DNA from: a virus
Virus record (IMG/VR): IMGVR_UViG_3300040801_000896
Coordinates: 1-38,298 of that record
DNA: 38,298 bases
Reading direction: 5' to 3' (one strand)
The notes below the pieces were generated by a model that did not search any database, was not told the DNA's origin, and saw only the letters and a program-made list of their open reading frames with translations. Below are positions 1 through 38,298 of this stretch, in pieces. The position numbers were made by a program, and so were the translations under genes. Each line of letters starts with the position of its first letter. Positions within the stretch are counted from its first letter, which is position 1.

Positions 1-117
1 AAAATTCCGGGGTTGCAAAAGCAAGGGGAAAACCTTGGAGTTTCCCAAGATGGTTTTGAATGAAAGGCAATTGAAGTATTGCAAACTCCGGGCCCTTGGT
101 GACTCGGACGGTAACAC
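1..117. repeat. Terminal direct repeat, copy 1 (identical to 38182-38298)
   Basis: Read base by base, 1-117 (aaaattccggggttgcaaaagcaagggg...gacggtaacac) matches the last 117 nt of the window. The repeat includes the 5' end of the small terminase ORF. Confidence 0.95.
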
Positions 118-607
118 GGTCCCCAAATACCGTTGTTATATGGAAGCCTTCGGGACCTCAAAGAACACCGCTTCAACAGAAGCAACCCGCTTGGAGAAGG
201 CCCCGGAAATCAAAGCGGAGATTGCCCGGTTGAAACAGAAGACCGAAACTTCCGCCACCCTCTCCCGGCAAGAGAAGAGGGAATTTCTTGCCCGGGTTGT
301 CCGGGCGGAATATCCCCAAATTGACCCGGAGGACCCGCTTTCCCCCAACCTTGACTTGGTGGAATCCATGCAACGCCACTATAATAAGGACGGGGAGTTG
401 ACCCGGATTTCCTTCAAGCTTCCTTCCAAGACCTCCGCCATTGAAATTGACAACAAAATGGCCGGACACAATGAGCCGGAAGAACACAATGTCACCTTTG
501 AGGGTGGGGTCATGTTGGTCCCCCTTGGTGGGGCAACCTTGGACCAATGGGAGAAGGAAGCCGCCAAGCAACAGGAAGCCCTCAAGAGCCCCGGGGAAAA
601 GGGTTGA
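35..607 (+). CDS. terS: Terminase small subunit (HTH-type). TTG start at 35 follows AAGGGGA; an alternative ATG lies at 50.
   Basis: 190 aa ORF lying upstream of the large terminase, one small ORF (641-871) between them. The N-terminal segment LKYCKLRALG...YMEAFG...TASTEATRLEKAPEIKAEIARLK resembles Terminase_2-type small subunits. It lies beside the non-coding repeat region. Confidence 0.75.
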   Translation: MEFPKMVLNERQLKYCKLRALGDSDGNTVPKYRCYMEAFGTSKNTASTEATRLEKAPEIKAEIARLKQKTETSATLSRQEKREFLARVVRAEYPQIDPEDPLSPNLDLVESMQRHYNKDGELTRISFKLPSKTSAIEIDNKMAGHNEPEEHNVTFEGGVMLVPLGGATLDQWEKEAAKQQEALKSPGEKG

Positions 608-640
608 AAACCTGTTCCTCATTTGGCTTTATCCCCGGGC

Positions 641-871
641 ATGGACACCCCGGAAGAAGCAATTTTGCGTCAACGCAATCTTGCCCAAATCCGGGAAGCC
701 TTCTCCCCCTCCAATCGATGGTTTACAACCGAAGGCTTGGGGAGGGAGCCAACGGACCAAGAGTTGGTCCTTTGGTTCATTGAACGGGGTGGGTCCAAAG
801 ATTTTGCCAAGGATGAGAAAACCACCCCCACAACCACCCAAACCAACCTTTGCCCCCCTTGTGGTCCGTGA
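641..871 (+). CDS. Hypothetical small protein between terS and terL (ORF-track start 623)
   Basis: Open frame with genome-typical codon choice (ttg, ccc, acc, caa, gaa). No recognisable motif. It is in the same frame as terS, separated by one TGA. Confidence 0.4.
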   Translation: MDTPEEAILRQRNLAQIREAFSPSNRWFTTEGLGREPTDQELVLWFIERGGSKDFAKDEKTTPTTTQTNLCPPCGP

Positions 872-989
872 GGCAATCTTGACCTTCTGGAGTTTTAATG
901 ATTTTGGGATGGGTCTTGCGGAGCCCATTACCTCTGTCCGGGTTCTTGAAGACCTCCTTGGGTCCTTCTTTGCCGGGGATAACTGACCC

Positions 990-2486
990 ATGAAAGTTGT
1001 TTGGTCACCTTTGCCCGGCTCCCAAGCCTTGGCCCTCTCTGCCCCATGCAATCATGTTCTTTTTGAAGGGACCCGGGGCGGCGGGAAGACGGATTGTCAA
1101 CTAATGCGGTTCCGCCGGTATGTTGGCCAAGGTTACGAACAATTTTGGCGGGGAATCATCTTTGACCGCCGTTATAAAAACCTTGATGACCTCATCAACA
1201 AATCAAAACGTTGGTTTCCCCAATTCAGGGACGGGGCAAAGTTTCTTTCTTCCCAATCCGCCTTGAAATGGGTTTGGCCAACCGGGGAAGAACTCCTTTT
1301 CCGGCATATGGAGAAGGAATCCGATTATGAGGATTACCATGGGCATGAATATCCCTTCATCGGTTGGAATGAACTGACCAAATGGGCAACCTCTGCTTGT
1401 TATGACAAGATGATGAGTTGTAACCGCTCTTCCTTCCTCCCGGAGGAACATTCACCCCCGGGAAAGGTCCTCCCGGAAATCCCCTTGGGGGTCTTCTCAA
1501 CCTGCAATCCTTCGGGGCCCGGTCACAATTGGGTAAAGCGGCGGTTCATTGACCCTGCCCCGGCGGGAAAAATCCAGAAACTCACAACGGAAATTTTCAA
1601 CCCCCGGACCCAAGCCCGGGAGAAGGTCACCAAAACCCAAGTCCGGCTCTTCTCATCCTACCGGGAAAACCGCTTCCTCTCCCCGGAATACGTGGCGGAC
1701 TTGACCAACATTTCAGACCCCAATTTGCGGGAAGCATGGTTTGAAGGCAATTGGGACATTACTTCCGGCGGGGCTTTTGACGATCTTTGGCGGCGGCAAG
1801 TCCATGTTGTCCCCCGGTTCCGGGTCCCGGCGGGTTGGACCATCAAGCGTTCAATGGATTGGGGCTCTTCTCACCCCTTTTCCGTTGGTTGGTGGGCAAT
1901 TTCCAACGGGGAGGAAGTGGAGGTTGAGCCGGGCAAGGTCCGGTCCTTCCCCCGGGGCTCAATCATCCGTTGCAATGAACTTTACGGGGCCAAACTGATT
2001 GGTGGGGAACAGTTCGGACACAATCAGGGGCGGAAACTCTCCGCCCGGAAGCTTGCCCAAGAGGTCCTTGAACAGGAAGAGAACTTGAAAGCCTTGGATT
2101 GGATTACAACCACCCCAAGCCCGGGTCCGGCGGACAATCAGATTTCCAATGTCAATGAAGAGGAAACGGGGTCCATTGCCTCCATCATGGAGAAGGAAGG
2201 GGTTGAATGGACCAAGAGCGACAAAGCCCCCGGAAGCCGCAAGAATGGATTTGAACTCCTCCGCAATGCCCTTGAAGCCGCCTTGGACGGGGAGGGCCCG
2301 GGGCTTTACATCATGGAACATTGCAAAGCCTTCATTGAAACGGTCCCAAGCCTCCCCCGGGATGAGTATAAACCGGATGACGTTGACACAACGGCGGAGG
2401 ACCATGTTTACGATGAAGCCCGGTATATGATTCTTGATGAAAAGCCGGTCTTTGCGGATGCAGTCCGGGTCCGGTTCGCAACGTAA
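990..2486 (+). CDS. terL: Terminase large subunit (ATPase plus nuclease)
   Basis: 498 aa. Walker A-like GTRGGGKT near the N-terminus, a hydrophobic-DE-like segment FIGWNELT, and a C-terminal acidic nuclease-type segment (SMDWG, TAEDHVYDEARY). Position is between terS and portal. Confidence 0.9.
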   Translation: MKVVWSPLPGSQALALSAPCNHVLFEGTRGGGKTDCQLMRFRRYVGQGYEQFWRGIIFDRRYKNLDDLINKSKRWFPQFRDGAKFLSSQSALKWVWPTGEELLFRHMEKESDYEDYHGHEYPFIGWNELTKWATSACYDKMMSCNRSSFLPEEHSPPGKVLPEIPLGVFSTCNPSGPGHNWVKRRFIDPAPAGKIQKLTTEIFNPRTQAREKVTKTQVRLFSSYRENRFLSPEYVADLTNISDPNLREAWFEGNWDITSGGAFDDLWRRQVHVVPRFRVPAGWTIKRSMDWGSSHPFSVGWWAISNGEEVEVEPGKVRSFPRGSIIRCNELYGAKLIGGEQFGHNQGRKLSARKLAQEVLEQEENLKALDWITTTPSPGPADNQISNVNEEETGSIASIMEKEGVEWTKSDKAPGSRKNGFELLRNALEAALDGEGPGLYIMEHCKAFIETVPSLPRDEYKPDDVDTTAEDHVYDEARYMILDEKPVFADAVRVRFAT

Positions 2487-2507
2487 AAGGGGTCTTCTTG
2501 AAAAAAG

Positions 2508-4025
2508 TTGCTTTTTCTTTCCCCTCAAAGAGACTCCGGAGAAATGCCGAACGTTGCCTTTAAGCGTCCCGAAGTGAAAAAGATGGAACCAAAATGGGCC
2601 CTTGTCCGGGATTGTTTGGGCGGGGAACAGTCCATCAAGGCTAAGCGGGAAACCTATTTGCCCAAGCCCCAAACCTCCGGGGATGTTGTTGAAAATAATG
2701 CCCGGTATGAAGCCTATTTGAAAAGGGCGGTATTTTACAACGTAACCGGGCGGACTCTTGAGGGCTTGGCCGGGCAAGTCTTCTCCAAATCCCCTTCAAT
2801 TGAATTCCCTTCCCAAATCGACTTCCTGAAACAGGACATTGACGGGGCCGGGACCACCCTTGAACAACAGTCAAAGGGGGTTCTCCATGCCATCCTTGCC
2901 ACCGGGAGGGCGGGGCTTCTTTCGGATTTCCCCGTCTTGGAAGAAGGGCGGGTCGCCTCCTTGGCCGATGTTGAAAGCGGGAGAATCCGTCCCCGAGTCC
3001 TCTCCTTTGACCCGGAACAAATCATCAATTGGCGGCAAGCCAACGTTGGGGGAGAAACTTTCCTTACCCTCCTTGTCTTGGAGGAATCGGCGGAGATTTC
3101 AGAAGACCCCTTTGCCTTCAAGGTGGAACCCCATTGGAGGGTTTTTCAACTCATCAACCCGGAGACTCCGGAACTTGCCCAAGTTCAAGTTTCTGTTTGG
3201 CGCAAGCGGGACAAGCCCTTGTCCGATGATGAAAAGTATGAGGTCATTTCCGGGCCTTTCACCATGATTGACCACCGGGCCCAACCCTTGCGGCGGGTCC
3301 CGTTTCAATTCATCGGGGCTCGGAACAATGACCCGGAGGTTGACGAACCCCCGCTTTACAACATTGCGTCCCTGAATATTTCCCATTACCGCAATTCGGC
3401 GGATGTTGAGGAAAGTTCCTTCCTTGTTGGCCAACCAACCCCGGTTTTTGCCGGGCTTGAACAGGGTTGGGTTGACAAGAATTTCAAGGGTGGTGTCTTC
3501 CTTGGCTCCCGTTCGGCAATCCCCCTCCCCAAAGGCGGGTCCGCCCTCCTTCTCCAAGCCGCCCCCAACTCCATGCCTCAAGCCTTGATGAAGGACAAGG
3601 AAGAACAAATGAAAGCCTTGGGGGCCAAGCTGATTGAAAACAAGAAGGTCCCGGAGACCGCCACCGGGGCGGCAATTGAAGAAACTTCGGAAGCTTCGGT
3701 CCTTTCATCGGCGGCAAACAATGTTGCCCAAGCTTACGGGAAAGCCCTTTGGTTTGCATCCGGCTTCCTTGGTGACTTCCAAGAGGAAGCCATCTCCTTT
3801 GAACTCAACACAGACTTTGACGTTGCCCGGATGACCGCTCAAGAAAGGGCCCAACTGGTTGCAGAATGGCAAGGGGAACTTCTCACTTGGGAGGAAGCCC
3901 GGTCCGCCCTTCGGACCGCCGGGATTGCTTACCTTGACGATAAGGAAGCCCGGTCCCAACTTGAGACGGAAGCCGCCTCCCGGGGGGACTTCAAGGAGGA
4001 ACCCCAAAACCTCCCGGGGGTTTAA
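2508..4025 (+). CDS. Portal protein (likely true start ATG 2544, MPNVAFKRPE...)
   Basis: About 495-505 aa ORF immediately after terL and before a MuF-like gene, which is the canonical portal position and size. No specific motif was recognised by eye. Confidence 0.75.
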   Translation: MLFLSPQRDSGEMPNVAFKRPEVKKMEPKWALVRDCLGGEQSIKAKRETYLPKPQTSGDVVENNARYEAYLKRAVFYNVTGRTLEGLAGQVFSKSPSIEFPSQIDFLKQDIDGAGTTLEQQSKGVLHAILATGRAGLLSDFPVLEEGRVASLADVESGRIRPRVLSFDPEQIINWRQANVGGETFLTLLVLEESAEISEDPFAFKVEPHWRVFQLINPETPELAQVQVSVWRKRDKPLSDDEKYEVISGPFTMIDHRAQPLRRVPFQFIGARNNDPEVDEPPLYNIASLNISHYRNSADVEESSFLVGQPTPVFAGLEQGWVDKNFKGGVFLGSRSAIPLPKGGSALLLQAAPNSMPQALMKDKEEQMKALGAKLIENKKVPETATGAAIEETSEASVLSSAANNVAQAYGKALWFASGFLGDFQEEAISFELNTDFDVARMTAQERAQLVAEWQGELLTWEEARSALRTAGIAYLDDKEARSQLETEAASRGDFKEEPQNLPGV

Positions 4026-4109
4026 TTGCGCCAAAAGGCAAATCCTAACCGGGAAAGTGTGTAAAACGTTGTAAGTCAACAACAACCTTTTTGCTGCGAA
4101 AAAACCTTT

Positions 4110-6002
4110 TTGATGCAAAACAACCTTCAAGACTTGGCAATCCGGCGGCAGGTCCTCCTTGAACGGCTCAAGTCCGGGCAAGTGGAGAACTTCAAGAAAG
4201 CCTTCCGGGAACTGGAAGCCTTGACCAAACAAGCGTTTGCCGGGCTTTCGGGCCCCCTCTTGGACCTCAAGAAACGGGAGACCGCCCGGTTTTTGGCCGA
4301 ACTTGAAACAGACATCCGGAAAGCCTTGACCGGGCAAACGGACCTTTACATCCGGGACCTTGAAGAGGTTGCCGGGATTTACGCCACAACGGAAGCGGCG
4401 GACCTTGTGAAGGTGACTTCCGGACCCATCAAGTTGAAGGTTCCCAAGAAAGCCGCCTTGATGCGTAATGCCCTCACCCGCCCCATGGGCCATTCCGGGG
4501 AACTTCTCAAGGAATTTGTGGGGCAGATTGCCGGGAAGGAGTCTTCCCGGGTTGTCAATACCATCCGCAAGGGAGTAACCCAAGGGAGGACCAACCAAGA
4601 ATTAATTCGGTCTGTCATTGGGACCAAGGCAAGGAACTTCCGGGATGGAGTCCTTGCAACCTCCCGGAGAAATGCAGATGCAGTTGTCCGGACGGCAACC
4701 CAACACGTTGCCAGTTCCGCCCGGCAAGACCTTTGGGAAGCCAACCCGGAGACGGTCCAAGGTTATCAATGGGTTTCCACCTTGGACCGGAAGACAACCA
4801 ACCTTTGCAAGAGCCTTGACGGACGGAAGTTCAAGGTTGGGGAGGGCCCCACCCCTCCAATCCATATCCGTTGCCGGTCAACTACCATTGCCACCCTTGA
4901 CCCCAAGTTTGACTTTCTCCAAGAGGGCCGAACCCGTTCGGCGGAATTTGGGCCAACCAAGGGAGATGAAAATTACTTTGATTGGCTCAAGCGGCAACCC
5001 CCGGAGTTTCAGGACCAAGCCTTGGGCAAAGCCCGGGCAAAGCTCTTCCGGGACGGGGGCTTGTCCCCGGATGAGTTCTCCCGGCTTCAACTGGACAAGA
5101 ACTTCCGCCCCCTCACCCTTGAGGAAATGCGGCAACTTGAACCGGAGGTCTTCAAGAAGGCTTTCCCACCCAAACCCAAGGTCATTGAAACCCCCCCAAG
5201 GGACTTTGCCAAGATCACAAAGGAAATTGCTTCCTCCCCGGAATGGGACAAAGCCTTAAAAGCCCGGGAAGAAGCAGACCACCTCTTCAAGATTGCTTAT
5301 CCGGGAAGCTCCGGGACCGGGACGGACCTTGACCGGGCTCTTTGGATGGCGTCCAACAAAACGGCCAACCAATTGAGGCGGGAAGCCCTTGAAGGGGTTC
5401 ACAAACGGGTTGAGTTGCCCAAGGTAAGGCAGGGGGACCCGTCAAAGGTGGTTGTCCCCGGGGTCCTTAATGCCCCAAAAAATGTAAACCGGCAACGTTT
5501 GGGATACATGGACACAACCGCAACGGAAGCTTCGGAGTTTGTCTCCCGGGTTGTGGACAAGGATTACCTTCCCCAAGGAATCCGGATGCAATACAAGCCC
5601 GAACGGAACCACTATTGGAAAGGGGAAGTTTTCGTCAACATTGACACTTCAACCCGGGTCATGGCCCATGAAATCATCCATGATATTGAGTTCAAACACT
5701 CCGGGGTTGCCGCCAAGACAAGGGCATTTTTGAATAAAAGAGCGGGGGGCCAACCCACCAAAAAGCTTTCCAAATTGACCGGGGACAAGGGTTACAAACC
5801 CCATGAAATTGCCTTTGAAGATGAATGGGCCAAGCGGGGCGGCTCCCACTATATGGGCAAAGATTATTCCCAATGGTATGAAGCAACCGAACTTCTCACC
5901 ATGGGGGTTGAGCGGTTGATGTTTGACCCGGTGAGTTTTGCCCGGCAGGACCCGGAATATTTTGAATTTCTCTTGGAGGTTTTCCAGACTCCGGGGCTTT
6001 AG
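4110..6002 (+). CDS. Head morphogenesis protein (Mu F / SPP1 gp7-like) fused to a C-terminal HExxH zincin-like domain
   Basis: The MuF hallmark segment GYQWVSTLDRKTTNLCKSLDGRKF...PPIHIRCRSTT is present (the family pattern is D-x-R-T-C-x-x-C ... H-x-x-C-R-C). About 300 further residues follow and contain MAHEIIHDIEF (HExxH, nt 5667-5681). Confidence 0.85.
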   Translation: MMQNNLQDLAIRRQVLLERLKSGQVENFKKAFRELEALTKQAFAGLSGPLLDLKKRETARFLAELETDIRKALTGQTDLYIRDLEEVAGIYATTEAADLVKVTSGPIKLKVPKKAALMRNALTRPMGHSGELLKEFVGQIAGKESSRVVNTIRKGVTQGRTNQELIRSVIGTKARNFRDGVLATSRRNADAVVRTATQHVASSARQDLWEANPETVQGYQWVSTLDRKTTNLCKSLDGRKFKVGEGPTPPIHIRCRSTTIATLDPKFDFLQEGRTRSAEFGPTKGDENYFDWLKRQPPEFQDQALGKARAKLFRDGGLSPDEFSRLQLDKNFRPLTLEEMRQLEPEVFKKAFPPKPKVIETPPRDFAKITKEIASSPEWDKALKAREEADHLFKIAYPGSSGTGTDLDRALWMASNKTANQLRREALEGVHKRVELPKVRQGDPSKVVVPGVLNAPKNVNRQRLGYMDTTATEASEFVSRVVDKDYLPQGIRMQYKPERNHYWKGEVFVNIDTSTRVMAHEIIHDIEFKHSGVAAKTRAFLNKRAGGQPTKKLSKLTGDKGYKPHEIAFEDEWAKRGGSHYMGKDYSQWYEATELLTMGVERLMFDPVSFARQDPEYFEFLLEVFQTPGL

Positions 6003-6244
6003 TAAACCCGCCCCGGGACGGATTCAAAATCCGGCTCCGGACCAACCACTTTACCCCCAAGCTTCCGGGCAACGGCTTGGGCCCGGTGCCATGGGGTGGG
6101 GTAATAATCAACCGGAATGGTTTCATCCGCTTCCGTGATTTTCAGCAAAGCTTCTTTGGGCCCGGACAGGATGGACCAAGAGCCCCCCTCAAGGGAGGCG
6201 GTAACTTCATTCCCGGCGGGGAACAGATATTTGATTTTTTCCAT
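5999..6244 (-). CDS. Hypothetical 81 aa protein, opposite-strand moron
   Basis: ATG at 6244 (MEKIKYLFPAGNEV...). Its stop overlaps the MuF stop codon (5999-6002). No family recognised. Confidence 0.55.
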   Translation of the reverse strand: MEKIKYLFPAGNEVTASLEGGSWSILSGPKEALLKITEADETIPVDYYPTPWHRAQAVARKLGGKVVGPEPDFESVPGRVY

Positions 6245-6452
6245 GATATTTGAAACCTAATGAGGTCAATTGAAGAAGTAAACGGTTGTCAATGGAGTGG
6301 GGCCCCCCGGGGTTGAAGACAGATTTGCCCCCAATCCCCAAGGTAAAGCAAGCCGCCTTGATGGAAGCCCGGTCCGCAAGAGTTGACCCATGGAGGGCAA
6401 CCCATGAAGAGGGGGAACCCCCTTGCCATATTGTGAAGAAAGATTTTTCCAT
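6207..6452 (-). CDS. Hypothetical 81 aa ORF directly downstream of promoter-like module A (coding status uncertain)
   Basis: The ATG at 6452 lies 5 nt after the conserved module, the same geometry as at 9751 and 34295. It overlaps the next ORF by 38 nt. A competing plus-strand ORF (6286-6582) exists in this stop-poor sequence. Confidence 0.35.
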   Translation of the reverse strand: MEKSFFTIWQGGSPSSWVALHGSTLADRASIKAACFTLGIGGKSVFNPGGPHSIDNRLLLQLTSLGFKYHGKNQISVPRRE

Positions 6453-6486
6453 ACCTCAACAAAAACCGTTTTTCGGTTTAGGTCAA
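6453..6486 (-). promoter_or_regulatory. Promoter/operator-like module A: TTGACC-17 nt-TTTGTT-5 nt-ATG
   Basis: Minus-strand reading is TTGACC TAAACCGAAAAACGGTT TTTGTT GAGGT ATG. It is near-identical to the modules at 9752-9786 and 34296-34331. Confidence 0.6.
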
Positions 6487-6578
6487 CCCCTAAAACAGAA
6501 AACGGTTGAAATTTTCCACCCCCACCCATTTGATGGGACTTTCTTAACGGGCGGCGGTGCCGTCCCAACCCAAAAAAT

Positions 6579-7280
6579 ATGAAGTTCAAAGCAACCAAAG
6601 CGGAAGTTGAATCACTCCCGGAAGCCATCCGGGGCGAATATGAGGAAAGAGAAGGTTCTTTTTTCCTGAAACTTGAAGGGCATGAAGAAGCCTTTGTCCC
6701 GGCGGAAAAGAAGAACATTGCCGAACAACACCGGAAGGAGGCGGAAAAGAAACTTGCGGAAGCCAACGCCCGGGAAGCGGACTTGATTGCCAAGCTTGAA
6801 AAGGCGGACGGCAAGAAGGAGGTTGAAGCCATCCGGCAACAACACCAAGCGGAAATCCTCAAAATCAAGGAGGCGGCGGATAAAGAGCGGGAAGCCATCA
6901 AGGGCAGGGAACACCAAGCCTTGATTGAAACGGAAGCCGCCAAATTTGCCGGGGAAAAGTTCCTTGTTCCTTCCGCAATCTCCCGACTTTACAAGGACCG
7001 CCTTTCCGTTGAAGAGGTTGACGGGCAACCCGTAATCCGGGTCCGGGAGCCGGACGGCAAACCGTCCGTCAAGTCTCTTTCGGATTTGCAAAAAGAATTC
7101 CTTGAAAATCCGGAGTTCAAGCCCATCATTAAAGCAAGTCAGGCTTCCGGGGGCGGTGCCATCCCGGGGCAAAAGGGCGGAGGTTCCGCACAAAAGACCG
7201 TTCAACGTTCGGAGTTCGATTCAATGGACCAAACCGCCCGGATGGAATTTTCCAAAGCCGGGGGCAAGGTGGTTGACTAG
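6579..7280 (+). CDS. Scaffolding protein
   Basis: 233 aa, rich in E/K/A and coiled-coil-like (AEQHRKEAEKKLAEANAREADLIAKLEKADGKKEVEAIRQQHQAEILKIKEAADKEREAIK). It lies immediately upstream of the major capsid gene. Confidence 0.75.
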   Translation: MKFKATKAEVESLPEAIRGEYEEREGSFFLKLEGHEEAFVPAEKKNIAEQHRKEAEKKLAEANAREADLIAKLEKADGKKEVEAIRQQHQAEILKIKEAADKEREAIKGREHQALIETEAAKFAGEKFLVPSAISRLYKDRLSVEEVDGQPVIRVREPDGKPSVKSLSDLQKEFLENPEFKPIIKASQASGGGAIPGQKGGGSAQKTVQRSEFDSMDQTARMEFSKAGGKVVD

Positions 7281-7320
7281 ATTTCCAACAATTCCTTCCA
7301 CAAGTTAGTTTTCAAAAATC

Positions 7321-8496
7321 ATGTCTAATACCATTACACTTACCAATCTTGCACCGGAGATTTACAAGGCGGCGGACATCGTTGCCCGTGAGCTTGCCGG
7401 GGCAATTCCGTCCGTCATGGTCAACACGGCGGACGCAAACGGGGTGACTCAAGCTTCCTTCGGGGACAAGGTGAAGAGCCTTCGAACTTCGGATGCAGTT
7501 ATTGGAACCTCCCATACCCCCGCAATGGCAATCCCGGAAGCGGCGGACCAAACAGACATTTACGATGAATTTGCTTTGGACCAGACCGCAACGGCGGAAC
7601 TCCCCTTGACTGGGGAAACGGTCAAGCGGTTGAATCAATCGTCCGGGGCGGAAGCCTTCCGGGTTGCGAAGTTTACCCAAATGATCCGGGGCATGGTCAA
7701 TGCTATGGAGTCCCACCTTTGCAGCAAAATCTATGTTGCAAGTTCCCGGGCTTACGGGACCGCCGGGACAACCCCGTTTGGTTCCAACTTCAATGATCTG
7801 GCCCAACTCCGCAAAATCCTTGCGGACAATGGGGCTCCGGTTAATTCGGGGGAACTTTCGGTTGTGATGAACACTTCCGCCGGGGCCAACCTTCGGAGTC
7901 TCGCCCAATTGCAAAAGGCCAATGAAGCCGCCGGAACGGACCTTCTCCGCCGGGGGACCCTCCTTGACTTGCAAGGGTTCATGCTCAAGGAATCCGCCGG
8001 GATTGTGACCCATACCAAGGGGACCGCCACCCTGTTTGATGCTGCCGGGGGTGAACCCGCCGGGGAAACCTCCATTGCCTTTGACGGTGCAACCGCCGGG
8101 GCAACGGGTATTCTTGCCGGGGACATCGTGACTTGGACAGGGGATACCAATAAATATGTTATCAAAACCGGGGTCAACGGGGCAACCGGAACCATTGTTC
8201 TTGGTCGTCCGGGTCTTCAACAGGCTCTCTCGGATACCGTTGAAGGGACCATTGGGGCTTCCTATACCGCCAATCTTGCCTTCCATCGGTCCGCCGTTGA
8301 ATTCGCCGCCCGGGCTCCGGCTCAACCGGACGGTGGGGACGCTGCGAAGGACTCCTTGACGGTGGTTGACCCCCTCACCGGGTTGACCTTTGAGTTCCGC
8401 CTTTATGCGGGATTTGGAATGAACAAGATTTATTGCGCCGTTTACTACGGGGCAAAAGTCTGGAAAGAGGAATTTGTTGCCACCCTCCTTGGGTAA
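7321..8496 (+). CDS. Major capsid protein
   Basis: 391 aa ORF after the scaffold gene, followed by a strong intrinsic terminator. Size and position fit an HK97-fold coat protein. No motif-level identification was made. Confidence 0.8.
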   Translation: MSNTITLTNLAPEIYKAADIVARELAGAIPSVMVNTADANGVTQASFGDKVKSLRTSDAVIGTSHTPAMAIPEAADQTDIYDEFALDQTATAELPLTGETVKRLNQSSGAEAFRVAKFTQMIRGMVNAMESHLCSKIYVASSRAYGTAGTTPFGSNFNDLAQLRKILADNGAPVNSGELSVVMNTSAGANLRSLAQLQKANEAAGTDLLRRGTLLDLQGFMLKESAGIVTHTKGTATLFDAAGGEPAGETSIAFDGATAGATGILAGDIVTWTGDTNKYVIKTGVNGATGTIVLGRPGLQQALSDTVEGTIGASYTANLAFHRSAVEFAARAPAQPDGGDAAKDSLTVVDPLTGLTFEFRLYAGFGMNKIYCAVYYGAKVWKEEFVATLLG

Positions 8497-8523
8497 AGGA
8501 AACAGTTTCCGGTTTTATTCTTG

Positions 8524-8555
8524 CCCCTGTCCATCCATTTGGACAGGGGTTTTTT
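8524..8555 (+). terminator. Rho-independent terminator after the capsid gene
   Basis: cccctgtcc (8524-8532), loop atccattt, ggacagggg (8541-8549), then T6 (8550-8555). Confidence 0.8.
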
Positions 8556-8867
8556 ATGCCCAAAGTCAAAGTCATTGAGTCCGGTTTTGTTGCCGGGAAG
8601 TTTCACAAAGCCGGGGAGGTCCTTGAACTGACCGAACGGCAAACCGCTTGCGGTCTCCGCCGAAAACGGATTGAGGTTCCCAAGATGGGGGACCCGGGGC
8701 CCGTTTTTATTGACGGGGACCCGGAGGAAGCCACACCCGAAGGGGACCAAACGGAAGAGGCAATCAAAGCAGAATTGAAGGAAATGGGAATCAAGTTCCG
8801 GGCAAATGCCTCCATTGCCACCCTCAAGAAGAAACTTGCGGAAGCGCAAGAATCCGGGCTTGAATAG
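8556..8867 (+). CDS. Hypothetical head-associated protein, 103 aa (ORF-track start 8433 is upstream of the terminator and unlikely)
   Basis: The ATG abuts the terminator T-tract. The C-terminus IKAELKEMGIKFRANASIATLKKKLAEAQ looks like a small helix-extension-helix/SAP-type module. Confidence 0.6.
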   Translation: MPKVKVIESGFVAGKFHKAGEVLELTERQTACGLRRKRIEVPKMGDPGPVFIDGDPEEATPEGDQTEEAIKAELKEMGIKFRANASIATLKKKLAEAQESGLE

Positions 8868-8870
8868 GCA

Positions 8871-9368
8871 ATGTCCTTGACCATTGAAGACGGAACCGGG
8901 GTTGCCAATGCGGATTCATTTGCCACCGTTGCGGAAGCCCAAGCCTTTGCCACCGCCCGGGGGTTGACCCTCCCGGCGGACGATGCGGACGTTGAACCCC
9001 TCTTGGTCAAGGCGGCGGATTACCTTTTGGGGCTTGAAGATCAGTTCCGGGGGACCCGCACAAAGGAAGCTCAAAGGCTCCCGTTCCCCCGGTATGACGT
9101 TTGGAAGCCCGGGGGTTGGGTCTATGACTCCGATGAAATCCCGGACCTTCTCAAGCAAGCCCAAATCCGTCTTGCGGTCGATGCTTACACGGTGGATTTG
9201 CAACCAACCGGGACCGGGCAAGAGGTCCTCCGGGAAAAGGTTGGACCCATTGAAACCCAATACGCCCAACGGGGAACCGCCACCATTACCCCCGAATTCA
9301 ATGCGGCAATGTCCCTCCTTGCCCCCCTCTTGAAACCCGCCGGGCTCATTCCAGTTTTCCGGGCCTAA
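8871..9368 (+). CDS. Head-tail connector / adaptor protein
   Basis: 165 aa. The N-terminus MSLTIEDGTGVANADSFATVAEAQAFATARGLTLP...LLVKAADYL is typical of the gp6/DnaT-like adaptor proteins found at this position. Confidence 0.65.
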   Translation: MSLTIEDGTGVANADSFATVAEAQAFATARGLTLPADDADVEPLLVKAADYLLGLEDQFRGTRTKEAQRLPFPRYDVWKPGGWVYDSDEIPDLLKQAQIRLAVDAYTVDLQPTGTGQEVLREKVGPIETQYAQRGTATITPEFNAAMSLLAPLLKPAGLIPVFRA

Positions 9369-9385
9369 CTTCCTCCCGGGGATAC

Positions 9386-9430
9386 AAAAAAAACCCCGCC
9401 GGTCTTGGGGTAGTTCCGGCGGGGGTTTTA
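9386..9430. terminator. Bidirectional intrinsic terminator
   Basis: A8 (9386-9393), ccccgccgg (9394-9402), 13-nt loop, ccggcgggg (9416-9424), then gTTTT. An A-tract on one side and a T-tract on the other allow termination on both strands. Confidence 0.8.
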
Positions 9431-9433
9431 TGC

Positions 9434-9751
9434 TCAAATGATTTCCGGGTTTTCAGGGAAGACCACCGGGAGCCGTTCCAACTTGTGGGGGCGGACTTCA
9501 ACAGTGTCCCGGGGGCTTGCCCAGACTTTCTTTTGTAAAACCCGGGTATGGTTGGCAACCGGAAGTTGGACGGTAAGCAAGACCGAATCCGGGGCGGGGC
9601 GGTTTGCAAAATGATGCTCTGTTGACTTGTCCCGCCCATGGACGGCAACAATCTTGGCGGGGAAGGATTGCCCATCCAAAAGGAAGCAATCCAATTCGTC
9701 CTTATGGAAGACAACATGGAGGAGGGAAACGGTATAGTGTTTTTTGAACAT
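9434..9751 (-). CDS. Hypothetical 105 aa protein, opposite-strand moron
   Basis: ATG at 9751 (MFKKHYTVSLLHVVFHKDELD...). It is preceded by promoter-like module B and followed by the bidirectional terminator. No family recognised. Confidence 0.65.
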   Translation of the reverse strand: MFKKHYTVSLLHVVFHKDELDCFLLDGQSFPAKIVAVHGRDKSTEHHFANRPAPDSVLLTVQLPVANHTRVLQKKVWASPRDTVEVRPHKLERLPVVFPENPEII

Positions 9752-9786
9752 GACTTAAACAAAAACCGTTTTTCGTTTCCGGTCAA
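9752..9786 (-). promoter_or_regulatory. Promoter/operator-like module B: TTGACC-17 nt-TTTGTT-6 nt-ATG
   Basis: Minus-strand reading is TTGACC GGAAACGAAAAACGGTT TTTGTT TAAGTC ATG. Confidence 0.6.
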
Positions 9787-9830
9787 CACCTTTCTTGCCT
9801 TTCCATGAAAAAAGATTTCTTCTCCCTCAA

Positions 9831-10253
9831 ATGGCTTTCGACTATACCGGGCCCCAAGCAACCGCCCAAAAACTTCTTTTGCGGTTCGGCAACCCCATTG
9901 TCATGCAAAGATGTGCCGGGGACTCATACAACCCGGAGACCGGGGCTTTTGATGCGGACCCCACCTTGGTTACCCTCTCCCAAACCGTCAATATGGTCAC
10001 TGTTCCGGCTTCCGGGGGAACCGTTCAAGCTTTTGATGACCGGATGAGGGAAGATTATGTCAAAGGGCGGCTCCGGTTCTTCCTTTGTGCGGCGGTCCAA
10101 ACTGATGGGTCCGCATTAGATTTCATCCCCTCCGCCGGGGACATCATCATTTTTGAAGGGAGCAAGTGGGAGATTTCCGGGAACACCCCCTTGAACCCGG
10201 CAGGAACCCCCGTCCTTCACTCCTTCGGGGCCATGGAAGGGGGGAGGGCTTGA
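9831..10253 (+). CDS. Head-closure / head-tail joining protein (ORF-track start 9795)
   Basis: MAFDYTGPQATAQKLLLRFGNPIVMQR... About 140 aa, between the adaptor gene and the HK97 gp10-like gene. The call rests on synteny. Confidence 0.55.
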   Translation: MAFDYTGPQATAQKLLLRFGNPIVMQRCAGDSYNPETGAFDADPTLVTLSQTVNMVTVPASGGTVQAFDDRMREDYVKGRLRFFLCAAVQTDGSALDFIPSAGDIIIFEGSKWEISGNTPLNPAGTPVLHSFGAMEGGRA

Positions 10254-10645
10254 GCTTTTCCGCCGGGGTAAACCGTTGGGCCCGGAAGGTCCAAGGGGAG
10301 GTTGAAGGACTCCGCCGGGCGGTTGTCCTTGAGCTTTTCAACTCTGTCATTTTGGACACCCCCGTTTTGACCGGAAGACTCCGGGGCAACTGGCAAATCT
10401 CTTCCGGGGCCCCCAAGAGTGGAACGGTTGAAGTAACGGACCCCACCGGGACAACCACAACCGCCAAGGTTGCGGAGGTTGCCGGGAAGCTTTCAAACAA
10501 GGATGCTTCCGTCTTCCTCACCAATAACTTGCCCTATGCCTACCGCATTGAATATGATGGTTGGAGTCATACCAAAGCCCCGGAAGGTATGGTCCGAAAG
10601 AATTTCATCCGGGTTTCTCAAAATTTGAAAAAAGCTTATGGCTGA
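10250..10645 (+). CDS. HK97 gp10-like tail-completion / neck protein (TTG start overlapping the upstream TGA)
   Basis: The segment VVLELFNSVILDTPVLTGRLRGNWQIS matches the characteristic T-P-V-x-T-G-x-L-R-x-x-W pattern of the HK97 gp10 family. The ORF-track start at 10166 lies inside the upstream gene. Confidence 0.8.
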   Translation: MSFSAGVNRWARKVQGEVEGLRRAVVLELFNSVILDTPVLTGRLRGNWQISSGAPKSGTVEVTDPTGTTTTAKVAEVAGKLSNKDASVFLTNNLPYAYRIEYDGWSHTKAPEGMVRKNFIRVSQNLKKAYG

Positions 10646-11072
10646 TTCTGACACAATTGGGGCCCTCTTGGTTGCCGCAAAAACCTTCCTTACCGGGGAG
10701 GGTCTTTCCGCCTCTTCAATCTCTTGGGAAAATCGGGTCTTCAACCCGGTTGGGAAAACCCCTTGGGCGGCGGTTTTTGTGGTCCCCAACACCCCCCAAC
10801 CTGTCACCTTGGGCAATCAGGGAACGGACCGGGGGGATGGGTTCATGCAAATTGACCTCAACATCCCTTTCAACACCGGGGATTCAGTTTTGAGGACTTG
10901 GGAGGATGCCGCCCGGGCTTTTTTTATTGTGGGGTCAACCTTCACCCAAGGGGGGCAAATTGTCCGGGTCCTTTCTTGTGGGATGAGTCAAGGGCGGAAG
11001 GTTGACAACTGGTTCCGCAAGTCCTTGACTATTGCTTACCGGACCGATTTTCAAAGAAATTTAATCACCTAA
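10638..11072 (+). CDS. Tail terminator / tail completion protein
   Basis: 144 aa ORF immediately upstream of the major tail protein gene. The call rests on position. Confidence 0.55.
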   Translation: MADSDTIGALLVAAKTFLTGEGLSASSISWENRVFNPVGKTPWAAVFVVPNTPQPVTLGNQGTDRGDGFMQIDLNIPFNTGDSVLRTWEDAARAFFIVGSTFTQGGQIVRVLSCGMSQGRKVDNWFRKSLTIAYRTDFQRNLIT

Positions 11073-11078
11073 AAGCTA

Positions 11079-12005
11079 ATGTCTGATTCTTCCCGCCATA
11101 ACCTTTATTACGTTGCGGAATCCACTTACGGAACCACCCCAACGGCAAGCCCGGCTTTCTTGGACCTCCGCCACACCGCTTGTTCTCTTGGGTTGACCAA
11201 GACAACGGCAGTTTCGGAAGAGCTTCACCAAGACCGCCAAATCCGGGACTTCCGGCATGGAACCAAGAATGTTGCCGGGGATGTTGGGCTTGAACTTTCT
11301 TACGGATCTTTTGATGCCATCTTGGAAGCCATCCTTGGTGGGACTTGGGCAACGGACATCCTGAAAGCCGGGACAACCCGCCGTTCCTTCTCCCTTCTCC
11401 GCCATTTTTCGGACTTGGCTTCCGGGGACAAGCCTTACCACCTTTTCACCGGATGCGAATTCAACACCTTGTCCTTGACGGTCCCCGCCTCCGGGATTGT
11501 CACCGGGTCAATTGGAGTTCTTGGGAAGGGGATGTCCCCCTTGGCGGACCTCTCCGCCTTGACCACCCCAACCACCGGGGACCCGACCACAACGGAACCC
11601 TTTGACTCCTTCACCGGGACGGTTACGGAAGGTGGTTCCGGGATTGCGATTGTGACAGAGATTTCCTTGAACTTGGACAACGGACTTGCCGCCCGTTATG
11701 CCATCGGTTCAGCGGAAACCCTTCAACCCTCCATTGGGCGGTCCAACCTCACCGGGTCCATTACCGCTTTCTTTGAAGATGCCACCTTGCTTGAAAAGTT
11801 CCTGAATGAAACGGAATCCGCTTTGGTCTTCACCCTCTTGGACCCGGCGGGGAATTCTTACACGGTCACCCTTCCCCGTATCAAATACACCGGGGGCCAA
11901 CCGGACGTTTCCGGGCAAGGGGCAATTACCCTTTCCCTGCCCTTCCAAGCCATCCGGGACAGTTCGGAGGCAAGCAACATCAAGATTGTCCGGGCGGCAG
12001 CTTAA
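11079..12005 (+). CDS. Major tail (tube) protein
   Basis: 308 aa, followed by a terminator and then the chaperone and tape measure genes. The N-terminus NLYYVAESTYGTTPTASPAF resembles tail tube families. Confidence 0.75.
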   Translation: MSDSSRHNLYYVAESTYGTTPTASPAFLDLRHTACSLGLTKTTAVSEELHQDRQIRDFRHGTKNVAGDVGLELSYGSFDAILEAILGGTWATDILKAGTTRRSFSLLRHFSDLASGDKPYHLFTGCEFNTLSLTVPASGIVTGSIGVLGKGMSPLADLSALTTPTTGDPTTTEPFDSFTGTVTEGGSGIAIVTEISLNLDNGLAARYAIGSAETLQPSIGRSNLTGSITAFFEDATLLEKFLNETESALVFTLLDPAGNSYTVTLPRIKYTGGQPDVSGQGAITLSLPFQAIRDSSEASNIKIVRAAA

Positions 12006-12057
12006 AGCTTCTTTTTGAGGGGTTCATACAGTTAAAGCTAGTTGTGACAGAGATAGA

Positions 12058-12088
12058 ACCCGGGGGTTGACAGTTCCCCCGGGTTTTT
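12058..12088 (+). terminator. Rho-independent terminator after the major tail gene
   Basis: acccggggg (12058-12066), loop ttgacagtt, cccccgggt (12076-12084), with a T-run to 12088. Confidence 0.75.
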
Positions 12089-12100
12089 CTTGCCCGGACA

Positions 12101-12547
12101 ATGGAAAATGTTTTCTTTTTGCTTATGCCCATGGAAGAATTTTTCACCAAAGACAGAGCAAATGAAGGAATAAAATTCCCATTGACCCGCCCCGATGGGA
12201 CCAAGACAGACCATTGGTTGCTTGTCCGGGGGGTGGACTCGGACGTTTGCCAGCGGATCAACCGGGAGAACCGCCGGGAGTTTGCTTTCATTGAAGCGAC
12301 TGCAAAGGCAATTGAGTGCAAGGACACCCGGGCCAAGTATCTTGCGGATGAGTATGAAAGGCTTGAAAATAAGGCGGTTGCCGCCCTCATTGCAGATTGG
12401 TCTTTTGAAACGGAATGTAACCCGGAGGAGGTCCAAGCCTTCTTGCGGGAAGCCCCCCAAATCTTTGATGCAGTTAATCGAGTTGCGGGGAATCGTGCGG
12501 TTTTTTTCAGGAATGGGCCGGACAACTTGAAGCCTTCGCAAGGGTAG
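12101..12547 (+). CDS. Tail assembly chaperone, short form (lambda gpG analogue)
   Basis: 148 aa ORF directly upstream of the tape measure gene. It contains a slippery heptamer near its 3' end. Confidence 0.8.
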   Translation: MENVFFLLMPMEEFFTKDRANEGIKFPLTRPDGTKTDHWLLVRGVDSDVCQRINRENRREFAFIEATAKAIECKDTRAKYLADEYERLENKAVAALIADWSFETECNPEEVQAFLREAPQIFDAVNRVAGNRAVFFRNGPDNLKPSQG

Positions 12548-12861
12548 AATTTGAACTCTCCTTGCCTATCCCCGGAAGTTTGGCCCCGGAGATTACCCAC
12601 CTAAAAAAGGTTTGGGAGCAAACTGGGAAGAAGCCTCAAAAACTCGCAGAACAACCCCCTTGCCCCATTGGGCTTGGTTACCTTTGGGAGTGGTTTGCGG
12701 AGATTCACAACGCAGGGGGTAAGTTCACATATTCGGAAATTAAAGCTTGGGCGGACCTGACCCAAACCAAGCCCACCCCCCAAGAAGTCAATTTGCTTGT
12801 GAAACTGCATAACATATTTCAAGAATTAGTGAGTGGAAGACGTAACAAAGCTAGTCCTTGA
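12101..12861 (+). CDS. Tail assembly chaperone, frameshifted long form (gpGT analogue)
   Basis: Joining 12101-12508 to the -1 frame gives a continuous ORF ending at 12861. Its end overlaps the GTG start of the tape measure gene. Confidence 0.7.
12502..12508 (+). other. -1 programmed frameshift slippery heptamer T_TTT_TTC
   Basis: In the zero frame the sequence reads gcg gtT TTT TTC agg. The -1 frame is open from here to 12861 (FQEWAGQLEAFARVEFELSLPIPGS...). Confidence 0.75.
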
Positions 12862-15124
12862 AGTAGAAAGTGGTCAGGTTTCCCAAGCAGAACGGAGGCT
12901 TGGGGGGCTTGGGCGGACGGCAACAAAGACAGAGAAGGCAACCGGGGGGCTCACTAAGGCATTTATGCGTATGGCGGGGCCCCTTTTGGCCCTTGCTTCT
13001 GCCGGGGCAGCTTTACGCAAGTTAGTTGGGGTAACCCGGGAATTTGACATCCTCAATGCCCAATTGGTCACCGCTACCGGTTCAGCGGAAGGGGCGGCGG
13101 ATGCATTTGTTGCCATCCAAGACTTTGCCACCAACACCCCATACGACCTAGCGCAAGTCACTACTGCTTTTGGGAAGCTAGTCAACCTCGGTTTGACCCC
13201 CTCAGAGAGGGCTTTGACCTCTTACGGGGACACTGCTTCCGCAATGGGGCGGGACCTTAACCAGATGATTGAAGCGGTTGCGGATGCAGCAACCGGGGAG
13301 TTTGAAAGGCTCAAGGAATTTGGGGTCAAAGCCAAATCTCAAGGGGATGATGTGTCCTTTACCTTCCGGGGGGTCACTACTACCGTTAAAAAGGAAGCTG
13401 GGGAGATTGAAGAATATTTGGTTGCCCTTGGGGAGAACAACTTTGCCGGGGCAATGACGGAGAGGATGGACACCCTTGACGGGGCCCTCTCCAACCTTGG
13501 AGACGAATGGGACAAGCTTTGGTTGAACATTTCAAATACCGGGTCTGGGGACATCATTGAAGGGGCAGTCCGGGGGGCAATTGATGCCATTGGGGAACTA
13601 AATGACCTTTTAGCTTCCGGGCAGTTGCAAGCCTACCTTGAGGCGATTGCCAGCAAATTTGACGGGTGGGTTGATGCCGCCCATGACGCAACGGATGCAA
13701 TTTCCACCCTCTTTGAAATGGTTTTCCCCCAATGGGCGGAATCCGGTTCCGGGGCAGTGGGGGAAATTGTCAAGGGGTTCACTACCCTTCCGGAGGACAT
13801 TGAGGCGGTAATGGGTCTTGCCGGGGTTGAGATTTGGGCCCTTGTGGATGCCACCACCACCACCGGCAAAGCAATATATGACACCTTTGTTGCCTCCTTT
13901 GATGCGGTTCTTGATTATATCGAAGGCAAAACGGCAATCATTGGGGAATTCATTTCCCGGGTGGGGTCAAAAGATTGGTGGTTGAAACCACTTGGGGAGG
14001 CTTGGGACTTCTCAGACTTAGACACCCCAGACCTTGAAGAGACTTTTGGGAAAATTGTTGCCGCCTCCGGAAGTGCAACTGACAAGATCAAAGCCCAAGC
14101 CAAAATCCGGGAGGAATCCCGGGTTGAGGTCATCCATGGGATTCTTCAAGAGAGAAATGCCGCGGTTGATTCCTTTGAAACTCAGATTGAAAAAGCGGAT
14201 GAACTCCGGGCAGCGTATGAAGCTTTGAAAGCCGCCCGGGCGGCGGAGGAAGGGGACCGCCTTGCTGCCTTCAAATTTGACCCGGGGGGAGAAGAGGGGC
14301 CCACCGGACCGAGTAAGGAGGACATCAAAGCTTCAAGTGCCTTTGAAAAACTCCGCCAATCCTTGCTTTCTGAGGAAGAGGAAATTGAAGAGAGTTACCA
14401 ACGGCGGAAGCAAACCATTTTGGATTCCACCCTGACAACGGAAGAGGAAAAACTTGCGGTTATGGAACGGTTGAACCGGGACCACCAAGAGCAAATCCGG
14501 GAGTTTGAGCTTTCCCGTTGGAAGGATTCTCTTTCCTCCTTCGATGACTTCCAAAACAACCTTCTTGTCTTGGCCCGGACCGGGAACAAGGACCTTGCAA
14601 ACGTCTTCAAGGCGGCGGCAATTGCCAACACAATTATTAAGACTTACGAATCCGCAACGTCTGCTTATGCTTCCCTTGCCTCCATCCCCTATGTTGGCCC
14701 GGCTCTTGGGGCGGCGGCGGCGGCGGCGGCAATTGCGGCGGGGATTGCCAACGTTCAAGCCATCCGGGCCCAACCAATCGGGCAATATGCCCAAGGGGGC
14801 ATTTTGGGCGGTTCCTCCCCCACCGGGGACCAACTGACCTTCCAAGGCAACTCAGGGGAAGTGATTTTGAACTTTGCCCAACAGAAAGAGCTTTTGGACA
14901 TCGCTTCCGGACGGAAGGAGGGCGGCGGGGGTTCTTCCCCAATGGTCAAGATTTACAATTTGCCCGGGCAAACGGCGGAAACCCGGACGGATGAATCCGG
15001 CAATTTGGAAGTGACCATCAAACAAGCGGAGAACTTCATTGCGGGGCGGATTGCTTCGGGGGTTGGTCCGGTCACCCGGGCCCTTGAAGGGGCTTACCCC
15101 TTGAGAAGGGGGGTTGCTTCCTAA
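12833..15124 (+). CDS. Tail tape measure protein
   Basis: 763 aa, the largest alpha-helical ORF after the chaperone pair. It has the conserved N-terminal segment FATNTPYDLAQVTTAFGKLVNLGLTP and a Gly/Ala-rich hydrophobic stretch (GPALGAAAAAAAIAAGIANV). Confidence 0.9.
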   Translation: MEDVTKLVLEVESGQVSQAERRLGGLGRTATKTEKATGGLTKAFMRMAGPLLALASAGAALRKLVGVTREFDILNAQLVTATGSAEGAADAFVAIQDFATNTPYDLAQVTTAFGKLVNLGLTPSERALTSYGDTASAMGRDLNQMIEAVADAATGEFERLKEFGVKAKSQGDDVSFTFRGVTTTVKKEAGEIEEYLVALGENNFAGAMTERMDTLDGALSNLGDEWDKLWLNISNTGSGDIIEGAVRGAIDAIGELNDLLASGQLQAYLEAIASKFDGWVDAAHDATDAISTLFEMVFPQWAESGSGAVGEIVKGFTTLPEDIEAVMGLAGVEIWALVDATTTTGKAIYDTFVASFDAVLDYIEGKTAIIGEFISRVGSKDWWLKPLGEAWDFSDLDTPDLEETFGKIVAASGSATDKIKAQAKIREESRVEVIHGILQERNAAVDSFETQIEKADELRAAYEALKAARAAEEGDRLAAFKFDPGGEEGPTGPSKEDIKASSAFEKLRQSLLSEEEEIEESYQRRKQTILDSTLTTEEEKLAVMERLNRDHQEQIREFELSRWKDSLSSFDDFQNNLLVLARTGNKDLANVFKAAAIANTIIKTYESATSAYASLASIPYVGPALGAAAAAAAIAAGIANVQAIRAQPIGQYAQGGILGGSSPTGDQLTFQGNSGEVILNFAQQKELLDIASGRKEGGGGSSPMVKIYNLPGQTAETRTDESGNLEVTIKQAENFIAGRIASGVGPVTRALEGAYPLRRGVAS

Positions 15125-15483
15125 TGGTTGCTTGGCCCTCTGTATTCCCCAATCCTGACGTTGGGGTTTCATATGAGATTGATTCCCGGGTTGATGTCCT
15201 GAAAATGGATTCCGGGGAGTTCCGGCAACGTCCCGTCCGGCAGTCCCGGCGATATGTCTTCCCGGTCACCTTCACTTTTTCAGACCTAACTTTGGCTATG
15301 TTCAACGCTTGGTTTGCCTATAAAATTGAATCCGGGGCAACTTGGTTTGACCTTGAATTGCCGGTCAACGGTGGAGGAACAGAAACCCGGTCCGTTCGGT
15401 TCTTTGAACCAAGTTACCAAATCACCCTTTCCATCCCCCCTTCTGTCTGGACTGTAACCGCCCAACTTGAAACCTTGACCTGA
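15124..15483 (+). CDS. Small distal tail protein, paralogue 1
   Basis: 119 aa. TAATG overlap with the tape measure stop. It shares a WP..P.P ... R.R ... F.V.F.F ... F.L.LP ... W.V.A.L pattern with the next ORF. Confidence 0.7.
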   Translation: MVAWPSVFPNPDVGVSYEIDSRVDVLKMDSGEFRQRPVRQSRRYVFPVTFTFSDLTLAMFNAWFAYKIESGATWFDLELPVNGGGTETRSVRFFEPSYQITLSIPPSVWTVTAQLETLT

Positions 15484-15962
15484 TGGCTTCCATCGACTGG
15501 CCAGCAACCATCCCCCTTCCCTCAACCAACTTCTCCGCCTTGGTTGAAGGGCCCTCCATCTTTGGGCGGGGGCCCCGGACAAAGAACTTGGCCCGGAAGC
15601 GGACCCGGCGGACGGTCTTTTCCTTCCCCGTCCGTTGGGTTTTCCTCGATTTGGAGTTCCAAACCTTCGCAACCTTTTTCAAGACCACCCTTTCAGATGG
15701 GGTTTTGCCTTTCAATCTTCCCCTTGCGGGGGTGGGGGATGGACTTGTTGATGTTGAAGTCTTCTTCTCCGGGGCGGAGTATAACGCAACCCCCGGGGGT
15801 GGTTTGGTTTGGGATGTTTCGGCAACCCTGACATCCCACAAGCCCCCCATTTGGGATGAACGGGCCCTTGACCGCTACTTTTTTGATTGGCGTGCCCTTG
15901 TTCTCTCAGGGGGTGAAAATGCATTGCTTGAAGATGCTTCCCCTGTTCTTCTGAAATCTTAA
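15483..15962 (+). CDS. Small distal tail protein, paralogue 2
   Basis: 159 aa. TGATG overlap with the previous ORF. Same sequence pattern as 15124-15483. Confidence 0.7.
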   Translation: MASIDWPATIPLPSTNFSALVEGPSIFGRGPRTKNLARKRTRRTVFSFPVRWVFLDLEFQTFATFFKTTLSDGVLPFNLPLAGVGDGLVDVEVFFSGAEYNATPGGGLVWDVSATLTSHKPPIWDERALDRYFFDWRALVLSGGENALLEDASPVLLKS

Positions 15963-15974
15963 CTATTAAATGCC

Positions 15975-17663
15975 ATGGCGGACCCCGAAATTTCAGTTTC
16001 AAATCCTTTTTATTCTGCCTACTCCGGGACGGACCTTGAATATGCTTTAGGGATGGCTCCCATTCTTGCGGCAAGGAAAGCCGATAAGGACGGTAGTAAC
16101 CTTGATGTTGGGAGCATCTCACTTGTCAGCCTTGCTACGGATGTGATTGCGGCAATCGGCGGGGGTAATGACCCTGCCAATTTCCTTGGGAACGTGTCCG
16201 CCCTTTCTGATGACCTTGAAGACCCTGCAACTAGTTCGGGCAAGTGGTATTTTGTTGAGGGGGTTAGCGGAACTATGACCGGAACAAACCCACCTTCTAG
16301 CAGTGTGGAGGATGGTGGATACATCTACAGCAATGGTGCGGCATGGCTTGTGAGGGCTGCAAGTCCTTCTGTTTTAGCAGATGGGCAGATTGCAAAGGCC
16401 AAACTTTCAACCGCCCTTCAAGGTGGTGCTTCTGAGGTTGACGACAGTTACACCGGGGCTTGGAAGCTTATGGATAAAAGCGGACGGCTTTTGTTGGAAG
16501 TGGATTCCACCGGGAAAGTTCAATGTGACCTTGATTTCTCCTCCGTGGATGCCATGGAGGAGGGGAACGAAAGTGAATTTGTAATTGAGGATCTATCCGG
16601 GAAAGTGCTCCTTAAATTTGACGCAACGGGGGCTTTAGTTTGGCCCTTGTTAGCCACCCCTTCGGATGTCTCTGCCGCAATTGCGGCAAACGTAAGCCTT
16701 TCAAACTTAGATTCTTCAAAAATTGATTTGGCAACAATCAACGCGACAATTGGTGCCACCCCGATTGATTTTTCAACTACGGCAGTTGGTGATTCCGGAG
16801 CAACCAGTGTTTTGACTGATACAGGTTTTACCCACCCTTCAGTTCTCCATATCCCCGGGGGTTGGAATGGTGCCAAATATTGGTGCGCGTTGACCCCATA
16901 CCCGGGCACAGATGCACAATACGAAAACCCCACCATTTACACATCTGCCGATGGAATCACATGGGCGGAACCTTCGGGGATTTCAAACCCAATCGTTTCT
17001 TCCCCCTCTGGATCCGATTACAACTCTGACACCGAACTTGTGCTTGGCCCCGATGGTTGGCTTTATTGTTTTTATCGGGCTTCCGAAGGTGGGCAACGTC
17101 GATTCAAATATGTCAAATCCCGGGACGGGATTAATTGGTCAACACCGGCAACCCTAATTGCATATTCAATCGGTGTGGCAGACCTACTATCCCCCTCATT
17201 GGTCTATGACAATGGTTGGCATATGTTTGCAGTCAACATGTTGGCCCCAACGGCAACGGGTGAGTATTATACAAACTATGCCATTGAACGCTATTATTCT
17301 CCCGATTTGGTGACATGGAGTACCCCGGAAATTGTCTCTGTATCCGGACGCCCTTGGGGAACATCACAAGAGCCTTGGCATTTGGCTATCCGTAAGGTTG
17401 GGGCGGCTTGGTTGATGCTCCTTTGCACTTGCAATAATGGCACTAGTGGGAGTTCGGGGCAACTTTTCTTTGGTAAATCCGGGAGCGGGTGGAGTTGGAA
17501 TTTTCAAGATTCAGCATATGGGGGACTATCTAGTGCATATCGCTCTTGTTTCAACGTCACTAGTATCAACAATGACAGTTTGGGTCTCTCCATTCTACGT
17601 GCATCGACCGCTAGTGGATGGCAGATTTTTCAAGATACCGCTACTTTTAACCTCAGTGAATAA
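15975..17663 (+). CDS. Tail fibre / receptor-binding protein with a beta-propeller-like (Asp-box-like) C-terminal region
   Basis: 562 aa. Three motifs resemble BNR/Asp-box repeats: SADGITW, SRDGINW and SPDLVTW. The nucleotide composition differs from the rest of the genome. Confidence 0.6.
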   Translation: MADPEISVSNPFYSAYSGTDLEYALGMAPILAARKADKDGSNLDVGSISLVSLATDVIAAIGGGNDPANFLGNVSALSDDLEDPATSSGKWYFVEGVSGTMTGTNPPSSSVEDGGYIYSNGAAWLVRAASPSVLADGQIAKAKLSTALQGGASEVDDSYTGAWKLMDKSGRLLLEVDSTGKVQCDLDFSSVDAMEEGNESEFVIEDLSGKVLLKFDATGALVWPLLATPSDVSAAIAANVSLSNLDSSKIDLATINATIGATPIDFSTTAVGDSGATSVLTDTGFTHPSVLHIPGGWNGAKYWCALTPYPGTDAQYENPTIYTSADGITWAEPSGISNPIVSSPSGSDYNSDTELVLGPDGWLYCFYRASEGGQRRFKYVKSRDGINWSTPATLIAYSIGVADLLSPSLVYDNGWHMFAVNMLAPTATGEYYTNYAIERYYSPDLVTWSTPEIVSVSGRPWGTSQEPWHLAIRKVGAAWLMLLCTCNNGTSGSSGQLFFGKSGSGWSWNFQDSAYGGLSSAYRSCFNVTSINNDSLGLSILRASTASGWQIFQDTATFNLSE

Positions 17664-17668
17664 AACAA

Positions 17669-18592
17669 ATGGGAATTATCTTACGGCTTCCAAACAATGT
17701 TTCTGACCCAACCGACCGGCTGCCAGTCAACACCCCCCTAGGTCTTACTAGCGCCCAAGTTGGTAACTATTACTATGACATGAAAGAGGCAGGCTATGAC
17801 CTTGACTTAACACAATTTAATGCCCTAACGGCGTTTTGGGCCGCGATTAAAGCGGCGGGTGAGGAAGATAACCTGATTGAAGTTTACCCATTCATTGGGA
17901 CAACCTTTGCCCAAGCTTGCATCAAGTTTAAGGGGGGTGTTGCGGACCAAGCGTTGGTTGCTGTAAATGGGACGGACCTGACCGATTTTGAAGTTTCTTC
18001 CGGTGAAATTCTTGGGTTTGATGACCGGACGTATGCCGGGTCTTCAAGCCGGATGCTTGACCCGGGTGTTACCGGTTCGGACCTTTCATCCGGAATTGGT
18101 GTCCTAGCATACATTGATACCTCAACCATGACCTTTGGTTTGACAGGCAGCGCAAATGACCGGGTTTTAGCTGGCGCGTCCCTTGATGCAACAGCTAGCC
18201 GTCAACTCATCATTGGCTATCGCTATAATGATGACCTTGGCAATGGATATTCCCGTTACAGTTACCGGTATACTGCCGCCACAACATTCCACCAACTGTC
18301 AAACCCCAATGTCTCCGGTGTCTTTCACTCGTTTGCAACCCCTGACCCGGAAAATGCTGAAACGTGGATTGATGGGAGTTTGGAGGGTGGGCCAAGCGCC
18401 TATACTGAGGACACAACATCCTTGGCCCGACCAATTTATATTATGGGCAAATCCCCCTTTAGTGGGTCAGTGAATACCGGGTTTAATGGCAAATGTAGAT
18501 TTTTGGCCCTTACAAATGGTCAGGAAACCCAAGGGGCGGCGATTGCTACGGCACTTACTACCCTTATGGCTGCCCTTGGAAGAACCTTTTAA
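17669..18592 (+). CDS. Second fibre-associated protein (possibly lectin-like beta-sandwich)
   Basis: 307 aa with clean ORF boundaries and the same atypical composition as the preceding gene. No motif recognised. Confidence 0.55.
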   Translation: MGIILRLPNNVSDPTDRLPVNTPLGLTSAQVGNYYYDMKEAGYDLDLTQFNALTAFWAAIKAAGEEDNLIEVYPFIGTTFAQACIKFKGGVADQALVAVNGTDLTDFEVSSGEILGFDDRTYAGSSSRMLDPGVTGSDLSSGIGVLAYIDTSTMTFGLTGSANDRVLAGASLDATASRQLIIGYRYNDDLGNGYSRYSYRYTAATTFHQLSNPNVSGVFHSFATPDPENAETWIDGSLEGGPSAYTEDTTSLARPIYIMGKSPFSGSVNTGFNGKCRFLALTNGQETQGAAIATALTTLMAALGRTF

Positions 18593-18601
18593 CCCCCCTA
18601 A

Positions 18602-18799
18602 ATGACCATGCGCAAAATTATTCTGTTTGCCTTCCTTGCCCTCTCCCTTGGGGGTTGTGTCAACCGTCCGGCGGAAATGCCCCGGGAAGAGCCTTCCTTG
18701 ACTGCCCAAGGGCTTGTTGAGGTTTACGGGGAGGACTTCACCCAATGGCCCCAAGGGGCAATTGTGGAGTATTTGAAAGCGGTTGAGGCTGGACGATGA
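18602..18799 (+). CDS. Small lipoprotein, 65 aa
   Basis: Signal peptide with lipobox: MTMRKIILFAFLALSLGG|C. Confidence 0.7.
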   Translation: MTMRKIILFAFLALSLGGCVNRPAEMPREEPSLTAQGLVEVYGEDFTQWPQGAIVEYLKAVEAGR

Positions 18800-19308
18800 A
18801 GGCGGCGGGACTCTTCCTTCTTTTTCTTCTCCTTCTTTCGGGTTGCAATACCACCAAGACGGATGGGGGCGGGGCTTCCCAAGCCCTCCATGAAGCGGGG
18901 AAGGTCATTGCCGCCCAAACTGTTCAAGCCCCGGAGAACCCGGCAACGGTCACCAAATCAACTTTGCGGGAAGTGGAGACCACAACCCCCCAAGAGTTGG
19001 GGCCCCCGGTTGTAACCCGGACCCGGGAAAGTTTCATTGAGATTGGGGCGGCACAAGACTTAGCTAAGATTCTTTCTATTGTGGGGTCCGCCAAGCAAGC
19101 CAAGGGGGTTGCAGTTGGTCTCTGCCTTTTGCTTTGGGCTTTCATTGCCTACCGGAAGGGCAACCCCATTATCGCGGCGGTTTGTGCAACCGGGGCGGCT
19201 TGCTCCTTCTTTTGGCTTTGGTGGGTGGGGCTTTTTGCCGCCTTGGTGGCGGTCCTCATGTTCGTTGCCTTCCGCTTGGGGGTTTACGAAAACCCTCTTG
19301 TCAAATAG
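18796..19308 (+). CDS. Lipoprotein with C-terminal transmembrane segments (u-spanin-like topology)
   Basis: N-terminus MKAAGLFLLFLLLLSG|C (lipobox). The C-terminal hydrophobic stretches are VAVGLCLLLWAFIAY, IIAAVCATGAACSFFWLWWVGLFAALVAVLMFVAF. ATGA overlap with the upstream ORF. Confidence 0.7.
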   Translation: MKAAGLFLLFLLLLSGCNTTKTDGGGASQALHEAGKVIAAQTVQAPENPATVTKSTLREVETTTPQELGPPVVTRTRESFIEIGAAQDLAKILSIVGSAKQAKGVAVGLCLLLWAFIAYRKGNPIIAAVCATGAACSFFWLWWVGLFAALVAVLMFVAFRLGVYENPLVK

Positions 19309-19389
19309 TCCAAGACCCCAAATTGGGGGAGCATTGACCCCCCAAAAGGGGTATTGCAAAGGGGACCCGGAGATGTGGAAAATGATTGT

Positions 19390-19818
19390 ATGACAACAGT
19401 CTCTTCCGCAAAAAGGTTAGTTATGGAAACCTTCCGGGAATATTCCGTCAAACAGTTGACCGTCCCCCTCCTTCTGTTTATCTCCGCCTTGATTGTCACC
19501 AACGGTGCAACATGGACCATCCGTTCTTGGTTCAATGATGGGGCAGACGTTCGGAAGGAACTGCGAACAATCATCCTGCGGCTTGACCAAGCAACAGAAC
19601 TTGCCCGGTCCAATGCTCTTGCGATCGAACTTTTGCAGAAGCAAACTGAAGACAGATACACCTTTTCGATGCGGATTTCAGAATACCAAGAAGAACAGAT
19701 TGTTTTGCTGCGGGAAGGGCGAATTGAAGAGGCGGCAACCCGGATGGACCCAAGGATAATTTTCCCTTTTATGGTTGTCAGTTCCAACGGGTTGGAGAAA
19801 AAAAGGGGCCCGGACTAA
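19390..19818 (+). CDS. Single-pass membrane protein with a coiled-coil ectodomain (i-spanin-like or holin-like; ORF-track start 19354)
   Basis: MTTVSSAKRLVMETFREYSVKQ, then TM LTVPLLLFISALIVTNGATW, then a helical segment ELRTIILRLDQATELARSNALAIELLQKQTEDR. Confidence 0.6.
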   Translation: MTTVSSAKRLVMETFREYSVKQLTVPLLLFISALIVTNGATWTIRSWFNDGADVRKELRTIILRLDQATELARSNALAIELLQKQTEDRYTFSMRISEYQEEQIVLLREGRIEEAATRMDPRIIFPFMVVSSNGLEKKRGPD

Positions 19819-20324
19819 TGCCAACCACCCTTGCAGAAGCTTACCGGGAAGCCCTTGCCAGCGTCCCCAAGGATGTTGTCTTGGTGGATACCCTCTCCAT
19901 CGAACACCCAGACCAAGCGACAATTTACTTGGTCAAAGATTTTGCCGATTTCACGGCATATCTTGAGGACGGGGTAACTGAAGTTACTTTTGAAGCCGCT
20001 CATTTTGACTTCCGGATTCCGGGAAAGGATTCAAATGGGGTTCCGGAACTTCAAGTCACCATCGGGAATGTTGACCGCCGGGTTTCGGATTACCTTGAAG
20101 CCGTCAAGCTTTCGGAAGACCCGGTTGAATTGGTCCTCCGCCCATATCTTTCTAACGATACAAGCGGACCCCAAACAACCCCACCCCTTCGCCTCCAACT
20201 CCGGGATGTAAATGTAACCCTCTTTCAAGCAACCGGAAAGGCGGTCTTTGCCAAGGATTTGAAAAATAAGAAGGTCCCAACCCAACGTTACATCCGGAGC
20301 CGGTTTCCCGGTCTTGGCCGATGA
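19818..20324 (+). CDS. Minor tail protein (DUF1833 / gpL-like position)
   Basis: 168 aa immediately upstream of the NlpC/P60 and J-like genes. The segment VVLVDTLSIEHPD...IYLV is reminiscent of DUF1833 proteins. Confidence 0.6.
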   Translation: MPTTLAEAYREALASVPKDVVLVDTLSIEHPDQATIYLVKDFADFTAYLEDGVTEVTFEAAHFDFRIPGKDSNGVPELQVTIGNVDRRVSDYLEAVKLSEDPVELVLRPYLSNDTSGPQTTPPLRLQLRDVNVTLFQATGKAVFAKDLKNKKVPTQRYIRSRFPGLGR

Positions 20325-20737
20325 AGCCGGGGGAATGGGTTTTGCCCGTCTTGAACAAGCCTTGGAAGCTTGGCGGACGGGGCCCGGAAGAGTTTGATTG
20401 CTTCGGGCTCTTGCTTTGGGTCAAGCGGGTTTACTTCGGGGAGGACATCCCGGACTTCCAAAGCCCCGGCAAGGTGGATATTCGGGCCTTTGTGCGGCTT
20501 TTTGAGGACGGGCGGGGCCAAGGATGGGAAAAGGTCGAAAAGCCCCTTGAGGGGTCCGCCGTTGCCCTTGGGAAGCGCAACCGGATTCACCATTGCGGGA
20601 TCTTCACAACGGCGGACCGGGGCTTGGTAGTCCATGCTTCTGATGGGGCAAGGGTAAGGGCCCAAAACCTCCGCCAATTGAGGGTTGAAGGTTGGGGGTT
20701 GATTGAGTTTTATTCCTTCAAGTCACCATGCCCTTGA
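20321..20737 (+). CDS. NlpC/P60-family peptidase, tail-tip associated (lambda gpK-like)
   Basis: Catalytic-type motifs FDCFGLLLWV (Cys), HHCGIF and VVHAS (His). 138 aa, upstream of the J-like gene. Confidence 0.8.
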   Translation: MKPGEWVLPVLNKPWKLGGRGPEEFDCFGLLLWVKRVYFGEDIPDFQSPGKVDIRAFVRLFEDGRGQGWEKVEKPLEGSAVALGKRNRIHHCGIFTTADRGLVVHASDGARVRAQNLRQLRVEGWGLIEFYSFKSPCP

Positions 20738-23337
20738 TCCACTTTATCCCCAATTCTTTCAAGCCGGAAGAGAAGGAACTTTGCCAAGCCCCGGAGGGGT
20801 CAACCCTCTTTGATTGGGTCAGGGCCCGGTTCCCGGAGGATGGGGAATTCCCATTACCAACAATCTGTCTTTTGAATGGGGCCCCAGTCCTCCGGGGTGA
20901 ATGGGACAAGCCTTTGAAAGACGGGGATTCCGCCGTCTTTTTCTCTAGTCCGGGGTATGAAGCCGCTTGGGTTGTGATTATCCTTCTTGTTGCGGCTCTT
21001 GCTGCCGCTGTTCTTTTGATGCCCGTTCCCACTGCCCCGGGGAGCATTGGGGACCCTGACCCGGTTTACAGTCTGACCGGGCAACGGAACCAAAACCGCC
21101 TTAACTCGGAAATTGAAGTCCCTTACGGGTTGAACCGCCTTTGGCCCTCCAAAGCCGCCCCGGAATATACCAAGTTCATCAACAATGAACAAGAAATTTA
21201 CATCCTCCTTTGCTTGGGCCAAGGGTATTACGACACCGCCGGGGCAACGGTCCAAATTGAGGATACAGAGATTTCCAACTTCGATGACATCACCCATGAA
21301 TTTTATTCCCCGGGGGATGATGTAACCCTTTTCCCGGACAACGTGGAAATCTCTGGAGAGGTTGGGAATATTGAACTTTTTGGGCCCAATGAACCGGAAT
21401 ATGATTCTTGGGTTGGTCCATATGCGGCAAACGCTTCCGGAACAGACACAACCAAACTTGAACTTGATTTGGTCTTTCCGGCGGGGCTTTACTTTGCGGG
21501 GGACTCCGGGGACCTTACCGCCAAGACCGTTACCGTTTCCATTGAATACCGGGAGATTGATGATACCGGGGCCCCTGTTGGGGTGGGAACTTATACCGCC
21601 GTTGCCTTTTCCAAGACGCTTGCCACCAACACCCCCCAGCGGTTCACAACCTCAATTGCCGTTGCTTCCGCCCGGTATGAAGTTCAGGTCCGGCGGACAA
21701 ACAACACCGAAACAGACACAAGCAAGACCCACCGGACCCAAGAGGCAATCCATTGGGTTGCCCTCCGGGCTTTCCTCCCTTCGACCAAGGACTATGGGGA
21801 TGTAACCCTCTTGGCAATCCGGGCCCGGGCTTCAAACAATCTCAACAATAGCAGTTCAAACCGGGTCAATGTAATTACAACCCGGAAACTCCCCATTTGG
21901 GATTCGGGGACGGAAACTTGGTCCGCCCCAACGGTTACCCGTTCCTTGGTTTGGGCTTTCTGCGATGCCCTCCGGGCGGAATATGGGGGGCGGCTTCCGG
22001 ACACTTACTTGGACCTTGCGACATTGGACGCTTTGAATACGGACCTTGAAGCCGCCGGGGAGAACTTTGACTTCGTTTTTGACAAAGCAATGTCTCTTTG
22101 GACCATGTTGACCACCATTGCCCGGGCGGGGAATTGCCTTCCGATTGTTTCCGGCTCTCAAATCTCCATGACCATTGACGAGGTCAAGACAGTCCCAACC
22201 GCCCTTTTTTCCAAAGAGAATATGGTTGAGGGGTCTTTTTCCAAAGACTTCAAACTTTGGACCGATGACGAATACGATGGGGTTGAGGTGGAGTTTATTG
22301 ATGGGACCACCTATGCAACGGAAACGGTCCTTTGCCTTGTGGGGGATGATGTTGGGGACAACCCCCAACAAATCAAATTGCCCGGGGTGACTGACCGGGC
22401 CCGGGCTTGGCGGGTTGGAATGAGGGTCCGGGAAGCCACCAAGCGGAGGCGGGGAGGGGTCCGGTTCTCGACCGGGCTTGAAGGTCATATCCCCAACTTC
22501 AATGATTTGATTTTTGTTTCCCATGACCTCCCCCAATGGGGACAATCCGGGCGGGTTGTCTCTATTTCCGGGACTTCAATTATCGTGGACAATGAACTTG
22601 ATTGGTCCGCCGGGGGAACCTTCAAAATTGCCTTCAGAACGCTCTTAGGGGAAGAGTTGGGACCTTTCACTGTGACAGAGGGGGCGGATGCTTTCACGGC
22701 GGAAATGGGGGCCCCCTTGAGTGCCCCAAGCCTTGCCCTCCTTGCCAGTGGGGACAATGTTGAACCGCCTATTTATGCTTTCGGGGTCGAATCAGGGTTG
22801 GGGGCTTACTGCCGGGTTGTTTCGGTCAATCATGGCGGTGGGGAGCAAGTGGACATTGAAGCTATTGAAGATGATGCAACCATTTATTCCCATGACGCTG
22901 AGAGCCCACCGGCGGCGGTAACCGGAAGCCTTCCCGCCAAGGTAGCGGACCTCCCAACGGTGACCGGGCTTTCCGTCCGGGACATCCCTTCAAGGACCCC
23001 CATTTCCCAAGCAACTTGGAACCCTGCCCTTGGGGCAACTTCTTACGTTGTCCAAGGGTCTTTCAATGGAACGGATTGGTCCGTCCTTGGGGTGACAAGC
23101 CAAAATTTCTTGAACTTCACCGTTGCCCCCGGAAATTACTATGTCCGGGTTGCCGCCATCAATGTTGGGCAAGGCCCTTGGACAACTGCTTGGTCCGGGA
23201 CTGTAGGGGACACAAGTGGGATTGATACTTCCGGGGTCCTCATCATTCCCCCCACTTCGGGGGAAGCTATGGAAGCCAACCAATTTATCATTCAAGACAA
23301 GGCTTACCTTGATTTGTTAGGGTTATATCAGCCATGA
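20728..23337 (+). CDS. Host-specificity / central tail tip protein (gpJ-like) with an N-terminal gpI-like beta-grasp segment and a C-terminal FN3-like domain
   Basis: 869 aa. The N-terminus ...ICLLNGAPVLRGEWDKPLKDGDSAVFFSSPGY plus a hydrophobic helix resembles lambda tail protein I. The C-terminus ATWNPALGATSYVVQGSFNGTDWSVLG...YYVRVAAIN is FN3-like. Confidence 0.8.
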   Translation: MPLIHFIPNSFKPEEKELCQAPEGSTLFDWVRARFPEDGEFPLPTICLLNGAPVLRGEWDKPLKDGDSAVFFSSPGYEAAWVVIILLVAALAAAVLLMPVPTAPGSIGDPDPVYSLTGQRNQNRLNSEIEVPYGLNRLWPSKAAPEYTKFINNEQEIYILLCLGQGYYDTAGATVQIEDTEISNFDDITHEFYSPGDDVTLFPDNVEISGEVGNIELFGPNEPEYDSWVGPYAANASGTDTTKLELDLVFPAGLYFAGDSGDLTAKTVTVSIEYREIDDTGAPVGVGTYTAVAFSKTLATNTPQRFTTSIAVASARYEVQVRRTNNTETDTSKTHRTQEAIHWVALRAFLPSTKDYGDVTLLAIRARASNNLNNSSSNRVNVITTRKLPIWDSGTETWSAPTVTRSLVWAFCDALRAEYGGRLPDTYLDLATLDALNTDLEAAGENFDFVFDKAMSLWTMLTTIARAGNCLPIVSGSQISMTIDEVKTVPTALFSKENMVEGSFSKDFKLWTDDEYDGVEVEFIDGTTYATETVLCLVGDDVGDNPQQIKLPGVTDRARAWRVGMRVREATKRRRGGVRFSTGLEGHIPNFNDLIFVSHDLPQWGQSGRVVSISGTSIIVDNELDWSAGGTFKIAFRTLLGEELGPFTVTEGADAFTAEMGAPLSAPSLALLASGDNVEPPIYAFGVESGLGAYCRVVSVNHGGGEQVDIEAIEDDATIYSHDAESPPAAVTGSLPAKVADLPTVTGLSVRDIPSRTPISQATWNPALGATSYVVQGSFNGTDWSVLGVTSQNFLNFTVAPGNYYVRVAAINVGQGPWTTAWSGTVGDTSGIDTSGVLIIPPTSGEAMEANQFIIQDKAYLDLLGLYQP

Positions 23338-23690
23338 GCAATGCAGCATTTGCAACAATGACCACTGCGGAAAGAATTTCCCGGAAATGGAATCCGCATG
23401 TAAAAATCTGGGATTCGGACCTTGGGGCTTACTTCTCCGGGGATGGGGTAACCTTGGGAGGGGTCCCAACGTCTATTGTTGAGCTTGCGGCGGTTGCGGA
23501 TGTTGATGAAACGGACTTGCCCGGGGATGGTGTCATTGCGGCTTTGACCTTCACGGCAACCCCCACCGGGGCGGAGTGTGAAGCCCTCCGGGCCCAATGT
23601 GAAGCCCTCCGGGATGCTTTGGCGGCAACAAATTCAACAGTAAATACTTTGATTTCCCGGCTTGAGGTGGAAGGGGTTCTTGCAACCTGA
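23334..23690 (+). CDS. Hypothetical tail-associated protein, 118 aa; last gene of the rightward arm
   Basis: ATGA overlap with the J-like gene. C-terminal heptad-like AECEALRAQCEALRDALAATNSTVNTLISRLE. Confidence 0.6.
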   Translation: MSNAAFATMTTAERISRKWNPHVKIWDSDLGAYFSGDGVTLGGVPTSIVELAAVADVDETDLPGDGVIAALTFTATPTGAECEALRAQCEALRDALAATNSTVNTLISRLEVEGVLAT

Positions 23691-25091
23691 TTACTTGGCC
23701 CGAAGGGCTTGGAGGTTCCGCAAGGTTGCCATGAATTCGGATTGGTTGTCTCCCTTGAATTCAACAGCGTCCGCAATGGCATCGTCAATGGACCCGGGAC
23801 AAAGGAGCCGGAAGATTCTTGTTTCCTCCTTCTGACCTTGCCGGGCAACCCGGGCATTGAATTGGTCATAAAGTTCCCGGTTGTGGTCCATTGAAAACCA
23901 GACCGCCCGGCAACCCCCATGTTGGAGGTTGAGCCCGTGGCCAATGCTCTTGGGGTGGGCAACCCAATAAGGGATTTCCCCCCGGTTCCATCGGTCAAGA
24001 TTGCCCTCTTCAAAAGCTTCCGCCCCGGGGACACTCTCCAAGATTCTGGAAGCTTCATGACGGTAGCGGGTTGCCACAAGGAAGGGCTTTCTCCCTTCGG
24101 AATGGTAAAGAGCCTCAAGAGCCTTCAACTTGGCATTGTGGAGGACTTTTACCCGCTTGGGGAGGGGTCTTCCGTCCTCCCCCGGGGGTGGGGTTTCATA
24201 AATGGCCCCGGAAGTAACTTGAACCAACTTTGTGATAAGGACCCCGGCATTGACGGCGGCAACCTCAAAGTCTTCTTCAAGTAAAAGGAGAAGTTCCTTT
24301 TCAAGTTCCTTGTAAAGCCCCCTTGCCTCCTTCGGGAGGGCAACCGGAATGTCAATTGTTTCGGTTGGGGGGATTTTCAGCCAATCCTCTGAACGAAGGG
24401 TCAAGGCAATGTCCGCAAGTTTCTTTTCGATTGTGACCTTGTGTTCCTCCTTCAACTTGAACTTTGGATGGTCCGCCCGGGGGTTGATAACGTCAAAAAG
24501 GTTTTGCTGAAAATGAGTGAAGGACTTCCCCAACCTTTTGCCTTCGTCCAAAAGGCGGATTTGGGCAAACAAATCAAGTTGCCCGTTGGGTATGGGGGTT
24601 CCGGTCAATCCCCAAAACCGCTTGAATTTAAACCGTTGGGCTTTGAAGGCATGGACCCGCTTTGAATTGTGGTTCTTGGCTTGGGTCAACTCGTCAAAAA
24701 TGACGGTATCAACCGGAAGGTCCTTGGTCTTCCAACCTTTGAGACATTGCAGGACAAACCGGGGGAGGGATTCCCAATTGATTGTGTAAATTTCCGCCTC
24801 CCCGGTCTTCCAAGCTTCCATCCCTACCCGGGTCCGGAGGTTGGCAACCCTCCATCCGGAGAATTGAGCCCAACGGGCAACCTCATGGGGCCAAGTCAAA
24901 GTTGAAACCCGAAGGGGGGCAACAATGAGGGCCCCCCGGCAGTCCCCGCCCCCCATCAAATGTTCGAGGGCGGCAAGGACCATGGCGGACTTGCCCAAGC
25001 CACAACCGGCAAAAAGGGCGGCTTCATCCCGTTCAATAAGCCAAGGAATCCCAAGCTTTTGATGGGGGAGGGGTTTAAACTTTTCGGACAT
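23691..25091 (-). CDS. SNF2-family helicase (ORF-track start 25145; ATG at 25091 preferred)
   Basis: Motif I AGCGLGKS, motif II IFDELTQ (DExx), and C-terminal QFNARVARQGQ (motif VI-like). Confidence 0.85.
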   Translation of the reverse strand: MSEKFKPLPHQKLGIPWLIERDEAALFAGCGLGKSAMVLAALEHLMGGGDCRGALIVAPLRVSTLTWPHEVARWAQFSGWRVANLRTRVGMEAWKTGEAEIYTINWESLPRFVLQCLKGWKTKDLPVDTVIFDELTQAKNHNSKRVHAFKAQRFKFKRFWGLTGTPIPNGQLDLFAQIRLLDEGKRLGKSFTHFQQNLFDVINPRADHPKFKLKEEHKVTIEKKLADIALTLRSEDWLKIPPTETIDIPVALPKEARGLYKELEKELLLLLEEDFEVAAVNAGVLITKLVQVTSGAIYETPPPGEDGRPLPKRVKVLHNAKLKALEALYHSEGRKPFLVATRYRHEASRILESVPGAEAFEEGNLDRWNRGEIPYWVAHPKSIGHGLNLQHGGCRAVWFSMDHNRELYDQFNARVARQGQKEETRIFRLLCPGSIDDAIADAVEFKGDNQSEFMATLRNLQALRAK

Positions 25092-25365
25092 CGCAAAGGA
25101 AGGAAATTGCCTTCTTGCCTTCCTCCAAGGAATCCACCCAAGCAACCTTTTGCCCTTGCTCTTGCAGGATTCGGAGTTCCCGCAATTGAAGGGCGGTTGG
25201 GGTCTTCCCGGGGGCTTTCAACTCCAAGAAGAGGACCCCACTATTGGGGGCAATAACAATTCTATCCGGGACCCCCCGCCGGGCGGGGGAACTGAATTTG
25301 TAATACAGGCAACCCCGGCTTTTGGCAAACCGCCCAAGCTTCTCTTCAAGCTCTTTTTCGCTCAC
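25075..25365 (-). CDS. VRR-NUC domain nuclease
   Basis: 96 aa. RGVPDRIVI...VLFLELKAPGK fits the VRR-NUC D...E-x-K signature. Adjacent to the SNF2 helicase, as in many phage replication modules. Confidence 0.8.
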   Translation of the reverse strand: MSEKELEEKLGRFAKSRGCLYYKFSSPARRGVPDRIVIAPNSGVLFLELKAPGKTPTALQLRELRILQEQGQKVAWVDSLEEGKKAISFLCDVRKV

Positions 25366-25640
25366 AACTTGGAAAGCCCCGGATGGTTGGTTTTAATTGC
25401 CCGGTTGATTTCCCGCCGTTCGCAACGCTGAACTTGGACAATCAACTTTTCCAAGATGGGCAACCGGGGTTCCGGGCTTTCAAGCTCAAGGAGAACCAAC
25501 CTCTTCAAATCATCCTTGTTGGGTTTGTTGACCTTGAGGGCCCGAACAAGTTTGTTCCACCCGTCAAGATACCCGGCGGACAAAAGCCGCTCCCGGTCCT
25601 TTTGGGGGACGGTCGGTTGAGTTGGAAAAATCTTTTTCAT
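25362..25640 (-). CDS. Hypothetical protein (ORF-track start 25700 lies inside the polymerase gene)
   Basis: MKKIFPTQPTVPQKDRERLLSAGYLDGWNKLV... No family recognised. Confidence 0.55.
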   Translation of the reverse strand: MKKIFPTQPTVPQKDRERLLSAGYLDGWNKLVRALKVNKPNKDDLKRLVLLELESPEPRLPILEKLIVQVQRCERREINRAIKTNHPGLSKL

Positions 25641-25680
25641 TGTGGGGGAGGTAAAACGGAAACCGTTTATTGTGCAAGAC

Positions 25681-27699
25681 CTATTTTTGGTAGAACTCAA
25701 CCAACTGTCCTTCCGCTTCCACCGGGAGCCCTTCCGCCCAACCGGGGAGAGTGCAAAGGGCTTGGCAATACCCTTCCACCGTCAAGGAGGGGTCCCCGAA
25801 GGCAAGGCATTGGTCATGGACCGGCATGAAGATTTGAAAGCCCCGGGACTCCGCAACAATCATCCCATGGGTCAGAATATCCCCGGCGGTTGCTTGGGTT
25901 GCGTTCTCCAAGAGCTTGCCCCCGAAGGTGGAAACCCAACCCCAAACCTGCTTGCCCGGGGGCTTGCCCCAAAATTGGATTTCATCCGCTTCATACTCCC
26001 GCCCTTGGTATTCCTTCCAAACTCTTTGAATTCGGGCTTTTGGGTAAATAAGGCGGTGACCACTAGGGAGGGACATAACAAGGGCCGGGAACCCGGCTTT
26101 ATTTGTCATTCCAAAGGCAATCCGGGCGGTTGCCTTGAAGATTTTCCCGGGGTTGCGGATTGCGTTCATGGCGGCTTGCCCGATGGAAGCCCAAGCCCCC
26201 ACAATTTCCGGATTGCTTGCCCTCCAAGCGTTGACCGCCTTGACTGCCAACTCAATTGGGATGTCCTGCCCATAGCTTGAACAAGTCCCCTTGAACTTGT
26301 CCGCCCCCATTTGGTAACCGCAACCAAGTTCCGCTTGCTTCCCAACAAACCTTTCAAGGGAGTTCTTGCCGATGGACTCAACCGGAACCCCAAAGATTTT
26401 GGACCCCATTTGTTCATAAATTGGTTCCCCCCGGCGGAAGTGTTCAAGCTTCTCTTCCGCCCCACAAAGCCAAGGGTTGACCCGGGCTTCAATGGCGGAG
26501 TAATCAGCATCAAAAATGCCTTGGGGCCAATGGATGAAATGCCGGATACAGCTTGCCACCGTCTCCAAGGTGGGGCCAAAGAGGGCTTCAAGGGCTTCCG
26601 GGTCCGTCCCCCGGCAAAGAAGCTTGTAAGCAAGTTTTGTGTCCGGAACGGTTGGCTTGCGGAAGTTTTGCGGTTGGATGATCCTCCCGGCGGAACGGTG
26701 GGTCCTTTCCGCCCCGGACCACAAGACCGCCCCCCGGACTCTCCCATCCGAGCAAGCCGCCCCCAACATGGATGGGACCTTCTTGACGGCGGCAAAGGCA
26801 ATCTCATTGCGAAGTTGGAGGGCCCGGAAGGCTTCCGGTTCCATCCCGTATGACTCCGGACCATTGGCCAAGACCTTTTCCACCGTGGCGGATTTCAGGT
26901 TCTTGGCCGGGTAACCCCGTTCAATCAACCAAGCTTGGACCTTATCCCGTTGGGTATGTTCCAACCCGGTGATTCCCCGGAACTCCTTTGCCCTCCCTTC
27001 GGTGAATTCGGAAACCAACTTATGGGTCTTTTGGAGGGCAGGGACATTGACCGGGATTCCCCGTTCATTCATCCTTTGGTCAAATTGGAAACCCGCCAAG
27101 ATGTCCCCCTTGAGTTCAAAGGCGGCAAGCCTCTTGTGGAGGGCTCTTTCTGTCTCAACATCTTGGATACAGTATTCCCCGAACTCCCGGAAGGCTTCCG
27201 GTTCCTCTTGGGGCAAAATCCGTTCCCCCTTCCGCTTTCCGGAGGTTTGCAGGATGGAGAATTTCCGAATCAATGTCTTCCCCCTTGCATCTTTCTTCAT
27301 GGGGAGGTTGAGGAATTCGGCGGCTTTGTCCAAAGATGAAGGGATTGCCGCCCTTCGGGCCATGGCGGCGGTGCAACGCCATTTGTTCAAGGCGGGGAAC
27401 CCGTCAAAGTGGTTACCCCAACAATACTTTGAGACGGCGGCTTCAAATTGGGCGTTATGGGCATAGATCAAAGAATCATCCTCCATGATGGCTTCATTGA
27501 CCCATTGGAGGGCCCGGTAATTGTCCCCCGGGATAACCTCCCGGTAAAGCGGATGGACCCAAAGCCGGGGGCGGTCCTCCCCCTTGGCAATGGCGCAAAG
27601 AAGGATTTCCGTTGACGGGTCCGAAGCGTAACGGAAAGCCCCAAAACTCTTGAGGTCCGCCGTTGAAAAGGTTTCAAAATCAAGATGAAAAACAGACAT
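25681..27699 (-). CDS. Family A DNA polymerase with 3'-5' exonuclease domain
   Basis: Exo I HLDFETFS, motif A FDADYSAIEARV, motif B RFVGKQAELGCGYQMG, motif C MPVHDQ. 672 aa. Confidence 0.9.
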   Translation of the reverse strand: MSVFHLDFETFSTADLKSFGAFRYASDPSTEILLCAIAKGEDRPRLWVHPLYREVIPGDNYRALQWVNEAIMEDDSLIYAHNAQFEAAVSKYCWGNHFDGFPALNKWRCTAAMARRAAIPSSLDKAAEFLNLPMKKDARGKTLIRKFSILQTSGKRKGERILPQEEPEAFREFGEYCIQDVETERALHKRLAAFELKGDILAGFQFDQRMNERGIPVNVPALQKTHKLVSEFTEGRAKEFRGITGLEHTQRDKVQAWLIERGYPAKNLKSATVEKVLANGPESYGMEPEAFRALQLRNEIAFAAVKKVPSMLGAACSDGRVRGAVLWSGAERTHRSAGRIIQPQNFRKPTVPDTKLAYKLLCRGTDPEALEALFGPTLETVASCIRHFIHWPQGIFDADYSAIEARVNPWLCGAEEKLEHFRRGEPIYEQMGSKIFGVPVESIGKNSLERFVGKQAELGCGYQMGADKFKGTCSSYGQDIPIELAVKAVNAWRASNPEIVGAWASIGQAAMNAIRNPGKIFKATARIAFGMTNKAGFPALVMSLPSGHRLIYPKARIQRVWKEYQGREYEADEIQFWGKPPGKQVWGWVSTFGGKLLENATQATAGDILTHGMIVAESRGFQIFMPVHDQCLAFGDPSLTVEGYCQALCTLPGWAEGLPVEAEGQLVEFYQK

Positions 27700-28262
27700 T
27701 AAAAGGGGTTTTCTTCTTCCCGTCCCCGGGCAAGACGTTGGAGGGTTTCAACCTTCTTGAGGACTTGGCTTGCCTCCGCAAAGTAAGACGAAAAGAAACT
27801 TTCGTTTCCGTCAACCGCTTTGGCAATGGCCCGGGCAATGGGTTCCCGGGGGTCCGTCATGCCTTCAACAGAGTGGGAGCAATTTTCCATCCAAGTGAGA
27901 ATCCGAAGGTTGTCGAGTTGGTAAGGTTTGGCCGGGTCAATCCGGTCAATGGTCAAGGACTCTGATTTCTTGCCTTTGTTCTCAAGGTAACCCGTCCCCC
28001 GGCAAAAGTTTTTGAACTCCGCAAATGTAATGAGAAACTTGATACCCCGCTTACGGGCGGAAGCTTCAAGACAGGTCCAAGCGTAATAGGTGGGGTTGTT
28101 CAACCTTTGCTTGCGGCTCTTGCAGGTGTTGCAATCCCTTCTCCCGGACCGGGCTTCCCGGCGGCAACCCCAATGTTTACAGATTCCCCGCTTGAACTTA
28201 AAAACCCGGGTTCCCTCTGAAACCTCTTTGAAGAGGTATTTGTGAGGGAACCCGGGCAGCAT
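27699..28262 (-). CDS. Zinc-ribbon protein with a degenerate HNH-like C-terminal segment
   Basis: Cys cluster CKHWGC...C-N-T-C. The segment TIDRIDPAKPYQLDNLRILTWMENCSH resembles HNH_3 (DH-x-D...N-L...N), but Arg replaces the catalytic His. Confidence 0.5.
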   Translation of the reverse strand: MLPGFPHKYLFKEVSEGTRVFKFKRGICKHWGCRREARSGRRDCNTCKSRKQRLNNPTYYAWTCLEASARKRGIKFLITFAEFKNFCRGTGYLENKGKKSESLTIDRIDPAKPYQLDNLRILTWMENCSHSVEGMTDPREPIARAIAKAVDGNESFFSSYFAEASQVLKKVETLQRLARGREEENPF

Positions 28263-28287
28263 GACACAAACGGCAAAGGATTAAATC

Positions 28288-28866
28288 CTAATCAAGTCCG
28301 TCCCCGTCTTCCTCTTCCGATTCATCAGAGAAGACGGCTTCCGCATTGACGGTTTCCCCGAAGGGCTCCCCATCATTGACGAATTGGACCGCCAAGAGGT
28401 TTGCGGAAACCCCCTTGGTTTTGAAGGCGGCATTGTTGTAAGCCCAAAAGCTCACAAGGGCATTGACGTAGCAACCCGCATAGGGCTTCCCGTCCGCTTC
28501 CACAAGCGGAATGGAGGGGTTGCGGTCAACCACTTGGGGGCGGGTCTTGTTGGAGGCGGAAATGAACATGACTTCTTCCCCGTAACCCGCCTTGTCTTCC
28601 TTCTCTTCCCCGTCCCGGAGACAGAACCGGCAGTTGATTGGGATTTTCCCATTGAAGAACTCCAAAGCGGTTGCCTTGGTGGCTTCTTCAACTTGTTTGA
28701 TTGCTTTCGCATGGGTCCGCTTGCCCAAGAGAAGCGTTGCGGAGAACTTGGGTTCCGAAGTCTTTCCGTTAGCATCCGTGAACCCCCGGGGAGTGAAGAG
28801 GGACGGATAAGACAAACGGACGTTCTTCAAAAGAACCTGTTTCTTGGTGATTTCCTGTTTAGGCAT
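28288..28866 (-). CDS. DUF2815-type phage single-stranded DNA-binding protein (ORF-track start 28917)
   Basis: MPKQEITKKQVLLKNVRLSYPSLFTP...KFSATLLL is the typical DUF2815 N-terminus. It has an acidic C-terminal tail SDESEEEDGDGLD and sits between the DUF2800-type nuclease and the polymerase. Confidence 0.8.
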   Translation of the reverse strand: MPKQEITKKQVLLKNVRLSYPSLFTPRGFTDANGKTSEPKFSATLLLGKRTHAKAIKQVEEATKATALEFFNGKIPINCRFCLRDGEEKEDKAGYGEEVMFISASNKTRPQVVDRNPSIPLVEADGKPYAGCYVNALVSFWAYNNAAFKTKGVSANLLAVQFVNDGEPFGETVNAEAVFSDESEEEDGDGLD

Positions 28867-29083
28867 TTTATCTGATTTTCTGATTATTGGGTTTGAATTT
28901 GAGGGAACACCCCTCAAAAAGCAGTAAGAATTCGATTACGTTTCAAAGCAATGACCAAAGACCGCCGGGAGGGGTTTTTTTCCTTCCGGGGGATTCTATA
29001 AATGAAAAGTTGAAATTTCCATTTGAGGCGGAGAAGGAACAACCGGAAGGGCCCCCGGTTGAGGCGGTCAAGATTTTGCTTGG

Positions 29084-30367
29084 TCATGCCAAAGGGTCTT
29101 CCTCTTCCCCAAGGGTTTCAACTTCAAAAACCTCTTGGGCTTTGGGGATGTTGACCGCCTCCCGGGGGTCTTCCGCAAGGGCAAGGACATCCTTTGCCGG
29201 GCCCCGGGTCACAAGTTCCGCAAAGCGGTTTTTGAAGCGGGTTGAAAATTCCTTTTCATGGGGCTTCAAGAGCTTTTCCACTTGGGCAACGGACTTCAAC
29301 TTCTTAGTGAAACGGTCCCCGGCGGGAATATACTTGGCAACCAACTTGGCGGCGGCGGTTTCATCCGCCCAATTGCGGTTCCCCTCCCTACCCTTCACAA
29401 GCTTCAATCCGGGGATTTCCTGCCCGGCAGCAAGGGCGGCTTGGGCGGAGTCCATGACATCTTGAACCCATTTGATGAACTCCTTGCCCCGGGAAACGAT
29501 GGCAACAACCTGTTCCGGAGTAAGGAGGGGGTAACCCTCTTCAAGGACGGCAAGGGCAACTTCATTCTGTTCCGTTTCCTCCGGGTCCAAGTTTTCAAAG
29601 ACATTGAAAGCCATTGGGTTTGAAAGATACTCCGCCCGGGCTTTGCAAAAACCTTTGGCGGGGCAAAACTGGCAAGCCCCTTCCGCTTCTGGGTCAAAAA
29701 TAATGGCTTCTTCCCAACCGGCAAAATCCTTCCCATGTTCCCGGAAAAGGGCAATGTCCCCGGCGGTTTGGGCAATATTATCAGTGAACATCTTCAATTC
29801 CGCAACGGTGACCACCCAAAGTTTGACGGGCTCATCCGGGGAGTGAAAGGACCGGGGTTGAACAATGCCCATCGTAACCAACATCCCGTCCGGGAATTCA
29901 TACAATCCGGAGCCCTCCAAATCATCGACCAAGGACCGGGTATAGATGGCAAGTTGCTTGTTGTTCCGGGCTTGGACATCCACCCCAACCCCATGCTTAT
30001 AATCCAAGACATAAAGCCGGGTTTCTGAAATCAAGGCAAAGTCAACGGTCCCGGTTTCCTCCGGGGAATAGAAGAGTGGGACCGCCCGTTCAATGAAGAC
30101 TTCATCTTCCGGTTGGGTCAACCGTTGGGCAAGGTTCACAAAAGCCCCAACAGCTTCTTGCATTTGCTCTTCTTCCGGGACTTCGGAGAGGTCCGCAAGC
30201 CCGTTCAAAATGTTGGAAGCCCATTCGTGTGCAAGGGTTCCCTCTTCTGCATAGGAAGAGGAATCCGGCGGCAATTGGTCCTTGTTCTCTTCAATGAGAG
30301 AAACCGAAGCGGTGCAAGTGGTCCACCGGGAGGCGGCGGAAGGGGCAAGTCGGGCATGTTGTGTCAT
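29084..30367 (-). CDS. DUF2800 / Cas4-like PD-(D/E)XK nuclease
   Basis: N-terminus ARLAPSAASRWTTCTAS. Nuclease core TVDFALISETRLYVLDYKHG. C-terminal Cys cluster CQFCPAKGFC. Confidence 0.8.
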   Translation of the reverse strand: MTQHARLAPSAASRWTTCTASVSLIEENKDQLPPDSSSYAEEGTLAHEWASNILNGLADLSEVPEEEQMQEAVGAFVNLAQRLTQPEDEVFIERAVPLFYSPEETGTVDFALISETRLYVLDYKHGVGVDVQARNNKQLAIYTRSLVDDLEGSGLYEFPDGMLVTMGIVQPRSFHSPDEPVKLWVVTVAELKMFTDNIAQTAGDIALFREHGKDFAGWEEAIIFDPEAEGACQFCPAKGFCKARAEYLSNPMAFNVFENLDPEETEQNEVALAVLEEGYPLLTPEQVVAIVSRGKEFIKWVQDVMDSAQAALAAGQEIPGLKLVKGREGNRNWADETAAAKLVAKYIPAGDRFTKKLKSVAQVEKLLKPHEKEFSTRFKNRFAELVTRGPAKDVLALAEDPREAVNIPKAQEVFEVETLGEEEDPLA

Positions 30368-30509
30368 GGTTGGAAAAAGTAAGTTTTGAAAAGTTGAAGC
30401 AAGGGCCCCGGTCGGTTGGCAGGGTCAAAAATGTCCCGCTCCCGGATTATTCGGTCTTATGGTTGCCGCCTTCTATTAAGACCGGGGCCCTTGCAAGTTT
30501 GTTTGAAGA

Positions 30510-30965
30510 TCAGTCTTCAATCTCCGAAAGCTTGCACCCAAAAACTTCTTCAAGGGCTTCAAGGCAAGCTTCCCGGTTCCCTTCGGGGACGGTGGAAACA
30601 TTCTTGCCCCCATGCTCCCCAAGGATGGCAAGAAATTCCGTTTTCTTGCCCCCGGCAACCATGGCGGTTCCAATCTTGCGGAGGTCCGCAACGGTGACTT
30701 CAACGGGTTCATCTTCCCCGGGTCCGTCCGCCTCTTCCGGCTCCGGTTTGGGCTCTTCCTTCTTGGGGGTGGTCTTACCCTTGGCCTTGCCCTTGGCTTT
30801 GCCCTTTGCCGGGGTGGCAATGACTTCCGCCCCGGAACCGTCGTCCGTCTCAAGGGGCAAGGACTCTTGCCGGGGGTCTTGGGGGAGGGTCAAGCCCTTC
30901 TCCGCAAGGTCTGATTGACGGTTGATTGCATCCGCCAAATTCTGGATTGCTTGTTCTAGTGACAT
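30510..30965 (-). CDS. Hypothetical protein with a KGKAKGKAKGK / acidic linker (ORF-track start 31004)
   Basis: MSLEQAIQNLADAINRQ... Low-complexity middle region. No family recognised. Confidence 0.55.
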   Translation of the reverse strand: MSLEQAIQNLADAINRQSDLAEKGLTLPQDPRQESLPLETDDGSGAEVIATPAKGKAKGKAKGKTTPKKEEPKPEPEEADGPGEDEPVEVTVADLRKIGTAMVAGGKKTEFLAILGEHGGKNVSTVPEGNREACLEALEEVFGCKLSEIED

Positions 30966-31084
30966 ATTGATGTTCCTTTGGGTTGTATTAAGAAAATGGA
31001 ACAAAGGGCCCGGTCCTCAAATCATCGAAAAGATAAATGGGGGGAGAAAGGAGGAAACACCCCCAACCCGGGCCCCTTGAAATT

Positions 31085-31543
31085 TTAGGAAAGCGGGTCC
31101 TCCCCGGTTGCCGGTTCCGCCGTCTTCAAGTCGATGGCTTTGACGGAATCCAAGGAATCCCCAAAGACGGCTTTCAGGTCCTCCGCAAGCTTCTTGCGGC
31201 GGTTGGCTTTCTCCGCCTTCTTCAAGATGGTTGTGACCTGATTTTCAAGGGCATGAAGCCGGGTTTGTTCGCTCCGGGCAGTTGTCCCGGCAACTGACAG
31301 AATCCAACGGTATTGATACCGGGCTTGGGGGTCCAAGTCGGGTTCTTCATGGACCTCCGCAACGGTGGCAATCTTGAGGGTCCCGGCTTCCCCGGTTTCA
31401 ACAATGACTTCATCCCCGGGGGACAGGTCTTCAATGACCGTCATATAAGTGTAAGTCTTGCCGAAAGCCTCAAAGGTCACGGCGGCGGTTTTGATCTGTT
31501 CACAGACCAAGGACATTAGATATTGATTGTTCATGCTTTTCAC
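31085..31543 (-). CDS. Hypothetical protein, about 150 aa (GTG 31543 or ATG 31534)
   Basis: Clean ORF preceded by a diverged promoter-like element. No family recognised. Confidence 0.6.
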   Translation of the reverse strand: MKSMNNQYLMSLVCEQIKTAAVTFEAFGKTYTYMTVIEDLSPGDEVIVETGEAGTLKIATVAEVHEEPDLDPQARYQYRWILSVAGTTARSEQTRLHALENQVTTILKKAEKANRRKKLAEDLKAVFGDSLDSVKAIDLKTAEPATGEDPLS

Positions 31544-31579
31544 TGGTTAAGGGTTCAACGTTTTAAATGTTCGGGGAGA

Positions 31580-31608
31580 ATGGAAAAGGTTTTCCGTTTC
31601 ACGGTCAA
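31580..31608 (-). promoter_or_regulatory. Diverged promoter-like element D: TTGACC-17 nt-TTCCAT
   Basis: Minus-strand reading is TTGACC GTGAAACGGAAAACCTT TTCCAT. It shares GAAACG and an A-tract/T-tract palindrome with modules A-C, and lies in the gap upstream of 31543. Confidence 0.4.
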
Positions 31609-31611
31609 GCC

Positions 31612-31929
31612 TCAATCCAAGATTTGTTCAAAAAATTCCGGGGGGTTTTGTTCGGGCGGAATCTGGAAGAAGAAAAGCCGGGCGGTTGCCTCTTCCGAAT
31701 AGTCCTTGAATCTTGGATACACCCGGGGGTTTTTATCCATCAAATTTTCAATGACCCGTCCTTGGGCTTCGGAAAAGTCAACCGTCCGGTAAAGGTTGCT
31801 TTCTACAAACTTCAACTCCCATTCATTCAACTTGGGGTCCCGGGTTGCGTCCAATTGGCGCAAGAAGCTTTTGTAAAAGGTTTGGACTTGGACCCGAGAA
31901 AGCCCGGGGATTTGATGGGGCTTCCTCAT
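31612..31929 (-). CDS. Hypothetical protein (ATG 31929; ORF-track start 32007)
   Basis: MRKPHQIPGLSRVQVQTFYKSF... ATGA overlap with the upstream small ORF. Confidence 0.55.
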   Translation of the reverse strand: MRKPHQIPGLSRVQVQTFYKSFLRQLDATRDPKLNEWELKFVESNLYRTVDFSEAQGRVIENLMDKNPRVYPRFKDYSEEATARLFFFQIPPEQNPPEFFEQILD

Positions 31930-32111
31930 AAGCTCTTCACCCTTTCCCGCCGTTCGGAAAGAATGGCGTTGTAAGAAAATTGGTTCCCCCTCCCGGGGCG
32001 GAACCACCGTTCCCCGTATCTGGTTTTAACCAACTTCCAACCGGACAACCGGAGGAAAAGGTTTCCACTTGTGGTATGGATGAAGAGAAGGAGGGCTTGA
32101 AGGATTCTCAT
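31926..32111 (-). CDS. Hypothetical 61 aa protein, translationally coupled at both ends
   Basis: Its ATG at 32111 overlaps the TGA of 32108-32419 (ATGA). Its own TGA overlaps the ATG at 31929 (ATGA). Confidence 0.5.
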   Translation of the reverse strand: MRILQALLLFIHTTSGNLFLRLSGWKLVKTRYGERWFRPGRGNQFSYNAILSERRERVKSL

Positions 32112-32419
32112 TGCTTGCCCCCTTTCTTAACCAACCGGGAATGTTGGGAATTCAGCTTCTTGAGAAGGCGGAAACCTTTGGGGGTAACCTTGCCCCCAGT
32201 TGAATGGTTCTCCTTGGAAATGGCTTCCCATGCTTCGGAATAGGTCAAGCCCCGTTGCCCGTTGTGGGAATACCGCCGGATACCATCGCAGGGGAGGGCC
32301 CGGACGGGCTTTGCCGGGGTTGGGGCATATCGGGGGTTCCGGATGTCCCGGGAGAAGATTTGCCGGGCTTGGGCGGCTTTGTGGTCCGCTTCCCGTTGTT
32401 CTTGTGTTCGTTTGTCCAT
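32108..32419 (-). CDS. Hypothetical basic protein, 103 aa
   Basis: ORF immediately downstream of the ParB-like gene. No family recognised. Confidence 0.55.
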   Translation of the reverse strand: MDKRTQEQREADHKAAQARQIFSRDIRNPRYAPTPAKPVRALPCDGIRRYSHNGQRGLTYSEAWEAISKENHSTGGKVTPKGFRLLKKLNSQHSRLVKKGGKQ

Positions 32420-32422
32420 GGT

Positions 32423-33232
32423 TCACCCAATGTTGAATTTCTTGTTGATGGCGGCTTCCATGACCTTGATTGCCGCTTCCCCGGTCTCGTCAACCAACTC
32501 CCGGGACATCAACCGCCCATGTGCCTTCAAGATGGCATCATAAGATTCTTGGGAGAGGAAGGGCTTTTCCTTCCCTTCGGACTTCGCAACGGTCTTGGCG
32601 GTTGCCTTGGTCTTGCCCTCTGCCTTGGCGGTTGTGACTGCCTCTTCAACCTTCTTGGTAAGGTCCTTCCCGTTTCCATGTTCCCGGCTCATCTTGAGCA
32701 ATTGGGAAGAGGACATTTCCCCGGCAAAAACCTTCTTTTTCGCTTCCACCGGGAGGGCATACACGGCAAGGCAGTTCTGAACATGGGTTCCGCTCTTGCC
32801 GGTCTTGGTGGCGATTTCTTCCACAAACCAACCGTAGTTGATGAGGCGTTGAAAGACTTCCCCTTGCTCAATCTGATTGAGGGGTTCCCCGTCATTGGAA
32901 ACAATGAGGTCAAGGGCAAGGGCTTCCTCTGACATGCGGACCGCAAGGACCGGAACGGCTTTGATTTCAACCCCCTCTTCAAGGAGTTCCCGGACCGCAA
33001 GCAAGCGGCGGTGACCGGCAACAATATAAAAGACCTCCTTGCCGTCTTCCTTTTCCGTCCGGACGGTCAAAGGGGTTTTCACCCCGTTTGCCTTGATGGA
33101 AGCCTTGAGGGAAAGGAACTTCTCCCCGGCTTGGTCAATATGCCGGACGTTGTAACCCGGGTCAATTTCAAGGAATGACGGGGGAACCATTTGAAGGTCT
33201 TTGCGTCCGATTTTGATGTCTTTGAGGCTCAT
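32423..33232 (-). CDS. ParB/Srx N-terminal domain protein
   Basis: FLEIDPGYNVR and YIVAGHRRLLAVREL match the ParB-box/GxRR motif. 269 aa. No ParA partner is present. Confidence 0.75.
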   Translation of the reverse strand: MSLKDIKIGRKDLQMVPPSFLEIDPGYNVRHIDQAGEKFLSLKASIKANGVKTPLTVRTEKEDGKEVFYIVAGHRRLLAVRELLEEGVEIKAVPVLAVRMSEEALALDLIVSNDGEPLNQIEQGEVFQRLINYGWFVEEIATKTGKSGTHVQNCLAVYALPVEAKKKVFAGEMSSSQLLKMSREHGNGKDLTKKVEEAVTTAKAEGKTKATAKTVAKSEGKEKPFLSQESYDAILKAHGRLMSRELVDETGEAAIKVMEAAINKKFNIG

Positions 33233-33270
33233 ATTTCTGTGTTTGATTTCTGAATACAGGTTAAAAAAGA

Positions 33271-33621
33271 TCAGTGAAGATGAGGTTTCACGAAAACCTT
33301 ATGTTCTTGGGTAATGGGGTCCCAAGAAATGGCTTCCACCCGGGAAATCCGCATCCCCACCCGGTAACCGTAAACCCCGTTGTGAAGTTGAATGACCTTG
33401 GCCCCGGCGGGGAGAAGGTGGAAAGTCCGGGAAGTCTCTTTGACAAGGGCTTCCTGTCCGTTGACGAAAGCCGGGCGAACTGCCGCCCGTTGGGACTCAA
33501 TAGTTGGGTATGGGTTCATATTCTCTTTGGAATAGGTTGGGAGGTCCCCGAAGATTTCCCGGAGGTTGGGGGTTTTCCCCCCTTGGGAAAAAGCGGGGTG
33601 GTTTGTGAGGTCCTTACTCAT
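33271..33621 (-). CDS. Hypothetical protein, 116 aa
   Basis: Clean ORF in the early arm. No family recognised. Confidence 0.55.
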   Translation of the reverse strand: MSKDLTNHPAFSQGGKTPNLREIFGDLPTYSKENMNPYPTIESQRAAVRPAFVNGQEALVKETSRTFHLLPAGAKVIQLHNGVYGYRVGMRISRVEAISWDPITQEHKVFVKPHLH

Positions 33622-33624
33622 GTT

Positions 33625-33855
33625 TCAAAGGTATGGGTTGAAGGAGAGGATTTGCTTGTCTGAATGGGTCCGCTCTTTGGCGGGGGTATCAATGGCCCGA
33701 AGGTTGGGGAGGACCCAAGTTTGGACATAAAGCCGGACGGCTTCCTTGTGTTCATTGGCAACCCCGCAAGTGGAGTCCGGGGCGGTTGAAATGAGGGCTT
33801 CAAGTTTCTTGATGGATTCCTTGAGGGCCCGGGATTCTTCTTTGGTCATGCTCAT
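33625..33855 (-). CDS. Hypothetical protein, 76 aa (ORF-track start 33936)
   Basis: The ATG at 33855 overlaps the upstream TGA (ATGA). MSMTKEESRALKESIKKLEALIS... Confidence 0.5.
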   Translation of the reverse strand: MSMTKEESRALKESIKKLEALISTAPDSTCGVANEHKEAVRLYVQTWVLPNLRAIDTPAKERTHSDKQILSFNPYL

Positions 33856-34295
33856 TGATTGATTTTGTGGAGGTTGTGGGAAAGCCGCCGTTTGGCTTCC
33901 TTGCGAAGGGTGGGGACGGCAAAAGGATTGACCCAAGAGCCAAAACGCTTGTTGAGGCGGTCAAGGATGGGCCCGGCGGAATCATAATCAAGGAAAGGGG
34001 CAACATCCCGCCCAACAGACCAATCCGCCCCGGCAACATCCCATTTGGCTTCCATACCCAAGACATATTCAAGGAGGGAAATTTCTTGTGGGACCAAGCC
34101 CATGGATTGGGCAATGTCTTCCCGTTCCATGGCAAGTTCGATGGGCTCAAAACCTCCCCGGGCTTCAAACCAAGCTTGGGGCATTGCCGGGAGCTTTTCC
34201 ACTTCTTCAAGTTGGGAAAGAATCTCCCGTTGGTTGGCAACCATGGTTTCCCGTTCTTTGCGGGTCACCTTGTAAATGAATGAATTCTTGGGCAT
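33852..34295 (-). CDS. Hypothetical protein, 147 aa (ATG 34295; ORF-track start 34463 runs through the promoter-like module)
   Basis: MPKNSFIYKVTRKERETMVANQ... The start lies 7 nt after module C. Confidence 0.6.
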   Translation of the reverse strand: MPKNSFIYKVTRKERETMVANQREILSQLEEVEKLPAMPQAWFEARGGFEPIELAMEREDIAQSMGLVPQEISLLEYVLGMEAKWDVAGADWSVGRDVAPFLDYDSAGPILDRLNKRFGSWVNPFAVPTLRKEAKRRLSHNLHKINQ

Positions 34296-34331
34296 GGTTT
34301 GAAACAAAAACCTTTTTTCGTTTCCGGTCAA
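34296..34331 (-). promoter_or_regulatory. Promoter/operator-like module C: TTGACC-17 nt-TTTGTT-7 nt-ATG
   Basis: Minus-strand reading is TTGACC GGAAACGAAAAAAGGTT TTTGTT TCAAACC ATG. Confidence 0.6.
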
Positions 34332-34357
34332 GTCCTCTTTTTCAAAAAGTTTCTTTT

Positions 34358-34555
34358 TCAGAAACCAAGAGCCCGGCGGGTCCTCAACTTCTTTTGCAAC
34401 CGGGCTTCCGCTTGGAACCCCCACTTGAAAGAAGATTGCTTCTCCCTGTCCGCCCAAGGGCATTGGGACAGGGTTTTACCCTCCCGGTAATACCTCCGCC
34501 CCAAGCGTTCACACTCCCGGGCAACCCGGTCTTCTTCTTTGGTTTTGAATCTCAT
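34358..34555 (-). CDS. Rmf/CrpP-like small protein, 65 aa
   Basis: RLGRRYYREGKTLSQCPWADREKQSSFKWGFQAEA resembles the G-Y-x-x-G...C-P-Y/W...W-x-x-G-W/F core of ribosome modulation factor / CrpP-fold proteins. Confidence 0.45.
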   Translation of the reverse strand: MRFKTKEEDRVARECERLGRRYYREGKTLSQCPWADREKQSSFKWGFQAEARLQKKLRTRRALGF

Positions 34556-34563
34556 TTGTCCTT

Positions 34564-37230
34564 TCAGTTTCCAAGGAGGCGGTCCGCCCCATTGGCGGCG
34601 GCAACCTTCAAGCGTTGTTCAAGAATCTTCACAAGGTCCAAGCCCTCCAAGCCCCCTTCAAGATGGGCCCAAAGGACGTGGCGTTCCCCACCCAAGCTCA
34701 CCCGGTCTTGACGGCGGAACCCAAGGTCCCGGAGGACCCCGGCAACCCGTTGGGGGGTATGTTGGACCCGCCCTTCATTTTCAATACGGTGAAGGAGGGC
34801 GGAGGCGGAAAGAAGGTCCGGTTGGATGAGGGGGAAGGACGGGTCCTCCAAGAACTCCCGGACTACCGCTTCCAACTCATTCATGGTTTCCGTTTGCATT
34901 TCTTCATGATATGGGGTCAACGGGGCAGGACCATTGACCGGGAATTCGGAATCAATTTTCCAATTTTCAAAGAAATGGCGGAGTCCGGCGGCTTGGGTTT
35001 CCAACATCCGGTAAAGCCTTTCAAAATACTTCTTGCCCCCCAAGGCGGCAACTTGGGTCTTGGTCTGTAATGGACTTTTCAATACCATGAACCGGCGGTC
35101 CCCGGCGGAGAGGGCCAAGGCGTCATGGTGGTTGGTGAAGAGGATATAATTTGAGACATTCTCAACCGTCCTTTGGTTCCGGTTCCGTTCGGAAATGGAA
35201 ATGACTTTGTTGGTAATGAGGGGCTTCATTTTGTTCATGACCTCATGACGGTTTTTGCCCGTGACCCGGATTTCCTCCAAGGTCACAAGTTGGTAACCAA
35301 AGGCCCATTCATTCCAGTTTTGGAAGACGGCGGAGGGGTCAACAACGTTGACATGCCGGGCCCCAAGAATTGCCGCCATAGCATCCGAAAGGAAGGTCTT
35401 GCCACAACCCTCCCCGCCTTGAAGGAGGACCGCCCAACGGACCTTTTGCCCGGGGAATTGGACAAGGTAGGCCAACCAATCCATCAAGATTGCCCGGAAG
35501 GACTCTTCCGCAATCAGGTTCCCCATATGCTCCATGAAGAGGGCCCCGGCTTCCTCCGCTTCCTCCGGGTCCGGCTCCGGGTAGGTCCGGGCGTAAATGT
35601 TGACGCAAGTTTTCCCTTCCACCGGGACAAAAACTTCCCCGGGCAACCGGGGGTCATAAACGTAATCATGGGCGGTTGGAATCTTCACGTTGTTCAAGAT
35701 GAACTTGGAAGGCTCAACAATGGACTTGGAGAGGGCGGCAACAGAGTTGGCTTGCCCGGATTGCTCAAGCTGTTCTTCGGTGGGGAGAAGGTATCTTCCA
35801 AACTTTGCGTCAACGGCGGCGGCCCCCAACCGCTCCCCGGTTGACGGGCGGAAGAATTCATTGGGGGCGGCAACGTAGCAAAACCCCTTGGCCCAATTGG
35901 GGACCCGGGTTGATTCCTTCTCCTTTGCCTTGAGCCGGGCGGCTTCAAGGTTGGCCCGGGAAATTTTAATTTCCTTCCGCAAGTCTGTAATGGAAATCTT
36001 GTTTTCAAAGTTCTCCTTGGAGACCCGGACAACCTCATTGAGTAACCCCACTTCCTCCAACTTGGACAAGAGGGGGGTTGCCACAATCCGCCCCACTGAC
36101 TCATTGAGAAGTTGGGACAGGGTGGGACAGTTCCGAATCCAAGCCCGGATTGCCCGGAAGCAAACTTGTTTGATGGGTCCATCATTCCACCCGGAGAGGG
36201 CGGCACGATGGAAGAGGGAGCGGATGGTCACCGGGACCCGCCCAATGGGAGTGGGCTTCAAGCTTGCCCATTTGGCGGCGGTATCGTCCGGGCCAACATA
36301 TTTGTCCCCCTTGGCGGACCAACTATCAAAGAGGGCGGCGGCTTCCTCGGATTCCTCCCCCCGGGGGAATTGGTGGCGGAGGGCGGCAGCAACCTCCAAC
36401 CAATCCCGGTAAGAAAGGTCCGGGTCAACGTGTTCAAGGGCTTCCTCCGCTTGGGCAAGGGTGATTTCATCCACCGGGGCCCGGAGGAATTCCAAGGCTT
36501 CCCCGGAATAGTCAATCCCGGCTTCCGTTGCCCCTCCTTGGCCATTTCTTGAGAAACCCGGGTTCTCTTCCCCATCGGTCCCGGCAAAGTCCTTGAGACG
36601 CAACGGGGCGGCATCCGTCCGGCTTGCAAGCATGGGGTGATCCAACTCCGGGACGGTCCCGGCAAAAATGGTTGGCCGGAACATAGCTTGGACCACAACC
36701 CCACTTTCCGGGGTGACGTTTGGGAGCCCAATCAACTTGGCAATGTAAAGGACCGCCTCCCGGTAATGGCCCGGGGCAAACCCGTCCGCCTCCACCATGA
36801 CCCGCAAGCGGGGGTTCTCCGGGGTGGATTGGGCGGTTTCATAAAGGACAAAATTCAACCCTTCAAGTTGGTCATAAAGGGTGTCCGGATTGTTGAAATA
36901 GGGAGCCGCCGGACGGGCAACAATCTTGGTCTTCTCCTTATTGTAAACCGTATCAATATCAAGGAAGACCAAGGAGACGGCAACCGCATTGGCGGTAATC
37001 CGCCGGGCAGGGGAAGCGTTGAACCGGGCGGGGGTCAAGTAGGGAACAATCTTCCGTTTGTTCCTCTCCTTCTCCGGGAGGGCCAAGAATTGGGCTTTGG
37101 TCAAGTTGAGCGGGACCGCAACGTTGAAGCATTGGTCAACCAAGGTTTTGAAATCCCGGGCGGGGAGGGCTTGGACTTCTCCAAGTTGGGAGGCGGACCC
37201 CCCAAAAAATGGGTTTGATGGGTTGTTCAT
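34564..37230 (-). CDS. Bifunctional primase-polymerase (AEP) with PriCT and a VirE/D5-type P-loop helicase
   Basis: AEP motif LVFLDIDT. PriCT-like YRDWLEVAAALRHQF...LFDSWSAKGDKY. Walker A LLQGGEGCGKTF. 888 aa. Confidence 0.85.
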   Translation of the reverse strand: MNNPSNPFFGGSASQLGEVQALPARDFKTLVDQCFNVAVPLNLTKAQFLALPEKERNKRKIVPYLTPARFNASPARRITANAVAVSLVFLDIDTVYNKEKTKIVARPAAPYFNNPDTLYDQLEGLNFVLYETAQSTPENPRLRVMVEADGFAPGHYREAVLYIAKLIGLPNVTPESGVVVQAMFRPTIFAGTVPELDHPMLASRTDAAPLRLKDFAGTDGEENPGFSRNGQGGATEAGIDYSGEALEFLRAPVDEITLAQAEEALEHVDPDLSYRDWLEVAAALRHQFPRGEESEEAAALFDSWSAKGDKYVGPDDTAAKWASLKPTPIGRVPVTIRSLFHRAALSGWNDGPIKQVCFRAIRAWIRNCPTLSQLLNESVGRIVATPLLSKLEEVGLLNEVVRVSKENFENKISITDLRKEIKISRANLEAARLKAKEKESTRVPNWAKGFCYVAAPNEFFRPSTGERLGAAAVDAKFGRYLLPTEEQLEQSGQANSVAALSKSIVEPSKFILNNVKIPTAHDYVYDPRLPGEVFVPVEGKTCVNIYARTYPEPDPEEAEEAGALFMEHMGNLIAEESFRAILMDWLAYLVQFPGQKVRWAVLLQGGEGCGKTFLSDAMAAILGARHVNVVDPSAVFQNWNEWAFGYQLVTLEEIRVTGKNRHEVMNKMKPLITNKVISISERNRNQRTVENVSNYILFTNHHDALALSAGDRRFMVLKSPLQTKTQVAALGGKKYFERLYRMLETQAAGLRHFFENWKIDSEFPVNGPAPLTPYHEEMQTETMNELEAVVREFLEDPSFPLIQPDLLSASALLHRIENEGRVQHTPQRVAGVLRDLGFRRQDRVSLGGERHVLWAHLEGGLEGLDLVKILEQRLKVAAANGADRLLGN

Positions 37231-37243
37231 GTTTGGGGGGTCC

Positions 37244-37666
37244 CTACTTGTTGGGGCGGATGGTCATTCCGTCTTCAATGTTGAGGGGGTCCCCTACAAC
37301 TTGGGCAACTTCAAGAAGGTTCTCCGGGGAATTGTTGGTCCTGTTCCCGTCTTGATGAATAATCTTCTTCCCCTGTTCAACATGCCTCCCCCGGGAAATG
37401 GTGAAGGCAATGTCCTCCGCAAGGAGAAGAGTTCCCCGGAAACGGACCCGGATTCCATTTGTGAACCCCCGCTTGCGGTCAACATGGAGGGCCCCGGCTT
37501 CCATCCCGGGTTTAATCCGGGGGGCGGGGGATTTGGCCCAACACAAGACCCCATCTTCAAGGGAGAAGAAATCTTGCAATATTTGGATGGAGTGGGAATG
37601 GGTCCCGGGAATCCGGTATCGTTCCGGGTTTGTGACCCAATCCTTGGGGGTAGGTTTTTCAGCCAT
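37244..37666 (-). CDS. HNH endonuclease
   Basis: IIHQDGNRTNNSPENLLEV is the H-x-D-G-N-x-x-N-N-x-x-x-N-L signature. It is the first gene of the leftward arm and borders the non-coding region upstream of terS. Confidence 0.8.
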   Translation of the reverse strand: MAEKPTPKDWVTNPERYRIPGTHSHSIQILQDFFSLEDGVLCWAKSPAPRIKPGMEAGALHVDRKRGFTNGIRVRFRGTLLLAEDIAFTISRGRHVEQGKKIIHQDGNRTNNSPENLLEVAQVVGDPLNIEDGMTIRPNK

Positions 37667-37702
37667 TGGGGGGAGGATTCAAAAGGGGCAGGATTTGGTC
37701 AA
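37667..37702 (-). promoter_or_regulatory. Putative leftward early promoter: TTGACC-17 nt-AATCCT-7 nt-ATG
   Basis: Minus-strand reading is TTGACC AAATCCTGCCCCTTTTG AATCCT CCCCCCA ATG (HNH start). Confidence 0.45.
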
Positions 37703-37856
37703 TAGTAAATATTATGGACTTTGAAAAAAAAAGGGGGTGGGAAATATTCCCCAAAAGCGTTAGTGAGGGTTACCCCCCAAACACCGTTAGGGGCAAATAA
37801 AACTAAATTTTTGAAGATAACTTCATAACTTGTTTACAGTGTATGGGATAGCGTTT

Positions 37857-38064
37857 GCCTGATAGTATGCCTGATTGATAACGTGGTAAGGAATCAGGCA
37901 GGTTGAAACCCGCTTAAACATTGGGATTGGGGGCTGCTGCCTGATTACCTGATAAGTTGGGGTTTAATATATATAGCAATTTTAGAAATAAAAATATGTA
38001 AAAGGCAAAAAATTTCCGCTACCGGGAGCCACCTAGAGAAGCCTATCAGGTAAGGTAATCGGGC
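37857..38064. repeat. Iteron-like (G/A)CCTGAT(T/A) array flanking an AT-rich core (candidate origin or packaging-recognition region)
   Basis: Direct copies at 37857-64, 37869-76, 37939-46 and 37947-54. Inverted copies at 37892-99, 38044-51 and (one mismatch) 38057-64. A 10-bp inverted repeat TTACCTGATA (37945-54 / 38044-53) brackets an AT-rich stretch of about 89 nt. Confidence 0.7.
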
Positions 38065-38113
38065 AGGGGAGAAAACAAAATTTTTGCCTTTATCTCGAAA
38101 AGGGGCTTTTGGT

Positions 38114-38180
38114 GGCATGGTCCAAGGTCAGGTTTTCCCGGGACCTCTTGGGGGGGGGAAGGCATGGTCTTTTCCGGGGC
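38114..38180 (+). repeat. Direct repeats GGCATGGTC(N)TTTTCC(C)GGG (x2) flanking a G9 run, upstream of terS
   Basis: GGCATGGTC at 38114-38122 and 38161-38169, each followed by ttttcccggg / ttttccgggg. G9 at 38150-38158. Confidence 0.6.
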
Positions 38181-38181
38181 A

Positions 38182-38298
38182 AAAATTCCGGGGTTGCAAA
38201 AGCAAGGGGAAAACCTTGGAGTTTCCCAAGATGGTTTTGAATGAAAGGCAATTGAAGTATTGCAAACTCCGGGCCCTTGGTGACTCGGACGGTAACAC
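38182..38298. repeat. Terminal direct repeat, copy 2 (identical to 1-117)
   Basis: Same 117 nt as the window start. Confidence 0.95.

Follow-up and report, generated by a model that had tools for sequence, protein, structure and literature searches.

An opposite-strand small gene adjoining a MuF-like head gene encodes a candidate partner of the MuF HExxH domain in a probably virulent phage

Several described systems have linked phage MuF proteins with effector domains: a MuF protein carrying a C-terminal effector domain is followed by a small putative immunity ORF in 89% of 191 cases, and metallopeptidases make up 20% of the described MuF C-terminal domains (PMC5576092). These MuF polymorphic toxin/immunity systems were reported only from temperate phages (PMC5576092), and MuF polymorphic toxin systems were also described by Zhang et al. 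2012 (PMC3482391). Phage polyvalent proteins often carry zincin MPTase domains, for which Iyer et al. 2017 (PMC5512222) distinguish 12 clades. MuF-fused effector domains are widespread, and almost none of them has a validated partner or an established role; in phage polyvalent proteins, no domain class is commoner than the metallopeptidases. The locus analysed in this study provides a concrete candidate pair, in which an 81-residue protein would bind a 200-residue domain through an interface predicted to include catalytic residues.

The window, namely the whole stretch of 38,298 nucleotides that was analysed, represents a complete phage genome with terminal repeats and a T7-like replication arm, and its sequence was carried by three DNA runs from one microbial-mat sample as short contigs identical across the runs, with no RNA run listed as carrying it. 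Since neither a tyrosine integrase nor a serine recombinase was found in the window genome and a T7-like replication set is present, the phage is probably virulent. As in the MuF toxin/immunity systems of Jamet et al. 2017, a MuF head domain at the N-terminus is followed in the same protein by a variable enzymatic domain at the C-terminus, a small ORF (<150 aa) directly adjoins the large gene, and the C-terminus and small ORF are swapped jointly between close relatives. The differences are that the small-protein family is new and unannotated, that the small gene is convergent on the opposite strand with its own promoter-like module, whereas the classical immunity gene lies downstream and is co-directional, and that the phage is probably virulent, whereas the published systems are temperate; any toxic effect of the window's domain is putative. 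With the polyvalent-protein MPTases of Iyer et al. (PMC5512222), the locus shares the HExxH helix followed by a helix with a conserved Glu, the same distant link to anthrax lethal factor and M34-type folds, and the fusion to MuF as a hub domain for virion-delivered effectors, whereas the sections of that paper drawn on here describe no dedicated trans-acting partner.

The Bxa-Bsi system (Alexei et al. 2024, PMC11699363) is comparable in that a small cognate protein binds a polymorphic effector of phage origin and blocks its activity; however, Bxa is an ADP-ribosyltransferase with another N-terminal carrier in a Bacteroides prophage, and Bsi is unrelated in sequence to the 81-aa family. Type II toxin–antitoxin modules resemble the locus in having small, adjacent, overlapping ORFs behind a palindromic element, and differ from it in that the upstream ORF is unsupported here, no toxin–antitoxin family is matched, and the apparent functional partner of the small protein is its large structural neighbour. 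The locus is most likely an effector/immunity variant of the MuF type and not a toxin–antitoxin pair of two small genes.

The gene for the MuF-like minor head protein (4110-6002, plus strand) and that for the head scaffolding protein (6579-7280, plus strand; phrog_206, E 2e-30) border a gap that measured 576 nt from the MuF stop (6002) to the scaffold start (6579). An earlier note, made from the sequence alone, had given 577 nt, and its description of the gap was otherwise borne out: two minus-strand ORFs of 81 aa each, both starting with MEK, lie at 6452-6207 and 6244-5999 with a 38-nt overlap; the TAA of the second (5999-6001 on the plus strand) overlaps the MuF TAG (6000-6002); G/C palindromes occur around 6301-6314 and 6413-6424; and no site made a convincing terminator, with 4 terminator-like sites against 3.4 expected from shuffles. 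The genome is poor in stops, with 0.027 stop trinucleotides per position against 0.047 expected, and 118 of its 164 ORFs with 81 aa or more carry no coding signal, so that open frames are weak evidence here. Only the downstream ORF of the pair exceeds chance, and it alone of the two similar ORFs appears to be a gene.

The gap looks to hold a single real gene, namely 5999-6244 on the minus strand, encoding the 81-aa protein P0001, which is identified by its codon score, its homologues, its MuF adjacency, and a complex prediction. The codon score of 0.364 compares with a mean of 0.354 for confident phage genes and -0.42 for wrong frames. An exhaustive HMMER search yielded ten homologues (58-86 aa) with a common motif in which a Trp, a Gly, and a Pro are invariant; judged by sequence comparison, the 81-aa protein founds a new, unannotated phage family of small proteins (74-86 aa, ~80 residues). 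The protein is acidic and comprises three strands, then two helices and a flexible C-terminal tail ending Val-Tyr. Searches of Pfam, PHROG, and NCBIfam with either 81-aa product, at E up to 0.1-1, returned chance-level rows only. Comparison of the 81-aa protein with the PDB by sequence profile, with Foldseek, and with the ESM Atlas gave nothing useful; the Foldseek check, which the earlier note had proposed, found no match, and the best structural match from an exhaustive aligner had Z 4.1 and an rmsd of 3.6 Å over 50 aligned residues. A tblastn search of GenBank phages with this protein gave chance matches only, and a scan of metagenome contigs gave zero matches. Close-relative scans of viral contigs with the 81-aa protein, the upstream ORF (ORF B), ORF C, and the scaffold protein also gave zero matches, and the family sub-alignment A4 had zero matches in 185,579 species-representative genomes and in viral contigs.

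Several candidates were excluded from the family. The lone metagenome match of A4 (L019) proved spurious, being a bacterial locus without a corresponding ORF. The large proteins P0002, P0003, and P0013 contain Ig-like or coiled-coil repeats in which many weak stretches sum to a match, and the large protein P0005, which has no Pfam match, is matched in six short stretches.

Upstream of the two ORFs lies module A (6453-6486, minus strand), which consists of TTGACC, a 17-nt spacer with a 6-bp palindrome, and TTTGTT, with an ATG 5 nt on. The arrangement TTGACC-N17-TTTGTT is common to three genome copies, and the second and third copies each lie directly before a convincing gene start (6-7 nt). The second (9752-9786, minus strand) precedes by 6 nt the ATG of a 105-aa ORF (9434-9751, minus strand), whose codon score is 0.164 and reaches 0.33 in the 5' part; the third, in the replication arm (34296-34331, minus strand), precedes by 7 nt the start of gene 33852-34295, which scores 0.348 downstream of its ATG and -0.04 upstream. 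The 15-nt core of module A is exact in the distant relatives L006-L008 and L009, where it is placed and oriented as in the window. A partial inverted copy of the core (6489-6507, plus strand) faces the scaffold gene and forms with 6464-6482 the 19-nt inverted repeat I2 (84% complementary), and three of the genome's five AAACGGTT words lie within 6280-6507. Concerning sigma-70, TTGACC and the 17-nt spacer fit the consensus (spacing 16-18 nt), and the second hexamer, TTTGTT, is without the canonical -10 A at position 2; a sigma-70 consensus scan of module A reported no promoter, and the promoter type of the host may differ. On its pattern of conservation, module A is a conserved promoter/operator-like element, and the view of the earlier note that an opposite-strand accessory gene lies behind a repeated module of this kind and runs antisense into MuF holds.

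The position of module A raises the question of the upstream ORF (ORF B, 6207-6452, minus strand), which the earlier note regarded with a doubt that proved justified. Its codon score is -0.147 overall and 0.008 in the part outside the overlap; by parts it scores -0.21 (first 20 codons), 0.32 (middle third), 0.00, and -0.19. No match was found among 5.8 billion proteins, itself included, no equivalent was found in related loci, and gene callers left it uncalled on the identical contigs L003 and L004; the only two sites at which L004 differs from the window (6495 and 6529) both lie outside it. The possibility that it derives from the cargo genes carried by relatives was rejected after a tblastn comparison. 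A two-gene minus-strand operon, in which a leaderless mRNA starting at the ATG at 6452 would encode a lineage-specific ORF B product as part of a toxin–antitoxin-like or moron pair, would explain why an ATG follows the module within a 3-nt window, an event with a chance of about 5%, just as the other two copies precede convincing ATG starts, and the score of the middle third would suit it. However, the overall score and that of the first 20 codons, the lack of any homologue or gene call, even on the full contig, the many signal-free ORFs of this length, and the relatives, among which L009 has a space of just 98 nt from the small gene to the scaffold gene, speak against such an operon, and neither product matched a toxin–antitoxin family in Pfam or NCBIfam. 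We therefore consider the operon unlikely, and the toxin–antitoxin pair suggested by the earlier note is not supported, since its upstream member has no coding signal, relatives, or gene call.

Instead, ORF B is most probably 5' leader sequence in the mRNA of gene 5999-6244 and at most a lineage-specific leaderless ORF; it may be translated, because its ATG is placed like the real starts behind the other two module copies, although we think this rather unlikely. The alternative that the leader is structured or forms an ncRNA is possible but weak: the minus-strand fold z of -2.35 favours it, and the Rfam scan of 5900-6700 returned sub-threshold chance rows only. With a plus-strand fold z of -1.39, the values for both strands are suggestive at most. 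The earlier note had also named the plus-strand frame 6286-6582 (98 aa) as a possible real gene. Its composition is non-coding, with a codon score of -0.226, which is below that of ORF B, and its 49-aa version (6433-6582) scores -0.423; it was called inconsistently on L003 and L004, and no relatives of it were found.

Concerning the MuF protein, its 630 residues comprise an N-terminal MuF/SPP1 gp7 part and a C-terminal zincin-like metallopeptidase domain. PF04233 was matched at residues 148-260 (E 3e-11), and the protein matched phrog_241 (head morphogenesis; E 3e-116) and TIGR01641 (E 2e-14). The C-terminal domain (residues 431-630, nt 5400-5999, plus strand) carries the HExxH motif at 520-524 (nt 5667-5681). 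In an alignment of seven such domains (A3), H520, E521, H524, and Glu594 are invariant, as are Tyr581, Tyr586, and Arg602. The AlphaFold model of residues 431-630 reached a pLDDT of 88.9 and places both HExxH and Glu594 in predicted helices (fragment residues 85-99 and 165-175). The best structural matches of the domain are all zincins of middling strength (Z < 8, with Foldseek E all > 0.3): PPEP-3 at the top (Z 7.9, rmsd 3.7 Å, 147 aligned), the catalytic domain of anthrax lethal factor (Z 7.6, 3.3 Å, 149 aligned), and PPEP-2 (Z 7.5, 3.5 Å, 139 aligned). On this model the domain appears zincin-like, with Glu594 as the presumed third ligand. A 171-aa protein on L015 that looked like a stand-alone version of the domain is actually a MuF gene truncated by the contig end.

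The small gene abuts or overlaps the MuF 3' end in six lineages by sequence (the window, L006-L008, L009, L010, L012-L015, and L016-L018), and likewise on the contig carrying P0004, which is without DNA. Among these seven lineages, the small gene is convergent with MuF in four and co-directional in three. All these MuF proteins have the C-terminal HExxH domain in common, despite differing N-terminal parts and portal families, and the link between small gene and HExxH domain holds on three distinct phage backbones and in either orientation. Conserved adjacency among related phages partly reflects shared ancestry. One family member, on the 1.9-kb contig L005, has a serine recombinase as its neighbour, and that contig carries no MuF gene.

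The comparison of L006 with L009, two phages with about 94% identity that differ only in the MuF C-terminus and the small gene, bears on co-variation: residues 1-340 of MuF are 90-100% identical, whereas the C-terminus is 12-60% identical; the small protein is 39% identical with its gene inverted, the scaffold protein is 94% identical, and the promoter regions are near-identical. As far as the sequences tell, this joint difference in C-terminus and small gene is the hallmark of a swapped polymorphic toxin/immunity cassette, seen between the relatives L006 and L009 and not in the window itself, and the pair is apparently exchanged as a unit between near-identical phages.

The predicted complex of the 81-aa protein with the MuF C-terminal domain reached an ipSAE of 0.76 (runs 0.75, 0.78, and 0.76), with the best control at 0.00, at least 90% of contacts in agreement between runs, and a partner pLDDT of at least 87. 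The ipSAE mark was reached in the tool's calibration by 58 of 80 solved complexes and by 2 of 110 mismatched pairs, counts that apply only roughly here because our own alignments were used. The predicted interface includes the invariant domain residues H94, Y151, Y156, E164, and R172 (fragment numbering) and partner residues 44-52 and 70-81, and places the conserved motif and C-terminal tail of the small protein inside the catalytic cleft. The Tyr-Tyr-Pro-Thr-Pro-Trp-His motif and the tail would be in contact with the edge strand and the invariant tyrosines as well as with Glu594 and the second His that binds zinc. Potato and leech carboxypeptidase inhibitors and serralysin inhibitors insert a terminal tail into a metallopeptidase active site. 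In the predicted complex a terminal segment likewise runs along the substrate cleft by the zinc ligands, although the searches with the 81-aa protein matched no described inhibitor in sequence or fold (best structural Z 4.1) and the likeness is at the level of mechanism only.

On the proposed mechanism, MuF proteins enter the capsid at the portal during its assembly and exit with the DNA, which makes the HExxH domain a probable virion-delivered effector or processing protease. By binding across the catalytic cleft, the small protein would silence this protease in a cell that is producing phage or is already infected, in the role of an immunity protein or a trans-acting pro-peptide. Its gene would be read opposite to the late operon from module A, and since the same element occurs in the replication arm, it may be expressed independently of the late MuF gene and probably earlier; the 208-nt stretch that separates module A from the gene would most likely form an untranslated or only incidentally translated leader. 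Taken together, conserved adjacency, co-variation, and the modelled active-site plug make a dedicated inhibitor of the domain the most likely role. We hold it reasonably probable that the 81-aa protein, as the product of the one real gene in the gap, is the cognate partner of the MuF zincin-like domain and holds the protease inactive.

Adjacency, co-variation, and a predicted interface would be equally expected if the 81-aa protein bound the domain without inhibiting it, whether as a chaperone or adaptor for procapsid entry, as co-packaged cargo, or as a substrate cleaved at its tail. A tail in the cleft is also substrate-like, and a role of polyvalent-protein MPTase domains in packaging-related processing has been proposed (PMC5512222). 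However, rapid joint divergence of domain and partner in near-identical phages is typical of conflict systems rather than of assembly factors, and separate, probably earlier transcription from the opposite strand is more in keeping with a protective role than with that of a stoichiometric partner in assembly, which leaves the non-inhibiting binder quite improbable. An independent moron (e.g., for anti-defence or host takeover) in a recombination hot spot between MuF and scaffold, with 6245-6578 as a divergent regulatory region, would fit the varied opposite-strand cargo of the slot in relatives (L006 has a 123-aa gene there, and L010 has four additional small genes), the unrelated 105-aa ORF behind the second module copy, and the L005 family member away from MuF, but we give it very little credence, since the HExxH link is kept across backbones and orientations, the small gene touches the MuF stop codon every time, and the complex prediction passes while controls score zero.

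With the inhibitor reading preferred, the MuF effector/immunity logic would also cover a phage that is apparently not temperate and an immunity gene that is inverted and separately promoted. A more specific version, which we put forward tentatively as possible though short of probable, is that a virulent phage combines a polymorphic, virion-delivered MuF zinc protease with an inhibitor family, unknown until now, whose gene can flip strand and in this phage is read from an early-type promoter, so that the whole acts as a timing device. If this were true, the incoming protease would be active only until the newly made inhibitor shuts it off, and the cassette would diversify in an arms race with host targets or competing phages.

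A positional analogue occurs in the cultured Flavobacterium phage pippi8-1, in which a 70-aa gp29 ending Ile-Tyr follows the homologous MuF protein gp28. The comparison of gp29 with the 81-aa family by hhalign gave no similarity, and it was not counted as a member; the gp28/gp29 pair is a cultured analogue open to experiment.

The gap between the gene for the MuF-like minor head protein and the scaffold gene spans 576 nt, and the two minus-strand ORFs that the earlier note had described in it are indeed present at 5999-6244 and 6207-6452, each encoding 81 aa, both beginning with MEK and overlapping by 38 nt, with the downstream one ending on the MuF stop codon. By a codon log-odds score trained on 14 confident genes of the window, true-frame windows averaged 0.354 (sd 0.144) and wrong-frame windows -0.417 (sd 0.242). 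The downstream ORF, 5999-6244(-), scored 0.364, whereas 6207-6452(-) scored -0.147 as a whole and 0.008 in the part outside the overlap. The suggestion that the plus-strand ORF 6286-6582(+) is the real gene is contradicted by its score of -0.226 (-0.423 for the 49-aa version, 6433-6582(+)), and a scan of codon scores across 6245-6578 found a sustained coding signal in no frame. Open frames are weak evidence in this genome, since stop trinucleotides reach some 57% of random expectation, roughly half the expected frequency, and 118 of the 164 ORFs with a length of 81 aa or more carry no coding signal.

Two short contigs cover the same region, L003 being identical to the window and L004 differing at two sites. 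The 5999-6244 gene is called on both; over the remaining gap the gene callers disagree, with two different plus-strand ORFs called. The only differences in L004, a second metagenome contig, are at 6495 (A>G) and 6529 (T>C), and both lie in the intergenic stretch from module A to the scaffold gene. No Shine-Dalgarno sequences precede the gene starts of this phage, which follow A/T-rich tracts; around its start codon the 81-aa gene is closely similar to the coat gene. The cassette of two small genes holds for its downstream member, which scores as coding, is called and has a protein family, and is unsupported for its upstream member.

Ten homologues of the 81-aa protein, 58-86 aa long (E 3e-11 to 8e-4), came out of an exhaustive HMMER search over 1.8 billion representatives. 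They have the motifs Tyr-(Tyr/Phe)-Pro-Thr-Pro-Trp-(His/Asp), Leu-Gly-Gly and Pro-x-Pro, and nearly always end with an aliphatic and then an aromatic residue. Because this search had no length filter, fused forms were within its reach, and no convincing one was found; four long matches were excluded, three being repeat proteins that add up weak matches and the fourth having no Pfam match. The 81-aa protein has no family match in Pfam, PHROG, NCBIfam or the PDB, and its AlphaFold model (pLDDT 78; three strands, two helices and a disordered tail) has no significant structural neighbours. The family is therefore new.

At all loci with informative flanking DNA except one, the small gene abuts the 3' end of a MuF gene or overlaps it; the exception is the 1.9-kb contig L005, where the small gene precedes a serine recombinase. 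The two genes are convergent in the window, the contig carrying the family member P0004, L009 and L010, and co-directional in contigs L006-L008, L012-L015 and L016-L018. Three backbones or more are represented among these loci; their portals belong to the DUF4055 or Phage_portal_3 family and their downstream genes differ, yet one C-terminal domain is common to the MuF proteins across them: residues 437-626 of the window protein match L016 (E 1e-17) and L012 (E 1e-15), while the MuF cores barely match. This context points to MuF as the real partner of the small gene. An apparent stand-alone copy of the domain in L015 was rejected as a MuF gene truncated at the contig end.

The near-identical phages L006 and L009 are informative in this respect. 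Their MuF proteins share 90-100% identity over residues 1-340, their scaffold proteins 94%, and the intergenic region ahead of the scaffold gene is nearly identical. Right past residue 360, however, MuF identity falls to 12-30%, with 40-60% across the catalytic core, and the small proteins, encoded on opposite strands, are 39% identical. Such joint exchange of C-terminus and small gene is the defining pattern of polymorphic toxin/immunity cassettes (PMC3482391, PMC5576092).

Concerning the function of the MuF C-terminal domain, sequence motifs and modelling indicate a zincin-like metallopeptidase. Invariant in seven domain sequences are His520, Glu521, His524, Glu594, Tyr581, Tyr586 and Arg602, together with a Phe-Ala-x-x-Asp-Pro motif. 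The domain model is confident (pLDDT 88.9), and an exhaustive structural comparison ranked almost exclusively zinc peptidases, with Pro-Pro endopeptidases and the anthrax lethal factor catalytic domain at the top. The Z values, middling on their own (7.9, rmsd 3.7 Å, 147 aligned residues; 7.6, 3.3 Å, 149; 7.5, 3.5 Å, 139), agree with the HExxH-type motif and with the published link of MPTase domains of phage polyvalent proteins to lethal factor (PMC5512222). Among cultured phages, homologous domains occur in Xanthomonas phage Rb1 and in gp28 of Flavobacterium phage pippi8-1 (hhalign probability 99.1%), where the following 70-aa gene is a positional analogue with no detectable homology to the small-protein family. 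In the cultured Planktothrix phage PaV-LD, each of two tandem genes carries the HExxH domain (1781-4026; both at E about 1e-29). The second has the annotation virion structural protein, and downstream of the pair are small ORFs encoding 91 and 103 aa.

Independently of the genomic evidence, complex prediction, in which the domain and the small protein were folded together with their family alignments, supports binding of the small protein to the MuF C-terminal domain. The ipSAE was 0.76 (runs 0.75, 0.78 and 0.76) against 0.00 for the best control; 58 of 80 solved complexes attained this mark in the tool's calibration, as did 2 of 110 mismatched pairs, counts that are only a rough guide here as our own alignments were used. 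At least 90% of contacts agreed among runs, with partner pLDDT of at least 87. The predicted interface involves the conserved motif (residues 44-52) and C-terminal tail (70-81) of the small protein. On the domain it comprises the edge strand at fragment residues 68-73, the second zinc-binding histidine, the presumed third-ligand Glu, both invariant tyrosines and the invariant arginine. An inhibitor that blocks the active site would be expected to bind in this way.

The locus holds a MuF-metallopeptidase/small-partner cassette and a conserved promoter-like module. The earlier reading of an accessory gene behind such a module is retained, and that of two small ORFs forming a toxin-antitoxin pair is replaced by this cassette, the upstream ORF being unsupported. 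The cassette resembles MuF polymorphic toxin/immunity systems in domain architecture, the adjoining small ORF and cassette polymorphism; it differs in having a new partner family, an inverted partner gene that, by the promoter inferred here, is separately promoted, and an apparently virulent phage as its carrier. The metagenome-derived genome, from DNA runs sampled from microbial mat, is complete and terminally redundant (38,298 bp). Its left arm is a rightward head-tail operon of terminase, portal, MuF (4110-6002), scaffold (6579-7280) and P22-type coat protein (7321-8496), and its leftward right arm carries a T7-like replication set of primase, DNA polymerase, Gp2.5-like SSB, exonuclease and helicase. 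The genome encodes no tyrosine integrase and no serine recombinase, and therefore the phage is probably virulent.

Module A, at 6486-6453 on the minus strand, consists of TTGACC, a 17-nt spacer in which a 6-bp palindrome flanks five A's, and TTTGTT, with an ATG 5 nt on. Two further copies occur in the genome. Copy C (34331-34296) is located within the leftward replication arm and precedes a gene start by 7 nt, and the coding signal begins exactly at that start (codon score 0.348 downstream and -0.04 upstream of the ATG). Copy B (9786-9752) is followed by a 105-aa ORF with a score of 0.33 in its 5' part. Exact matches to the module's 15-nt core (four A's, CGG, five T's, GTT) are present in L006-L008 and L009. 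Each lies in the intergenic region ahead of the scaffold gene, opposite in strand to the structural genes, with an opposite-strand gene start 34-42 nt further on; by chance, about 1e-4 matches of this kind would be expected. We infer a promoter role for the module, possibly combined with an operator, in driving genes whose expression would not depend on the late operon; its second hexamer, however, is a non-canonical -10.

The module also bears on the upstream ORF, 6207-6452(-), whose ATG has the same position as the real gene starts behind the other two copies, so that a leaderless transcript would start with it. However, translation into a functional protein is unlikely, as the ORF lacks coding signal and is called on neither L003 nor L004, a search of 5.8 billion predicted proteins returned zero matches, itself included, nothing similar was found at the related loci, and L009 manages with just 98 nt between small gene and scaffold gene. 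If it is not a functional gene, 6245-6452 is a 208-nt leader; this stretch has modest predicted structure (fold z = -2.35) and no match in an Rfam search.

Several minor observations were also made. The MuF-scaffold slot behaves like a cargo hot spot whose content differs between relatives: L006 has an unrelated opposite-strand 123-aa gene there (4237-4608), and L010 has four extra small genes as opposite-strand cargo (2347-3351). In L012 (3248-7534), as in L013-L015, a glycosyltransferase and methyltransferase cluster directly follows MuF and the small gene, where the structural region would be expected. A second late-operon gap in the window (9434-9786), flanked by the genes for head-tail adaptor Ad1 and head closure Hc1, is the one that holds module copy B, and its 105-aa minus-strand ORF has a moderate overall codon score (0.164) and no family match. 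Three of the five exact AAACGGTT words genome-wide fall within 6280-6507, at 6280 (+), 6464 (-) and 6500 (+), two of them facing each other as a 19-nt inverted repeat, which suggests a regulator-binding region, possibly for divergent promoters. Finally, the window (6549-6565), L009 (about 760-775) and L006 (about 4672-4690) have a G+C-rich hairpin with GGT as its loop, 13-20 nt ahead of the scaffold start. The window and L006/L009 have different stem sequences, with pairing kept, and the hairpin could serve the scaffold gene as a translational or stability element.

Follow-up and report, generated by a model that had tools for sequence, protein, structure and literature searches.

A short promoter-like module recurs in the genome of an uncultured siphovirus and in its relatives, and we consider it probable that this module is a clade-specific early-gene promoter/operator cassette that yields leaderless mRNAs and belongs to a phage whose host makes no use of Shine-Dalgarno (SD) sites. 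The window, by which we mean the whole stretch of 38,298 nt that was analysed, represents a complete siphovirus genome of 38,181 bp, and its clade (uncultured siphoviruses of ~36-40 kb) has been obtained only from metagenomes. The phage is lytic-looking, neither an integrase nor a repressor was found among the ORFs scanned, and a search of the genome for tRNA genes found none.

Under our model, host RNA polymerase carrying a sigma-70-family factor would be recruited to each module mainly through an AT-rich tract and a near-consensus -35 element (cTTGACC), with a T-rich, degenerate -10-like hexamer (TTTGTT here) lying 17-18 nt further downstream. Transcription would begin 6-8 nt past this hexamer, which in most copies is the A of an ATG, so that the mRNAs would be leaderless. 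Each module would head one transcription unit, and two of these units would be small orphan-gene cassettes running antisense within the virion operon. A dimeric regulator bound to the dyad would switch all module units jointly, for example to shut off early transcription. The modules probably double as recombination points, like PeSL cassettes in T4-type phages, because they are nearly identical within the genome and are located at points of cassette gain or loss.

The earlier note on this DNA had quoted three copies of the module, and all three proved accurate letter for letter as the 29-nt pattern TTGACC-N17-TTTGTT on the minus strand. Searching the genome for this pattern with 0 mismatches gave exactly 3 matches, where 100 dinucleotide shuffles gave an expectation of 0.00. 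The module is the top direct-repeat family of the whole genome, and the exact half-site GTTTTTGTT is confined in this genome to copies A, B, and C. Two further copies from the replication arm, D and E, extend the earlier set; E was spotted by eye and is absent from the nhmmer matches. The modules and associated sites are listed below.

6458..6486, minus strand: module A core, with TTGACC at 6486-6481, a 17-nt spacer with the dyad, and TTTGTT at 6463-6458 (nhmmer E=1.7e-7)
A of ATG 6452, minus strand: transcription start of module A, predicted from geometry
6487..6510, minus strand: T/A-rich, UP-element-like tract upstream of the module A -35
9758..9786, minus strand: module B core, with the -35 at 9786-9781 and the hexamer at 9763-9758 (nhmmer E=3.2e-7)
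A of ATG 9751, minus strand: transcription start of module B, predicted from geometry
34303..34331, minus strand: module C core, with the -35 at 34331-34326 and the hexamer at 34308-34303 (nhmmer E=3.6e-6)
A of ATG 34295, minus strand: transcription start of module C, predicted from geometry
31578..31608, minus strand: module D, a diverged fourth copy, TTGACCGTGAAACGGAAAACCTTTTCCATTC (nhmmer E=1.4e-6)
25649..25677, minus strand: module E, a degenerate fifth copy, TTGCAC-AATAAACGGTTTCCGTT-TTACCT (17-nt spacer)
37667..37702, minus strand: promoter-like site of the first early operon (HNH-primase), an AT-rich tract followed by TTGACC-N17-AATCCT-N7-ATG(37666)

The module ends 5 nt before ATG 6452 in copy A, 6 nt before ATG 9751 in copy B, and 7 nt before ATG 34295 in copy C. 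Copy E lies 8 nt upstream of ATG 25640, the start of a conserved 92-aa gene, and copy D is followed by a ~40-nt leader and then ATG 31534 of a conserved 149-aa gene. T/A-rich tracts equivalent to that of copy A stand upstream of B (9787-9810), C (34332-34355), and the copies of relatives. The consensus of an 18-copy alignment reads ..tt..gggcTTGAC, and similarity among copies breaks off at the ATG and declines on the upstream side of the -35, which indicates that what is repeated is the span of the promoter rather than a gene that was duplicated. The HNH-primase site has the same leaderless geometry as the modules but does not contain the dyad, an arrangement also found in L081, L084, L136, and L138.

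Whether the module is conserved in relatives, a question raised in the earlier note, could be answered from related uncultured phages. About 27 copies occur in 8 genomes (the window, L081+L140, L084, L133, L136+L137, L138, L139, and L141), always on the strand of the early and replication genes and mostly adjoining an ATG; none was found in 80 more distant portal relatives. This genome carries 3 near-identical and 2 diverged copies and each relative 4-5, with copies being near-identical inside one genome and different from genome to genome. The position of module D is matched by modules in L136, L139, L140, and L141, and that of the degenerate module E by good modules in the same genomes (L136 at 15458, L139 at 15334, L140 at 9967, and L141 at ~15450). 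The suggestion that the module defines a small co-regulated set of three units did not hold: there are at least five copies in this genome, including those before the 149-aa and 92-aa replication-arm genes, and modules in relatives also precede DNA polymerase, ParB, and other genes. The module is thus most likely the clade's general early-strand promoter.

Searches beyond the clade returned little. No near-identical DNA was found among 50,697 phage records, and the nearest cultured phages, whose hosts are various Proteobacteria, share only 43-49% identity in portal or capsid. Homologues of the capsid protein nevertheless number in the hundreds. Scanning IMG/VR for the exact module pattern gave zero matches, and the same pattern in metagenome contigs identified one relative. 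GTDB genomes contained 47 pattern matches, with no prophage relatives among them by tblastx; 33 of these belong to an unrelated intergenic repeat of a single MAG, and the others are scattered singles, mostly in AT-rich genomes. That an unrelated repeat family fits the loose pattern, and that the module is A/T-rich and of low complexity, would be expected if the repeat were fortuitous or selfish and regulated nothing, or if it were an intrinsic terminator. However, shuffled sequences are expected to contain 0 copies, the position, strand, and distance to the ATG are conserved in 8 genomes, and the stem is weak with no trailing U-tract. The conservation data effectively refute this explanation, which we regard as extremely improbable.

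The relationship of the module to start codons separates a promoter from a signal in the transcript. In about two thirds of the ~27 copies an ATG lies 5-8 nt past the hexamer, and the chance of an ATG within a 3-position window is ~5%. For these near-ATG copies the start codon is always ATG, the offset from TTGAC to the ATG is 34-37 nt, and no SD-like 4-mer is found upstream. The A of the ATG falls 6-8 nt past the hexamer, compatible with a transcription start 5-9 nt downstream of a -10 element, and from this geometry we infer that the near-ATG modules give leaderless mRNAs. The earlier argument that these genes leave no room for a ribosome-binding site was correct as to the near-absent leader but not in treating this as special to these genes, as an SD-like 4-mer precedes only 4 of 39 genes genome-wide. 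For copy C, the reading frame stays open upstream to an in-frame ATG at 34463 and the public gene call is the resulting 203-aa form, so the start of C1 at 34295 is predicted rather than certain.

An RNA-level start-associated element of the SAS/ESAS type, acting on translation initiation and not as a promoter, would also account for the short distance of 5-8 nt between the end of most copies and an ATG. Eight or nine copies in six genomes, including those before the 149-aa gene and before ParB, instead have their start codon ~40-60 nt away, which argues that the module works without start-codon coupling, as a promoter and not as a translation signal. The best-conserved part of the module is moreover TTGAC, 34-38 nt upstream of the ATG, an SD or other rRNA-complementary core is absent, and we found neither significant RNA structure nor an Rfam match. 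We therefore consider such an element very unlikely.

The promoter-like geometry described in the earlier note is present in full, with a -35 TTGACC, a 17-nt spacer, and an ATG at the expected transcription start. Conservation is concentrated in the AT-rich upstream tract, in cTTGAC(C), and in an imperfect dyad across the spacer and the "-10". TTGACC matches five of six positions of TTGACA in A, B, C, and D, and TTGAC is kept in all ~27 copies except E (TTGCAC). Spacer length is 17 nt in all copies of this genome and 17-18 nt in relatives. The second hexamer is indeed a poor match to TATAAT (TTTGTT in A-C, TTCCAT in D, and TTACCT in E); it has T at position 6 but lacks A at position 2, a statement from which we except E. 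In relatives the hexamer varies (TATGTT, TTATTT, and TTCTTT, with TATTAT in L142) while the -35 stays TTGAC, and some orthologous copies do carry the A, namely TATGTT at L136 12565 and TATTAT in L142. This variation favours a degenerate -10, and the second hexamer thus points to a sigma-70-type element.

Sigma-70-type factors need an A at -11, which TTTGTT does not have, and the copies of this genome would consequently be very weak on E. coli rules, which may not be those of the host. The modules were not among the sites reported by a built-in sigma-70 promoter scan. Other readings of the downstream part were rejected. The Bacteroidetes-type -7 box TAnnTTTG was found 14 times against 14.4 expected and never at a module; an ECF-type reading (AAC ... 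CGT) was rejected by eye, the region past TTTGTT being unconserved; and an extended -10 (TGn + TTAAGT) would need a 20-nt spacer and place the start inside the ORF.

The missing A at -11 would also be expected of a factor-dependent, middle-class promoter, in which a phage activator or a sigma-like or appropriator protein reads the dyad in place of the -10. T4 MotA/AsiA and SPO1 gp28 are analogues of this kind, and the -10 of SPO1 gp28 promoters is TTTNTTT. The spacer is conserved far beyond the needs of a sigma-70 promoter across phages of ~50-60% protein identity, the genome is not enriched in consensus sigma-70 promoters, and the different, dyad-less promoter of the HNH-primase operon would allow a two-step cascade. 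However, the modules have a near-perfect housekeeping -35 (TTGACC), an element that appropriation systems normally bypass, and orthologous hexamers of relatives contain A (TATGTT, TATTAT). In addition, no sigma-like, MotA-like, or other DNA-binding domain that could fill the role was found in the ORFs scanned; that scan, which covered part of the ORFs (not, for example, those of the tail region at 12833-18592 and 20728-23337), also identified no sigma-like or RNA-polymerase protein or domain. On this evidence a factor-dependent promoter is unlikely, and we continue with the sigma-70-type reading.

The symmetry noted before, an A5-N3-T5 palindrome in the spacer, is real, but its extent had been underestimated, the element being a larger, imperfect dyad of ~22-24 bp. 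In this genome it reads (T)AAAC-g-AAAAAC/GTTTTT-t-GTTT(A), with the consensus AAACgAAAAAC/GTTTTTtGTTT, and covers the spacer and the second hexamer. The best 9-nt arms match at 7.1 of 9 positions compared with 5.5 +/- 0.84 in shuffles, and arms matching at 8 or more of 9 positions occur in 9 of 24 copies compared with 1.3% of shuffles. The HMM also matches the reverse strand of the same module sites. The dyad is centred ~20 nt upstream of the ATG and overlaps the core promoter elements, as in an operator, and relatives carry dyads without a -35 at other intergenic sites. This arrangement suggests that the dyad is most likely an operator for a dimeric regulator. The dyad is also A/T-only and imperfect, and could reflect a structural need such as curvature or easy melting and not a binding site.

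Candidates for the dyad-binding protein were sought among the phage's own genes. The ORFs scanned yielded a ParB-like protein but otherwise no HTH, RHH, or other domain for DNA binding. The ParB-like protein is not universal in the clade and was rejected as the general binder, since modules occur in L136 and L139, where ParB is missing. The conserved 92-aa protein encoded downstream of a module in five genomes was a second candidate regulator. Its model is confident (pLDDT 92) with four helices and corresponds to no known fold in the PDB (best match E=1.1), a comparison that gave nothing to suggest DNA binding, and we set this candidate aside; PDB sequence searches with the 92-aa and 103-aa proteins were empty. 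As a tentative and doubtful extension, a small, as yet unrecognised phage protein may read the dyad, either replacing -10 recognition or gating all early-strand units together. If so, the modules would constitute a new promoter class that combines a housekeeping -35 with a factor-read dyad and leaderless mRNAs in an SD-less host lineage, and co-evolution would be expected between this protein and the dyad variants particular to each genome.

Modules A, B, and C each precede small genes, whose features are listed here.

6207..6452, minus strand: A1, an 81-aa ORF that starts 5 nt past module A; not called by JGI
5999..6244, minus strand: A2, an 81-aa orphan ORF, the second gene of cassette A; called by JGI
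9434..9751, minus strand: B, a 105-aa orphan ORF, the sole gene of cassette B; same start called by JGI
9386..9425, minus strand: intrinsic terminator of cassette B, CCCCCGCCGG...CCGGCGGGG then T8, 9 nt past the stop codon
33852..34295, minus strand: C1, an orphan ORF of 147 aa if started at the ATG of the module (203 aa from ATG 34463)

None of A1, A2, B, and C1 matched Pfam, PHROG, NCBIfam, or PDB sequences. Their GC contents (0.496, 0.557, 0.525, and 0.523, respectively) do not deviate from that of the genome (0.535). A1 has a homologue in L081 (8683-8883; tblastn, 40% identity, E=5e-14), located in that relative's cassette at the same MuF/scaffold junction. The start of A2 is uncertain because A2 overlaps A1 by 38 nt, and no terminator was found for cassette A. 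The terminator of cassette B is stable (-20.7 kcal/mol, z=-3.4, with 0 of 200 shuffles as stable) and has a U8 tail. B has no homologue in the relatives. In L081, L084, and L137, from which the whole unit is missing, little or nothing separates the DnaT_2-like gene from the virion gene that follows it; here the two genes lie 426 nt apart, and cassette B fills the gap. By its layout, cassette B is a classic, complete moron, consisting of a promoter-like module, one ORF, and a terminator.

The cassettes are present or absent among relatives at module positions, and a dyad remnant with no -35 is found at the MuF/scaffold junction of L084 and L137, both of which are without cassette A. Both observations, the near-identity of copies within a genome and their divergence between genomes, and the similar layout of AT-rich tract, promoter, and dyad would also fit a PeSL-type mobile regulatory cassette, in which the dyad is a stem-loop that attenuates upstream transcription and the repeats are substrates for homologous recombination that shuffles orphan genes. 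The promoter part is common to this explanation and to the one we favour, and the two differ on the role of the dyad. Folding energies for the dyad are -4 to -6.7 kcal/mol as DNA and -8.7 to -10.6 kcal/mol as RNA with flanks. As RNA the fold is no better than in shuffles (z -0.4 to -0.9), and as DNA z is -0.8 to -1.8 for 3 of the 4 sequences folded and -3.5 for copy A. A terminator or RNA-structure reading of the module was rejected, as the folds are not above shuffles and no Rfam family matches the module. PeSL stems, in contrast, are stable G/C-rich terminators; the stem here is weak and formed entirely of A-T and G-T pairs, it is followed by no U-tract, and the true terminators of this genome look quite unlike the dyad. 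We consider the PeSL-type role for the dyad rather unlikely and retain the promoter/operator reading.

As a promoter/operator, the module provides a regulatory map for this siphovirus clade, marking the starts of early units, independently expressed orphan add-ons, and points of cassette exchange. From the modules, transcript 5' ends can be predicted to the nucleotide and then looked for in metatranscriptomes that already exist. If host polymerase uses the T-rich hexamer unaided, the modules would inform promoter recognition and leaderless translation in an SD-less host lineage; if use of the hexamer depends on a factor, the dyad, being conserved, would be a handle for a new phage transcription regulator. 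The module, at 35-45 nt, might also be put to use in such hosts as a short cassette for leaderless expression.

Several known phage systems share part of this arrangement. The lambda cI mRNA transcribed from PRM is a leaderless phage transcript, and like the modules it has its ATG where transcription is expected to begin and no SD. Here, however, this placement is the predicted norm throughout a promoter class, in an SD-poor genome (4 of 39 genes). The stoperators of Cluster A mycobacteriophages (PMC9283540, PMC6550527) are likewise short, phage-specific repeats with one orientation relative to transcription, one class of which overlaps the early promoter, and their variants are genome-specific. 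They differ in being 13-bp asymmetric sites that are bound by a known monomeric immunity repressor and are mostly not promoters, whereas the site here is a dyad and in this genome always stands in a promoter frame. The SAS repeats of Cluster K mycobacteriophages, each accompanied by inverted repeats, are positioned 3-8 bp ahead of start codons (PMC3203893). SAS/ESAS and our modules are both clade-restricted, associated with inverted repeats, and found in a single orientation a few bases before start codons; in SAS the core is SD-like and the position is fixed relative to the start codon, while the module has a -35 box with no SD-like core and is also found ~40-60 nt from the start codon.

Cassette B resembles the morons of lambdoid phages (HK97/HK022; PMC3594210) in combining a promoter-like module, a single ORF, and an intrinsic terminator, in its location, antisense to the two conserved virion genes that flank it, and in its absence from relatives. 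Unlike those morons, its GC content is not deviant (0.525 versus 0.535), its promoter is not foreign but the one that the phage uses for its early genes in general, and the usual rationale of prophage expression does not apply, as this phage shows no sign of being temperate. The closest analogue is PeSL (Arbiol et al., 2010, PMC2839356; Comeau et al., 2014, PMC4122927), in which an AT-rich tract and a sigma-70-like promoter are combined with a stem-loop that usually covers the -10 or falls between it and the -35. PeSLs stand immediately 5' of ORFans, and a few are found within replication and virion modules. Many near-identical short cassettes per genome are found in both systems. The AT-rich tract, the sigma-70-like -35, and a dyad between the -35 and -10 or over the -10 are likewise shared, as is the location directly upstream of ORFans (here A2, B, and C1), in some cases within replication or virion modules, and at points where relatives differ in gene gain or loss. 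PeSL promoters, however, agree with the E. coli consensus at both the -35 and the -10, their stem-loops are demonstrated terminators, stable and rich in G/C, and an SD precedes the start codon. In the ~38-kb siphovirus described here, which is not a T4-type myovirus, the T-rich -10 departs from the consensus, the A/T-only dyad is weak, and the ATG stands at the predicted start site with no SD. Recombination between PeSL copies gives rise to indels and mini-circles; here, in a comparison of relatives that are not close to one another, the cassettes differ at module positions. The module is most likely a new version of this known arrangement and not a new kind of system.

The minus strand of the window carries a promoter-like repeat, TTGACC-N17-TTTGTT (the module), in three copies exactly as quoted in the earlier note, an observation that we confirmed and extended. 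The degenerate pattern TTGACCNNAAMCGAAAAAMGGTTTTTGTT had three matches at zero mismatch, all on the minus strand, where 100 dinucleotide-preserving shuffles gave an expectation of 0. No further matches were found in the window with up to three mismatches allowed, and the exact half-site GTTTTTGTT was confined to the same three copies. The largest family of direct repeats in the genome is formed by the module. Resemblance among copies A, B and C does not extend past the ATG and weakens upstream of the -35 element, so what is repeated has the size of a promoter and does not stem from gene duplication. A search profile built from 18 module copies identified a diverged fourth copy (D), and a degenerate fifth (E), not among the profile matches, was spotted by eye.

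Module copies and the first early operon site in the window
6458-6486, minus strand: module A, pattern match; ATG 6452 is 5 nt downstream
9758-9786, minus strand: module B, pattern match; ATG 9751 is 6 nt downstream
34303-34331, minus strand: module C, pattern match; ATG 34295 is 7 nt downstream
31608-31578, minus strand: module D, diverged copy TTGACCGTGAAACGGAAAACCTTTTCCATTC, profile match (E=1.4e-6)
40-nt gap after the polymerase stop codon, 8 nt before ATG 25640: module E, degenerate copy TTGCAC-AATAAACGGTTTCCGTT-TTACCT
ATG 37666: first early operon site, AT-rich tract and TTGACC-N17-AATCCT-N7-ATG; module geometry, dyad-less

Module D is located about 40 nt upstream of ATG 31534, the start of a conserved 149-aa gene, and ATG 25640 is the start of a conserved 92-aa gene; relatives carry good modules at both positions. 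The promoter of the first early operon (HNH-primase) is a separate, dyad-less type.

Relatives were reached via capsid and DUF2800 homologues. Eight genomes were recovered in this way from unrelated metagenomes; they measure 36.8-40.3 kb and have capsid identities of 56-62% and DUF2800 identities of 46-52%. The module is present in all eight, with five copies in L081 with L140, five in L136 with L137, four in L141, three in L139, two in L084 (half a genome), one or two in L138, and one in L133. Approximately 27 copies were found in total, window included, and 100% of these are on the replication-gene strand. The module was not found in 80 more distant portal relatives, nor by a profile search of L142 (41% DUF2800 identity), where more canonical-looking promoters take its place (TTGACG-N18-TATAAA and TTGACT...TATTAT). 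The expected conservation and ATG adjacency were thus recovered in the relatives, with an ATG 5-8 nt past the T-rich hexamer in about two thirds of copies. A leader of roughly 40-60 nt separates the module from its gene in L133, ahead of ParB (L138), and ahead of the 149-aa gene (window, L136, L139, L140, L141). The genes served vary by genome and include orphan genes (without detectable homologues), a SEC-C-motif gene cluster, the DNA polymerase itself (L139), and the conserved 92-aa gene (five genomes). With copies throughout the clade, more than three in the window, and such varied genes served, the private three-unit regulon proposed earlier was not borne out.

Alignment of 18 copies gave the consensus ..T/A-rich..gggc TTGACc n2-4 (t)AAAC g AAAAAC GTTTT. 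tg TTta n ATG, with the highest conservation at TTGAC, AAAC, the A-tract with its terminal C, and GTTTT. The second hexamer is variable (TTTGTT, TGTGTT, TATGTT, TTATTT, TCCGTT, TTCTTT, and TTCAGT, among others); its constant property is T-richness, and it forms the right half of an imperfect palindrome, or dyad, over the spacer and hexamer. Over 24 copies, pairing between the best 9-nt arms averages 7.1 of 9 positions (shuffles, 5.5 +/- 0.84), and the L081 dyad (TAAACGAAAAAC|GTTTTTTGTTTA) agrees with its own reverse complement at 11 of the 12 positions in each arm. The profile also matched the same sites on the reverse strand. Folded as a nucleic-acid hairpin, the dyad has a low stability that does not exceed that of shuffles, and Rfam returned no match for the module. 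Small variants are common to the copies of one genome and differ between genomes (CGG in the window; CGT/TGT in L081; TAAATG...GTTTTGTGTT, twice, in L084).

The module is most likely a sigma-70-family promoter with transcription from the start codon. The AT-rich tract, near-consensus -35, 17-18-nt spacer, and T-rich hexamer would make up such a promoter, and with the ATG 6-8 nt past the hexamer the transcript would begin at the start codon; module transcripts are probably leaderless. The earlier description of a promoter with dyad symmetry was partly right, in both its -35/spacer/ATG geometry and its paired arms. The main weakness of a reading by host polymerase alone is a hexamer without A at position 2, which keeps alive a factor-dependent promoter, although the housekeeping-type -35 speaks against such dependence, as do A-containing hexamers at orthologous sites of relatives. 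The leader-bearing copies indicate an effect on transcription, not translation, and the strict strand bias together with the genes served argues that these sigma-70-type promoters are the early-strand class of the clade. Conservation of the dyad over the spacer and -10 goes well beyond what contacts with polymerase require, and we read the dyad as an operator. This putative operator would allow a dimeric regulator to control all module-headed units together. No binding protein for the dyad was found.

A few other intergenic sites of relatives have a dyad but no -35. Dyads lacking the TTGAC box (e.g., AACAAAAACCGTTTTGTT) are at the MuF/scaffold junction of genomes without cassette A (L084 9175-9192, L137 9181-9197) and between the terminase genes in L138 (2288-2310); these may have been left behind by lost cassettes or serve as operator sites in their own right. 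Between the tail-tube and tail-assembly-chaperone genes, the window has a terminator hairpin (12062-12100, plus strand) with TTGACA in its loop, followed by an ATG at 34 nt. L084 (14550), L137 (14499), and L081 (14353) have TTGACT-GAAAAACGTTTTTC-...-ATG there on the late strand, with the same dyad 6 nt closer to the -35; this arrangement may represent a version of the module for the late strand. An A/T-tract dyad just before the MuF start (4066-4112, plus strand), with the repeat pair CCTTTTTG flanking GCGAAAAAAC (AACCTTTTTGCTGCGAAAAAACCTTTTTGATG), partially resembles the module half-sites. Thirty-three of the 47 loci matched in GTDB genomes came from one MAG, CAYVAZ01 ('uncultured bacterium SRP141376_co3_289'), whose high-copy intergenic repeat of ~90 nt (..ctgatgttacgcaatccatgaTTGACGATTGCTTGAAAAATGGTTTTTGTTgtgagccaactattc..) is mostly at contig ends. 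With no protein similarity, this element is unrelated to the phage and has the TTGAC-N-GAAAAANGGTTTTTGTT layout in common with the module by coincidence.

The window ends are identical (bases 1-117 = 38182-38298), which gives a unit length of 38,181 bp and a complete phage genome; the contig, which comes from a JGI metagenome, is a circular or terminally redundant assembly of it. TerS starts at 50, just within the overlap. The plus strand encodes the virion genes (small and large terminase, portal, MuF-like head protein, scaffold, P22-type major capsid protein, connector and tail genes, lambda-like tail-tip genes). The replication genes run on the minus strand from the other end (HNH protein, PriCT/DUF5906 primase, ParB-like protein, DUF2800 nuclease, Enc34-type ssDNA-binding protein, endonuclease VII-like protein, family-A DNA polymerase, SNF2 helicase). 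Domains of RNA polymerases, sigma factors, integrases, or repressors were absent from the ORFs scanned. None of 50,697 phage records was a near DNA match to the window, and the closest cultured phages have portal or capsid identities of 43-49%. A strong intrinsic terminator (8523-8550, plus strand; 11-bp stem, T5) directly follows the major capsid gene, the usual arrangement for over-expressing capsid protein. Hint/intein-splicing matches mark inteins in the large terminase of L081 (2889-5309, 806 aa) and L141 (1786-4116, 776 aa), and the DNA polymerase of L140 (6962-9967) has 1001 aa vs ~680 aa; both genes are intein-free in the window.

Shine-Dalgarno-like 4-mers (GGAG/GAGG/AGGA, within the 17 nt before the start codon) precede just 4 of 39 genes, and A-rich, G-poor sequence precedes the start of highly expressed genes (capsid, 7321; tail tube, 11079). 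This suggests a host not reliant on Shine-Dalgarno pairing, which, judging from these start contexts, it evidently does not use. The absence of a ribosome-binding site remarked on earlier is thus real at the modules but genome-wide, not special to the genes they serve. The window showed no enrichment of the Bacteroidetes -7 box or of sigma-70 consensus promoters.

Cassettes A and B are antisense insertions among the virion genes. Cassette B comprises a module, one 105-aa orphan ORF (with an identical start in the public gene call), and a strong intrinsic terminator 9 nt past the stop codon (-20.7 kcal/mol, z=-3.4, U8 tail). This 426-nt unit, of non-deviant GC content, separates the connector gene (8871-9368) from the next virion gene; L081, L084, and L137 have its flanking genes side by side or almost so. 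Its structure is that of a moron (PMC3594210). Cassette A, between MuF and scaffold, has two small ORFs. The first, A1 (6207-6452), is omitted from the JGI gene calls despite a homologue (40% identical) in a three-gene cassette at the same junction of L081; L084 and L137 have no cassette A but retain a -35-less dyad remnant there. Module C, which precedes a 147-aa orphan ORF, C1, is in the gap behind the primase gene (stop 34564), 27 nt past the stop of a 65-aa ORF that has no gene call (34358-34555). The start of C1 just after the module is tentative, since its frame is open further upstream and the public (JGI) call (33852-34463, minus strand) is a 203-aa form that starts at 34463, reads through module C, and overlaps the 65-aa ORF in another frame. 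By sequence, A1, A2, B, and C1 matched no families or solved structures. The 92-aa protein (25362-25640, minus strand) is conserved in all relatives (48-69% identity). Its AlphaFold model is a confident four-helix structure (pLDDT 92.2, pTM 0.80) with no significant structural match in the PDB; it is a small early protein.

Among described systems, the PeSL cassettes of T4-type phages are the closest analogue of the module: their sigma-70-like early promoter comes with an AT-rich tract, and their dyad covers the -10 or lies between it and the -35 (PMC2839356; PMC4122927). PeSLs recur many times upstream of ORFans, now and then within virion and replication modules, and lie where modules are exchanged (PMC2839356; PMC4122927). 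In contrast, the present module lacks a consensus -10 and a Shine-Dalgarno site, has leaderless geometry, carries a weak dyad of A/T only in place of the proven G/C terminator of PeSLs, and is found in a siphovirus unrelated to T4-type phages. It has the one-orientation, genome-wide distribution of stoperators (PMC9283540) and the nearness to start codons of SAS/ESAS repeats (PMC3203893), but not the defining features of either. The module is thus a variant on known phage regulatory cassettes and no surprise in kind, which helps to annotate an uncultured phage clade and offers a clear experimental handle.

Follow-up and report, generated by a model that had tools for sequence, protein, structure and literature searches.

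T1 gp11 is the prototype of the unimolecular spanin (u-spanin; Summer et al., 2007; Kongari et al., 2018, PMC6139136), a protein that links the inner and outer membranes of the bacterium and goes on to disrupt them. What defines spanins, and u-spanins especially, is their topology, and their diversity is extreme, the operational features of a u-spanin being an outer-membrane (OM)-type lipobox, a C-terminal membrane anchor, a beta-rich periplasmic domain and the lack of periplasmic Cys residues (PMC6139136). Periplasmic cysteines are described as ubiquitous in two-component spanins (PMC6139136). In phage Mu, the lys cassette occupies the slot after the Mor region and before gp27, terminase and portal (PMC9239132), and the gp25 releasin corresponds to DUF2730 (Chamblee et al., 2022, PMC9239132).

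The window analysed here, i.e. the whole stretch of DNA of 38,298 nucleotides, is a complete siphovirus genome of 38.2 kb with an exact terminal overlap of 117 bp. Three consecutive, co-oriented open reading frames (g1, g2 and g3) were confirmed in the ORF list and in the sequence at 18602-19818 on the + strand, all as initially annotated, and the chances that this trio forms a late envelope-disruption (lysis) cassette with g2 as an analogue of the u-spanins are considered about even. g1 (18602-18799, + strand) encodes a 65-aa predicted lipoprotein with the signal MTMRKIILFAFLALSLGG preceding the lipobox Cys, g2 (18796-19308, + strand) encodes a 170-aa predicted lipoprotein with the signal MKAAGLFLLFLLLLSG preceding the lipobox Cys and with hydrophobic C-terminal helices, and g3 (19354-19818, + strand) encodes a mostly helical protein with one hydrophobic, transmembrane (TM) segment, LTVPLLLFISALIVTNGAT, and no Cys. 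The genes had been described as partly overlapping, which holds for g1 and g2 (shared ATGA) but not for g2 and g3, which are separated by a gap of 45-114 nt; the g3 stop codon overlaps the start of the following gene (TAATG). Coding scores from codon usage were 0.23, 0.26 and 0.15 per codon for g1, g2 and g3, respectively, inside the range of confirmed genes. Both lipoboxes satisfy the PROSITE-type rule; a lax lipobox pattern gave approximately five matches per shuffled genome, and only the g1 and g2 matches combined a real n/h-region, a non-overlapped ORF and a positive codon-usage score. Promoter and terminator scans around the trio returned no signal above the shuffled expectation which, together with the overlapping or abutting of neighbouring genes, indicates late co-expression. 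The trio was also found on four other contigs that are 99.95-100% identical and that yielded no selection signal from microdiversity. No integrase or repressor was found in the genome.

The flanking genes proved to be as first described, with fibre-position genes on the 5' side and tip genes on the 3' side. Upstream, two lineage-specific genes encoding proteins of 562 aa and 307 aa (15975-18592, + strand) occupy the position of the variable fibre or enzyme genes of relatives. The 562-aa protein carries Asp-box motifs and a C-terminal phrog_37952 domain, the 307-aa protein gave no matches, and neither gene is similar to its counterpart in the sister phages. The tail-tip genes downstream encode a gpL-like (DUF1833) protein (19818-20324, + strand), a gpK-like NlpC/P60 protein (20321-20737, + strand), in which the Cys of an FDCFG motif and the His residues of HHCG and VVHAS motifs are the putative catalytic residues, and a gpI/J-like protein (20728-23337, + strand).

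Searches of the whole complete genome with Pfam, PHROGs and NCBIfam recognised no endolysin, holin or spanin, and at the HMM level the earlier statement on the lack of a recognisable holin or endolysin therefore stands. The gpK-like protein has the only peptidoglycan-peptidase fold that could be recognised; it was considered as a hidden endolysin and rejected, its gene being in L-K-J synteny like other tail-tip genes. The proteins of 562 aa and 307 aa were rejected in the same role, as they look like receptor-binding or depolymerase modules. With no recognisable muralytic enzyme besides the gpK-like tail protein, the set of genes falls short of a canonical lysis cassette. The trio contains the only TM-bearing ORFs that are neither structural nor shadow ORFs with negative coding scores. 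Since the genome is complete, holds no other non-structural membrane ORF and gave no match to a lysis family, any membrane step of lysis must lie in the trio, which had been named as the best lysis candidate and is, by elimination, the sole candidate for membrane-acting lysis functions.

Sister phages, among them those of contigs SRR33375158_33500 and k141_1463514, have a gpL 58-64% identical to that of the window and carry a different cassette between their fibre genes and gpL, consisting of a lipoprotein, a papain-like enzyme (papain fold, Agglutinin_C match of 27.2 bits) and a TM helical protein. The composition of this slot resembles a lysis cassette. A membrane-protein cassette was present at the fibre-gpL slot in every sister phage examined, and the initial description of the location as unusual was therefore only half right. 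None of the three proteins gave a tblastn match in the window, and the papain-like protein had no match among isolate phages. In the sister phages, everything from the 562-aa gene through the 307-aa gene and g1 to g2 is replaced as one block. Two of them (L007 and L009) differ in their fibre genes and share the same cassette, so that there is no strict coupling of the cassette to the receptor-binding gene. In L008, the protein homologous to the sister-phage lipoprotein carries three TMs fused at its N-terminus and matched a holin PHROG faintly (E=0.03). The slot holds no gene in relatives that are more distant, although their tail architecture is the same. Donnerlittchen has a holin and an endolysin downstream of J, the corresponding position in the window being empty. 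No close relatives of g2, gpL or J were obtained by single-protein queries of IMG/VR and JGI metagenome contigs, and the tail region had no megablast match among isolate phages.

g2 is not an orphan but defines an unannotated family with a predicted u-spanin-like topology. Whereas a word-indexed search of 5.8 billion proteins returned self-matches only, for g2 and g3 alike, the g2 family was recovered by exhaustive HMMER searches, with 40 representatives at E≤1e-3, of which 19 reached E≤1e-10, with full-length alignment and 25-38% identity to g2. Common to the family are the lipobox Cys, conserved turn motifs in the periplasmic part, a predicted Cys-free beta-hairpin domain and three helices. 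The family is absent from Pfam, PHROGs and NCBIfam, and a tblastn search of 50,697 isolate phage records with g2 gave no match. Pattern scans were feasible with the smaller alignments A3 and A4, giving few loci, but not with A1 and A2 because of their divergence. In A1, Cys17 is near-invariant, the lipobox is present in 30/30 aligned members and Asp at +2 in none, and the periplasmic Cys counted for the family come only from three rows with a mis-registered lipobox. The g2 lipobox itself is LSGC, with predicted cleavage before the Cys and Asn at +2, and no Cys is found between Cys17 and the first TM segment (TM1). Weak matches to an 'Rz-like spanin' PHROG, seen for 5/30 family members, were rejected as evidence of homology because they covered only the signal and lipobox region in the one member checked individually. 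Of the trio, whose conservation in related genomes the initial annotation had proposed to check, g2 has the HMMER family, g1 and g3 are orphans in sequence, and the sister phages carry their own cassette.

An AF2 model of g2 calculated with alignment A1 (pLDDT 81.6) placed four predicted beta strands (residues 26-33, 36-44, 53-66 and 69-83) in a predicted periplasmic domain spanning residues 17 to ~87, with the conserved motifs GG, Q..PENP and IGxxQDLAKI. The domain is followed by predicted helices at 88-120 (a juxtamembrane part and TM1), a KGNP loop, TM2 at 124-139 and TM3 at 142-160, in accordance with hydrophobic segments at ~105-121, 124-141 and 143-161. The best-conserved part of the protein is the periplasmic domain and not the TMs, with the exception of a conserved Gly in TM2. 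Two features of the model count against a lysis cassette built around a u-spanin analogue, namely its folded beta domain, which at ~70 residues might not reach across a typical periplasm, and its three helices, which depart from the u-spanin pattern. Foldseek searches of the model against BFVD and PDB gave nothing at E≤1e-3, PDB sequence searches gave nothing relevant, and no similarity of sequence or fold to any known spanin or holin was detected.

Homologues of g2 sit in late operons of unrelated phages, with backbones that include Mu-like elements, podovirus-like contigs (one with an SU10-type capsid), HK97-like heads, GTA-like tails and the siphovirus of the window. A function tied to a single receptor or kind of tail is less in keeping with this spread than one linked to envelope features that are conserved. 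Contigs with a g2 homologue include SRR33375160_11061, SRR28148159_3197, IMGVR_UViG_3300017971_000570 and IMGVR_UViG_3300017971_000579. In two Mu-like elements (L014 and L015), the g2 homologue and a single-TM partner are the first genes past the Mor region, after a gap of 340-410 nt, and precede gp27, terminase and portal, which is where phage Mu has its lys cassette; no endolysin was recognised there. A single-TM protein was encoded no more than two genes downstream of the g2 homologue in 9/12 other contexts examined and was helical in eight. Where the topology of the partners elsewhere is clear, the helical domain is cytoplasmic and the protein is N-out/C-in or tail-anchored. Most g2 homologues adjoin fibre, receptor-binding or enzyme genes, a neighbourhood in which llp and cor also sit and which thus counts against a lysis cassette; other placements are the end of an operon (L030), between head and neck genes (L019) and upstream of the tail chaperone and tape measure genes (L018). 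The g2 homologues of L033 and L034 are identical and their partners differ, which shows modular shuffling of the kind typical of accessory genes. The only clue to the host of the window phage is a Puniceicoccaceae (Verrucomicrobiota) neighbour gene beside one member of the g2 family, which apparently lies in a Puniceicoccaceae prophage.

Mature g1 is an acidic protein of 47 aa with five Pro and no further Cys, and was called as a 65-aa gene on four independent JGI contigs. It is an orphan, with no match in Pfam, PHROG or PDB and only sub-threshold signal-peptide matches in NCBIfam. g1-like genes were absent beside g2 homologues elsewhere, the exception being an unrelated lipoprotein in L018. 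For g3, three starts are possible, at 19354 (TTG, 154 aa), 19390 (ATG, 142 aa, the initially annotated protein) and 19423 (ATG, 131 aa, chosen by the JGI gene caller). A single-sequence AF2 prediction of low confidence (pLDDT 41) gave a helical protein, the helix predicted beyond the TM being ~100 residues long. g3 also matched Saf_2TM weakly (E=0.005), with 17 bits where the cut-off is 29.5, and this match was dismissed as noise. As neither g1 nor g3 has detectable homologues, there is no independent support for the roles of either. By position, g3 corresponds to the single-TM helical partner beside g2 homologues; it has architecture and position alone in common with these proteins, sequence homology to which was not shown. 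Its designation as an i-spanin-like type II membrane protein was not established, since the positive-inside counts are ambiguous (K+R on the N-side and C-side of the TM 4 vs 3 for the 142-aa and 154-aa starts, or 2 vs 3, depending on the start codon) and the partners of clear topology elsewhere, unlike Rz, face the cytoplasm.

For the lysis cassette with g2 as u-spanin analogue, the following mechanism is proposed. The trio would be co-transcribed with the tail genes and expressed late. As the core component, g2 would be processed by signal peptidase II and lipidated at its N-terminal Cys and, lacking Asp at +2, its lipidated end would be sorted to the outer membrane, while the three C-terminal helices would remain in the inner membrane. 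The beta-hairpin domain of ~70 residues and the juxtamembrane helix would then bridge the periplasm, and g2 would act as a functional analogue of T1 gp11, disrupting or fusing the outer membrane after the wall had been weakened. Its three-helix N-out/C-in bundle, which has the topology of a class I holin, might add an inner-membrane lesion. g3 would be a membrane-tethered helical partner, most likely a holin-, antiholin- or releasin-like regulator or co-factor at the inner membrane, and less likely a periplasm-spanning i-spanin, and g1 would be an accessory small outer-membrane lipoprotein, either an o-spanin-like partner or a receptor-masking factor.

The features that g1 shares with Llp and Cor raise a different explanation, which is judged unlikely: that the trio is a superinfection-exclusion or envelope-remodelling moron, in which g1, or g1 with g2, masks a receptor or blocks DNA entry in the manner of T5 Llp, T1/phi80 Cor or HK97 gp15 and g3 is accessory. 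g1 has the size and lipobox of these proteins and directly follows lineage-specific, putative receptor-binding genes; a cassette beside such genes would be inherited together with them. The replacement as a whole, in the sister phages, of the block from the 562-aa gene to g2, the fibre or enzyme genes adjoining most g2 homologues, the accessory-type shuffling of partners in L033 and L034, and a trio unaccompanied by an endolysin also count in favour. However, no homology to Llp, Cor or any exclusion family was found in PHROGs, Pfam or NCBIfam, and the g2 family spans differing tails and fibres, including myovirus-type Mu-like elements in which it takes the lys position, which is unexpected for a receptor-specific blocker. 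L007 and L009, moreover, keep their cassette despite different fibre genes, and a non-lytic trio would leave a complete tailed-phage genome without any membrane lysis protein. With no integrase or repressor found there would also be no lysogen to protect, yet the virulent phages T5 and T1 carry such genes. A membrane-associated role in virion assembly or infection, such as that of an ejected protein or of a factor for assembling the tail or fibre, with no part in lysis or exclusion, is highly improbable. It would agree with the place of the trio inside the tail operon, between fibre and tip genes, and with the recurrence of g2 homologues in structural modules (L019, L018); against it, distant relatives build the same tail architecture with no gene in this slot, and the g2 family occurs with sipho-, podo- and Mu-type virions. 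No lipidated multi-TM protein is known to be a siphovirus tail component or chaperone, which also counts against such a role.

Two further explanations retain lysis and differ in the assignment of roles. It is unlikely that g1 is an o-spanin and g3 an i-spanin (N-in/C-out, with a periplasmic coiled coil), with g2 as a class I-like three-TM holin carrying a lipid-anchored periplasmic extension. The size of g1 and its five Pro in 47 mature residues would suit an o-spanin, the K+R counts of g3 favour the N-flank (4 vs 3) with the 142-aa and 154-aa starts, with ~100 helical residues after the TM, and the three helices of g2, N-out/C-in by prediction, are rich in small residues and include the conserved TM2 Gly; the three-TM fusion in L008, with its faint holin match, is a further point in favour. 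Nevertheless, both g1 and g3 lack the periplasmic Cys ubiquitous in two-component spanins (PMC6139136), conservation in g2 lies in the periplasmic domain and not, as would be expected of a holin, in the TMs, the clear-topology partners elsewhere face the cytoplasm, and apart from the unrelated L018 lipoprotein no g1-like gene accompanies g2 homologues. More speculative, and improbable, is the proposal that in phages of Verrucomicrobiota-like hosts the g2 family and its single-TM partner constitute a self-sufficient lysis module that acts without a phage endolysin, g2 alone breaching the inner membrane (holin-like) and tying it to the outer membrane (spanin-like), or its periplasmic domain triggering host autolysins. 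Such a module would explain the absence of a recognisable muralytic enzyme both in the window and at the Mu lys position of L014 and L015.

A complete tailed-phage genome with no recognisable endolysin or holin poses a puzzle. If g2 were confirmed, a conserved, alignable family of ~40 representative clusters would be gained, for which a structural model of good confidence is available and which stands out by its three-helix anchor and the partner gene that recurs beside it. Its phages infect hosts that have been sampled poorly, and annotation would have a handle on genomes apparently without lysis genes. If the trio were an exclusion system instead, it would represent a new exclusion family common to very different phages.

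Comparison with described systems gave partial likenesses in each case. With Llp (T5) and Cor (T1, phi80, N15), g1 shares a precursor of ~65 aa, a lipobox and a place beside putative receptor-binding genes, and no sequence similarity to either family was detected in PHROGs, Pfam, NCBIfam or PDB. Like lambda Rz/Rz1, the cassette pairs a small lipoprotein, g1, with g3, a helix-rich protein that has a single TM, and no other spanin was recognised. However, the o-spanin gene of this type is embedded in, overlaps or is directly downstream of the i-spanin gene, whereas g1 is upstream of g3 with g2 between them, and no lipobox ORF is embedded in g3; the Rz/Rz1 type has periplasmic Cys, whereas mature g1 and g3 have none, and no homology of g1 or g3 to the Rz and Rz1 families of PHROG and Pfam was found. 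The C-terminal part of g2 resembles class I holins of the lambda S105 type in its three helices, predicted N-out/C-in topology and richness in Gly, Ala and Ser. g2 differs from them in starting with a long periplasmic domain, anchored by lipid and better conserved than the rest of the protein, and in lacking a highly charged C-terminal tail, a dual-start motif and an adjacent endolysin; neither g2 nor g3, the two TMD-bearing proteins, matched a holin family or adjoins an endolysin. As in the Mu gp25 releasin, a predicted N-out/C-in TM precedes a cytoplasmic helical domain in the partners of L014 and L015, which lie in the Mu lys region, and g3 occupies the same relative position with an orientation left ambiguous by its K+R flank counts. 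PF10805 was matched neither by g3 (E≤0.01) nor by these partners (E≤0.05), and the releasin gene lies within five genes downstream of an endolysin, whereas no upstream endolysin was identified for g3 or the two partners.

The closest resemblance is to T1 gp11, with which g2 had been compared at the outset as a u-spanin. The two proteins show no sequence relationship (hhalign probability 4.3% over 15 columns, covering the lipobox only), and gp11 has one TMD where g2 has three hydrophobic helices. u-spanins belong to a lysis cassette with a holin and an endolysin, whereas neither recognisably adjoins g2, which in most contexts is accompanied instead by the gene for a single-TM helical partner. 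The two proteins share an identical lipobox (LSGC), giving in both an OM-type lipoprotein signal by the +2 sorting rule of E. coli, which may not be that of the host; a periplasmic domain of ~70-90 residues, predicted in both to be extended beta (for g2 by AF2) and free of Cys; and a C-terminal membrane anchor with a short cytoplasmic tail, predicted for g2 in the form of the three helices. Both proteins are small (133 aa for gp11, 170 aa for g2) and both are encoded in a late operon, gp11 being the last gene of the T1 operon, as is the g2 homologue of L030 in its own.

Checking of the open reading frames (ORFs) and their translations recovered the three plus-strand genes between the fibre genes and the tail-tip gene gpL as described in the initial annotation, which had proposed them as a lysis cassette. 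The first, g1 (18602-18799), encodes a 65-residue lipoprotein with the signal MTMRKIILFAFLALSLGG preceding the lipobox Cys; the second, g2 (18796-19308), encodes 170 residues, with the signal MKAAGLFLLFLLLLSG before the Cys and three hydrophobic helices within the final 65 residues; the third, g3, ends at 19818, has candidate starts at 19354, 19390 and 19423, and contains one hydrophobic segment. Overlaps of 4 nt (g1/g2) and 1 nt (g3/gpL) were found, together with a g2-g3 gap of 45-114 nt, and the codon-usage scores of the trio resembled those of confirmed genes. A separate promoter or terminator signal for the trio was not found. A permissive lipobox pattern gave approximately five matches per shuffled genome; in the window genome, only in g1 and g2 did the lipobox belong to a genuine signal peptide within an independent ORF of positive coding score.

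g2 defines a conserved family that is linked to a partner gene and has no model or annotation in Pfam, PHROGs or NCBIfam, and both the conservation and the partner link extend beyond what was visible from the sequence alone. A word-indexed protein search with g2 returned self-hits only. When 1.84 billion cluster representatives were searched exhaustively with HMMER, 40 proteins passed E<=1e-3 and 19 of them E<=1e-10; their lengths range from 114 to 257 residues (mostly 153-195), with near full-length alignment for most of the stronger hits. No relative was found in the PDB, Foldseek with the g2 model gave no match in BFVD or the PDB, and tblastn of the family against 50,697 isolate phage genomes gave no hit. 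In the family alignment the lipobox Cys is near-invariant and is followed shortly downstream by an invariant GG, by the motifs QPENPEG, T..PDG and IGGSQDLAxI, and by three hydrophobic segments, the first of which precedes a basic R/K-x-x-W-P loop. All 30 aligned members carry the lipobox, none has Asp at +2, further Cys residues are absent from the periplasmic part, and conservation is higher in the periplasmic motifs than in the transmembrane (TM) helices. An AF2 model built with this alignment was confident (pLDDT 81.6) and predicted a signal helix, two hairpins made up of four beta strands (26-33/36-44 and 53-66/69-83), and helices at 88-120, 124-139 and 142-160. The conserved motifs map to turns between strands in the model, a placement that suits structural constraint on an elongated beta sheet better than an active site. 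Weak matches of a few members to an 'Rz-like spanin' PHROG were not taken as evidence of homology, since in the one member checked they were confined to the signal/lipobox region.

Twelve genomic contexts of g2 homologues, the window excluded, were read. In the Mu-like elements L014 and L015, the Mor region and a gap of 340-410 nt are followed first by the homologue, and the gp27/terminase/portal genes lie downstream; this place, after Mor and ahead of gp27/terminase/portal, is that of the Mu lys cassette (PMC9239132). In L014 (10001-11019 and 18626-19936), where homologue and partner occupy the Mu lys position, the element adjoins host genes, among them an EPSP synthase with 78% identity to the one in a Puniceicoccaceae (Verrucomicrobiota) MAG; this element may be a remnant, as it apparently ends after the Mu F gene. 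Podovirus-like contigs carry the homologue in a late structural operon (L013, with an SU10-type capsid gene, L029, L030 and L032-L034), as do an HK97-like head module (L019), a GTA-like tail module (L018), an integrase-bearing element (L017) and a short high-GC contig (L036). Outside the Mu-like elements, fibre or enzyme genes mostly lie alongside, and no endolysin was recognisable in the loci with precomputed Pfam hits listed.

A small single-TM protein is encoded no more than two genes downstream of the g2 homologue in 9 of the 12 contexts and is helical in eight of these nine. Its TM segment is N-terminal in L012, L013, L014, L015, L033 and L034, C-terminal in L017 and L019, and central in L029. 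Partners share a common architecture and little sequence, and none matched DUF2730. Those with a clear charge distribution are predicted to place the helical domain in the cytoplasm (L014 and L015 as N-out/C-in, L017 and L019 as tail-anchored), and in this they are like the Mu gp25 releasin and less like an i-spanin. The proposal that g3 is an i-spanin was accordingly not supported, its own orientation being ambiguous. An identical 177-residue g2 homologue occurs in L033 (663-1615), with a helical partner of 139 residues, and in L034 (10001-11169), with a partner of 211 residues and a non-helical domain, which indicates that partner genes can be exchanged.

The window is a complete genome of 38,181 bp, circularly assembled or with a short direct terminal repeat, since positions 1-117 and 38182-38298 form an exact terminal overlap of 117 bp. 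Annotation with Pfam and PHROGs delineated a plus-strand siphovirus late region (35-23690) encoding, in order, the small and large terminase, portal, head-morphogenesis protein, scaffold, major capsid protein, connectors, tail tube, chaperones, tape measure, two phrog_384 paralogues, a 562-residue and a 307-residue protein, the trio, gpL-like (DUF1833), gpK-like (NlpC/P60) and gpI/J-like proteins and a 118-residue protein. The minus-strand replication module (23691-37666) encodes a helicase, PolA, an endonuclease VII/HNH-type nuclease, a gp2.5-like SSB, an exonuclease, a ParB-like protein (32423-33232, minus strand), a primase and a second HNH endonuclease; the genome showed neither an integrase nor a repressor.

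Several further features were recorded. Within the non-coding region of about 500 nt between the HNH and small terminase genes, TGCCTGAT(T/A) occurs six times or more, on both strands, at 37853-38066; the copies resemble iterons or parS sites, and the phage has its own ParB-like protein. Most genes lack an upstream Shine-Dalgarno motif (e.g. starts 7321, 15975 and 17669, with A/T-rich or unremarkable upstream sequence), which points to a host that makes weak use of this motif. A minus-strand ORF of 105 residues with a positive coding score (9434-9751), a candidate gene, lies within the gap of about 430 nt between the head-tail adaptor and head-closure genes of the opposite strand. The 630-residue SPP1 gp7/MuF-like head-morphogenesis protein (4110-6002) has an additional C-terminal phrog_33618 domain (residues ~507-624), which could be cargo ejected with the DNA. 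The tandem phrog_384 ('virion structural protein') paralogues (15124-15483 and 15483-15962) lie 3' of the tape measure gene; two copies are also present in the sister phages and one in more distant relatives. Asp-box-like motifs (SADGITW and SRDGINW) in the C-terminal phrog_37952 region of the 562-residue protein (15975-17663) suggest a BNR/sialidase-like propeller, i.e. a putative tail-associated glycosidase or receptor-binding protein. The J-like protein (20728-23337) has a strongly hydrophobic stretch close to the N-terminus, at residues ~75-104, apparently in a gpI-like portion fused to J.

The position of the trio was compared with that in related phages. Janthinobacterium phage Donnerlittchen and an Acinetobacter phage (Bhz20), distant relatives with J ~36-39% identical, have the order tape measure, phrog_384, large enzyme/fibre gene, ~240-residue protein, gpL, gpK, J, with no gene between the ~240-residue gene and gpL; Donnerlittchen encodes a holin and an endolysin 3' of J, the usual position, which is empty in the window. 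Sister phages reached via gpL (58-64% identity) share the window's backbone, and in every one a small cassette separates the fibre genes from gpL (L007, 5970-7439; L009, 8531-9997; L008, 8589-9996). It follows that this slot typically holds, in this lineage, a variable membrane-protein cassette of lysis-like composition. The sister cassette comprises a 157-residue lipoprotein (lipobox FAG|C or FTG|C), its domain fused to three N-terminal TMs in L008; a papain-fold protein of 144-147 residues (Agglutinin_C at 27.2 bits, just over cut-off, and a weaker Gln_amidase match); and a 150-residue single-TM helical protein, replaced in L008 by an 82-residue TM protein. Matching nothing in isolate phages, the papain-fold protein could be a novel endolysin. 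Homologues of this lipoprotein and papain-fold protein are missing from the window, which carries g1 and g2 in their place.

Essentially every plausible window protein was searched with PHROGs and Pfam, and a subset with NCBIfam, yielding no match to an endolysin, holin or spanin, which bears out the initial annotation on holin and endolysin, neither of which is recognisable in this genome; the gpK-like NlpC/P60 tail protein was the sole peptidoglycan-peptidase fold recognised. A genome-wide hydropathy scan also found hydrophobic segments within the tape measure, the 562-residue protein and the J-like protein; these three aside, g1, g2 and g3 were the only TM-bearing ORFs free of overlap by confirmed genes and without a negative coding score, and by elimination any membrane-acting lysis protein therefore lies in the trio.

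The most economical reading, to which we give about an even chance, is a lysis cassette with g2 as a u-spanin analogue, in which the trio would supply the membrane part of the lysis system and would be expressed late, together with the tail genes. That g2 is conserved among phages whose virions are unrelated argues for action on general envelope features rather than on one receptor; the main weakness is that no muralytic enzyme is recognisable in the window. The main rival, a superinfection-exclusion or envelope moron, would suit the closeness of the trio to the receptor-binding genes and is unlikely given the distribution of the g2 family and the elimination argument, by which the trio contains the only candidate membrane lysis genes. 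g1 could be o-spanin-like or Llp/Cor-like. A lysis cassette with redistributed roles, g1 and g3 forming the spanin and g2 the holin, appears quite improbable, as g1 and g3 lack the cysteines and gene order usual in two-component spanins. An endolysin-independent lysis module is considered, as a decidedly doubtful option, because the genome is complete and shows no recognisable endolysin. A role in assembly or infection is very improbable, and something else takes up the remaining probability.

The u-spanin-like topology initially proposed for g2 agrees with u-spanins as operationally defined (PMC6139136) in the lipobox, the beta-rich Cys-free periplasmic domain and a predicted C-terminal anchor, here of three helices. 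T1 gp11, the u-spanin prototype, was rejected as a relative (hhalign probability 4%, with the lipobox alone aligned). Unlike known u-spanins, g2 has three helices in a class I holin-like N-out/C-in bundle and a recurrent partner gene, lacks an adjacent holin or endolysin, and has no homology to any described family. We infer that g2 is a variant of the spanin-like lysis proteins rather than a categorically new kind.
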